Source of the DNA: Pyrobaculum calidifontis JCM 11548 | GTDB lineage: Archaea > Thermoproteota > Thermoprotei > Thermoproteales > Thermoproteaceae | DNA: 32,000 nucleotides | NCBI RefSeq assembly: GCF_000015805.1 | Contig: NC_009073.1 | Span: 1,230,001-1,262,000 of the forward strand | Direction: 5' to 3' | Shown: one piece after another, positions 1 through 32,000 of the stretch | How the letters are laid out: every line of letters begins with the position of its first letter | Numbering within the stretch: position 1 is the stretch's first letter | Position numbers and translations under genes: made by a program | The notes under the pieces: generated by a model | Seen by the model: only the letters and a program-made list of their open reading frames with translations | Database searches by the model: none | What the model was told of the DNA's origin: nothing

Positions 1-1
1 T

Positions 2-109
2 CCGGAGGATGTGGCAGAGGTGGTGTGGATGTTGGTAAAAGTGCCGACAATTACGGGGCAAGTGGTGGTGATAGACGCCGGCGAGATGTTAAAGGCCCAG
101 TTGCACTAG
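2..109 (+). CDS. 3' end of a short-chain dehydrogenase/reductase (SDR) family gene; the 5' part lies upstream of the window
   Basis: Frame 2 reads PEDVAEVVWMLVKVPTITGQVVVIDAGEMLKAQLH followed by TAG at 107-109. The ITGQ..IDAG tail is the typical SDR C-terminus. It is absent from the ORF track because it has no start in the window. Confidence 0.55.
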   Translation, partial: PEDVAEVVWMLVKVPTITGQVVVIDAGEMLKAQLH

Positions 110-172
110 CCGTCTGAGTCTGGCGGCTGTTTGCCATCGCCAAGTGCATAGGGAGCAGATTTGGCAAGAGTT

Positions 173-192
173 GGTTTTTCCGTGGTAAAAAG
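173..192. terminator. Candidate bidirectional terminator between the convergent SDR and acyl-CoA dehydrogenase genes
   Basis: GGTTTTTCC-GT-GGTAAAAAG: a T5 run on the + strand (175-179) and a T5 run on the - strand (187-191) that can also pair as a short hairpin. Archaeal termination commonly occurs at oligo-T tracts. Confidence 0.3.
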
Positions 193-310
193 TTCAGCGT
201 CTTACAAGGATCTAGCGGCGGGCGGCATCTGGCCACCATGCTGCACGTGGAGGGGTCTAAGGAGGTAAGATAGAGCTGTCTAGGAGTTGCGACTACGGCG
301 AGGCTTGGAG

Positions 311-1951
311 TTAGAGTGCCATCCAGCTGAGCCCCTCTGCCGCCTTCCTGGCGGTGGCTTGGTCGATGTCTTTTTTCAAGAGTTCTGTCTGTATGTAGAT
401 TTTGCCCATGGCTTGCGCCCACTCTTCGCCGAGGTCCTCTGCCCATCTTTGGAACAGCGCCGCGGCGTATAGAGTGCCGAGGGTGGAGAGGAGGCGCTTG
501 GAGTGGAACTCGACGCCGTCGTTTAACGCATAGGCGACCTCGTCTCGCGCCTGGGCAAGCGCGGCGGAGAGCTTCTGCCTAGCCTCCTGGCCTCCTATCT
601 TTGAAATCTCCGTGGAGACCTCCTCCACGTAGGCCCGCCCCGCGTCTTTTCTAAAGAAGGCCTCCGCCATGTCTAAAGACTGGATGTTGCTCGTGCCTTC
701 CCATATGGAGGTTACCAGGGCGTCTCTGTGGAGCTTCGCCAGGGGGAACTCCTCTAGGAAGCCTATGCCGCCGAGTAGCTCCATGGAGTACCTCGTCACG
801 TCTATGGACACCCACGCGGCCATGTTTTTCACAATGTGGGTCAACAGCCTCGCGTAGTGGTACGACGGGGTGTAGGGCGGCCTTTCCCTAGACGCGTCGG
901 AGAACAGCTTCGCCGCCTTCAAGGTGAGGAGGAGGGTTGCCTCTAGCTTTGCCTCCATTTCCACCAAGTCGCGGATGTAGAGGGGGTGCTCCACGAGCCT
1001 TTTCCCAAAGGCCCTCCTCTCTTGGCCGTAGAGGTAGGCCTCCCAGAGGGCCTTCCTGGCGAGGCCCAGCCCCGCTGTCGAGTTGTCTATTCTGGCTATG
1101 GTGAGGATTTCAAGCGCTATGTATATCCCAGTGTCCACGGTGCCGAGCAGATGCGCCACCGTGTCCACGAGCTCTACCTCGCCAGTGGGGACTGTGACTG
1201 TGCCAAGCTTGTCCTTTAGGCGCAGTATGCGCCAGTTGGGCTCGCCGTCTGGCCTATACGCCGGGGCGAAAAAGGCGGCGACGCCCTTGGCCCCCGGCCT
1301 CGGCGGGTGGGGCTTAGCCGTTATTATGGCCGCGTCTGCGAGACCCACGTTGCTTGTGAAATACTTAATGCCGCGTAGCCTCCACCTCCTCTCCCCCTCT
1401 TGATACGCCACAGCCTCGGTGGACCCCAAGTCGCTCCCCGCCTGCACCTCTGTGTAAAAGGTGGCGCCTAGCCACGGCGACTCGGACTTGAAGAAGTTGG
1501 GGAGGTAGTAGGCCTTCGCCTCCTCGTCGCCGTACTTGGCTAGCCCATACGCCGTCTGCTCTGTCACCGTTATTGTGCAGAAGAAGCCCGCGTCTGAGAT
1601 GACGTAGCCGCTTACGAAGTGGTAGAGCAGGTCTTGGTTTAACAAAGGCTTAGACACCACGCCGTATTTGAGGAGCTGACGTACGGCCTCGAAGTGCTCG
1701 GGGGCCACTTGGACGTAGTTTATCTCCCTGCCCCTCACGCTCCACCTCTTTAACACAGGCCGCGCGTAGTGATCTACCACATACGCCACCTCCATCATCT
1801 TCGTGGAGACGTACTGCCCCAGGTGAGACAAGTCTTCATCCCCCTCGAAGCCTATGTAGCGGAGAAAAAGCTGGAGAGGCTTGTCATCGTCGTAGTAGTT
1901 CTTGCCATAACTCAGCCAAATTTCCCGAAACATAAAGACGAGTATGCTCAT
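311..1951 (-). CDS. Acyl-CoA dehydrogenase family protein
   Basis: 573-aa ORF 311..2032. It has ACAD-like motifs (..YFTSNVG.., ..LGGIGFLEEFPLAKLHRDALVTSIWEGTSNIQSLD..). The start is trimmed to ATG 1951 (MSILVFMFREIW) because the upstream part overlaps the divergent gene. ATG 1933 (MFREIW) is an alternative, given the TATA-like palindrome at 1949-1964. Confidence 0.85.
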   Translation of the reverse strand: MSILVFMFREIWLSYGKNYYDDDKPLQLFLRYIGFEGDEDLSHLGQYVSTKMMEVAYVVDHYARPVLKRWSVRGREINYVQVAPEHFEAVRQLLKYGVVSKPLLNQDLLYHFVSGYVISDAGFFCTITVTEQTAYGLAKYGDEEAKAYYLPNFFKSESPWLGATFYTEVQAGSDLGSTEAVAYQEGERRWRLRGIKYFTSNVGLADAAIITAKPHPPRPGAKGVAAFFAPAYRPDGEPNWRILRLKDKLGTVTVPTGEVELVDTVAHLLGTVDTGIYIALEILTIARIDNSTAGLGLARKALWEAYLYGQERRAFGKRLVEHPLYIRDLVEMEAKLEATLLLTLKAAKLFSDASRERPPYTPSYHYARLLTHIVKNMAAWVSIDVTRYSMELLGGIGFLEEFPLAKLHRDALVTSIWEGTSNIQSLDMAEAFFRKDAGRAYVEEVSTEISKIGGQEARQKLSAALAQARDEVAYALNDGVEFHSKRLLSTLGTLYAAALFQRWAEDLGEEWAQAMGKIYIQTELLKKDIDQATARKAAEGLSWMAL

Positions 1952-1964
1952 ATTTATTAATATG
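1949..1964. promoter_or_regulatory. AT-rich palindromic TATA-like element shared by divergent genes
   Basis: CATATT-TATT-AATATG has 6-bp reverse-complementary arms. It is the only AT-rich stretch between the divergent ACAD and methyltransferase genes. Confidence 0.35.
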
Positions 1965-2636
1965 GGCGCCGGGGGGTCTGTGGCCCGCGACCTCTTCGAC
2001 AAGCTGGCGAGGCGGTACGACGAGTGGTACATAAGACACCGCGACCTCTACCGCGCCGAGCTTGAGGCAGTGGCGGCGCTGGGCTGCGCGGGCGGGGTGG
2101 AGGTGGGGGTTGGGTCTGGCCGATTCGCCGGGCCGCTGGGCCTCCGGGCCGGGGTCGACGTGAGCCGCGGCATGTTGAAGCTGGCGCCGCGGGAGTTAGA
2201 CCTAGTGGAAGCAGCCGCCGAGTCGCTCCCCCTCCGCCGAGGCGCCTACCCCTGCGCCCTCTTCGTCGTAACTCTCTGCTTCCTCCAAGACCCAGCCAAG
2301 GCTCTCGCAGAGGCGGCGGAGGCCGCGGAGAGGGTAGTGGCGTGTATTGTGCCAAGGGGCTCCCCCTGGGGGCTCTACTACGTGGCCCAAGCCGCCGCCG
2401 GCCACCCCTTCTACTCCCACGCCAAGTTCTACACCGTGGCAGAGGTGGTGGAGATGGCCAAGGCGGCGGGCCTGACCCCGGCCAGGGCGGTGGCTGCGCT
2501 GGAGGGAGGCCCCCCCGGCGGGTACGAGAGGCCGCGACCCGTGTCGCTTGAGGAGGCTGAGCGATACGGCTTCGCCTGCGTGGAGTTTATAAAGAGAAGC
2601 CGAGAGGGGCGGCATGAAGGTGGCGGCCGCCACTAG
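1962..2636 (+). CDS. Class I SAM-dependent methyltransferase
   Basis: ORF 1944..2636. It has a glycine-rich SAM motif (VEVGVGSGRF) and an N-terminal LFDKLARRYDEWY typical of Methyltransf_11-type enzymes. The start is uncertain: ATG 1944 or 1962, or GTG 1980 if the transcript is leaderless from the TATA at 1949-1964. Confidence 0.8.
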   Translation: MGAGGSVARDLFDKLARRYDEWYIRHRDLYRAELEAVAALGCAGGVEVGVGSGRFAGPLGLRAGVDVSRGMLKLAPRELDLVEAAAESLPLRRGAYPCALFVVTLCFLQDPAKALAEAAEAAERVVACIVPRGSPWGLYYVAQAAAGHPFYSHAKFYTVAEVVEMAKAAGLTPARAVAALEGGPPGGYERPRPVSLEEAERYGFACVEFIKRSREGRHEGGGRH

Positions 2637-3150
2637 GAACCCAAACAAGCTCAGGGCCATAAGAGAGGCCTACCGGACCTTCGGCTTCCCCGCGGAGGTG
2701 GTGCCAGTGGACAAGCCCCCCGGCGCCCCGCCCCAGCCCATCGGCCTAGACGCAGTGGCCAAGTGGGCCCTCGAAAGGGCGAGACACGCCCTAGCCGCGG
2801 CCCCGGGGGCAGACCACGGCGTGGGAATAGAGGCGGGGGTCGTGGAAGTGGCGGGCTACCACCTCGACATAACCATAGCCGCCATCGTGGACAGAGAGGG
2901 CTACGTCACCGTGGGGACAAGCCCAGCCTTCCAAATACCCACCGCCCTCCTCCACGACGTGCTACAAGGCAGAGAGCTAGGCGCCACAGCCGAGGCCCAC
3001 TACGGACGCCCGGCAGTGGGCTACAGAGAAGGCATAATTGGCCTACTCACGAGGGGAGTTGTGAAGCGGATAGACTTAAACTACGCCGCAGTCCTAATGG
3101 CCCTAACCCCCCGCCTACCACACAACGCCCCCCACTACAGAAAAGCTTAA
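2614..3150 (+). CDS. Inosine/xanthosine triphosphatase (YjjX / DUF84 NTPase family)
   Basis: 178-aa ORF starting MKVAAATRNPNKLRAIREAY..., with ..HGVGIEAGVVE.. and ..GIIGLLT.G...R... These match the non-canonical purine NTP phosphatase family as I recall it. It overlaps the upstream gene by 23 nt. Confidence 0.7.
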   Translation: MKVAAATRNPNKLRAIREAYRTFGFPAEVVPVDKPPGAPPQPIGLDAVAKWALERARHALAAAPGADHGVGIEAGVVEVAGYHLDITIAAIVDREGYVTVGTSPAFQIPTALLHDVLQGRELGATAEAHYGRPAVGYREGIIGLLTRGVVKRIDLNYAAVLMALTPRLPHNAPHYRKA

Positions 3151-3174
3151 AAACCCACAAGTTGTAAAAAGGCG

Positions 3175-3292
3175 AGCGGGGTAGGCCAGCCTGGTAGGCC
3201 GCGGGGCTCATAAAGCCCCCGCACGGGGGACGTGCACCCCCGAGGTCCCCGGTTCAAAAGGGGGACAACCCCTGAGACTCCGGGCCCCGCTA
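3175..3292 (+). tRNA. Initiator tRNA-Met (anticodon CAT at 3209-3211) with two introns
   Basis: I folded the cloverleaf by hand. Acceptor AGCGGGG/CCCCGCT gives the A1:U72 pair. The D-arm is GGCC-AGCCTGGTA-GGCC. The anticodon stem CGGGG/CCCCG carries three G:C pairs and the loop is CTCATA. A 24-nt intron lies at 3213-3236, at or next to the canonical 37/38 site. The T-arm is CCCGG-TTCAAA[20-nt intron 3259-3278]T-CCGGG. The spliced length is 74 nt and no CCA is encoded. Confidence 0.85.
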
Positions 3293-3428
3293 TATGACAC
3301 CCGCTTCCATCTTCGTCAAGATTCTCATAGTGTTATACCAAAGTTTTTACGCTTTGTAAAGAGTAAGGACGGATATTATTTTCAAGGATGTGTTCTCGGC
3401 GTAGAAGGGCACATTGCAAAAAAGTGGG

Positions 3429-4910
3429 CTAACTTTTTATCGATTCTTTCTCTATCTCATTAAGGAATTGGACTTGTATTCCGTGGCGTCTCAACTCTTC
3501 TAATCGCTTGTGGGTTAGTACAAGCAGATTTTTCTTAAGTCTGATCTTTAGGCCGATCTTATTTGCTATTTCGTAAAGTTCCGTCGCTTTACCTACGCCA
3601 ATTACGTATTCTCCGCCGCCGTTGTGATAGAACAAGTATGTATTGCCGCCTATTTCGACCTTGGCGGCCACTGGGTAATTTGTCAACGCTTCGTATAGCT
3701 GGCCGGTTTTGTCGAAGGCAGGCGTGGGCGGGGTTGGGAGCAGTAGGCGCATGTACCACTCTCTGAGGCGTATTTTTCCTCCGCCGCCTGCGGTTGCGCC
3801 GAGCGCCTTGGCCAACTCTCTCATGAGCGTTGTCTCTCCCTGTAACGTCTCTCTTGGCGTGGCCTTGGCCACTACCCTGAGCTCCACAGGCGTGATATAC
3901 CCGTCGCCGATGACCAACATGTCGACCACGTTGCTAAAGGCAATCCATGCCCCGACGTCGTTGACGACGTACATCCTGCCTTTCCTCCTAAATGCCTCCT
4001 CTCTCAGCGCCTTCAATAAAGTATAGCCCCGCATGAGTACCTCGTCCGTTTTTCCTAACACAATTCCAAAATGCTCATAAGCTACATTGATTAGCTTATT
4101 TGCCGTGCCTATCGGCCTTATATCCACAAGAGAGTTTCCAACGGCGCTTGGTTTAGCCACTTGGCGTATTGTCAACTTGAATGTCAGCGGTTCATCTGGC
4201 GTTTTCATCAACACATCCGCCGCGTATCTCGCCAGCGCCATCCAGTCGAACAGTCTCACCGCCACTTGTCCAAAGTTGCCAGCAGTGTGTCCAAATTGCC
4301 GCCTCCAGTCATCGCTCAACAGCCAGCCCAGGTTCCTAAACAATGTAACCGGCGCCCTATCCCTTCCACCTAGCAACCTAGATACTGTTTTTGGCAATGA
4401 CACTTCTAGCAATAGACGTTTGTATTCTTCATCCACGTAGTATGTCTCAGCGACTATACCTGCTTGCACAGCCTCACTCGCCAGCTCTTCCAACACTTCG
4501 TCCCTTAGTCTGTTGTCAATGGACACGTCGTCGTAGAAGACGTACAGCCTATTCCTCCGCAACACGGCTGTGGCGTATACTGGCTTTTTTAGGCGCCAGA
4601 GCACAATCTCCGTTCTTGCCTTCGTCTTCTCCTCTACGCCACCGTGTTTCTCAAGGCTCTCCACGCCCATCTGTCTAAATCTCTCCTCCACCTCTGCCAG
4701 CGCCTTTATGAGTTTTCCGCACAGCGGCGCCGTGTTCTCGATGTACTGCCACATCAGCCGTATATCGGCATCGGCGTAGCCGCAGTTGGGGCCGGAGAAG
4801 TGGCACTTTTCGCTTCTGAACTTGGCCAACTCGACGTACCGTCTATACGCCTCCAGCTGGCGTTGGCACTGCTCGCTCCACGTGGCGGCGTGTTGGCTGG
4901 GCAAGGGCAT
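3429..4910 (-). CDS. Hypothetical protein, possibly PaREP2-family (Pyrobaculum repeat protein), in a lower-GC patch
   Basis: ORF 3429..5123, trimmed to ATG 4910 (MPLPSQHAATW...) because the 5' extension runs through the AT-rich divergent promoter and into tenA. It is long, codon-consistent and has no catalytic motif I recognise. The PaREP2 assignment is a recollection-level guess. A T6 run (3416-3421, - strand) follows the stop. Confidence 0.6.
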   Translation of the reverse strand: MPLPSQHAATWSEQCQRQLEAYRRYVELAKFRSEKCHFSGPNCGYADADIRLMWQYIENTAPLCGKLIKALAEVEERFRQMGVESLEKHGGVEEKTKARTEIVLWRLKKPVYATAVLRRNRLYVFYDDVSIDNRLRDEVLEELASEAVQAGIVAETYYVDEEYKRLLLEVSLPKTVSRLLGGRDRAPVTLFRNLGWLLSDDWRRQFGHTAGNFGQVAVRLFDWMALARYAADVLMKTPDEPLTFKLTIRQVAKPSAVGNSLVDIRPIGTANKLINVAYEHFGIVLGKTDEVLMRGYTLLKALREEAFRRKGRMYVVNDVGAWIAFSNVVDMLVIGDGYITPVELRVVAKATPRETLQGETTLMRELAKALGATAGGGGKIRLREWYMRLLLPTPPTPAFDKTGQLYEALTNYPVAAKVEIGGNTYLFYHNGGGEYVIGVGKATELYEIANKIGLKIRLKKNLLVLTHKRLEELRRHGIQVQFLNEIEKESIKS

Positions 4911-5016
4911 GGGTGAGTGGCCTTGTGTGGCTTTATGGCTGTCGCTTATGCGGATGTGGGGGGTGTTTGGTGAAAGTTTTTGTTTAATGTTTTTATTTAT
5001 TCTCAATTTGTTTCTT

Positions 5017-5661
5017 ATGGGCGTTTCTGAGGTGCTTAGGGACAGGGCGTGGGGGGTCTGGGGGCGCATCTTGGAGCACCCCTTCGTGGTGGAGTTGTAC
5101 GAGGGGAGGCTCCCCGTGGACAAGTTTAGGTACTACCTGCTCCAGGACTACTTCTACCTCGTGAACTTCGCTAAGGCCCTCTCCCTCGCGGCGGCTAGGG
5201 CCCCCTCTGTGGGGCTTATGAAGCTGGCGCTTGGCTTAGCCTACGGCACTGTGACTGGGGAAATGGCCAACTACGAGGGGCTGCTGAGGGAGGTGGGGCT
5301 CTCGGTGGAGGCGGCGGCCTCGACGGAGCCCAACGAGGTGAATAGGGCTTACATGAGCTTCCTCTTGGCCGCCTGCGCCTTGGAGGGGTTCTACGAGTGT
5401 ATGGCGGCTGTCCTCCCCTGCTTCTGGACCTACTTAGACATCGCGGAACGGCACCGGGAGAGGCTTAGGGGGAACAAGGTGGACGTATACGTGAGGTGGG
5501 CCTCTACATACCTCTCCGAAGAGTACCGGCGCCTCGTGGAGAGCCTCAAGTCGGCCCTAGACAAGGGGGGCAGAGGCGCCGACGAGCTTTGGCCGTATTT
5601 CAAGGCGGCTGTGGAGTACGAGCTGGCGTTTTGGGACGCCGCGTACCGCGGGACTTCTTAA
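5017..5661 (+). CDS. tenA: TenA family thiaminase II / aminopyrimidine aminohydrolase
   Basis: The sequence reads ..ILEHPFVVELYEGRLPVDKFRYYLLQDYFYLVNFAKAL.. and ..ELAFWDAAY, which are classic TenA motifs. The start is trimmed to ATG 5017 (MGVSEVLRDRAW), downstream of an AT-rich promoter region. Confidence 0.85.
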   Translation: MGVSEVLRDRAWGVWGRILEHPFVVELYEGRLPVDKFRYYLLQDYFYLVNFAKALSLAAARAPSVGLMKLALGLAYGTVTGEMANYEGLLREVGLSVEAAASTEPNEVNRAYMSFLLAACALEGFYECMAAVLPCFWTYLDIAERHRERLRGNKVDVYVRWASTYLSEEYRRLVESLKSALDKGGRGADELWPYFKAAVEYELAFWDAAYRGTS

Positions 5662-5696
5662 GCGATGGTCTTATAGCCGCCGGTCGACATGGAGTC

Positions 5697-6341
5697 GTGA
5701 TTGTCCTTACTGAGCTGTACAACGCACTGCCAGTGGAAGGGGGCTGTGTGAGGCTGGTGGGCGGGTGGCCCCACTTGACCGAGGGGAGCTGCGCCGGCAG
5801 GTACTTGGTGGTGGAGCGGGGGCGGGGGGTGAGGGCCAGCTCCGCGGCCGTCGGCGGCGGCCCCCTGGTCTTCTTTGTCGCAGCTGGCGGGCCTCCCATG
5901 CGCTTCGTCCTCTCCGAGGGTGCTGTGAGGGCGGTGGGGGATGGGCTTGAGCTTTTCTCTGGGTTTGTGAAACGTGGCTTGTGGAGGGAGCTGGAGCCGG
6001 CGTTTTTCGCGGCGGTGGCCAGGTACGGGGCGAGGTGCTCCTACTGCACCGCCTATATGGAGGTGGCGGGGAGGGCGTCTCCGGCTCGGAGGGCTGGTCT
6101 TATTGTGTCCGTGGGCACGGCCGGCGGAGTTAGGAGAGTGGTGGTGGTTTCTGCGCCGGGGCACTCGGAGGATTTTAAGAGGGCTGTGCTTGAGGCATAC
6201 CGCTCCGCCCGCGCCATCTACGCCTTTGGGCTGGGAGTCCCAGTGGACGTGGCCCTTGACGTGTACATGCCGCCCCGCGCCAGGCCCACGGCCGAGGTGG
6301 CCCCCCTATTGCCTATTCCAGCGGCGCGGCCTCTCGCCTAA
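5697..6341 (+). CDS. Hypothetical protein
   Basis: ORF 5496..6341. I propose GTG 5697 as the start because the region upstream overlaps tenA and a TATA-like CTTATAG sits about 24 bp upstream. I recognise no family. Confidence 0.4.
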   Translation: MIVLTELYNALPVEGGCVRLVGGWPHLTEGSCAGRYLVVERGRGVRASSAAVGGGPLVFFVAAGGPPMRFVLSEGAVRAVGDGLELFSGFVKRGLWRELEPAFFAAVARYGARCSYCTAYMEVAGRASPARRAGLIVSVGTAGGVRRVVVVSAPGHSEDFKRAVLEAYRSARAIYAFGLGVPVDVALDVYMPPRARPTAEVAPLLPIPAARPLA

Positions 6342-6507
6342 GCTCCAACATCCAGGGGCTTTCCTGCCTCCACTCGCCTGGCGTATAAACGAAGAGGCCT
6401 ACCCCGGGCTCTAGGGCTTCTAGCCTCTGTAGCGTGTTCAGCCGCTCCGCGTCCTTCACAACCAACGCCACGTCTGCGACGCGGAGGATAGCCAAATCTA
6501 TCTGCAC
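6313..6507 (-). CDS. Small ORF resembling the C-terminal half of a minimal nucleotidyltransferase (possible remnant)
   Basis: 64 aa with a GTG start. ..QIDLAILR.. and ..LFVYTPGEW.. resemble the DxD-proximal strand and the ..V.TPEE(F/W) motif of Pol-beta-type NTases. The G[SG]xARG N-terminal motif is absent. Confidence 0.3.
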   Translation of the reverse strand: MQIDLAILRVADVALVVKDAERLNTLQRLEALEPGVGLFVYTPGEWRQESPWMLELRREAAPLE

Positions 6508-6527
6508 ATTTCCGCCAGGTCGCAGGG

Positions 6528-6692
6528 TTAAAAACTTGGCTGTGCAAGTCGGCAGGGGCGCCTCTTTGCGGCACGTCTGAGTAGGGGGTCTGCCACCTTG
6601 TAGAGGTCTCCCTCTTTGACCAAAAATCCCTCGTCGAGTAGCGCCTTTAGGAGCCGGGCGAGCTCTGGGTCGTGGATTACGCCGTGTTTTAT
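6528..6692 (-). other. In-frame continuation of the ATPase gene beyond its TAG stop, encoding the expected winged-helix C-terminal domain
   Basis: Directly after TAG (6693-6695) the same frame reads IKHGVIHDPELARLLKALLDEGFLVKEGDLYKVADPLLRRAAKRRPCRLAQPSF and ends at TAA (6528-6530). This is the pattern of the DUF234-type wHTH tail normally fused to these ATPases. Confidence 0.6.
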
Positions 6693-7631
6693 CTACCTCT
6701 TGATTTCGGACCAGGTGGCCCCCTCGGCGGCTGCTCTCACGATGTCCACATACCGCCCGCTGCCCCGCAGGGCGACGAAGTTGCAGAACTCACTCCACGC
6801 AAGCTCGGCGCCGGCCTCGGCCGACGCCTCAAGCGCCTCTTCTACGCTCTTCCCTGCCTTCGCATATTCCACAGCCATTAGGCCGAAGTGGGCCAGCCAG
6901 CCTATTATGCCGTCGAGCTCGTCCACGGCTCTCTCTACCACCTCCGCGCTTACCCTAACCCCGGCCGCCTCGAAGCCTCGCCGTAGGTACTCCACGGCTA
7001 AACGCCTAGGCAGAGGCTTGACCTCCACCCGCGGCGCGTATCTGCCATAGAGGGGGCTCTCCGCGTCGCTGAGCCTTAGAAATTTGTAGAGCATGCCCTC
7101 CTTCGACCCCGTAACAACGAACTTGAGCCTGGGGAGATTGTCGTAGGAGTAGGCCAAGACGGGGAGGAGGCTGGCCCCCCTGAGCTTGGCCAACTCCTGC
7201 GCCTCGTCTAAGACCACCACCACGTCGCCGCCCTCGGACTCCCCCCACTGGTTCAAGGCCTCCAATACCCGGTGCAAGATAGGCCTCCCCCGCCCCCTGG
7301 CAAACCTCACCTCAACCCCAGCCACCGAGACCCCCTCCACCCGGGAGAGAAGCTCCACAAGCCTCTTAGACAGGCCAGACACCGCCCGGCCGAGCTCCCC
7401 AAGGACGTCGTCTAGAGTTATGTACCTCCTCCACTCAAACGCCCGCAAATCGAGGTAGACCCTCCTCATGCCAAAAGTGGCGGCCTTCACCAGCGACGTC
7501 TTCCCCACCCGCCTCACGCCCACCACCACGACCATAGGCGACCTCCCCACGGCCTCTCTCAAGGCCTTAACCTCCTCTTCTCTGTCAAACAGCTCTTCCG
7601 GCCTCTCCACCGGCGTAGGCCTAAAATACAT
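6693..7631 (-). CDS. Archaeal AAA ATPase (Arch_ATPase type), ending at an apparently premature TAG
   Basis: It starts MYFRPTPVERPEELFDREEEVKAL.., has Walker A GVRRVGKTS and Walker B VVVLDEAQ, and ends ..GATWSEIKR at TAG, where homologues continue into a wHTH domain. Confidence 0.85.
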   Translation of the reverse strand: MYFRPTPVERPEELFDREEEVKALREAVGRSPMVVVVGVRRVGKTSLVKAATFGMRRVYLDLRAFEWRRYITLDDVLGELGRAVSGLSKRLVELLSRVEGVSVAGVEVRFARGRGRPILHRVLEALNQWGESEGGDVVVVLDEAQELAKLRGASLLPVLAYSYDNLPRLKFVVTGSKEGMLYKFLRLSDAESPLYGRYAPRVEVKPLPRRLAVEYLRRGFEAAGVRVSAEVVERAVDELDGIIGWLAHFGLMAVEYAKAGKSVEEALEASAEAGAELAWSEFCNFVALRGSGRYVDIVRAAAEGATWSEIKR

Positions 7632-7633
7632 AC

Positions 7634-7660
7634 CTCCCTAGTAACTAGGGAGATATAAAG
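7634..7660 (-). promoter_or_regulatory. TATA box plus a perfect 9-1-9 palindrome between TATA and the start codon of the ATPase gene
   Basis: CTCCCTAGT-A-ACTAGGGAG (7634-7652) lies 2 nt from ATG 7631. It is followed at 7653-7660 by ATATAAAG, which reads CTTTATAT on the coding strand, about 25 bp from the ATG. Confidence 0.5.
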
Positions 7661-7783
7661 CTTCCATACACTACGCCTAAAGCTCATAGCATCTTGCGAA
7701 TAGAGACAAGCTAAAGCTCCTCCACCCCGGCTCCCGCAAAATAAGGGCAGAGGAGGAAAACATGGTAGGAGGAGTGGCTCGCG

Positions 7784-7993
7784 ATGGGCGCCGAGCTGGA
7801 GGAGCTACTGGGCGTCCCCGTGGACCTCGTCCCCTTAGACGAGGCGCCGTCCTGGGTGAGGCTTGAGGCCCTTGCCGGGGGCCTCCCCGTGTTGGTAAAA
7901 GACTGGGCGCTGTACGCCGAGCTTTTGAAGAGGGCCATGGGCGACGCCATGGACATGGACCTCAAGCTGGGCGGTGCAGAATATGCACGATAA
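7784..7993 (+). pseudogene. Truncated nucleotidyltransferase (MNT-type) remnant
   Basis: The 69-aa ORF reads ..AELEELLGVPVDLVPLDEAPSWVRLEALAGGLPVL.., which is the C-terminal part of a minimal NTase. Another frame just upstream (7762-) reads MVGGVARDG, resembling the GSxARG motif. The catalytic DxD segment between them is missing. Confidence 0.4.
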
Positions 7994-8023
7994 AGCATTT
8001 ACTCCCCCCACTGCGCGTGGGCC

Positions 8024-8398
8024 ATGGGCGAGAGAGTTGGCATAGTGCTCGCCTCAGACGACCCAGAGAGGCTCTACGTCGCGGCGACCTACGTGGCCAC
8101 GGAGCTTGCCATGGGCAAAGAGGTGGTGATATTCGCCGCTGGGCGGTCTGTGCTGGCGCTGGCGGGCAGAGGCGGCGCCGGGGGGCCCTACTACGAGAAG
8201 ATGAGGGAGCTGAAGGTGGACTGGCACAGTCTCTTAAAGGCGTCTAAGCCCCTGGGGCTGAAGATCGTGGCATGTGAAACTGCGCTGAGGATATACGAAG
8301 TGTCGCCAGACGAGCTGGACAAAGAGCTGGTGGACGCGGTGTCCTCCATGTACACCTTCCTAGAGGAGGTGGGCAACGGCAGAGTAGTGGCCTTCTAG
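8024..8398 (+). CDS. DsrE/DsrF-like sulfur-relay family protein
   Basis: 124 aa. It reads MGERVGIVLASDDPERLY..ATELAMGKEVVIFAAG.. and ..LKIVACETAL.., showing the size and motif pattern of DsrE-like proteins. Confidence 0.7.
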   Translation: MGERVGIVLASDDPERLYVAATYVATELAMGKEVVIFAAGRSVLALAGRGGAGGPYYEKMRELKVDWHSLLKASKPLGLKIVACETALRIYEVSPDELDKELVDAVSSMYTFLEEVGNGRVVAF

Positions 8399-8571
8399 GC
8401 GGCTAGGGTCCTCAGCCTCTCCCTCAAAGCCCCAGCCGCCTTGACGAACTCCTCCACCTCCTCGGCGCCGAGGTGCCCCTCGTAGAAATTCACATACAGT
8501 TGCTCCACTGCGGCGAACAGGAGGAGGATAGACCTATCGCCGAGCTCGTTTGCAATCCTCCGAAGACAAGC
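8395..8571 (-). other. In-frame continuation of the PaREP1 gene beyond its TAG stop
   Basis: After TAG (8572-8574) the same frame reads ACLRRIANELGDRSILLLFAAVEQLYVNFYEGHLGAEEVEEFVKAAGALRERLRTLAA and ends at TAG (8395-8397). It contains the ..L(H/Y)VNFYEG.. motif that I associate with the PaREP1 C-terminal half. Confidence 0.55.
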
Positions 8572-8850
8572 CTACACCAAGTGGTGAGAGTCGTGGCGCC
8601 AGCCCCTCCTCTCTGCCACAGCCTTCACTAACTGCACCACGAAGTTCCACACCTTCTCCCCGCCCTGCCTCAGCTCCCCAGACTTCACAAGCCTCAGACC
8701 CTCCTCCCAAAACCAGTCGGAAGACCTTAGATAAAACTCAACCCTCTCCCCTGGATCAATTTCCCTCTCTACAAGCCCGTGGATGTACTCCACAGGGTCT
8801 ACGCCCGGCGCCTTTTTCCTAATCGCCTCCACTATGAACTCCGGCAACAC
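8572..8850 (-). CDS. PaREP1-family protein, N-terminal part, ending at an apparently premature TAG
   Basis: 92 aa. ..[61 protein letters not shown] resembles the Pyrobaculum PaREP1 helical family. Confidence 0.65.
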
Positions 8851-8943
8851 GCCCTAGCTACGCCCACTTTATTTTGTTTTCGCCCGCAGACCCGCGGTAC
8901 GCCACCGGCTAATTCTTTAAAAATAGAATTCGAAACGGAGGCC

Positions 8944-10107
8944 ATGAAACGGGTGGTAATAGTGGGCGGCGGGATCGCGGGATTGGCGGTGGCAAAGACG
9001 TTGATCGAGGGCGGGCTCAAGGCGGAGATCACTGTGGTGACGCAGAACCCGCACTACTTCGCAGGGCCTTCGAGGCCGCTACTGTTGACCAACGAGCAGA
9101 GCTTGGACAGAATCGTGAGAGGCTACGAAGAGGTGGCCCAGAAGGTAAAGGTGGTCGTTGGCACAGTCTACGCGGTGAACCCCGCGGAGAGGAAGGTCAA
9201 GTACGTGGGCGGCTACACCTCGCACGGCGGCATAGGGGAGCTGAGCTACGACTACCTCGTGCTTGCCCCCGGCATAGTCCTCGACGGGAGCGGGATCACT
9301 GGCTACGCCGAGAACCGGGGCAACGTGGCCAACGTATACGACCCAGGGCGCGTCTCTGTGCTTAAGAACAGGGTGTGGAACGCCGAGAAGGGCACCGTCG
9401 TCGTCTACGCCCCCAAGGCCCCCTACCGCTGTGCTCCCGCGCCCACTGAGACCGCCCTGTTGATAGACGCAGTGCTGAGGCACAGGGGTGTGAGAGACAA
9501 GTTCAAAATAATTCACATAGACGCCAACGACAAGACCCAGCCCCCGGTCATCGCAGACGTGGTGTCGCAGATATACGCCAAGGCGGGGATAGAGGTGGTT
9601 ACAAACCAGGAGATAGTCGAGATTGGGAAAAACTACGTGGTGACCAAGAGCGGCGAGAAGTATCAGTACGACATATTGGCCCTACTGGAGCCCAACAGGG
9701 CTCCCAAGTTCGTGGAAGAGGCAGGCCTCGGCAAGACCTGGATCGAGGTTAGGAGCCCACAAGACCTCCGACACCCCAAGTTCGACGACGTGCTGGCCGC
9801 AGGCGACGCCGCTGGCCTCCCATTCCCCAAGAACCAGGAAATAGCCTTTGAAAGCGCCCTCTTCGCCGCCAACAAGATACTGGAGATGGAGGGTCTCACC
9901 TACAGGGCCTCTGTCCAATACGCGTTCCTGGGCTGGGCATACGTGGGCAACCTAGAGGGCAGGCTGGAGACCTACTCCCTAATGTTCGGCTTAGACTTCA
10001 CCACGCAGCCGCCCAAGCCACAGAAGGACCCACAGCCAAAGACAGACTACACCAAGGCAAAAGACCGCTGGGAGCAGACCTACCTACGGCAACTCTTCGG
10101 TTATTAA
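8944..10107 (+). CDS. FAD-dependent pyridine nucleotide-disulfide oxidoreductase, sulfide:quinone reductase / flavocytochrome c sulfide dehydrogenase-like
   Basis: The start is trimmed to ATG 8944 ([18 protein letters not shown], a Rossmann GxGxxG). It has ..YRCAPAPTE.., resembling the Y(K/R)CPPAPYE motif of FCSD/SQR enzymes, and ..VLAAGDAAG... Confidence 0.8.
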
Positions 10108-10127
10108 AATAAAGACCAACACTTTTC

Positions 10128-10895
10128 GTGTCCATCTGCGAAATTTTCAACGCGCTCTCCTCAGCGCCGGGAGACGTCGCCGTCTTAGTCAAGGCCAGGG
10201 TGGGAGACAAGTGGGTGGTGGACGTGGTGGTGGATGGGAGACCAGTCCTGGGGCTCGTGCCCCGCCACGTCGCCGAGCAGCTGAGGCTTGGGCAACCCGG
10301 CGATAGGTTCGACGGCGTTGTAGACGGCGTGGAGGTACACGCCGAGGTTGTGCTCATCCGCCCGACGGTGGTGGCCGTGGGGAGAGGCGAGGTGGCGAGG
10401 CGCGTGGCAGAGGTCGCCGCCGCCATGGGCTATGCCGTGGTTTCAATAGGCCACACTGCCCGCGGCGCGTTAGAGGCCACGTTTGAGGATCTGGAGAAGT
10501 TGGTGGGGGAGCACGCGGTGGTTGTGGTGGCCAACGAGGGGGGCGATCCCTCGGACGTGGACGTGGCGGAGCTTGCCATTAGGCGTAGGGCCAGATACGT
10601 AGCCGTGATGGCCAGCCAGAGGCGGGCTGCGCTGATATTGAGAGAGCTGGAGAGGCGCGGGGTGCCCAAGGAGGAGCTGGAGAGGCGGCTCTACACGCCC
10701 GCGGGCTTAGACATAGGGGCAAAGACCGCGGGAGAAATCGCGGTGAGCATATTGGCAGAGGCGGTGGCGGCCTTGAGGGGCGGCACGGGGAGGAGCCTAA
10801 GAGAGGTGAAAAACCCGCGTAGCGTTTTAAAAGAGGTGGAGGGGGAGTCCCTGGCCAGTTACAAATGCGACTGGAGGCCCCCTAGGGGCCTGTAA
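10128..10895 (+). CDS. XdhC/CoxI family maturation factor-like protein
   Basis: 255 aa with a GTG start. ..PTVVAVGRGEVARRVAEVAAAMGY.. is Rossmann-like, and ..YTPAGLDIGAKTAGEIAVSILAE.. is typical of the XdhC C-terminus. TATA-like TTATTAAAATAAAG lies at 10101-10114. Confidence 0.7.
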   Translation: MSICEIFNALSSAPGDVAVLVKARVGDKWVVDVVVDGRPVLGLVPRHVAEQLRLGQPGDRFDGVVDGVEVHAEVVLIRPTVVAVGRGEVARRVAEVAAAMGYAVVSIGHTARGALEATFEDLEKLVGEHAVVVVANEGGDPSDVDVAELAIRRRARYVAVMASQRRAALILRELERRGVPKEELERRLYTPAGLDIGAKTAGEIAVSILAEAVAALRGGTGRSLREVKNPRSVLKEVEGESLASYKCDWRPPRGL

Positions 10896-10945
10896 AAAAC
10901 TACTGCTTTTTCTCCCCCTCCTTTTTCTCCTCTTTCTTAACCTTG
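10896..10945 (+). terminator. Oligo-T rich terminator region after xdhC-like gene
   Basis: GCTTTTTCTCCCCCTCCTTTTTCTCCTCTTTCTT follows the TAA stop directly, in the gap between the convergent genes. Confidence 0.35.
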
Positions 10946-10981
10946 CTCGGTGGCGCGCACATGGGTGGGGGGTGGACAGTA

Positions 10982-12697
10982 CTATAAAAACGTTTCTAGG
11001 AGGGCTAGGGCCGTGAAGTAGGTGGCGTAGGCGAAGGCGAGGCCGAGGAGGAGCTGCACCACGAGGGAGAGGGCGGTGAGACGCAAGCCCACTTGTCTAA
11101 TCAACATGGCGGTGGTGGCTATGCAGGCGGAGTAGAAAGCCAAGAATACCAGCAGAGCGAGGGCTGAGGGCAACGAGAGAGCGGGCAGTAGATCCACGGC
11201 GCCCAGAGCCCCCATGAAGGCCCACACCAACTCCTTGAATATGTACCCGGCAACCAGCGATGTGGTTATCTGCCAAGGTATGCCCATGGGCTCAAACGCC
11301 GCGGCCAGGGCTTGCCCAAAGACGGCAAGCCAAGAGTGGGACATGTCCACTGCAAAGCCCCCTGGGCCAAACGCGGTGAGGGGCCAGAGGGCTAGGGGGA
11401 GTAAGACTATCAGAGGCCCCGCCTTTGTTAAAAAGTCCTTGAGATAGGCCCACACCTTTAGCGCGTAGATTCTGCCGCTTGGCCACATGAGGGGAGTCGG
11501 CGGGAGGCCCTCCACCCTTGGCTCCACGCGGAGGGCTCTGCGGTAGATGAGAGAGGCAAGCAAGATCGCAACGCCGGACGCCGCGTAGGGGAGAAAAACG
11601 GCGAGGGGTATTAGGTAGGGCCTATTTGCCAACACGGCTGCCGCCACTGCGACGAAGAGGGAAAGACGCGCGGCGCAGGGGACATATGGGACAAGGAGGG
11701 CGGTCAGAACCCGGTTGCCCCGCCCCCACATCACCTTGACCGTGGAGATTGCTGGAACATTACACGTAGAGCCAACTGCCAGGCAGAGAAGTCCCCTGCC
11801 GGGGATGCCCAGAGATGCGAAACGCATCTCCAACGTTCTAGCCAAGGCGCCTATGACGCCGCTCTCCTCATAAAAAGTCACGAGGGCTACAGCGGCCACT
11901 ACGTAGGGGATGAATGTGACAAAGGCAGAGACGCCGGTCCACGCCCCGTTGACAAGCAGAGAGGTCAGCCAGGCGGGGAGGCCCAGCGCGCGGATATAGT
12001 CGGGCACGAGGTCTAGGTACGGCTCTACGAGGGGCAGTAGGCCGGGCACCTCGGCGCCCCACGGCAGTATCCCCTCCACCGCAGCTAAAAGCCCCAGCAC
12101 CGTTACGGCGGAGAGCACAATTAACAGTGTGAAAGCCGCCCACGGCCTTGAGAAAATAGCCCCCGCCAGCCTCGCGGTGGGCTTAACCGACACCTCCTCC
12201 AGCTTAACCGGCGTAGGCCCCGCCGGCGTCCAAGAGGCCAAAAACCTAGCCAACTCCTCCACCCCCCTCCTCCGCGCCGCCGAGGTGTAGAAAACCGGGA
12301 TCCCCCACTTGGCCGAGAGCTCCTCCGGCTCCGCTCCAGGCGTCCCGAGGTCTGCCATGTTGAAGACAAACACCACGGGCTTGCGGCGGCTCAAAAACTC
12401 GGCCAGAGCCAGCGCCTCCCTCATTGCATGCGGCGCCCCAACTACAACAACCGCGTCGTATTTGTCCGAGAGAGCCTCCTCAATGGCCAACTTCTCATCC
12501 TCGTCCTTGGGGTTCCACGGGTCAAAGACGCCGGGCAGATCCACCACCTCAATGCCGTACCTTCTTACATACCCCACGTTCAAATCCAGAGTCTTCCCCG
12601 GGTAATTCGCCGTTTTCACATAGCGCCCAGTCAACGCATAGAACAGCGTCGACTTCCCAACGTTCGGGGGCCCCACCAAGGCAACGCGCTTAACCAC
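10982..12697 (-). CDS. feoB: Ferrous iron transport protein B
   Basis: 571 aa. The N-terminal G domain reads VALVGPPNVGKSTLFYALTG...ANYPGKT...VDLPG, and a polytopic membrane domain follows. The start is GTG 12697. Confidence 0.9.
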   Translation of the reverse strand: MVKRVALVGPPNVGKSTLFYALTGRYVKTANYPGKTLDLNVGYVRRYGIEVVDLPGVFDPWNPKDEDEKLAIEEALSDKYDAVVVVGAPHAMREALALAEFLSRRKPVVFVFNMADLGTPGAEPEELSAKWGIPVFYTSAARRRGVEELARFLASWTPAGPTPVKLEEVSVKPTARLAGAIFSRPWAAFTLLIVLSAVTVLGLLAAVEGILPWGAEVPGLLPLVEPYLDLVPDYIRALGLPAWLTSLLVNGAWTGVSAFVTFIPYVVAAVALVTFYEESGVIGALARTLEMRFASLGIPGRGLLCLAVGSTCNVPAISTVKVMWGRGNRVLTALLVPYVPCAARLSLFVAVAAAVLANRPYLIPLAVFLPYAASGVAILLASLIYRRALRVEPRVEGLPPTPLMWPSGRIYALKVWAYLKDFLTKAGPLIVLLPLALWPLTAFGPGGFAVDMSHSWLAVFGQALAAAFEPMGIPWQITTSLVAGYIFKELVWAFMGALGAVDLLPALSLPSALALLVFLAFYSACIATTAMLIRQVGLRLTALSLVVQLLLGLAFAYATYFTALALLETFL

Positions 12698-12815
12698 GCC
12701 CCCGTTAACAATGTGAACATTTAAACTTTATCAATAAAACCATTTCCAAAACCAATTCTTACTCAAAACAAGTTAAAACAACCCCGCGCCGTCAAGCAAC
12801 AGATCGGGGAGGGGG

Positions 12816-12827
12816 ATAATTTTTAAG
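12816..12827 (+). promoter_or_regulatory. TATA-like box for the nfeD-stomatin operon
   Basis: ATAATTTTTAAG lies about 20 bp upstream of ATG 12842, within the AT-rich divergent intergenic region 12698-12835. Confidence 0.4.
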
Positions 12828-12841
12828 ACGTCTATGTGTAC

Positions 12842-14008
12842 ATGCGGCTTTTCCTCGTCGCCTTGGCGCTGGCGGCCGCCCTCAAGGCGGCGGGCGTGGT
12901 GGTCGTCTACCTCGACGGGACTGTGGACGGGACGGCGGCTTCCCTCGTCTCGGCGGCGTTGGCTGAGGCAGAGGGGAGGGGGGTGCCCCTCCTCATCGTG
13001 TTAGACACATACGGCGGATTTCTCCAGCCCACCGACCAGATAGTTGACGCCATCCTGAGGGCCCGGGTGGAGGTGTACGCCTACGTGCCCCGGGGCGGCA
13101 AGGCCATGTCCGCGGGGGCCTTTATAGCCATAGCCGCGGATAGGCTCTACATGGACCCCACCGGCGAGATAGGCGCGGCCGAGCCCAGGCCCCCCGACCC
13201 CAAGGCGGTGAACTACGCCGAGGGCCGCATGAGGGCCCTGGCCCAGAGGAAGTGGAACGACAGCCGGGTAGACGTGGCCGCGTCCTTCGTCCGCGAGAAC
13301 AGAGTGCTGACTGGGAGAGAGGCCGTGGCCCTGGGCCTCGCGGAGCCGCCCCCGCCCGGGGGATGGGAAATCGTGGCAGAGTACAAGAGGGACCCGCTCA
13401 TGAGGCTGTTAAACGCCTTGTCTGACCCGACCCTAGTCGCGCTTCTCCTCCTCCTGGGGGCCGTCCTCATTGGGTACGAGCTACTCGCGGCGGGCTTCCA
13501 GGGCGTGGGGGTGGTTGGCGCCGTGTTGCTAGTCCTCGCCCTCTACCTAGTGGGGCAACTGGGCATCGACTGGCTCGTTGCGGCGTTGGCCATCGGCGGC
13601 GCGGCGCTCATAGCCGCAGAGGTCGTGGTTGGACACGGGGCATTTGCCGCATCTGGCCTAGCCATGTTTGCGCTAGCCGTCTACCTCGCGGCGGCGAGCC
13701 AGCCCTACTACCAGGCGGGGGAGCTGGCGTACCTCCTCGCCGGGCTGGGGGCCCTAGGGGCAGTGGCGGTGGCCTACCTGGGCTACAAGGTGAGGAAGGC
13801 CCTGAGGAGGAGGCCCTCCTACTACGTGGAGGAGCTGAGGGGGGCTAGGGGGGTTGCCAAAACCGCCATTGGGCCAGGCAGGCCGGGCGTCGTCTACGCC
13901 AAGGGCGAGGAGTGGACCGCCGTGTCAGACGAGGAGGTGCCGCCGGGGGCAGAGGTGGTGATAGTGGACGTGGAGGGGCTCACGGTAAAAGTTAAAAAGG
14001 CCGGCTAA
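12842..14008 (+). CDS. NfeD-type membrane-bound ClpP-class serine protease (stomatin operon partner protein)
   Basis: It has a signal/TM segment and then ..YLDGTVDGTAASLVS.., ..LIVLDTYGGFL.. and ..GGKAMSAGAFIA.. (ClpP-like fold). Several TM helices follow, then a C-terminal NfeD OB domain (..GVVYAKGEEWTAVSDEEVPPGAEVVIVDVEGLTVKVKK). GTG 12836 is an alternative start. Confidence 0.85.
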   Translation: MRLFLVALALAAALKAAGVVVVYLDGTVDGTAASLVSAALAEAEGRGVPLLIVLDTYGGFLQPTDQIVDAILRARVEVYAYVPRGGKAMSAGAFIAIAADRLYMDPTGEIGAAEPRPPDPKAVNYAEGRMRALAQRKWNDSRVDVAASFVRENRVLTGREAVALGLAEPPPPGGWEIVAEYKRDPLMRLLNALSDPTLVALLLLLGAVLIGYELLAAGFQGVGVVGAVLLVLALYLVGQLGIDWLVAALAIGGAALIAAEVVVGHGAFAASGLAMFALAVYLAAASQPYYQAGELAYLLAGLGALGAVAVAYLGYKVRKALRRRPSYYVEELRGARGVAKTAIGPGRPGVVYAKGEEWTAVSDEEVPPGAEVVIVDVEGLTVKVKKAG

Positions 14009-14017
14009 CCGATCACC

Positions 14018-14875
14018 ATGTTTCTACAGCTCGGAACCTTAATCGCCGCGGCGGTCATCGCCATCATTATAGTGGCCATCCTCGCCTCCTCCATCCGCAT
14101 AGTGCCCGAGTACATGAGGCTCGTCGTATTCCGCCTGGGCAGGCTAATAGGCCTCAGAGGGCCCGGCCTCGTCTTCCTAATCCCCGTGATAGACCAGGCT
14201 GTGCCCATCGACTTGAGGGAGCAGGTCATCGACGTGACTAAGCAGACGTGTATAACCAAGGACAACGCCCCCGTGGACATAGACCTCCTCATATACCTAA
14301 AGGTGGTAGACCCCGAGAAGGTGGTCACCCAGGTGCAGAACTTTAGGCAAGCCGCAGTGGGCATCGCCACCACGACGCTGAGGGCCGTGGTGGGGGACAT
14401 AGAGCTAGACGAGGTGTTGGCAAAGAGGGAGTACATAAACTCGGTCCTCAGGGCCAAGCTAGACGAGGTGACGGCGCGGTGGGGGGTGAAGGTGACGGCG
14501 GTGGAGATAAGAGAGATAATCCCGCCGGCGGACGTCCAGTCGGCCATGGTCAAGCAGATAGCCGCCGAGAGGGAGAGGAGGGCCATGATAGCCCAAGCCG
14601 ACGGAGAGAGACAGGCCGCCATACTCAAGGCGGAGGGGCAGAAGCAGGCGGCGATTCTACAGGCAGAGGGGGAGAGACAGGCCGCGATACTGCGGGCAGA
14701 GGGCCAGGCAAAGGCCCTGGAGCTGGTGAACGAGGCAGCGATGAAGCTGAGCCAAAACGCCATACTCCTCCAATACCTAGACGCCCTGCGCAACATAGCC
14801 AGCTCCCCCTCCACAAAGATAGTGGTGCCCATGGAGCTACTAACGGCGCTACAGAAGGTCTTAGGCAAGGAGTGA
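14018..14875 (+). CDS. SPFH/band 7 (stomatin/prohibitin-like) protein
   Basis: 285 aa. An N-terminal TM segment is followed by ..IRIVPEYMRLVVFRLGR.., ..PGLVFLIPVIDQ.. and an AEG/QAAIL-rich coiled coil, giving a canonical stomatin. It lies 9 nt after nfeD. Confidence 0.9.
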   Translation: MFLQLGTLIAAAVIAIIIVAILASSIRIVPEYMRLVVFRLGRLIGLRGPGLVFLIPVIDQAVPIDLREQVIDVTKQTCITKDNAPVDIDLLIYLKVVDPEKVVTQVQNFRQAAVGIATTTLRAVVGDIELDEVLAKREYINSVLRAKLDEVTARWGVKVTAVEIREIIPPADVQSAMVKQIAAERERRAMIAQADGERQAAILKAEGQKQAAILQAEGERQAAILRAEGQAKALELVNEAAMKLSQNAILLQYLDALRNIASSPSTKIVVPMELLTALQKVLGKE

Positions 14876-15513
14876 CCCCCCTAGCCCTCCTCATAGCCGC
14901 CGCGGCCACCTGGACCATCAACATAGGCGGAGTGCAGGCAACGGCGACGTACACAGCCGACGTGGACTTCCACCTCGACAAAACGGTAGTGTGGATCCCC
15001 GGAGAGGAGGTGACCGCCACCTACACAGCCGCCGGGGGGAGACTCAGGCTAAACCTCACAATCCCCCAGGGCGTCCCCCTCGTGGGCGGGAGGTCTGTTT
15101 CGTACGAGCTAGAACTGCCCCCAGGCGCCGGCAACGCCGCGAGGCTAGAGCTGGCCCCCGGCGTAGAGCTGAAGATATACGCCAACGTGAAAATACGCGC
15201 CGCGACCACCGCCGCCGGCGCAGAGCCCACACGCGTAGAGGTGGACGTCCCAGGCACAGCGCGCTTCAAGGCCACCGGCGCCGCTACATTCAACACCACG
15301 TTCTACGCCGTACCCACAGTGCGGGTAGAACTCATTGCGCCAGGCATCACAGTCACCCTCGTGGAAAAGGAGCTGGACAAGAGGGCCATGGAGCCCCCAG
15401 TGGCGAAGTCCGTGGCCTACCCCACGCCCCTCTTAGCCGTGGCGACCTCTGCCGCCGTCCTCGCCTCTCTGGCCCTCTGGCGGCTGAGGAAGCGAGCTGT
15501 ACTTCGTGGCTAG
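14872..15513 (+). CDS. Secreted beta-rich protein with N-terminal signal and C-terminal TM anchor (hypothetical)
   Basis: GTG 14872 overlaps the stomatin TGA (GTGA). The protein starts MTPLALLIAAAATW.., has T/A/V-rich beta-strand-like sequence, and ends ..PTPLLAVATSAAVLASLALWRLRKRAVLRG. The 5' part of track ORF 14479.. is an R/G-rich shadow of the stomatin gene. Confidence 0.6.
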   Translation: MTPLALLIAAAATWTINIGGVQATATYTADVDFHLDKTVVWIPGEEVTATYTAAGGRLRLNLTIPQGVPLVGGRSVSYELELPPGAGNAARLELAPGVELKIYANVKIRAATTAAGAEPTRVEVDVPGTARFKATGAATFNTTFYAVPTVRVELIAPGITVTLVEKELDKRAMEPPVAKSVAYPTPLLAVATSAAVLASLALWRLRKRAVLRG

Positions 15514-16035
15514 ATGACCGACTGCCTCGACCTATTCCTTCAGCGAAAACTTCCGTATTTTTTCGCCGATCTCATTCTCTGGGCCGTTTTCCTCGTGGAG
15601 TTGCGCTGGCTCTTAGCGCTTAGGGGCAAGGGGGCAGGCACATCGGCCTTCTACATGTGGCAGTACGCTTCCATTTTTGTGCTCTTTGTAGTGCTTAGCA
15701 TATTTTCGATAATGTCAAGTGAGTTCCTTGCGTATATACGCGGGGTGACAGACTGCCTTGAGGCCTATGAGCGTGGGTTTGGTTGGATTTTTGGGCTTGG
15801 CTTTGTGGCCCCCATTTGGGGCCTGGCCATCACATCCTACGCCGCCTGCGCGGTGTTGGGGGATAAGGCGTGTAAAATCCTCATGCCCGTCCTAGTCTTA
15901 AGGACAATTGTGACTGGTCTAGCTGTATACGCCAACATAGTGTTGCTAACTCAAAACACCTCTCTTTGGCTCCTCGTGATAATTTACTATGCCTTGTTTG
16001 CCACATACTACATCATACGAACTTGGCCTCGCTGA
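15514..16035 (+). CDS. Hypothetical polytopic membrane protein
   Basis: 173 aa. ATG directly abuts the preceding TAG. It has about 5 hydrophobic helices and noticeably lower GC than its neighbours. Confidence 0.55.
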   Translation: MTDCLDLFLQRKLPYFFADLILWAVFLVELRWLLALRGKGAGTSAFYMWQYASIFVLFVVLSIFSIMSSEFLAYIRGVTDCLEAYERGFGWIFGLGFVAPIWGLAITSYAACAVLGDKACKILMPVLVLRTIVTGLAVYANIVLLTQNTSLWLLVIIYYALFATYYIIRTWPR

Positions 16036-16287
16036 CGCGTCCGTCTTACGCCGGTCCGTCCCAGGGGTAGGATCTGAGAAGTCTCCCGACGGCTCTCTTG
16101 GCGTTGACGGCTCCTCCAACACGCCGAAGTCTCCGCTTTTATACGCTTGTTGCCACTGTTACGAGGGCGGAGCGCAAAAGGCTGTAGTGAGCTGTGAAGA
16201 CGTAGATACTTAGTGCTCCCAACGGAAGGCGAAGGCAGCGTGTACTTTAAGTACATCACATTTTTAACCCACGGCCCCGAGGGAGCC

Positions 16288-18039
16288 ATGTGGAAGCTGG
16301 CGGCGGCCGTGTTGGCCTTGGCGCTTCTCTTGGCCTTGGCCGGCGGCTCGCCGCCTCAGCCCACCGGCGCGGTAGAGGCGCTGCAGCTCCCAGTGGTTAA
16401 CCTCTCGGAGCTACGCATGGTGACCGGCTGGTCCGCCGTCCCCACCGCCCTCTTCTACTACGCGGCCGCCGACGCCGCGCCCGCCGTTGCGGCAAACGTG
16501 CAAGTGGCCGGCGTGGACGAGGAGGACTACGTGAAATTCGACGGGGAGAGGCTCTACGTTGCGTATAGGGGCTACGTCTACGTGGTGGGGCCAGACTTGT
16601 CCGTGGAGAAGAGGTTGCCCTGCCCCTCCTCGCTGGTCTGCTACGTCTTTGCCTGGGGCAACTCGGTGCTGGCCTACTCGCCCACTGAGGCGGGCACAGT
16701 GCTCTACCTATACGGCCCGTGGGGGAGGGCTGTCTACAACTACTCCGGGTACCCCGTGTCCACGAGGATGCGGGACGGCGTGGTGTACATTGTCGCAATG
16801 GGGGGCGTGGAGGCGGAGATAAACGGCGCCGCGGTCAAGGAGGCCCCCCTCCTCTCCCTCGGCGATCCCCCCGCCACGCTCATAGTGGCGGCTGTGGACA
16901 TGAGGACAGGCCGCTTCAACGCCGCGGCCTACGTCTCCTCCGCGGTCAGCCACGTCTACATGAGGGGAAACAGGCTGTACATAGCCGCGCCCCTGAGCCC
17001 CTACGACCTCGCCTACGAGGCGACCAAGGCCGTGTGGGAGAGACTGCCCCCGGAGATGAGGGCCGTGCTTGACATGGAAAACGTCTACACCTTCTACAAG
17101 ACCGTCAGAGGGTTGCTGGAGTGGAGAGGCGGGGAGTACCTGTCCTACCTCAACAAGGCCAACACCACCACGGCCACCAAGATCTACGTCTTTGAGACAG
17201 AGGGCGTGGAGGCAAGGCTCAAGGCCGTCTTTATAGTCCCCGGCCGCGTCTTAGACCAATTCGCCGTGGAAGAGCTTGGGGACAGGCTGGTGGTGGCCAC
17301 CACCGCCGCCCCCGTCAAATTCGAGCTCCTACGCCCACCCCCAGCCGACCCGTTCCCCTCGGTGATTAAGAGAGAGGGGTTGCCCACACAAATTCCGCCG
17401 CCCTCCCCACCGCCCGTGCTCTACGCCGCTGAGGGGGAGCCCACAAACGCCGTCTACCTCTACACGCCGGATGGGACATTGGTGGTCAAGGCGGAGGGGC
17501 TGGCCAGTGGCGAGAGGATATACGCCGCGCGCCTCGTGGGCTCCACTCTCTACCTAGTCACCTTTAGGCAGGCCGACCCGCTGTTTGCGGTGGACTTGTC
17601 CCGGGGAGAGCCACGGGTGCTTGGCTACCTCAAGACGCCGGGCTTCTCGGAGTACCTACACCCCGTGGCCCCCGGCAAGTTGTTGGGCGTCGGCGTCTAC
17701 GGCGACGGCGTCAAGATCGCGCTGTTCGACGTCTCCAACCCCGCGGCGCCCCGCGAGGTCTCCAACATCACCGTGCCCCACTCCTATACACCCATCATAT
17801 TCGACCACCACGCCTTCGCCTACAGCCAGGGAGTGGCCGTGGTGCCCATCCGCCTCCAGTGGCGGCAGTGCGCCGTTCTCGCCGTGGAAGTCGGCGACGG
17901 CCTAACGGCGAGGACCTTGGAGGGCGTGTGCGCAGACAGGGCCTTCTTCAAAGACGGGAGGATCCACCTCGTGGGCAGAGGCCGCGTGTGGCTATACGAC
18001 GCCACCTTCAACAAGGTTGGAGAAGTGGGGCTAAGTTAA
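16288..18039 (+). CDS. Secreted beta-propeller domain protein (COG4880-like)
   Basis: The start is trimmed to ATG 16288 (MWKLAAAVLALALLLALAGG, a signal peptide). ..DYVKFDGERLYVA.., ..RLVGSTLYLVTFRQADPLFAVDLS..P.VLGYLKTPGFSEYLHPV.. and ..VKIALFDVSNPAAPREV.. match the Beta_propel family as I recall it. TATA-like ACATTTTTAAC lies about 25 bp upstream. Confidence 0.75.
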   Translation: MWKLAAAVLALALLLALAGGSPPQPTGAVEALQLPVVNLSELRMVTGWSAVPTALFYYAAADAAPAVAANVQVAGVDEEDYVKFDGERLYVAYRGYVYVVGPDLSVEKRLPCPSSLVCYVFAWGNSVLAYSPTEAGTVLYLYGPWGRAVYNYSGYPVSTRMRDGVVYIVAMGGVEAEINGAAVKEAPLLSLGDPPATLIVAAVDMRTGRFNAAAYVSSAVSHVYMRGNRLYIAAPLSPYDLAYEATKAVWERLPPEMRAVLDMENVYTFYKTVRGLLEWRGGEYLSYLNKANTTTATKIYVFETEGVEARLKAVFIVPGRVLDQFAVEELGDRLVVATTAAPVKFELLRPPPADPFPSVIKREGLPTQIPPPSPPPVLYAAEGEPTNAVYLYTPDGTLVVKAEGLASGERIYAARLVGSTLYLVTFRQADPLFAVDLSRGEPRVLGYLKTPGFSEYLHPVAPGKLLGVGVYGDGVKIALFDVSNPAAPREVSNITVPHSYTPIIFDHHAFAYSQGVAVVPIRLQWRQCAVLAVEVGDGLTARTLEGVCADRAFFKDGRIHLVGRGRVWLYDATFNKVGEVGLS

Positions 18040-18062
18040 TAAATCCTGCTTTTTTTTCCAAT

Positions 18063-18815
18063 GTGCTCCTCATAGACGTCGCAGGTGGGTACAAGGGGAG
18101 GCTGGTGGTAGACGCCGCCTTTGAGGTAGGCCCCGGGGTCACGGCGCTGGTGGGCCCCAACGGCAGTGGGAAAACCACTCTGCTCCGCCTGGCGGCGGGT
18201 GTGCTGCCGGCGGCTAGGAGGAGGGTGGCCGTGGAGGGCGCCGAGGTCAGGCCGGGGGACTTGGCCTACTTGCCCACCTCCGGCGGCCTTGACCCACACA
18301 TGTTGGTGAGAGACGAGTTGGAGTTCTACTGGCAGGTGCTGGGCGGGGAGAGGAGGGACTGGGCCGTGGGGCTTCTCGGCTTGAAAGAGCTCATGGGGGA
18401 GAAGGTTGGGCGGCTAAGCCACGGCCAGCGCCGGAGGGTGGAGTTGGCCATTGTCTTCTCACTCAAGAGGAGGGTCTACCTCCTCGACGAGCCGCTGAAG
18501 GGCCTCGACGTCCAGTACAAAGATGCCGTGCTGTCGGCGCTCAGGGAGCTCGGGCCCTACGTAATCTTCACCACCCACGAGCCAGAGGCGGTAGAAAAAG
18601 TTGCACAATGGGTTGTCGTAATTAGAGGGGGTAAGCCGAGCTACGTGGGCGCGTTGGCGGGGCTCAGAAAGAGGGCGGTGATAAGGGCTAGAAGAGGCGG
18701 CGAGGTAGTCACTGTTGAGAGCGACGACGCCGATTCCAAGGCGGCGGAGCTCGCCGCGGCGGGGTACACTATTGAGGAGATTTCCAGTGCAGAGCTCAAG
18801 CGGCTGATGACATGA
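18063..18815 (+). CDS. ABC transporter ATP-binding protein
   Basis: The start is GTG 18063. It has Walker A GPNGSGKTTLL, signature LSHGQRRRV and Walker B VYLLDEP. The upstream part of track ORF 17859.. overlaps the propeller gene. Confidence 0.85.
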   Translation: MLLIDVAGGYKGRLVVDAAFEVGPGVTALVGPNGSGKTTLLRLAAGVLPAARRRVAVEGAEVRPGDLAYLPTSGGLDPHMLVRDELEFYWQVLGGERRDWAVGLLGLKELMGEKVGRLSHGQRRRVELAIVFSLKRRVYLLDEPLKGLDVQYKDAVLSALRELGPYVIFTTHEPEAVEKVAQWVVVIRGGKPSYVGALAGLRKRAVIRARRGGEVVTVESDDADSKAAELAAAGYTIEEISSAELKRLMT

Positions 18816-19093
18816 CCACCGCGCCGTTTGTAAAAAGGGCCTGGAAAGTGGGCCGCGCCGCCTACGGCACAACATTCGCCATAATGCTGATAATAGGCTT
18901 AGGCATAACTCTGACGTTCGCCGTAGTACTAACTACAGTCTCGCCAGAGGAGGTGGCAAAAGACGTGCCGCACTTGCCGCCGGAGGTTGCCTACACAAAC
19001 TTCAAGGCCCTCTTTCTAATGCTCACCGCAATCACCGTGGCCCTCTTTGCTGGCGGAGTGGCGGCGATGGTGATGGGCGGCTCTATTCAGTAG
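18812..19093 (+). CDS. ABC-2 type permease, N-terminal part (2 TM helices), ending at an apparently premature TAG
   Basis: ATG 18812 overlaps the ATPase stop (ATGA). There are two TM segments, then ..MVMGGSIQ and TAG at 19091-19093. Confidence 0.7.
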   Translation: MTTAPFVKRAWKVGRAAYGTTFAIMLIIGLGITLTFAVVLTTVSPEEVAKDVPHLPPEVAYTNFKALFLMLTAITVALFAGGVAAMVMGGSIQ

Positions 19094-19585
19094 GACAGTA
19101 GAAACGGCGTCTACGAGGTCTTGCTAGGCAACGGCGTGGCACCGGGGCAGTTGACAAAGGCCCTCTTCTACACTGCCATGTCTGCCGCAACCGCCTTCTA
19201 CATCTTGGCAGTGGCCTTGGCGGCCGTAATTACAGCACTAGCGGCGCCGGAGGCGTGGCCCATAATGCCCGCCGCGGCGCTGGCCGCCTTGGCCAGCGTG
19301 TTCTCAGCCGCTGCGTTGATACTCGTCGTTGGCCTTGCAAAACCTCAGCTGTTCAAAATTCGCACAGGCGTAGGGGCTACTCAGAACTTGGCGTATCTGC
19401 TTGCCCTACTGCCCTCAATGGCTCTTACATTTGCAACAACGCCGTTTTTAATATCCCTAGACGTGGAGACGGCCACCATCGTGATTTCCGCCACCTCGGC
19501 CGCGGCTATTTTGGCGAGTGTAGCCGCGGTGTTGGTGGCCCCCCGGTTTTTGAACAGGGAGGAGCTCATCGCCCCTGGGGACTAG
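19094..19585 (+). CDS. ABC-2 type permease, C-terminal part, in the same frame as 18812..19093
   Basis: No stop lies between TAG 19091-19093 and the track ORF 19121..19585. The sequence reads DSRNGVYEVLLGNGVAPGQLTKALFY.., which aligns with the conserved ..E.E.GT.E.LL..PVS...I.GK.. block of ABC-2 permeases, followed by 4 TM helices. If it is expressed independently, the start would be TTG 19121. Confidence 0.65.
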   Translation, partial: DSRNGVYEVLLGNGVAPGQLTKALFYTAMSAATAFYILAVALAAVITALAAPEAWPIMPAAALAALASVFSAAALILVVGLAKPQLFKIRTGVGATQNLAYLLALLPSMALTFATTPFLISLDVETATIVISATSAAAILASVAAVLVAPRFLNREELIAPGD

Positions 19586-20637
19586 AGGACTGGGTGGGGC
19601 ACGAGCACTAGCACGTATATGCCCATGGCGGCCAACACAGCGAGGCCGACTGGGGCCGCCAGCCTTATCCACTCTTTGAAGCCTATCTTGAGGACTCCCG
19701 CCAGGACTATGTTGGGGACGTTGCCCGGTATAGTCAATCCCCCGGAGAGCACTAGGGAGACTAGGAAGGCCCTAAGGGCGTCTACAGCCATCTCTGGGCC
19801 CACCAGCGCCGCCACCAGCGTTGCGTTGTCGGCCACGGCGGAGAGGAGGCCGAACACGTAGAGCACCTCCTTCCCCAGCTCCGCCACCGCCTCTGCTATG
19901 GGCTTGAAGAACTCCCCCAGGATAGTCAAGGCGAAGATGAATATGAACACCTTCGCCGCCCTTAGGAAGACCTCCCTCAGCTCGGGCTCGTAGGGCTCCA
20001 CCTCCACCTCCGCGGCGCGTAGCCTCTTCAGCGTGAAGTAGGCGTAGAGGGCGAAGAAGAGGACCACTATGAACACGGCGTCGAAGAGGACGTGGACGAG
20101 GTAGAAGAAGCCCTGCTTCAGCTTAGCCACCGCGATGGTGGAGAGGGGCTCCCCTATTGGCAAAAGGGCGGCGCCTGCCCCAATGGCGAAGGCCCCGTAG
20201 ACCGCGGCCCTGGCCTTGTAGCCGTGGGGCGCGTCTGCGAAGCCGAGTAGCTCCGCCAACACAGCCGCCGCCACTATGGCGGAGATGGCGCTGGAGGACA
20301 GGCCAAGGACGAAGATGAGGAGAGCCACGACCCCAGGCCTCGCCAAGACGTCCGCCGCCTTGGCCATCCTATGCCGAAGCGCATAGAAGACCAGGCCCGC
20401 CGCCAGCACCACTTGGACAATTCCAATGGGCAAGTAGCCCAGGCCGGGCTGGTAGACCGCCACGGGGTGGAGGAGTGCCTCCTCGATCAAGTGGAGCGAC
20501 CAAATGCCCTCCAGCGTCGCGCCGACCACCGCCATCGCCAAGAAGAAGAGCTCCAAGTTGTGCTCCACCTTCTTAGACACCACCGGCAGGGCGATCAACA
20601 AGACAAGGAAGACCACTTGGAGAAGGGGCAACTCCAT
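19582..20637 (-). CDS. Polytopic membrane transporter, DUF1646-like putative cation transporter
   Basis: 351 aa with about 10 TM helices. GEPLST and GNVPNI motifs are reminiscent of ion-transporter superfamily proteins. The family assignment is from memory only. Confidence 0.6.
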   Translation of the reverse strand: MELPLLQVVFLVLLIALPVVSKKVEHNLELFFLAMAVVGATLEGIWSLHLIEEALLHPVAVYQPGLGYLPIGIVQVVLAAGLVFYALRHRMAKAADVLARPGVVALLIFVLGLSSSAISAIVAAAVLAELLGFADAPHGYKARAAVYGAFAIGAGAALLPIGEPLSTIAVAKLKQGFFYLVHVLFDAVFIVVLFFALYAYFTLKRLRAAEVEVEPYEPELREVFLRAAKVFIFIFALTILGEFFKPIAEAVAELGKEVLYVFGLLSAVADNATLVAALVGPEMAVDALRAFLVSLVLSGGLTIPGNVPNIVLAGVLKIGFKEWIRLAAPVGLAVLAAMGIYVLVLVPHPVL

Positions 20638-20655
20638 GGGGGCGCGGCTGTGCGC

Positions 20656-20674
20656 CTATTTAAGTTTTAATACT
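20656..20674. promoter_or_regulatory. Back-to-back TATA-like boxes in a 54-bp divergent intergenic region
   Basis: CTATTTAAGTTTTAATACT lies about 20 bp from ATG 20637 (- strand gene) and about 20 bp from GTG 20692 (+ strand gene). Confidence 0.45.
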
Positions 20675-20691
20675 CGCCGCTGCGACGCGGC

Positions 20692-21984
20692 GTGGGCGAA
20701 CACGTGGCTAGAGAGTGGCTTAGGCGCAGGCTGGGGACCTTCGGCCTATACGCCCTAGTCCACTCAGACTTCCAATCCACCTACTACTTCCTTGTGGGCT
20801 ACATAGCCCTGGCCGCGGGCGCCTTCGGCTTCATAGGCGCGGTGTACGGCGTATTGCTAATGGCGGCGGTGGCGCTGGCCTACGGCGAGATGGGGTCGCG
20901 GTTCCCAGAGGCGGGGGGGTCCTACCTCTACGTTAAGTACTCCTTCGGCGAAACGGTTGCCTTTCTCTCCACCTGGATGCTGGCCTTTGACCAAATCGTC
21001 ATGGTGAGCTACGGCACAATAGACGCGGCTAAGGTGTTAGAAAAGGCCCTGGGGCTACACGTCGAGGTGCCTCTCGTCGCTGCTCTGCTCTCCACGGCGC
21101 TCTTCGCCATCACGCTGGTCGGGATTAGGGAGTCCGCCCTCTTCGCCACCGCCGTCGCAGTGCTAGACATCTCCATCACCACCACCATGGTAACGCTCTC
21201 CCTGGCCCAAAACCCCGCGCCGCCCCCCTACTTCAACTGGCACGGCGTAGAGACGGCGAACCTCCTCCTCGCCTTCTCCCTCCTCTCTCGCGGCTTCACC
21301 GGCCTCGACTCCATTGGCCAACTCGCCGGCGAGGCGAGAGAGCCCCTTGTGCAAGTCCCCCGCGCCACCCTGGCGGCTGTGGCCATGGGCAGCTTCTACG
21401 GCCTAGGCCTCATGGCCGCCATAATGTCCACCCTGACCCCTCAGCACATTGAGGACCCCGCGGTGGCCCCCCTATACCTCGCCGCCAAGCTGAGCCCCGT
21501 CCTCTACGCCCTAGCCTCGGCCTCCATATTCGCCGTAATGATGACGGCGGCTCTCGCCGGCTACGTCTCCTTCTCCCGCCTCACCTACATAATGGCCCAG
21601 TCGGGGGACCTCCCACACCACTTCGCCAAAGTGCACCCCCGCTTCAGAACCCCCTACATCTCCCTCGTCGTCACCTACGCGGTGTCCCTAGCCCTAATAG
21701 CCGTGGGTGAGGTGGGGATAATACTGGCCATATATGCAATTGGGTCGCTGGTGAACTACCTCCTAGTCGCCGCCGCCTTGGCCAAAGCCGCCAAGTCTGG
21801 CACACTACACGGGGCCTTCAGAACGCCGTACATAATGGGAGTCCCCCTCTCCTCCTGGATGGGACTAGCCCTCATACCCCCAGGCCTCGCCCTAACCCTC
21901 GCAGAGAAGTGGCCGTACCTCTGGGCCCTGGCCCTGTGGGCCGCCGCCGGCGCCGCCCTCTACTACGCCAAGAAGAGGCGCTAG
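20692..21984 (+). CDS. APC superfamily amino acid/polyamine permease
   Basis: 430 aa with about 12 TM helices. ..YGEMGSRFPEAGGSYLYV.. is the characteristic APC N-terminal motif. Confidence 0.85.
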   Translation: MGEHVAREWLRRRLGTFGLYALVHSDFQSTYYFLVGYIALAAGAFGFIGAVYGVLLMAAVALAYGEMGSRFPEAGGSYLYVKYSFGETVAFLSTWMLAFDQIVMVSYGTIDAAKVLEKALGLHVEVPLVAALLSTALFAITLVGIRESALFATAVAVLDISITTTMVTLSLAQNPAPPPYFNWHGVETANLLLAFSLLSRGFTGLDSIGQLAGEAREPLVQVPRATLAAVAMGSFYGLGLMAAIMSTLTPQHIEDPAVAPLYLAAKLSPVLYALASASIFAVMMTAALAGYVSFSRLTYIMAQSGDLPHHFAKVHPRFRTPYISLVVTYAVSLALIAVGEVGIILAIYAIGSLVNYLLVAAALAKAAKSGTLHGAFRTPYIMGVPLSSWMGLALIPPGLALTLAEKWPYLWALALWAAAGAALYYAKKRR

Positions 21985-22496
21985 GGCAGTAGGCCCCGCG
22001 CCCTCCCCACCAACAGCGCTATTACCGTCTTCCCGTCCACGATCTCCCCCGCGTCGACCATCCGAAGCGCCTCCCCGGGCAGAACCTTCACCACCTCCAT
22101 GTCCACCTCCCCCTCGTCCCGCCCAGAAACCCCCACGTACCTAACCTGGTCAGTGAAATACAGCCTAATAACCTCGTTGCTCACCCCCGGCGAGGGGTAG
22201 AAATCCAAGAGGTGGACAAGGCGCAGCGGCTCAAAGCCCGTCTCCTCCACCATCTCCCTAACCGCCGCCCGCTCAGGCGGCTCCCCAGGCTCAAGAGTCC
22301 CAGCCGGAACCTCAAGAGTCCACCTCCCAAGCGCCGGGCGGAACTGCTTTACCAACAACACGGCCCCATCCACCAAGGCCAACACCGCGACAGCCCCCGG
22401 GTGGACCAGATACTCCCCCCACACAAGCCTTCCGCCCACGGCCCTCGCCCTGCGCACCAGAGTAAACTTCCTCCCCCTGTAAATCACCTCCTCCAT
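21981..22496 (-). CDS. NUDIX hydrolase (ADP-ribose pyrophosphatase-like)
   Basis: The Nudix box reads GTLEPGEPPERAAVREMVEETGF. The start is trimmed to ATG 22496 (MEEVIYRGRKF..). Confidence 0.85.
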   Translation of the reverse strand: MEEVIYRGRKFTLVRRARAVGGRLVWGEYLVHPGAVAVLALVDGAVLLVKQFRPALGRWTLEVPAGTLEPGEPPERAAVREMVEETGFEPLRLVHLLDFYPSPGVSNEVIRLYFTDQVRYVGVSGRDEGEVDMEVVKVLPGEALRMVDAGEIVDGKTVIALLVGRARGLLP

Positions 22497-22619
22497 AGAG
22501 GCGGAAAGGGGGATGGTTAAAAATTCAGTCGCCAGACCCCAATCGGCGCCCTGGGTATCAACACACAAGCCCCAGAAAACAGGAAATAAAACTTTTAAAC
22601 AGACATATACGAGGCGTTG

Positions 22620-22726
22620 GGGCCGGTAGTCTAGCGGAAGGATGCCCGCCTCGCGCGGCTAGCCCCAAGAACGCGGGTGATCCCGGGAGGGGAACCCCGG
22701 GAATTCGAATCCCGGCCGGTCCACCA
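22620..22726 (+). tRNA. tRNA-Ala (anticodon CGC at 22652-22654) with two introns and encoded CCA
   Basis: Acceptor GGGCCGG/CCGGTCC includes the G3:U70 alanine identity pair. The anticodon stem is CCCGC/GCGGG. A 16-nt intron at 22656-22671 occupies the canonical 37/38 position. The T-arm is CCGGG[16-nt intron 22688-22703]TTCGAAT-CCCGG (position 53/54). Discriminator A is followed by CCA. The spliced length is 72 nt plus CCA. Confidence 0.85.
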
Positions 22727-23038
22727 TCTTTCTACGCCATCCCCTAGGAATCCATGTGCGCTACACGTGACTTAGGCCGACGCACGGCTTCCATATGGCA
22801 AAATAGCCCTTAACTGTCTCCTGCCGTGGTCGTCGCGTGTAAGCACAGCCAGCGCAGAGTAGCGCCAAATGGAGATCTGCGTTACAAATATTCGGCATTG
22901 AGACAACAACGGCGCAGGACCCTCACACGCCGGAGTACTACAAACAGCTCAGCTCACCGCAAAAAACTACCACTGCTAAAACTGCACAACGCCTACTGCT
23001 CACAAATAAAATATTTTAACCTGTGGGACGCCTAATAC

Positions 23039-24046
23039 GTGGACGTGGTCTACTACCTCGTGGGCCTTTCAGTCACGATCATCGGCATGTTAGGCGGCGC
23101 CATGTTCTGGCTAGGGCGGAAATTCGCCCAAATAGACGAACGCCTCCAGCGGCTGGAAAAGGGATATGAAGAACTAAGAAGCACTCTGACTGAGTTCAAG
23201 AACTGGACTGAGAAAAAATTCGCCGAGGTTGAGGGAGAGCTGGCCGGGGTCAAGGAGAGAGTCGCGGCTGTGGAAAAGGGGTTAGAGGAGGTCAAAGGCC
23301 GGCTTGTCAACGTAGAAAGTAGACTTATGGGCGTAGAGAAAGAGTTAGAGGAAGTCAAGGGCAGGCTGGCCAACGTGGAGGGCAGAGTTGCAGGCCTAGA
23401 GGGGAGGCTGGCGGAGGTGGAGAAGGGTTTGGCCGATGTGAGGAGTCGGCTTGCCAACGTAGAAAGTAGGCTTGTAGGCGTAGAGAAGGGGCTGGAGGAG
23501 GTCAAGAGCCGGTTAGCCGTCGTAGAGGGTAGAGTTGTAGAAGTTGAGAAAGGTCTAACAGATGTGAGGAATAGGCTGGCCGGCGTGGAGGGCAGAGTTG
23601 CAGAAGTCGAGAGAGGTCTTGCCGATGTGAGGAGTCGGCTTGCCGGGGTGGAGGGTCGTCTTGTGGAGTTTGAGGAGAGGTTTGTCTCTTTTGCCGACTC
23701 GGTGAGGGGGAGTGTGGTTTCTATGAATTCTCTTGTGGTGGAGTTTCTTGGGTTGAAGGGTCTTCTCTCTCGTGAGGAGGTTGGGTTTTTGTCGAGGGAG
23801 GCCTCACGCCTTGCCCTCGCCATAAGGCCAAACCCCATCACCGAGGAAGAGGTGGAATTCCTAAGGCGAGTCTTCTCTAAGCCAGTGGAGGAGATGACCG
23901 TGGAAGAGCTGGAAAAGGCGGCGGAAATCGCCAAGCGGTGGTGGTACCGAGAAGGCAAAGAAGAGGCCTACAGGCTGTTCTTAATAGCCTGGACCATTAG
24001 GACATACAAGCTAATCCAAGAGCCGAGAGAGAAGAAGGAGGGCTAG
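23039..24046 (+). CDS. N-terminally membrane-anchored coiled-coil repeat protein (hypothetical)
   Basis: 335 aa with a GTG start. It has a TM helix (VVYYLVGLSVTIIGMLGGAMFWL) and then about 150 aa of heptad/21-residue repeats (VEKGLxxV[KR]xRLxxVE[GS]R[LV]xx). A helical C-terminal domain follows. TATA-like AAATAAAATATTTTA lies about 25 bp upstream. Confidence 0.7.
   Translation: MDVVYYLVGLSVTIIGMLGGAMFWLGRKFAQIDERLQRLEKGYEELRSTLTEFKNWTEKKFAEVEGELAGVKERVAAVEKGLEEVKGRLVNVESRLMGVEKELEEVKGRLANVEGRVAGLEGRLAEVEKGLADVRSRLANVESRLVGVEKGLEEVKSRLAVVEGRVVEVEKGLTDVRNRLAGVEGRVAEVERGLADVRSRLAGVEGRLVEFEERFVSFADSVRGSVVSMNSLVVEFLGLKGLLSREEVGFLSREASRLALAIRPNPITEEEVEFLRRVFSKPVEEMTVEELEKAAEIAKRWWYREGKEEAYRLFLIAWTIRTYKLIQEPREKKEG
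23270..23668 (+). repeat. Six 63-bp (21-codon) tandem repeats plus one extra 21-bp heptad unit
   Basis: Units start at 23270, 23333, 23417, 23480, 23543 and 23606, with the extra heptad at 23396-23416. Long exact matches occur between non-adjacent units: GCCGATGTGAGGAGTCGGCTTGCC in units 3 and 6, AACGTAGAAAGTAG in units 1 and 3, and GTGGAGGGCAGAGTTGCAG in units 2 and 5. Confidence 0.9.
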
Positions 24047-25068
24047 GCGGAGGACTCCAGCGCCACTTTTACGGCCTCGCGGTGTAGGGGGGTCTGCCAG
24101 GCGTAGTGCCTCCCTATGCCCAGCTCAAGGTCCCGCTCAGGCGGCGGGGCGTCGACCCAGCCGCGGGGGTCTCTATCCCACAGCCTCACCACCAAGTTCA
24201 TCTCCACCAGCCCCTCCACCAGCGCCGCCGGCGCCTCGCCGTCGTACAAGGCGTCGGGGTCCTCCACGGCCCTCCTCAGCCACTCCACCTCCCGCGCCCC
24301 CAGCCTCTTCACAAAGTCCCAAAGCCCCCTCCCCTTTGCCACATCCCTCGCCACCACGGCGGGGTCCCACCCAGACTCGTAAAGCTTGCCCAAATACCTC
24401 GGATTACCCCCAGTCCACCTCCACACCTCGTTGAATGGGGGCTTTGGGCCTGGCATCGCCCTGTACAACTCTTCGAAACCCTCCCGCGACATATTCCACA
24501 TAAGCCTCAGCGAAGCCCAGTCGTGCCTCCCCACGCGGCTCCTCGTAACACCCTCGCTAGACGCCACAACGGCCACCACGCTGTCGTAGTCAGCCGGCGG
24601 ATACTCAATGAAATTCAAAACCGATTTGACCAATTGCTCCACCCTGTCCAGGCCGACGGCTTGAAAGACGTCGTCGGCGAGTATGGCGATCCTCTTCTTG
24701 CCCCTCTTCAGCGCCCTAGACACCACTGCAAGCGCGAGGTCTACAAGCGCCGGCGCCGCAGGATTGACTACGCCGCCGAGCACCTCCCTCCACGTCCTCT
24801 TTACCACATCTTTCAAGTCGTCGGTGGCGACAAGCCGCTCAGCCACCTCGCCGAGAGGGTTGACATAGACGACAGAGTAGCCCCACTCCCTCAACACCTC
24901 GACGGCCTGCCTAAGGAGGGCCGTCTTACCACAGCCCTCGGGGCCGTACACCACGAGCGGAAAACGCGTCCCCCTCTCCGCGACCTCCCTAAGCTGGCCA
25001 AGCGCCACCTCGCGGTCAACAAATTCCACCTCGACCCCCCTCACAAGCCTAAGCCTGACCCTTCTCAC
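24043..25068 (-). CDS. Archaeal AAA ATPase (second Arch_ATPase-type paralogue)
   Basis: 341 aa with a GTG start. ..FVDREVALGQLREVAERGTRFPLVVYGPEGCGKTALL.. carries Walker A, and ..IAILADDVFQ.. is Walker B-like. Confidence 0.8.
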   Translation of the reverse strand: MRRVRLRLVRGVEVEFVDREVALGQLREVAERGTRFPLVVYGPEGCGKTALLRQAVEVLREWGYSVVYVNPLGEVAERLVATDDLKDVVKRTWREVLGGVVNPAAPALVDLALAVVSRALKRGKKRIAILADDVFQAVGLDRVEQLVKSVLNFIEYPPADYDSVVAVVASSEGVTRSRVGRHDWASLRLMWNMSREGFEELYRAMPGPKPPFNEVWRWTGGNPRYLGKLYESGWDPAVVARDVAKGRGLWDFVKRLGAREVEWLRRAVEDPDALYDGEAPAALVEGLVEMNLVVRLWDRDPRGWVDAPPPERDLELGIGRHYAWQTPLHREAVKVALESSA

Positions 25069-25140
25069 GCCTCAGCCACGTCAACACCCTAAATACTTTG
25101 CTCAACCGCAGAGCTCCTACCGCGCGTCCAGCCGCTGGCG

Positions 25141-25575
25141 TCAACGCCCCTCTGACGCGCCAGCTGGTTGCCTAGCTTGGAAGTACTCCACCACTTCCTT
25201 TAGCAAGGGGATGTTGTACACAATGTCCCTCAGGGCCACCACTCCGTAGAGCTCCCCGCCTTTTAAGACGACGACCCGCCTCACGTTGTGCTCCCTCATC
25301 GCCAAAACGGCCTCGCCCACGTGAGCCTCGGCGTCCACGGCGACGAGGAGCTTAGACATGACCTGAGACACGGGAGTAGAGAGGTCTACGCCCAGCGCCA
25401 AAGCCCGGAGCACGTCCCTCTCGCCCACAATGCCCACAGGCCGCCTGGGATTAGCAGGATCAACCACAACCACAGACCCCACACCCCGCTCAACCATAAG
25501 CTCCACCACCTCCCGCAGAGGAGTGTTAGGTGTGCAGGTAACCACATTAGTCCTAGCCACAGCAACCACCTTCAC
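25141..25575 (-). CDS. CBS domain pair protein
   Basis: I propose GTG 25575 as the start (MKVVAVARTNVVTCTPNTPLREVVELMVERGVGSVVVVD..). The second CBS domain reads ..LVAVDAEAHVGEAVLAMREHNVRRVVVLKGGELYGVVALRDIV... The track ORF's 5' extension crosses a TATA-like AAGTTTTTTATTTT. Confidence 0.75.
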   Translation of the reverse strand: MKVVAVARTNVVTCTPNTPLREVVELMVERGVGSVVVVDPANPRRPVGIVGERDVLRALALGVDLSTPVSQVMSKLLVAVDAEAHVGEAVLAMREHNVRRVVVLKGGELYGVVALRDIVYNIPLLKEVVEYFQARQPAGASEGR

Positions 25576-25775
25576 ACACAAGCCAACCCAAGAAAATAAA
25601 AAACTTATGCCACACACAGCCATCCACGCCCAAGCAACTACGCCGCGCCCCAAACAGCGCATAGCCAGCCGACAAGTCCACAGACCACGTAAGCCAATGA
25701 AGAAGGCGTGATTTAATACACGCAACAACCAAGCGAAAACTACGGAAAATGGGATTTTAACAAACCTTTGTACGG

Positions 25776-28700
25776 TTAACCCCACGCTTCCACCGTCCTT
25801 ACCACTAGGTACTCCCCTGGCCCAGCCTTGAAGCCGATGAACTGTGCGTTGGGCGGCGCGGCGCAGCCAAACCTCGCCAGCACGTTGCCCGACGAGTCTC
25901 TCACGATGACGTCTCCCAGCGCGGCGAGGGGCCTAAGCTCTACCCACTGCGAGGAGGGGCTGTAGTAGCCGTAGACGCAACCCGCCGACGAGCCGCGCAA
26001 GTATAGGCCGAAGGCCTCGCCCAGCGTCAAGGTGAGGGCAACGTACTTCCCCACGCCGGTGAAATTGGCCACGTAGGTCAACGCGCCTTGCACCACCGGC
26101 GTATATGCGACGCCTCCCGCTGTGACTAGGAGGTAGTTGTAGGAGGCCCAGGCGTATCCCCTCCCGCTCCAGCCAGCTGGCGGTGTACAGGCGCTGTATG
26201 TCACTGCTAGGTCGTCCCAATAGACTTTAAATCCGCCGGAGCCTCCGCCGTCTACGGCGGCCATGGCCACTGCCAGCACTGCCCCAGGCCCGCTGAGCGA
26301 TATCGACCACTGGTACTTAGACACATTCGTCATTGTGCCCAGGCTACGGAAGACGTACTGAGTCGTGTTTTGGCATGTCCCCTGGCACACCACTGTGCCA
26401 GGGCTTATGAAGGCGCTGACGGTGGTGGCGGTGCCGTCACTGCGGTAGTAGATGTACTCCCTGTCCACTGCCCCGTCTCCGTCTGTGTCTACGCCCACTG
26501 AGACGTAGGCAACGTTGTTCTGCGTATCGCCGGTGTTCCTCACGTAGAGGCCCCACACCGAGATCGAGGTGCCGAGGACAGGGATGGGCTGGGGGAGCCA
26601 GTACTGCGCCACGGCGTACACCACCCCGCCAGAGGGGACAGCCTCAGTGGCCAGAGAGGGGGGCGAAGTGGGGCTGGCGGCTCTAGTCACGTAGACGGCT
26701 GAGGCGGAGCTTTTCACAACCCTTACGGCGGGGGGTAGAGAGCAACTCCACCCCGCCATGTTAAGGTTGTCAAACCGCCCCGTGGCGGCGCCATCTTGAC
26801 GCCCACTGTCGCCTACCACAAAAGCCACCTTTGTCACCACGCCGTCAATCCCCAAGTCGTTGCGCAAATTAAAGTTGGCGGAGAAGAAGGAGTAGAGCGA
26901 GCCGCTAATGGAGCCACAGGGACTTGGCACAGGGCCTAGGTCTTTTACCACGTGGCTGGCGGGCGGCGACGAGGTGCAGCTCCCCGTCCTCATGCGGTAG
27001 TCGCAGACTTTTTGACGGTTAATTACATCCCAAAGCTCAGCATTTCTATCTTGCAAGGAAGTTTGTGCATCACATATCCTCTTCACATAATAAACGTATA
27101 CTTTAGAGCCGTCTGGCTTTACGACTTCGAGCTGTATGTAGGTAATTTCGTCGACGGAATTGTCGCCGTATGCTAATCTGTGCTGTACTTGTATTGTGGT
27201 GTCTGTTGATATGGCTAGGCTTGAGATATCCCATATTAGGGCCGACACGCCGTAGGCGATTGTGCTACTGCCGTCTGCCGTGATTTGCAACGTACCGCCG
27301 CTTGTGGTAACGCTACCCGTAGCCCTAACCCACTGGTCATAAGACACGCCGGGCGGGGCTAGGCCTGTGTCCCAGCCCCACGTGAGACTACGCTGTTGAC
27401 AATAGTTAAACTGATCCACCACCTGCGAAGTGCCGCAGGAAAACGTCCACTGGGCGAGGCGGGACATGGGCTCAGCTGTGAAGTTGGCCACGGCCTGGCT
27501 ACAGCTGCTGGCAGTGGCGTTGGCCGTGACCCAGTAGGCGGTGTTGGAGCGGGTGGCCCACCTCACTGGGGCTTGGAGCGGCGTGGGAGAGCCCGAGGAC
27601 TGCGTCGGCTTGAGCTGGAGGTTTGGCCCAAGCCAAATCTCGTAGTAGCCGGGGGAGCCCCCCTCCCCCGTCTTCACGAGCCACGCCGGGGAGGGGCCGG
27701 AGAGCCGGCCCACCACGTAGTCCTCCCACCACCCAGGCATAAACTTCAGCCGGAGAGAAAGGCCAGACACGGCGAGAAGCGGGAATATCGTGGAGTTCGG
27801 AGTGAGGTAGAAGGGCGGGCAGTAGGGCGCGGCGACCGGCGGCCTGACAGCGATGAAGCGGACGAGACCAGGGCCCTGGGCGACGGCAAACACAGACTTC
27901 CCCGGCGACTCCGCGCTCCGGCCAGCCACCACCTTCAACACGACCCAGTTAGCCGGCAAAAAGCCCGGCCGGCCCACCACGCCGTCGTAAAGGACCACCC
28001 CCTTGTAGCTCGCCGTGACGCGGACAGCCACGGTAGTGCTGTTATAAGACCAGAAGGCATTAGTCACAGTGCAATTAAACGTGGCAACCCACACGGCCCG
28101 GGTTTCCCCCGGCGCCAATGTCAACGGACGCCACGCCCCCTCCTCCAAGCCCTCTACCCCTATCTGTCTGCACTGCAATAGCCTCCTGTCGTAGTCAAGG
28201 AAGTAGGTGTAGTTGAGCGGCGTGTAGCCCGGGTTGGGGTTCGTAAACCTCAGGTAGAGGTTGAAGATGGTAGAGTTGTGGGTCGAGTTGACGTAGGCCA
28301 CAGTCCTATCAGCCTCAGCCCACACCCGCACCTTCCCCACCACCACGTCCACCGTCACTATGTACCCCCCTCCGTCAACCACCCTATACGTGTAGTTACC
28401 CACAACCCCCGGCGGACACGCCACACTCCCCCCTGTCGCGCGGCCACTGTCCAACACGGAGCCTCCCCTGACGACGAAGTAGTAGAGGGGCTCAGAAGCG
28501 CCGCCCACCACGCATGCCGAGCCGGTGTAGTTGAAAGATCCCCACTTCAGCGGTTTCTGCACCACGGTGGCTACGAATGTGTCGGCCGAGGCGATGAGGA
28601 TGCCGTTGTAGTACGCCTCGACCCGCGCGTATATGGGGATAGGCGGAGCCCCAGCGCTGTAAAAGTAGTCGTCCTTAGTGACGCTACACACGAAGTAACC

Positions 28701-29300
28701 TAGATTGAGGGAGGCGGACCCCCCGGGAGGCACCACCACCGGCTCTTCGGTGTTCTTCTTGCTACATTCAATATATTGGCTGTTGCCGTAGCCGTACAAC
28801 TCCGCCTTAAAGCTTGTAAATACGGCGTACCCATCGCTGGGATTGTATATATTCACATAGAGGACCACCGCCGCTTCTTTGTACAAGTCGTCTACGTACA
28901 GAAACGCGGCATTCACCCTCGGCGAGAGGGTTGCATAGCCGACGTGCACCTTAGCCAAGTAGATCCCCCCATCCCTCCTCACCGCCTTGTACACATACTC
29001 ACCGGGCCCAGGGGGGCAACGGGGCTCCGTGCCCTCGTAGACGAGGCGCCCCTCCCCGTCCACCACCACGTAGTAGATCCCCGAGCCCCCCAGCCAGCAC
29101 TTCAGCTGTCCCCCGGCGGTGGAGGCGTTGAACGTCGTCTCTTGGTCTACGGTGACGGCGGAGTACACCGCCGCGACGCCCTTCTGCGTCGTCGACATGA
29201 GGAAGTTGTAGAAATAGAAGAGAGACAGCACAATCACTGCAAAGGCCGTGAGGAATATGGCGAAGGAGGCGACGGTGGAGAGGCCCCTAATTCTCCACAT
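25776..29300 (-). CDS. 1174-aa secreted protein with a class III (prepilin-like) signal peptide; putative pilus-associated adhesin
   Basis: The N-terminus is MWRIRG|LSTVASFAIFLTAFAVIVLSLFY: a basic residue, Gly at -1, and then a hydrophobic helix. The protein is beta-rich with paired Cys and at least a dozen N-x-S/T sequons. It has a tandem internal duplication and a DTDGDGAVD calcium-loop-like motif. It overlaps the upstream pilin-like gene by 14 nt. Confidence 0.8.
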   Translation of the reverse strand: MWRIRGLSTVASFAIFLTAFAVIVLSLFYFYNFLMSTTQKGVAAVYSAVTVDQETTFNASTAGGQLKCWLGGSGIYYVVVDGEGRLVYEGTEPRCPPGPGEYVYKAVRRDGGIYLAKVHVGYATLSPRVNAAFLYVDDLYKEAAVVLYVNIYNPSDGYAVFTSFKAELYGYGNSQYIECSKKNTEEPVVVPPGGSASLNLGYFVCSVTKDDYFYSAGAPPIPIYARVEAYYNGILIASADTFVATVVQKPLKWGSFNYTGSACVVGGASEPLYYFVVRGGSVLDSGRATGGSVACPPGVVGNYTYRVVDGGGYIVTVDVVVGKVRVWAEADRTVAYVNSTHNSTIFNLYLRFTNPNPGYTPLNYTYFLDYDRRLLQCRQIGVEGLEEGAWRPLTLAPGETRAVWVATFNCTVTNAFWSYNSTTVAVRVTASYKGVVLYDGVVGRPGFLPANWVVLKVVAGRSAESPGKSVFAVAQGPGLVRFIAVRPPVAAPYCPPFYLTPNSTIFPLLAVSGLSLRLKFMPGWWEDYVVGRLSGPSPAWLVKTGEGGSPGYYEIWLGPNLQLKPTQSSGSPTPLQAPVRWATRSNTAYWVTANATASSCSQAVANFTAEPMSRLAQWTFSCGTSQVVDQFNYCQQRSLTWGWDTGLAPPGVSYDQWVRATGSVTTSGGTLQITADGSSTIAYGVSALIWDISSLAISTDTTIQVQHRLAYGDNSVDEITYIQLEVVKPDGSKVYVYYVKRICDAQTSLQDRNAELWDVINRQKVCDYRMRTGSCTSSPPASHVVKDLGPVPSPCGSISGSLYSFFSANFNLRNDLGIDGVVTKVAFVVGDSGRQDGAATGRFDNLNMAGWSCSLPPAVRVVKSSASAVYVTRAASPTSPPSLATEAVPSGGVVYAVAQYWLPQPIPVLGTSISVWGLYVRNTGDTQNNVAYVSVGVDTDGDGAVDREYIYYRSDGTATTVSAFISPGTVVCQGTCQNTTQYVFRSLGTMTNVSKYQWSISLSGPGAVLAVAMAAVDGGGSGGFKVYWDDLAVTYSACTPPAGWSGRGYAWASYNYLLVTAGGVAYTPVVQGALTYVANFTGVGKYVALTLTLGEAFGLYLRGSSAGCVYGYYSPSSQWVELRPLAALGDVIVRDSSGNVLARFGCAAPPNAQFIGFKAGPGEYLVVRTVEAWG

Positions 29301-29700
29301 ACTCCCCCCTAGGCCCAGTCAACCTGTAACGCGCGTCCGCGCGGTATTCTAGCCGAGTGATCACACAGCCCACGCCTCCCGGCGGCACGGGCCCCCCACC
29401 CCAGCACCACGATGTCTCGCTCGCATCTACAACAGTGCCGCTTACTATGAGATAGGCCCTGTCGAAGGTGCAGGGCACCGAGCCTGTGTTCACCACGTAG
29501 AGCCGCGCCCACCCGCCGTCGTTAACCACGGCGAAAATCCTCCCCACGCACAGCTGGGAGGCCCCCTCCACCGTCAGCCGCGACACCGACGGCCCATAGA
29601 CCATGTTGAAAAACACAGCCACCACAAACGCGGAAAGCGCCACAGTGACCACAAGAAGCAACACCGAGGAAAACACCTCGCTCAAACCCCTCAAAGCCAT
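29287..29700 (-). CDS. Small pilin-like protein with class III signal peptide
   Basis: The start is trimmed to ATG 29700, giving MALRG|LSEVFSSVLLLVVTVALSAFVVAVFF, a DUF361-like archaeal pilin N-terminus. ..ARLYVVNTGSVPCTFDRAYL.. is typical of an archaeal pilin/FlaG-like beta domain. Confidence 0.65.
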   Translation of the reverse strand: MALRGLSEVFSSVLLLVVTVALSAFVVAVFFNMVYGPSVSRLTVEGASQLCVGRIFAVVNDGGWARLYVVNTGSVPCTFDRAYLIVSGTVVDASETSWCWGGGPVPPGGVGCVITRLEYRADARYRLTGPRGEYVEN

Positions 29701-29799
29701 AGCCACATATACACACAAGAAGAAGTATTTTACTGTGCACCCCGCCGACGGTGCACCCCCCGACCCACACCACAAAATATATGTTACACTGAAAATACT
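29701..29799. promoter_or_regulatory. Divergent promoter region of the pilus locus
   Basis: TATA-like TAAAATAC (- strand, 29726-29733) lies about 26-33 bp from ATG 29700. AAAATATATG (29774-29783) lies about 20 bp from ATG 29800. Between them GTGCACCCC occurs twice (29735-29743 and 29751-29759), each copy followed by CCGAC. Confidence 0.5.
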
Positions 29800-30234
29800 A
29801 TGCCCATGAAAACCAAAGGCCTCGAACCAATAGTCGCCGCGGTGTTGCTAATAGTCGTCGCAGTAATAGGCGCAGTGCTGGTATACCTATGGTTCTCAGG
29901 CTATGTAACAAGAGCCACCTCTCAGGCAGAACAACTATCCGCAGCCGAACAACTAAAAATAGAAGCAGTATCAAAAACAGGCACTACAGTTAGTGTAAAT
30001 GTAAGAAATGTCGGAGAAGTGCCTGTTAAAATAGCTTCAGCATATGTGTTAAATGCCACAACATTAACAATGATATGTGGAGGATCTCTCACCAGCCCAC
30101 AGCAAATAGACCCCGGAACTATACAAACTATAAATGTGCCGGGTACTTGTAATTTAATCGCTGGCGCCCGCTATATTGTTAAAGTGGTTACGGCGCGTGG
30201 TACTGAGGCTGCGGCTACCTTTATTTCGCCGTAG
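29800..30234 (+). CDS. Archaeal type IV pilin (DUF361/Pilin_N type)
   Basis: The N-terminus is MPMKTKG|LEPIVAAVLLIVVAVIGAVLVYLW, the classic KGLEPI archaeal prepilin motif. A beta-rich domain follows (..VSVNVRNVGEVPVKIASAYVLN..). Confidence 0.85.
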   Translation: MPMKTKGLEPIVAAVLLIVVAVIGAVLVYLWFSGYVTRATSQAEQLSAAEQLKIEAVSKTGTTVSVNVRNVGEVPVKIASAYVLNATTLTMICGGSLTSPQQIDPGTIQTINVPGTCNLIAGARYIVKVVTARGTEAAATFISP

Positions 30235-30265
30235 GTGTTTTAAATTCCCCTCTTTTTTTCTCCCC

Positions 30266-31036
30266 GTGTTTTCTTTCTTGTATGGGTGGGTTTTGTGGAT
30301 TGGGCTTGGGGTTGGGGCTGTGTTGGGGGTGGTGGGGTGGCTTGGGTTTAGGAGGGCTGTGTTTGTGTACCGTCTGGAGGGGCAGATTCCGCAGGTGCTC
30401 CGCATGGTGGCGGACGCGGTGGGGGCTGGGATGGGGCTGAGGGAGGCGTTTGAGGTGGTGGCGGGGATGGGGCTGTACCCGGCGAATGCGGTTTTTAGGC
30501 GGGTGCTCTCGCTGGCGGAGGTGGGTGGGCTGGCGGTGGATGAGGCTCTTTGGAGAGTGGCCTCGGAGCTCCCCTCCCCCAATTTTAGGAGGTTTGCCCT
30601 TATCGTGGCTGAGGGGGCGAGGAGTGGTGCTAGGCTGGGGGAGGTGCTCGGCGTGGCGGCGAGGAGCTTCGCCGTGGTGGTGGACTTTAGGCGGGAGTTG
30701 TGGTCTCAGCTGAGGCCCTACGTGGCGCTTTTCTACGCCGTGGTGGCGGTGTACGTCGTCCTCGCCGACGTCTTGGTATACTTCCTACTGCCCAGCGTGG
30801 CTAAGTTCTCCGCCTCCGGGGGGCCCTGGGGAGGAGTCTCCGCCTCTGTGCCCCCGAGGGAGGAGCTTGTGCCAGTCCTCTTCCTCACGGCCCTCGTCCA
30901 GTCGGTGATCGGCGGCCTCATCGTGGGGAGGCTCGCGTACTTTAGCCCCCGGGCTGGGCTTCTGCACAGCGGCGTTGCGTCGGCGGCCTCGGCGGTGGGG
31001 CTAGTGGCCCCGGCGTGGCTTGGGTGGCAGCCATGA
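30266..31036 (+). CDS. TadC/FlaJ-like pilus platform membrane protein (single T2SSF domain)
   Basis: ..IPQVLRMVADAVGAGMGLREAFEVVA.., ..FRRFALIVAEGARSGARLGEVL.. and the flanking TM helices match the T2SSF domain. The start is uncertain: GTG 30266 is chosen to avoid overlap with the pilin gene, while the track ORF starts at 30176. Confidence 0.75.
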   Translation: MFSFLYGWVLWIGLGVGAVLGVVGWLGFRRAVFVYRLEGQIPQVLRMVADAVGAGMGLREAFEVVAGMGLYPANAVFRRVLSLAEVGGLAVDEALWRVASELPSPNFRRFALIVAEGARSGARLGEVLGVAARSFAVVVDFRRELWSQLRPYVALFYAVVAVYVVLADVLVYFLLPSVAKFSASGGPWGGVSASVPPREELVPVLFLTALVQSVIGGLIVGRLAYFSPRAGLLHSGVASAASAVGLVAPAWLGWQP

Positions 31037-32000
31037 CGTCGCCTTCCCAGATTGCAGAAGTGTTGGACGAGTACGAGGTGTCTGAGTTTGTGCATGCCGT
31101 TGTCTACGTGGATAGGGACGGGTTTAGGCGGTATAGGGCTGTGGAGCCTCCGCTGGGCGAGGAGGAGGCGGCGGCCCTCAAGAGGCTTAAGTCGGCTATT
31201 CAGAACGTGGGGGGTGTCCGCGACGGGGTGCTTAAGCTGGCGCGGGAGAGGCGGGTTGAGTACTTGGAGGAGTTGGCGAAGAGGGCGGCGTCTGAGTTTA
31301 AGATTAGGGTGGATGAGCGGGCGTGGAGGAAGGTCATGTACTACCTCCGGCGGGATCTGCTGGGGTACGGCAAGTTGGACCCCCTGTTCGCCGACCCCTT
31401 TATCGAGGATATCCACGTCGATGGGCCGGGCAGTGTGTGGATTTGGCACGCGAGGTGGGAGTCTCTGCGCACGGACGTGGCGCTGTCTGAGGAGGAGCTC
31501 GACGCCTATGTGCAGAGGCTTTCGTCGCTTGTGGGTAAGCCCGTCTCGTACGCCGACCCGGTCCTCGAGGGGATGCTCCCGGAGGGGTACCGCCTGGAGT
31601 TGGCCATTCCCCCCGTGTCGCCTAGGGGCCCCTCTTTCGTGGTTCGGAAGTACTTCGTGGAGCCCCTGACCCTGGTCGACCTTGTGAAAATGGGCACGAT
31701 ATCGGCGGACGCCGCGGCGTATCTGTGGCTTATGTTGGACTACGGGCGTAACATTGTGATTGTGGGGCCGACGGGTGCTGGGAAGACCACCTTGCTCAAC
31801 GCCCTCCTCTACTTGGTGAGGCCGGAGGCCAAGATTCTCACCATCGAGGACACTAGGGAGATTAACATTGTCCACGACCACTGGCAGGCCTTGCTCACAA
31901 GGCCGGCGAGGGGGGAGGGGGTGCGCGACGTCTCTGCGTTTGACCTGCTGGCCGTTGCCATGAGGTCACGGCCTGACTACGTGGTGGTGGGGGAGGTGAG
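31033..32000 (+). CDS. FlaI/TadA/VirB11-type secretion ATPase (3' end beyond the window)
   Basis: ATG 31033 overlaps the platform gene stop (ATGA). The frame is open to the window end and so is absent from the ORF track. It reads MTSPSQIAEVLDEYEV.., ..DPFIEDIHVDGPGSVWIWH.., Walker A GPTGAGKTTLLNAL, then ..ILTIEDTREI.. and ..SRPDYVVVGEV. Confidence 0.9.
   Translation, partial: MTSPSQIAEVLDEYEVSEFVHAVVYVDRDGFRRYRAVEPPLGEEEAAALKRLKSAIQNVGGVRDGVLKLARERRVEYLEELAKRAASEFKIRVDERAWRKVMYYLRRDLLGYGKLDPLFADPFIEDIHVDGPGSVWIWHARWESLRTDVALSEEELDAYVQRLSSLVGKPVSYADPVLEGMLPEGYRLELAIPPVSPRGPSFVVRKYFVEPLTLVDLVKMGTISADAAAYLWLMLDYGRNIVIVGPTGAGKTTLLNALLYLVRPEAKILTIEDTREINIVHDHWQALLTRPARGEGVRDVSAFDLLAVAMRSRPDYVVVGEV

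Follow-up and report, generated by a model that had tools for sequence, protein, structure and literature searches.

Pyrobaculum calidifontis JCM 11548 carries, within 13 kb, three genes that are each interrupted by an in-frame TAG. They lie in a window of 32,000 nucleotides (contig NC_009073.1, positions 1,230,001 to 1,262,000), the whole stretch of DNA that was analyzed. The interruptions are best read as three inactivating lesions of an ordinary kind that arose recently in evolutionary terms and became fixed in the sequenced strain's lineage, with a probability of about 0.88. The PaREP1-family gene would have been lost through a transition (TGG→TAG), the membrane-protein gene through a transversion (TCG→TAG), and the ATPase gene through the in-frame loss of 6 bp. 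Translation most likely terminates at each UAG, which would leave truncated products of 312 (ATPase), 92 (PaREP1), and 93 residues (membrane protein), and we infer that no full-length protein is made from the three genes. That the downstream frames look undegraded would simply reflect the short time available for further decay.

The interrupted genes and their ancestral states

Wild relatives at ~91–93% nucleotide identity were used to establish ancestral states. These sister sequences came from cluster members and the contigs that encode them. A protein search of genome contigs with FeoB returned only Thermoproteus sp. UBA157 (70% identity) and no species-level sister. For each of the three lesions, both the ancestral state and the kind of mutation could be determined. 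Comparison with the sister lineages, as the original prediction had called for, places the three TAGs in none of the wild relatives examined. All wild relatives found, among them a syntenic 138-kb sister contig, have intact PaREP1 and membrane-protein genes.

Searches with intact sister proteins (tblastn) find one in-frame TAG, no frameshift, and a single undegraded downstream frame in each of the three genes. The original prediction was right on these points and on the positions of the stops. The three stops, which it had grouped as one lesion type, arose by two types of mutation, with substitutions in PaREP1 and the membrane protein and a deletion in the ATPase. Recognizable domains beyond the stops, also predicted, are found in the ATPase (PF21100) and PaREP1 (PF05942), while the membrane protein has no profile match. 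The affected residues differ as well and are a Y-L-E tripeptide in the ATPase, a near-invariant Trp in PaREP1, and an invariant Ser in the membrane protein. Fragments of the interrupted genes are filed as ordinary separate proteins in NCBI/UniRef.

The ATPase_2/winged-helix gene (AAA/STAND-like; 6528..7631, reverse strand) is interrupted after codon 312 by a TAG at 6695-6693 and ends at a TAA at 6530-6528. It matches PF01637 in Pfam (E=1.7e-14, 54.6 bits against a gathering score of 33.2), and a C-terminal MCM_C-type winged helix, PF21100, spans the stop (E=3.6e-8, 33.6 bits against 27). Intact homologues (358-375 aa) give end-to-end alignments. The TAG is the product of a 6-bp in-frame deletion that joins TA to G. 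In the nucleotide alignment, relatives L006, L007, and L011 read AGG TAC CTC GAG/GAA ATA (R-Y-L-E-I) where the window reads AGG TAG ATA, and the loss within this segment is also visible in the protein alignment. A sister lineage has a different TAG in the same gene, TAY→TAG at Y294. In sister strain NODE_10 the Y294 TAG is accompanied by frameshifting deletions of 8 bp and 1 bp in the N-terminal ATPase domain, so a TAG-bearing copy goes on to decay. Another relative has a 1-bp deletion. Substitutions on the window branch of the ATPase are 25 synonymous and 5 nonsynonymous, with no relaxation, and pairwise dN/dS is 0.086. This low ratio and the synonymous skew mean either that the lesion is very recent or that the interrupted gene retains some function.

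The PaREP1-family gene (8395..8850, reverse strand) is interrupted at codon 93 by a TAG at 8574-8572 and has its final TAG at 8397-8395. The PF05942 match (E=1.8e-13, 50.8 bits, with the gathering score at 24.4) covers residues 40-139 and runs across the stop. Intact orthologues are 150-151 aa long and 93-96% identical. The codon is TGG in relative L009, and the change is a G→A transition that removes W93, a residue at least 90% conserved. The window copy also has S70F and H119Y, two window-specific changes at near-invariant sites, and its branch carries 5 synonymous and 4 nonsynonymous changes. Relatives of the gene from other metagenomes are broken in other ways, with TGA at the Trp equivalent to W93 (L034, L035), TGA, TAA, and TAA together (L039), TAG and TAA (L044), or frameshifts. 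Pooled, the in-frame stops number five TAG, three TAA, and two TGA.

The membrane-protein gene (18812..19585, forward strand) encodes a hydrophobic protein of 257 codons and is interrupted at codon 94 by a TAG at 19091-19093, with a final TAG at 19583-19585. The codon is TCG in relative L010, a C→A transversion at S94 of the motif GGSIQ-S-DSR, and this Ser is invariant in 7 intact orthologues. Six full-length orthologues are 254-260 aa long and 81-86% identical, and sister contig L012 encodes one of 260 aa. The label ABC-2 permease, given in the original prediction, finds no match in Pfam (E≤0.01), NCBIfam (E≤0.1), or PDB sequence profiles. Its role as the permease that pairs with the ABC ATPase encoded upstream is presumed, and the label rests on gene context. 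About six long helices are predicted for it by AlphaFold2 from six orthologues, at low confidence (pLDDT 52). The ABC transporter ATP-binding gene (18063..18815, forward strand) is intact, with NCBIfam ABC ATPase matches and PF00005 in the sister orthologue; it is 92.8% identical to the sister without stops (dN/dS 0.15), and its TGA overlaps the membrane-protein ATG as ATGA. Changes on the window branch of the membrane protein are 14 synonymous to 10 nonsynonymous, against 16:22 and 23:13 on sister branches, which is no clear relaxation relative to those branches. P0097, a seeming permease variant, proved to be a chimera assembled from four window pieces that do not adjoin one another, and it was discarded.

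A candidate fourth interrupted gene, made up of a T2SSF ORF (30176-31036) and an in-frame ORF (31052-31669), was rejected, as its downstream frame is non-coding. A gene for a VirB11-like ATPase, in a frame other than that of the T2SSF ORF, begins at 31033.

Erosion of a HEPN/MNT island

In relatives, the ATPase gene is flanked by two HEPN-MNT modules. The window retains remnants of both. A nucleotidyltransferase (MNT) remnant at 6316..6507 (reverse strand) is fused, at the junction sequence, to the first codons of a deleted HEPN gene, and tblastn with the sister 113-aa NTP_transf_2 protein matches residues 57-113 only. About 0.5 kb of the sister genomes is absent here, with a synteny break at 6475/6489 against L011 13283-13789. 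A second MNT remnant at 7769..7993 (forward strand) retains only residues 56-129 of a 129-aa sister protein (tblastn). Its HepT partner and ~1 kb are absent, with a synteny break at L011 11079-12103, and ~100 bp of unrelated sequence (7667-7769) stands in place of the lost ~1 kb. These two deletions, which are additional to the original prediction, took out the HEPN/HepT genes together with the N-terminal half of each nucleotidyltransferase gene.

Two of the three interrupted genes, ATPase and PaREP1, lie inside a small, eroding, toxin-antitoxin-like HEPN/MNT island. Erosion of this island would explain the local density of lesions, and the membrane-protein lesion would be a separate event. 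The density had been described as unusual. Three broken genes in 13 kb do exceed a rough baseline taken from P. oguniense, in which 35 pseudogenes are annotated over 2.44 Mb (Poisson P≈0.001), but that baseline is too low, because such fragments are filed as ordinary proteins, and the events are not independent draws, because two of the three genes share one decaying accessory island. Relaxed selection on the accessory island would explain the clustering better than a mutator state, the elevated mutation rate proposed in the original prediction.

Codon usage and the choice of stop

The original prediction held that GC-rich codon usage biases nonsense changes toward TAG, and TAG should indeed make up 0.53-0.57 of point nonsense mutations. 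At GC3≈0.76, more than half of the possible stop-creating changes give TAG, and this would be why all three stops are TAG. The chance of an all-TAG outcome is 0.55^3≈0.17, or ~0.3 for the two true substitutions, so the pattern is not beyond chance. In the P. calidifontis/ERZ1684501 clade, 4/4 independent stop-creating events are TAG (~0.09 under the null). With the pooled relative added to this clade the independent events number five, a number small enough to be compatible with a modest excess of TAG.

TAG is also the commonest genuine terminator in the window. Natural stops of the 26 intact genes are TAG in 12, TAA in 9, and TGA in 5, and the five normal TAG terminators named in the original prediction are correct. 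Genes ending in TAG lack a backup stop close behind; the next stop in frame lies a median of 48 codons away. The view that TAG has not been reassigned genome-wide is upheld.

Recoding, residual function, and gene decay

Artefactual stops, introduced into the reference assembly by sequencing or consensus calling, were one of the explanations first offered; they are excluded for all practical purposes. Contigs from independent later datasets, among them several JGI assemblies and DNBSEQ mock-community resequencing (ERR97657xx), match the window with 100% identity across all three sites. P0171 and several JGI/Logan contigs are the same strain at 100% identity; they confirm the sequence and are uninformative on wild populations.

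Low-level readthrough or suppression of UAG, by near-cognate decoding or an unrecognized suppressor tRNA, would give some full-length protein and make amber mutations less costly. The intact downstream frames and the 4/4 TAG lesions of the clade are what it would predict, yet the same pattern has a probability of 0.09-0.3 under codon usage, and the PaREP1 pseudogenes of relatives have TGA and TAA. Such leakiness also sits poorly with TAG as the most used terminator and with next in-frame stops that are far away. The replaced residues differ among the three genes, so no single inserted amino acid could restore them all. The flanks (AGG TAG ATA, GTG TAG GCT, and CAG TAG GAC) share no common context, as had been noted, and no unusually stable RNA structure lies downstream of the stops (folding z = +1.9, −0.2, and 0.0). 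Within the window there is no tRNA by ARAGORN and no Rfam match. About 46 tRNA genes is the usual archaeal complement. P. calidifontis is reported to have 46 (PMC8450103), which argues against suppression, as does a review in which archaeal stop-codon readthrough is described solely as Sec and Pyl insertion (PMC8211752). A paper on the divergent ribosome active site of P. calidifontis makes no mention of termination or readthrough. Nothing was found in favor of UAG suppression, and we consider it very improbable.

Pyrrolysine recoding in methanogenic archaea resembles the present case in having in-frame UAG in otherwise intact frames and no required cis element. Here, however, the UAGs stand where relatives have Trp, Ser, and a tripeptide that was deleted, and the genes are unrelated and not methyltransferase genes. 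The orthologues have sense codons of the usual kind, genes in the window end at UAG more often than at any other stop, and neither pyl genes nor a tRNA-CUA is seen within it. In Saccharolobus solfataricus fucA1, −1 frameshifting with a slippery site and a stem-loop is described, and some homologues are full-length (PMC8211752). As with fucA1, the two parts of each interrupted gene together match a full-length homologue, whereas each interruption here is confined to one lineage and there is no shared signal.

The interrupted genes could instead still be useful, either because the N-terminal products work alone, as with an ATPase domain without its winged helix, or because the halves re-initiate separately and assemble, as with a membrane protein of 93 aa plus ~150 aa. 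The selection record of the ATPase (25:5 on the window branch, dN/dS 0.086) fits this idea, as do the late positions of both known ATPase TAGs (codons 294 and 313), which spare the whole P-loop domain. Candidate TTG and GTG starts occur 10-15 codons past the permease TAG, and gene callers predict an ORF of 149-154 aa there. Against this, the frameshifting deletions of NODE_10 strike the N-terminal ATPase domain too, the permease TAG removes an invariant Ser in a conserved loop motif, and PaREP1 loses half of its single domain. Continued usefulness is unlikely. For the ATPase_2/winged-helix gene, the low dN/dS (≈0.09) points to strong purifying selection that lasted until very recently, yet each of the sampled close lineages breaks it in a different way. 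It is improbable that this reflects recurrent selection to switch off a costly defence-like STAND ATPase, or that late amber lesions are tolerated because UAG is read through at a low level or because the truncated product still functions.

The three lesions match, in every substantive respect, ordinary prokaryotic pseudogenes that arise by nonsense mutation or a small indel. Each is confined to its lineage and falls on conserved residues, and close relatives lack it. The lesions cluster in families that are accessory or multi-copy (PaREP1, ATPase_2, HEPN/MNT), deletions lie nearby, and one gene is broken differently across sister strains. The sole oddity, that all are TAG, is made likely by codon usage. 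Of the explanations first offered, recent nonsense mutation is largely borne out, in that the lesions are recent, codon usage favors TAG, and two of them are substitutions; the exception is the ATPase, where the stop arose from the 6-bp deletion. Archaeal gene decay is the topic of van Passel et al. 2007, as cited in PMC8211752.

UAG suppression in a crenarchaeon would, if true, be a notable genetic-code finding, and nothing here supports it. In a GC-rich genome, interruptions that are all amber are what the null hypothesis predicts, and they are not evidence of recoding. The ATPase, PaREP1, and membrane-protein loci of P. calidifontis should be annotated as pseudogenes.

Three interrupted genes

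Three genes in the window each carry one in-frame TAG, and the window reading frames confirm the positions. A tblastn search with 29 sister proteins finds internal stops in these three genes only and detects no frameshift, which bears out the claim of single stops.

The ATPase gene (7631->6528, minus strand) starts at 7631 and runs for 312 codons to a TAG at 6695-6693, followed by 54 in-frame codons to a TAA at 6530-6528. When X stands in for the stop, Pfam detects an ATPase_2 domain (PF01637) and an MCM_C-type winged helix (PF21100) spanning the stop. The original prediction of a single in-frame TAG stands, but its origin is not a nonsense substitution. Alignment with wild relatives reveals a 6-bp in-frame deletion, AGG TAC CTC GAG ATA to AGG TAG ATA, at the site of a Y-L-E tripeptide.

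The PaREP1 gene (minus strand) starts at 8850 and has 92 codons to a TAG at 8574-8572, then 58 codons to a TAG at 8397-8395. Its domain (PF05942) spans the stop in the same type of Pfam search. The lesion is TGG to TAG at a Trp that is near-invariant in relatives. In other hot-spring metagenomes, a PaREP1 relative has TGA at this same codon (L034:1371-1373 and L035:1762-1764), so this TGG has been hit by nonsense mutation more than once. Further relatives carry TGA, TAA, TAA and a frameshift (contig L039), TAG, TAA and frameshifts (L044), or a frameshift (L043). Pooled over this small, metagenome-derived census, the in-frame stops are TAG 5, TAA 3 and TGA 2, which fits mutational expectation.

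The membrane-protein gene (18812-19585, plus strand) has 93 codons from 18812 to a TAG at 19091-19093 and a further 163 to a TAG at 19583-19585. The lesion is TCG to TAG at a Ser, within the motif GGSIQSDSR, that is invariant in 7 intact orthologues. Searches of Pfam, NCBIfam and PDB profiles gave no match for the protein. Its gene's start overlaps the stop of the intact gene at 18063-18815, which encodes an ABC ATP-binding protein, and a low-confidence model has about six long helices. The context thus favors the proposed "ABC-2 permease" while the profiles do not, and the name is a reasonable guess from context. A 199-aa permease "variant" in protein databases is bogus; its source (L023, ENA ERZ27274652 k141_219041) is a public contig that chimerically joins four pieces of the window, none next to another (10987-11108, 15650-15885, 19177-19627 and 23100-23379).

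Artefact, recoding or mutation

Sequencing or consensus artefact was one proposed explanation. The 312-aa ATPase, 91/92-aa PaREP1 and 154-aa permease fragments recur on many later "metagenome" contigs, which match the window at 100% identity. Some of these contigs, at least, trace to DNBSEQ sequencing of synthetic mock communities (ERR9765742; PMC9652401), and P. calidifontis JCM 11548 is listed among the members of one such community (PMC4712552). The identical datasets represent the same strain rather than independent wild populations. The TAGs are reproducible in this strain's DNA, and the artefact explanation therefore falls. NCBI and UniRef list the fragments (window 6693-7631, 8572-8850 and 19121-19585) as separate, ordinary proteins of 312, 92 and 149 aa and not as pseudogenes, so the number of pseudogenes annotated in this genome is probably too low.

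Readthrough or suppression of UAG, also proposed, would account for intact frames beyond the stops; nothing in the window or in the retrieved loci of relatives supports it. The lesions affect three different residues by two mutation types. The flanks (AGG TAG ATA, GTG TAG GCT and CAG TAG GAC) share no context, as first noted, and no unusually stable RNA structure was found downstream of the three TAGs (z = +1.9, −0.2 and 0.0). A set of 46 tRNA genes is close to the usual archaeal complement. This is the number reported for P. calidifontis (PMC8450103). One review (PMC8211752) describes readthrough of stop codons in archaea solely via selenocysteine and pyrrolysine.

Ordinary mutation can yield TAG each time. 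GC-rich codon usage does tilt nonsense changes toward TAG: over 8,959 codons of window genes (GC3 = 0.76), its share of stop-creating single-base changes is 0.53-0.57, stable across several transition and GC→AT weightings. The all-TAG probability is P≈0.17 for 3/3, P≈0.3 for the 2/2 true substitutions, and ~0.09 with the sister's TAG added. Window genes also end normally at TAG, the commonest genuine terminator (TAG 12, TAA 9, TGA 5, after removal of a spurious antisense ORF and addition of a T2SSF gene). Genes that end in TAG have no backup stop close by: the next one lies a median 48 codons further on.

The rejected antisense ORF has 382 codons (30733-31881, minus strand). The T2SSF-family membrane-protein gene (30176-31036) ends at TGA; the next gene, which begins at 31033 and extends past the window's end, encodes a VirB11/FlaI-like secretion ATPase. 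For ORF 29800-30234, GC3 is unusually low (0.35) and the sole match is a weak one to DUF973. A shared palindromic CTAG ends two convergent pairs, both partners using TAG on opposite strands: PaREP1 with a DsrE-like gene (8395-8398) and the permease with DUF1646 (19582-19585).

Wild relatives and the age of the lesions

Wild relatives come from metagenomes: ERZ1684501 NODE_10 (L011/L012) and NODE_38 (L007), and JGI contigs L006, L009 and L010. L011/L012 are syntenic with window 1954-25730 at ~91-93% nucleotide identity. The proposed sister-strain comparison gave the pre-lesion sequence at all three sites. Relatives carry sense codons there, which supports recent nonsense mutation, refined by the one deletion.

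Between the window and sister lineages, pairwise dN/dS is 0.086 for the ATPase, 0.18 for PaREP1 and 0.33 for the membrane protein; 20 intact neighbors range from 0.07 to 0.40. Synonymous to nonsynonymous changes on the window branch are 25:5 for the ATPase (no relaxation) and 14:10 for the membrane protein, resembling sister branches. PaREP1 (5:4, including S70F and H119Y at near-invariant sites) is alone among the three in hinting at relaxed constraint. These counts indicate that the lesions are recent relative to the ~3% lineage divergence, and such recency is enough to explain the undegraded downstream frames.

An eroding accessory island

The original prediction correctly listed three TAGs but missed two nearby deletions, found by tblastn with sister proteins. 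The one at 6475-6489, of about 0.5 kb, took out a HEPN gene together with the N-terminal half of a nucleotidyltransferase (MNT). The other, of about 1 kb and lying between 7667 and 7769, took out a HepT gene and, again, the N-terminal half of an MNT, a second one. Both partners are present in L011 and L007. The ATPase is bracketed by two inverted C-terminal MNT remnants (6316-6507, minus strand; 7769-7993, plus strand), cut at nearly the same residue, about 56/57. These losses place both the ATPase and the PaREP1 gene within an accessory island, 2.5 kb long and made up of toxin-antitoxin-like modules, that has four lesions in the window lineage. A nearby 564-codon gene with no known domain (3429-5123, minus strand) is intact in the window and frameshifted near codon 335 in L011:15153-16831 and L007:3354-5032.

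The ATPase has also been inactivated independently in relatives, by other lesions. NODE_38 and NODE_10 share TAY to TAG at Tyr294 (L007:1210-1212; L011:12100-13300), and NODE_10 has further 8-bp and 1-bp deletions in that interval. The L006 copy (L006:137-1245) has a 1-bp deletion that could be a sequencing error. Despite inactivation in several relatives, dN/dS between lineages is only ~0.09. It is mildly curious that one and the same defence-like ATPase was lost repeatedly, independently and very recently in several close lineages; a novel reading built on this has a low probability.

The best-supported reading is plain pseudogenisation, in which termination at each TAG would give truncated products. 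The lesions would lie so close together because selection on the eroding accessory island has relaxed, with a separate, independent hit to a transporter operon, an ordinary phenomenon of known kind.

What the first reader, a model, noticed from the sequence alone, without database searches (positions are those of the whole stretch)
25776..32000. Type IV pilus-like locus whose divergent operon encodes a 1174-aa protein with a prepilin-type signal peptide
On the + strand lie a DUF361 pilin (29800-30234), a short single-domain TadC/FlaJ-like platform protein (30266-31036) and a FlaI/TadA-type ATPase (31033->32000), with 4-nt overlaps between the last two. Across a 99-bp promoter region, a 137-aa pilin-like gene is translationally coupled by a 14-nt overlap to a 1174-aa gene. 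Both of these start with the [KR]G|[LS] plus hydrophobic-helix pattern that the archaeal prepilin peptidase (PibD/FlaK class) cleaves. Archaeal pilins are normally about 120-250 aa. A protein above 1100 aa with that N-terminus would put a very large, probably glycosylated beta-rich domain on a pilin-like anchor. That fits a tip or minor-pilin adhesin, or a pilus-independent surface protein that uses the pilin pathway. The platform protein is about half the size of canonical two-domain FlaJ/TadC proteins. I do not recognise the large ectodomain as any named family.
Basis: partly seen in the sequence, partly recalled or inferred. Interest (0 to 1): 0.78.

Follow-up and report, generated by a model that had tools for sequence, protein, structure and literature searches.

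The report
Giant pilin-like adhesin beside archaeal pilus
Beside the genes for an already-solved type IV pilus of the hot-spring archaeon Pyrobaculum calidifontis lies a conserved gene pair, a small pilin and a 1174-residue protein with a pilin-style front end, that probably forms a sticky cap on that pilus; this is real but was already flagged in general terms in a 2016 census.

Summary
The window is Pyrobaculum calidifontis. The + strand pilin (Pcal_1342) is 100% identical to PDB 8FK7, the published "flagellar-like" archaeal type IV pilus. Across a 99-bp divergent promoter lie a 137-aa true pilin paralogue (Pcal_1341) and, overlapping it by 14 nt, the 1174-aa Pcal_1340.

The RG|LS leader plus long hydrophobic helix of Pcal_1340 is the best-conserved part of its N-terminal half. 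The small+large pair sits next to the same pilus genes in every related locus with enough flank.

The "half-size" platform has a simple cause: a second single-domain TadC gene follows the ATPase just outside the window.

The ectodomain matches no Pfam, NCBIfam or PDB family. It consists of two duplicated Ig-like module pairs followed by a confidently modelled chain of jelly-roll/CBM-like domains. One roughly 200-aa cassette is swapped between close relatives. The protein also has excess N-glycosylation sites and a DxDxDG loop.

The most likely role is a tip-located modular minor pilin/adhesin. This is not proven.

Makarova et al. [quoted passage not shown] The kind is therefore known. This protein itself has not been studied.

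The parts
25776..29300 (-). Pcal_1340, 1174-aa pilin-like giant protein: leader MWRIRG, hydrophobic/helical residues 7-49, then an all-beta ectodomain
   Evidence: ORF; 100% identical to WP_193322596.1; no Pfam, NCBIfam or PDB sequence hit; 73 relatives among 1.84 billion representatives
29154..29300 (-). Residues 1-49: class III-type leader (cut predicted after G6) and long N-terminal helix
   Evidence: RGLS motif and mean Kyte-Doolittle hydropathy 2.06 over 25 residues; near-invariant R5 G6 S8 T9 V10 A11 F13; AF2 helix 7-49 at low pLDDT; weak hhalign similarity to pilin N-termini, P about 5e-4 to 2e-3
27966..29153 (-). Residues 50-445: two tandem copies of a two-domain beta-sandwich module (A1-B1-A2-B2), each domain with one conserved Cys pair
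   Evidence: hhalign B1 vs B2 probability 98.7%, E 2.5e-16; A1 vs A2 probability 97.6%, E 3.9e-12; pLDDT about 75-85; conserved C68/C95, C179/C205, C263/C295, C377/C410
26721..27383 (-). Residues ~640-860: variable cassette domain, swapped between close relatives
   Evidence: P0002 is about 90% identical on both sides but 6-26% identical here; two cassette types are spread across orthologues and paralogues
25779..26720 (-). Residues ~861-1174: conserved C-terminal jelly-roll-like domains, including the DTDGDGAVDRE loop (residues 938-948, nt 26457-26489)
   Evidence: AF2 of residues 455-1174 gave pLDDT 90, pTM 0.80, all beta; Foldseek gave weak hits to tandem CBM22, SGBP-B, Endo-D and PNGase F type domains; motif
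29287..29700 (-). Pcal_1341, 137-aa minor pilin paralogue, translationally coupled to the large gene (14-nt overlap here; ATGA overlap in orthologues)
   Evidence: TIGR02537 22.2 bits, above the cut-off of 20; hhalign vs the major-pilin family probability 96.8%, E 2.4e-10 over 100 columns; always immediately upstream of the large gene; junction sequences
29701..29799 (.). Divergent promoter region: TATA-like boxes at 29725-29732 (small+large operon) and 29774-29781 (pilin operon); inverted repeat GTGCACC-N8-GGTGCAC at 29735-29756
   Evidence: Read directly from sequence; the GCACAG[TC]AAAATA[CT]TT and TATA/CACCA elements recur in orthologous intergenic regions
29800..30234 (+). Pcal_1342, major pilin of the flagellar-like archaeal type IV pilus
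   Evidence: 100% identical over 144 aa to PDB 8FK7 chain A; paper PMC10334743
30266..31036 (+). TadC/FlaJ-like platform protein, first half-gene (one T2SSF domain)
   Evidence: PF00482 E 1.7e-11; the partner half-gene (261 aa, T2SSF) lies after the ATPase outside the window
31033..32000 (+). FlaI-type assembly ATPase, N-terminal 322 of 491 aa (cut by the window end)
   Evidence: PF00437 E 1.6e-21; NF058587 FlaI 270 bits; full length 491 aa in L001

Best explanation
Pcal_1341 (137 aa) and Pcal_1340 (1174 aa) are a co-expressed pair of pilin-type proteins belonging to the clade 4B type IV pilus of P. calidifontis, whose shaft is the 144-aa pilin of PDB 8FK7.

Proposed mechanism:
1. Both are made from one leaderless transcript that diverges from the pilin-TadC-ATPase operon. 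Translation is coupled, so they are produced in similar, low amounts.
2. Each enters the membrane by its N-terminal hydrophobic helix, and the short leader is removed after Gly by the PibD/FlaK-type prepilin peptidase.
3. Type IV filaments grow from the base, and an ectodomain of about 1130 residues cannot fit in the shaft lattice. The large protein would therefore enter first and cap the filament, with the small pilin as the adaptor to the major pilin.
4. The ectodomain is a stalk of four Ig-like domains carrying several glycosylated jelly-roll/CBM-like domains. One of these is a swappable cassette. This head would bind a surface or glycan ligand.

Shown: gene order, coupling signals, conservation, N-terminal signature, domain architecture, cassette exchange.
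Inferred: cleavage, tip position, adhesion.
For: - The pilus is real: the pilin equals 8FK7 (PMC10334743).
- The order KaiC-p91-TadC2-ATPase-TadC1-pilin-small-large holds in six loci. In Thermoproteus and one Pyrobaculum MAG, pilin, small and large are co-directional.
- The small and large genes are always adjacent, with overlapping stop/start and a G-rich SD-like stretch.
- The small protein is a true pilin paralogue.
- The large protein has a conserved RG|LS leader, a single N-terminal hydrophobic helix about 27 residues long (too long for a Sec h-region) and no other TM segment. AF2 models a helix at 7-49 followed by beta domains.
- The mature N-termini of the pilin (LEP) and the small protein (LSE) carry Glu. 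The large protein (LSTVA) does not. This parallels bacterial cap subunits that lack Glu5 (PMC10191384).
- The ectodomain looks extracellular and ligand-binding: N-X-S/T sequons are about twice the shuffled expectation, p<=0.001, in four orthologues; there is one conserved Cys pair per domain; the C-terminal half models at pLDDT 90 with CBM/lectin-like Foldseek neighbours.
- A cassette is swapped between ~90%-identical relatives.
- Some relatives keep the same N-terminus but carry a different C-terminal domain (P0032, P0050).
- The same reading was proposed for clade 4B loci by Makarova et al. 2016.
Against: - No experiment bears on cleavage, location or binding.
- The large protein hits neither Pilin_N nor TIGR02537. 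Its N-terminal similarity to pilins is weak (P about 1e-3), and its beta domains show no sequence similarity to pilin domains.
- The leader is only 3-6 residues. In the small-protein family the -2 residue is R, L or N, so processing by the peptidase is uncertain.
- A second small+large pair in Pyrobaculum sp. WP30 (L014) has no pilus machinery within 8 kb. L013 shows the same pair but is a 5.5-kb contig, too short to say. The C-terminal half also exists as ~700-aa proteins with a different N-terminus, away from ATPase/TadC genes. The ectodomain can therefore work without this pilus.
- The cryo-EM paper reports no tip structure and does not mention the gene.
- All fold matches have low TM-scores (<0.3).
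Confidence: 0.5

Rival explanations
1. Pilus-independent surface protein. Pcal_1340 uses the class III signal and the pilin pathway only for membrane insertion and anchoring, as do the Sulfolobus sugar-binding proteins of the bindosome. It then sits on the cell surface, alone or with Pcal_1341 in a short pseudopilus-like stub, as a glycan- or substrate-binding protein.
For: Small+large pairs occur without nearby ATPase/TadC genes (L014; L013 is too short a contig to judge). The C-terminal half exists as stand-alone ~700-aa proteins with another N-terminal anchor. The small protein and the pilin give weak hits to bindosome BasA/BasC models. The C-terminal half has CBM-like fold neighbours.
Against: Adjacency to the clade 4B pilus genes is strict in six loci. 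In two lineages the pair is co-directional with the major pilin. The bindosome hits are far below the curated cut-offs. No ABC transporter is linked to the pair.
Confidence: 0.25
2. Base or stator-like component. The pilin paralogue Pcal_1341 and Pcal_1340 stay in the membrane uncleaved. Like FlaF/FlaG of the archaellum, they would tie the assembly machine to the S-layer across the wide pseudo-periplasm, forming a collar for this flagellar-like pilus.
For: The locus has a FlaI-like ATPase (270 bits to the FlaI model) and a KaiC/FlaH-like ATPase. The published paper notes that only FlaF/FlaG are missing. FlaF/FlaG are themselves pilin paralogues. The -2 residue of the small protein is not always basic. 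A four-domain Ig-like stalk could span a periplasm-like space.
Against: There is no sequence hit to FlaF/FlaG families. A cassette swapped between near-identical relatives, together with lectin/CBM-like head domains, fits an exposed distal ligand-binder better than a structural collar. No supercoiling or rotation was seen for this filament.
Confidence: 0.08
3. General envelope protein (S-layer or sheath subunit) that merely neighbours the pilus genes.
For: It is a large, glycosylated, cysteine-rich, all-beta secreted protein. One generic Foldseek hit was to the SbsB S-layer protein, using the low-confidence full-length model.
Against: The family is tiny and patchy: 73 representatives, all named ones Pyrobaculum, Thermoproteus or Thermofilaceae. 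The gene is always paired with a pilin paralogue. It is absent from the list of clade 4B-lacking Pyrobaculum species such as P. aerophilum and P. arsenaticum in the ATPase table. There is no specific S-layer fold match.
Confidence: 0.05

Closest known systems
Clade 4B type IV pilus systems of Thermoproteales (Makarova et al. [quoted passage not shown] 2023, PMC10334743; PDB 8FK7)
   Same: [quoted passage not shown] The pilin is the very protein in 8FK7.
   Different: Nothing differs in kind; this is that system. The published locus picture spans 5461 bp, exactly KaiC to Pcal_1341 in L001, so it stops short of the large gene. Neither paper describes the large protein's architecture or its variable cassette. 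I could not confirm its arCOG number because the supplementary table held is truncated.
Bacterial modular and tip minor pilins: CofB/TcpB of type IVb pili, and PilB/PilC of Streptococcus sanguinis (PMC10191384)
   Same: A pilin-type N-terminus carries grafted non-pilin binding domains. The protein is proposed to sit at the tip and start assembly, and the cap subunit lacks the N-terminal Glu (sequence).
   Different: There is no sequence or specific fold similarity. This is an archaeal class III signal with a 3-6 residue leader. At 1174 aa the protein is two to three times larger. It is paired with a dedicated small pilin rather than a four-pilin HIJK set.
DUF2341/PilY1-like large proteins predicted at the tips of euryarchaeal pili (Makarova et al. 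2016)
   Same: These are large secreted proteins encoded in archaeal pilus loci and predicted to be tip adhesins.
   Different: No DUF2341 or any other Pfam domain is present here. PilY1 itself is not a pilin, whereas this protein has a pilin-type N-terminus.
[quoted passage not shown]
   Same: These are non-pilin ectodomains placed on the surface through a class III signal and a dedicated Bas pilin-like set. The small protein gives weak BasA/BasC hits.
   Different: No solute-binding fold and no linked ABC transporter are present. The hits are far below the cut-offs.

Membership tests
Archaeal type IV pilin / class III signal-peptide protein (PibD/FlaK substrate) | Short N-terminal leader ending in [KR]-[GA], followed directly by about 20 or more hydrophobic residues | tested here: met
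   Large protein MWRIRG|LSTVASFAIFLTAFAVIVLSLFYFY. Small protein MALRG|LSEV... Pilin MPMKTKG|LEPIV.... The large protein's motif is nearly invariant in 11 homologues. In the small-protein family G(-1) is invariant, but the -2 residue is R, L or N.
Archaeal type IV pilin / class III signal-peptide protein (PibD/FlaK substrate) | Match to curated N-terminal models (Pfam Pilin_N PF07790, NCBIfam TIGR02537) | tested here: not met
   The large protein has no hit at E<=0.1 in either library. The small protein (22.2 bits) and the major pilin (24.3 bits) both pass the TIGR02537 cut-off of 20.
Archaeal type IV pilin / class III signal-peptide protein (PibD/FlaK substrate) | Long N-terminal alpha-helix followed by an Ig-like beta-sandwich domain | tested here: inconclusive
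Archaeal type IV pilin / class III signal-peptide protein (PibD/FlaK substrate) | Cleavage by an A24 prepilin peptidase and incorporation into a filament | not testable with these tools
   This needs biochemistry, mass spectrometry or imaging. No peptidase gene lies in the window.
Clade 4B Thermoproteales T4P system (Makarova 2016) | FlaI-like ATPase with two TadC-like genes, two PilA-family pilins and a large signal-peptide protein | tested here: met
   L001: T2SSF(256)-T2SSE(491)-T2SSF(261), plus the 144-aa and 137-aa pilins and the 1174-aa protein.
Clade 4B Thermoproteales T4P system (Makarova 2016) | ATPase falls in subclade 4B of the published ATPase tree | tested here: inconclusive
   P. 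calidifontis ATPase GI 126459954 clusters with Caldivirga GI 159041007, whose neighbours are labelled subclade_4B. That this GI is the ATPase of this locus is inferred from gene-order arithmetic. The table rows for P. calidifontis are cut off.
Bacterial modular / tip minor pilins (CofB, TcpB, S. sanguinis PilB/PilC) | Homology of the pilin module or the grafted module | tested here: not met
   There is no PDB sequence hit and no such structure among the Foldseek matches. The resemblance is functional analogy only.
S-layer protein | Specific fold or sequence similarity to known S-layer families, and general presence across the genus | tested here: not met
   There is no family hit. The only match was a generic low-TM hit to SbsB from a low-confidence model, and none came from the confident C-terminal-half model. 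The family is narrow and patchy.
Archaellum stator FlaF/FlaG | Sequence match to FlaF/FlaG, and residence in an archaellum operon with FlaB | tested here: not met
   Neither the small nor the large protein hits FlaF/FlaG. The genome lacks a canonical archaellum operon, according to PMC10334743.

The most novel reading that the evidence does not exclude
The Pcal_1341/Pcal_1340 pair is not a tip adhesin. It would instead be the functional counterpart of the FlaF/FlaG stator that the published analysis found missing from this flagellar-like pilus: pilin paralogues that stay in the membrane and couple the FlaI/KaiC motor to the S-layer. That would make clade 4B systems a true mechanistic intermediate between pili and the archaellum. 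A less radical but still new reading is that Pcal_1340 is the largest bona fide archaeal type IV pilin, a cap with an exchangeable receptor-binding cassette.
Probability: 0.08. Interest if true: 0.8.

Novelty: new member of a known kind. Interest (0 to 1): 0.35.

Why it matters
The shaft of this pilus is one of the few archaeal type IV pili known at atomic level, and it is discussed as a bridge to the archaellum. What it binds, and how its assembly starts, are unknown. The conserved small-pilin/giant-protein pair is the obvious candidate for both roles, yet the published locus figure leaves the giant gene out.

If the protein is tip-located, it would be a rare archaeal example of a modular pilin. 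It would also give a handle on attachment, biofilm formation or virus-receptor biology in Pyrobaculum. The swapped cassette suggests that binding specificity is evolving.

The practical gain is modest, because the idea (minor pilin or adhesin) was already put forward in 2016.

Tried and rejected
- Pfam, NCBIfam and PDB sequence searches of the large protein found nothing.
- The full-length AF2 model with 12 sequences was poor (pLDDT 56). Its Foldseek hits were generic multi-Ig proteins and I did not use them.
- Re-modelling residues 455-1174 with 27 sequences gave pLDDT 90. Foldseek against PDB and BFVD still gave only low-TM CBM, lectin and phage-tail-like matches.
- hhalign of the duplicated beta domains against the pilin families was negative.
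- I tried to confirm the arCOG assignment and a prepilin peptidase from the Makarova supplements. The P. calidifontis rows are cut off, and the last column of Table S3 turned out to be 'number of distinct systems', not peptidases.
- A literature search for the locus tags found nothing.
- The genome-collection scan used only two peptide patterns and returned just four loci.
- PA14-like appearance of the alternative C-termini in P0032/P0050 (my impression from reading the sequence) was not supported by Pfam.
- I rejected a Sec signal peptide: the hydrophobic run is about 27 residues and starts directly after RG.
- I rejected the many antisense ORFs in the region as high-GC artefacts.
Full report
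**What is there.**
- The large ORF is 25776-29300 (-), 1174 aa.
- A 137-aa ORF runs from its ATG at 29287-29700 (-) and overlaps the large gene by 14 nt.
- The intergenic region is 99 bp, 29701-29799.
- On the + strand lie a 144-aa pilin (29800-30234), a 256-aa protein with one T2SSF domain (30266-31036) and a T2SSE ATPase starting at 31033 with a 4-nt overlap.
- The three pilin-like N-termini read MWRIRG|LSTVASF..., MALRG|LSEVFSS... and MPMKTKG|LEPIVAA... Each is followed by one hydrophobic stretch of about 25 residues, and none has a second TM segment.

**Identity of the locus.** The large protein is 100% identical to a Pyrobaculum calidifontis protein. The locus tags are Pcal_1340 (large), Pcal_1341 (small) and Pcal_1342 (pilin).

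The pilin is 100% identical over its full length to PDB 8FK7 chain A. This is the "flagellar-like" archaeal type IV pilus solved by Kreutzberger et al. 2023 (PMC10334743). The locus is therefore an experimentally visualised pilus.

That paper's locus figure covers NC_009073:1259287-1264747, which is 5461 bp. This is exactly the span from the KaiC-like gene to the end of Pcal_1341 in locus L001 (2187-7647). The figure therefore includes the small pilin-like gene and stops short of the 1174-aa gene. The text mentions neither a minor pilin nor an adhesin.

**Start codon of the large gene.**
- The original GenBank call (ABO08762.1, 1140 aa) began at M35 and removed the signal. RefSeq now calls 1174 aa.
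- Residues 1-50 are the best-conserved window of the N-terminal half: 57-66% identity to orthologues that are 35-41% identical overall.
- R5, G6, S8, T9, V10, A11 and F13 are nearly invariant.
- A G-rich SD-like stretch precedes the ATG. In orthologues the ATG overlaps the small gene's stop as ATGA.
- The hydrophobic run begins directly after RG and is about 27 residues long. This fits a class III signal or TM helix, not a Sec h-region.

**The "half-size" platform.** Fetching the flanks shows the full machinery: pilin, T2SSF (256 aa), T2SSE (491 aa), T2SSF (261 aa), a 91-aa protein and a KaiC-like ATPase (371 aa). The platform is thus split into two single-domain genes flanking the ATPase, and the second lies just outside the window.

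This is what Makarova et al. [quoted passage not shown]

Their ATPase tree and tables place a P. calidifontis ATPase (GI 126459954) with P. islandicum, Thermoproteus, Caldivirga and Vulcanisaeta. The Caldivirga neighbours are labelled subclade_4B. The table rows for P. calidifontis itself are truncated in the copy held, so the arCOG of Pcal_1340 (probably arCOG07037, FlaFind-positive, 1 TM) could not be confirmed.

**Synteny.** The order KaiC-p91-TadC2-ATPase-TadC1-pilin-small-large is conserved in six loci:
- P. islandicum (L004)
- two metagenomic Pyrobaculum-like contigs (L006, L011)
- Pyrobaculum sp. WP30 (L015)
- a Pyrobaculum MAG (L012)
- a Thermoproteus MAG (L008/L009)

In L008 and L012 the pilin, small and large genes are co-directional. 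Identity to P. calidifontis falls from about 80% (ATPase) through 60-75% (TadC) and about 50% (pilin, small) to 35-50% (large).

The small and large genes are always adjacent. A second small+large pair in strain WP30 (L014) has no machinery within 8 kb; L013 shows the same pair but is only a 5.5-kb contig. The conserved unit is therefore the pair.

**The small protein.** It passes the curated cut-off of TIGR02537. A profile-profile comparison with the major-pilin family gives probability 96.8%, E 2.4e-10 over 100 columns. It is a genuine pilin paralogue. Its mature N-terminus would be [LV]SE[VI], with an invariant Glu at +3. The -2 residue is R, L or N in different lineages.

**The large protein.** It has no Pfam, NCBIfam or PDB sequence match. 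A profile search of 1.84 billion representative proteins finds only 73 relatives. All named ones are Pyrobaculum, Thermoproteus or Thermofilaceae.

*Architecture.*
- Leader and helix occupy residues 1-49 (AF2 helix 7-49, low pLDDT).
- Residues 50-445 are two tandem copies of a two-domain beta-sandwich module. hhalign gives B1 vs B2 probability 98.7%, E 2.5e-16, and A1 vs A2 probability 97.6%, E 3.9e-12. Each domain has one conserved Cys pair, and pLDDT is about 75-85.
- The C-terminal half (residues 455-1174), re-modelled with 27 sequences, gives pLDDT 90 and pTM 0.80 and is all-beta.

*Fold comparisons.* Foldseek against the PDB returns only weak matches (best E 2e-5, TM<0.3). These are tandem CBM22, Bacteroides SGBP-B, reelin, Endo-D, meprin MAM, PNGase F and GH11/12 jelly rolls. 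Against viral models it returns phage minor-tail and host-specificity proteins. This indicates a chain of jelly-roll/CBM-like domains and no specific family.

*Other features.*
- N-X-S/T sequons are about twice the shuffled expectation in four orthologues, p<=0.001.
- A D-T-[DN]-G-D-G-x-x-D-x-E loop is present once here (residues 938-948) and twice in most orthologues.
- Residues ~650-850 form a cassette. A relative that is about 90% identical on both sides is only 6-26% identical there. Two cassette types are spread across orthologues and paralogues.
- The family is modular. Proteins of about 700 aa consist of the C-terminal half with a different N-terminal anchor (P0016-P0024). Others keep the MRGLSTVA N-terminus and first modules but carry an unrelated C-terminus (P0032, P0050).

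**Most likely function.** I think the pair forms the priming and cap complex of the 8FK7-type pilus. The large protein would sit at the distal tip as a modular adhesin, and the small pilin would act as adaptor.

The argument combines what is shown here (linkage, coupling, pilin-type N-terminus, extracellular ligand-binder-like ectodomain, exchangeable cassette) with established principles of type IV filaments. Those filaments assemble from tip to base, starting with a minor-pilin complex. Cap subunits lack the N-terminal Glu, and modular pilins carry grafted adhesive domains (PMC10191384). Here the pilin (LEP) and the small protein (LSE) carry an N-terminal Glu, and the large protein (LSTVA) does not.

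Cleavage, tip location and binding are inferences. I give this explanation about 0.5.

**Rivals.**
- A pilus-independent surface protein using the pilin pathway, bindosome-like (0.25). It is supported by the unlinked pair and the stand-alone C-terminal-half paralogues.
- A base or stator-like FlaF/FlaG analogue (0.08). It is attractive because the published analysis stresses that only FlaF/FlaG are missing. It is disfavoured by the swapped cassette and the lectin-like head.
- A general S-layer protein (0.05). It is disfavoured by the narrow, patchy distribution and the obligatory pairing with a pilin.

**Novelty.** The kind is known, and the literature already offers the same interpretation in one sentence. 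The pilus itself is published.

What is not in the papers I could read:
- the link of this particular giant gene to the solved pilus
- its truncated original annotation
- its domain architecture
- the small+large pair as a mobile unit
- the cassette exchange

No paper in the searchable library mentions the locus tags. I rate it a new, uncharacterised member of a known kind, of moderate interest.

Noticed in passing
window 16213-18039 (+): A 608-aa protein with a strong Beta_propel (PF09826) match, E 1.4e-73. Makarova et al. describe a beta-propeller 'S-layer protein' (arCOG05471) linked to some clade 4B pilus loci. This one lies about 8 kb from the large gene (about 12 kb from the pilin).
   Followed up: no
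window 25776-29300 (-), first 34 codons: The original GenBank annotation (Pcal_1340, ABO08762.1, 1140 aa) starts at M35 and removes the class III-type N-terminus. RefSeq WP_193322596.1 has the 1174-aa form. This may be why the gene was left out of the published locus figure.
   Followed up: yes
window 29774-29806: The TATA-like box AAAATATA at 29774-29781 sits only 19-26 nt before the ATG at 29800. It is well placed for a leaderless transcript starting at the second ATG (29806, MKTKGLEP...). This agrees with the 142-aa RefSeq form and with orthologue N-termini. The mature pilin is unaffected.
   Followed up: partly
window 29735-29756: The inverted repeat GTGCACC-N8-GGTGCAC lies between the two divergent TATA boxes and could be a regulator site. 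It is not obviously conserved in the orthologous intergenic regions.
   Followed up: partly
L010 4754-11089: A 737-aa paralogue of the C-terminal half (P0019) sits in a co-directional run of unannotated genes. Several of their products share an N-terminal hydrophobic segment followed by an N-A-[ST]-L-[PS]-P motif. No ATPase or TadC gene is nearby. This may be another pilin-like set (clade 4E/4G type).
   Followed up: partly
P0032 and P0050 (no locus fetched): These proteins have the same MRGLSTVAAF N-terminus and first modules but a completely different ~350-aa C-terminal region ending in GASDGGG[AT]P. It has no Pfam hit. This suggests head-domain swapping on a common pilin-like stalk.
   Followed up: partly
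L006 6510-6989 vs L011 6494-6954: Some loci carry a second, more divergent major-pilin-like gene (159 aa) between the pilin and TadC1. In L011 it is broken into 78-aa and 56-aa fragments. P. calidifontis lacks it.
   Followed up: no
window 23039-24046 (+): A 335-aa protein with an N-terminal TM segment and a long array of near-identical coiled-coil repeats (VEKGLEEVKGRLANVE...). It gives a weak FlaC_arch match (30.5 bits, cut-off 27.8) among many generic coiled-coil hits.
   Followed up: no
window 19582-20637 (-); L004, L006, L007, L011: A DUF1646 membrane-protein gene recurs within a few kb of the large gene in several genomes, as do PaREP1 and archaeal ATPase_2 genes. This is probably conserved neighbourhood, not part of the system.
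   Followed up: no
L001 3299-3574 and orthologues: A conserved ~91-aa protein with no family match (55-61% identity across genera) lies between TadC2 and the KaiC-like ATPase in five of the six full loci (not detected in L006). It is an uncharacterised core component of the clade 4B machinery, outside the window.
   Followed up: no
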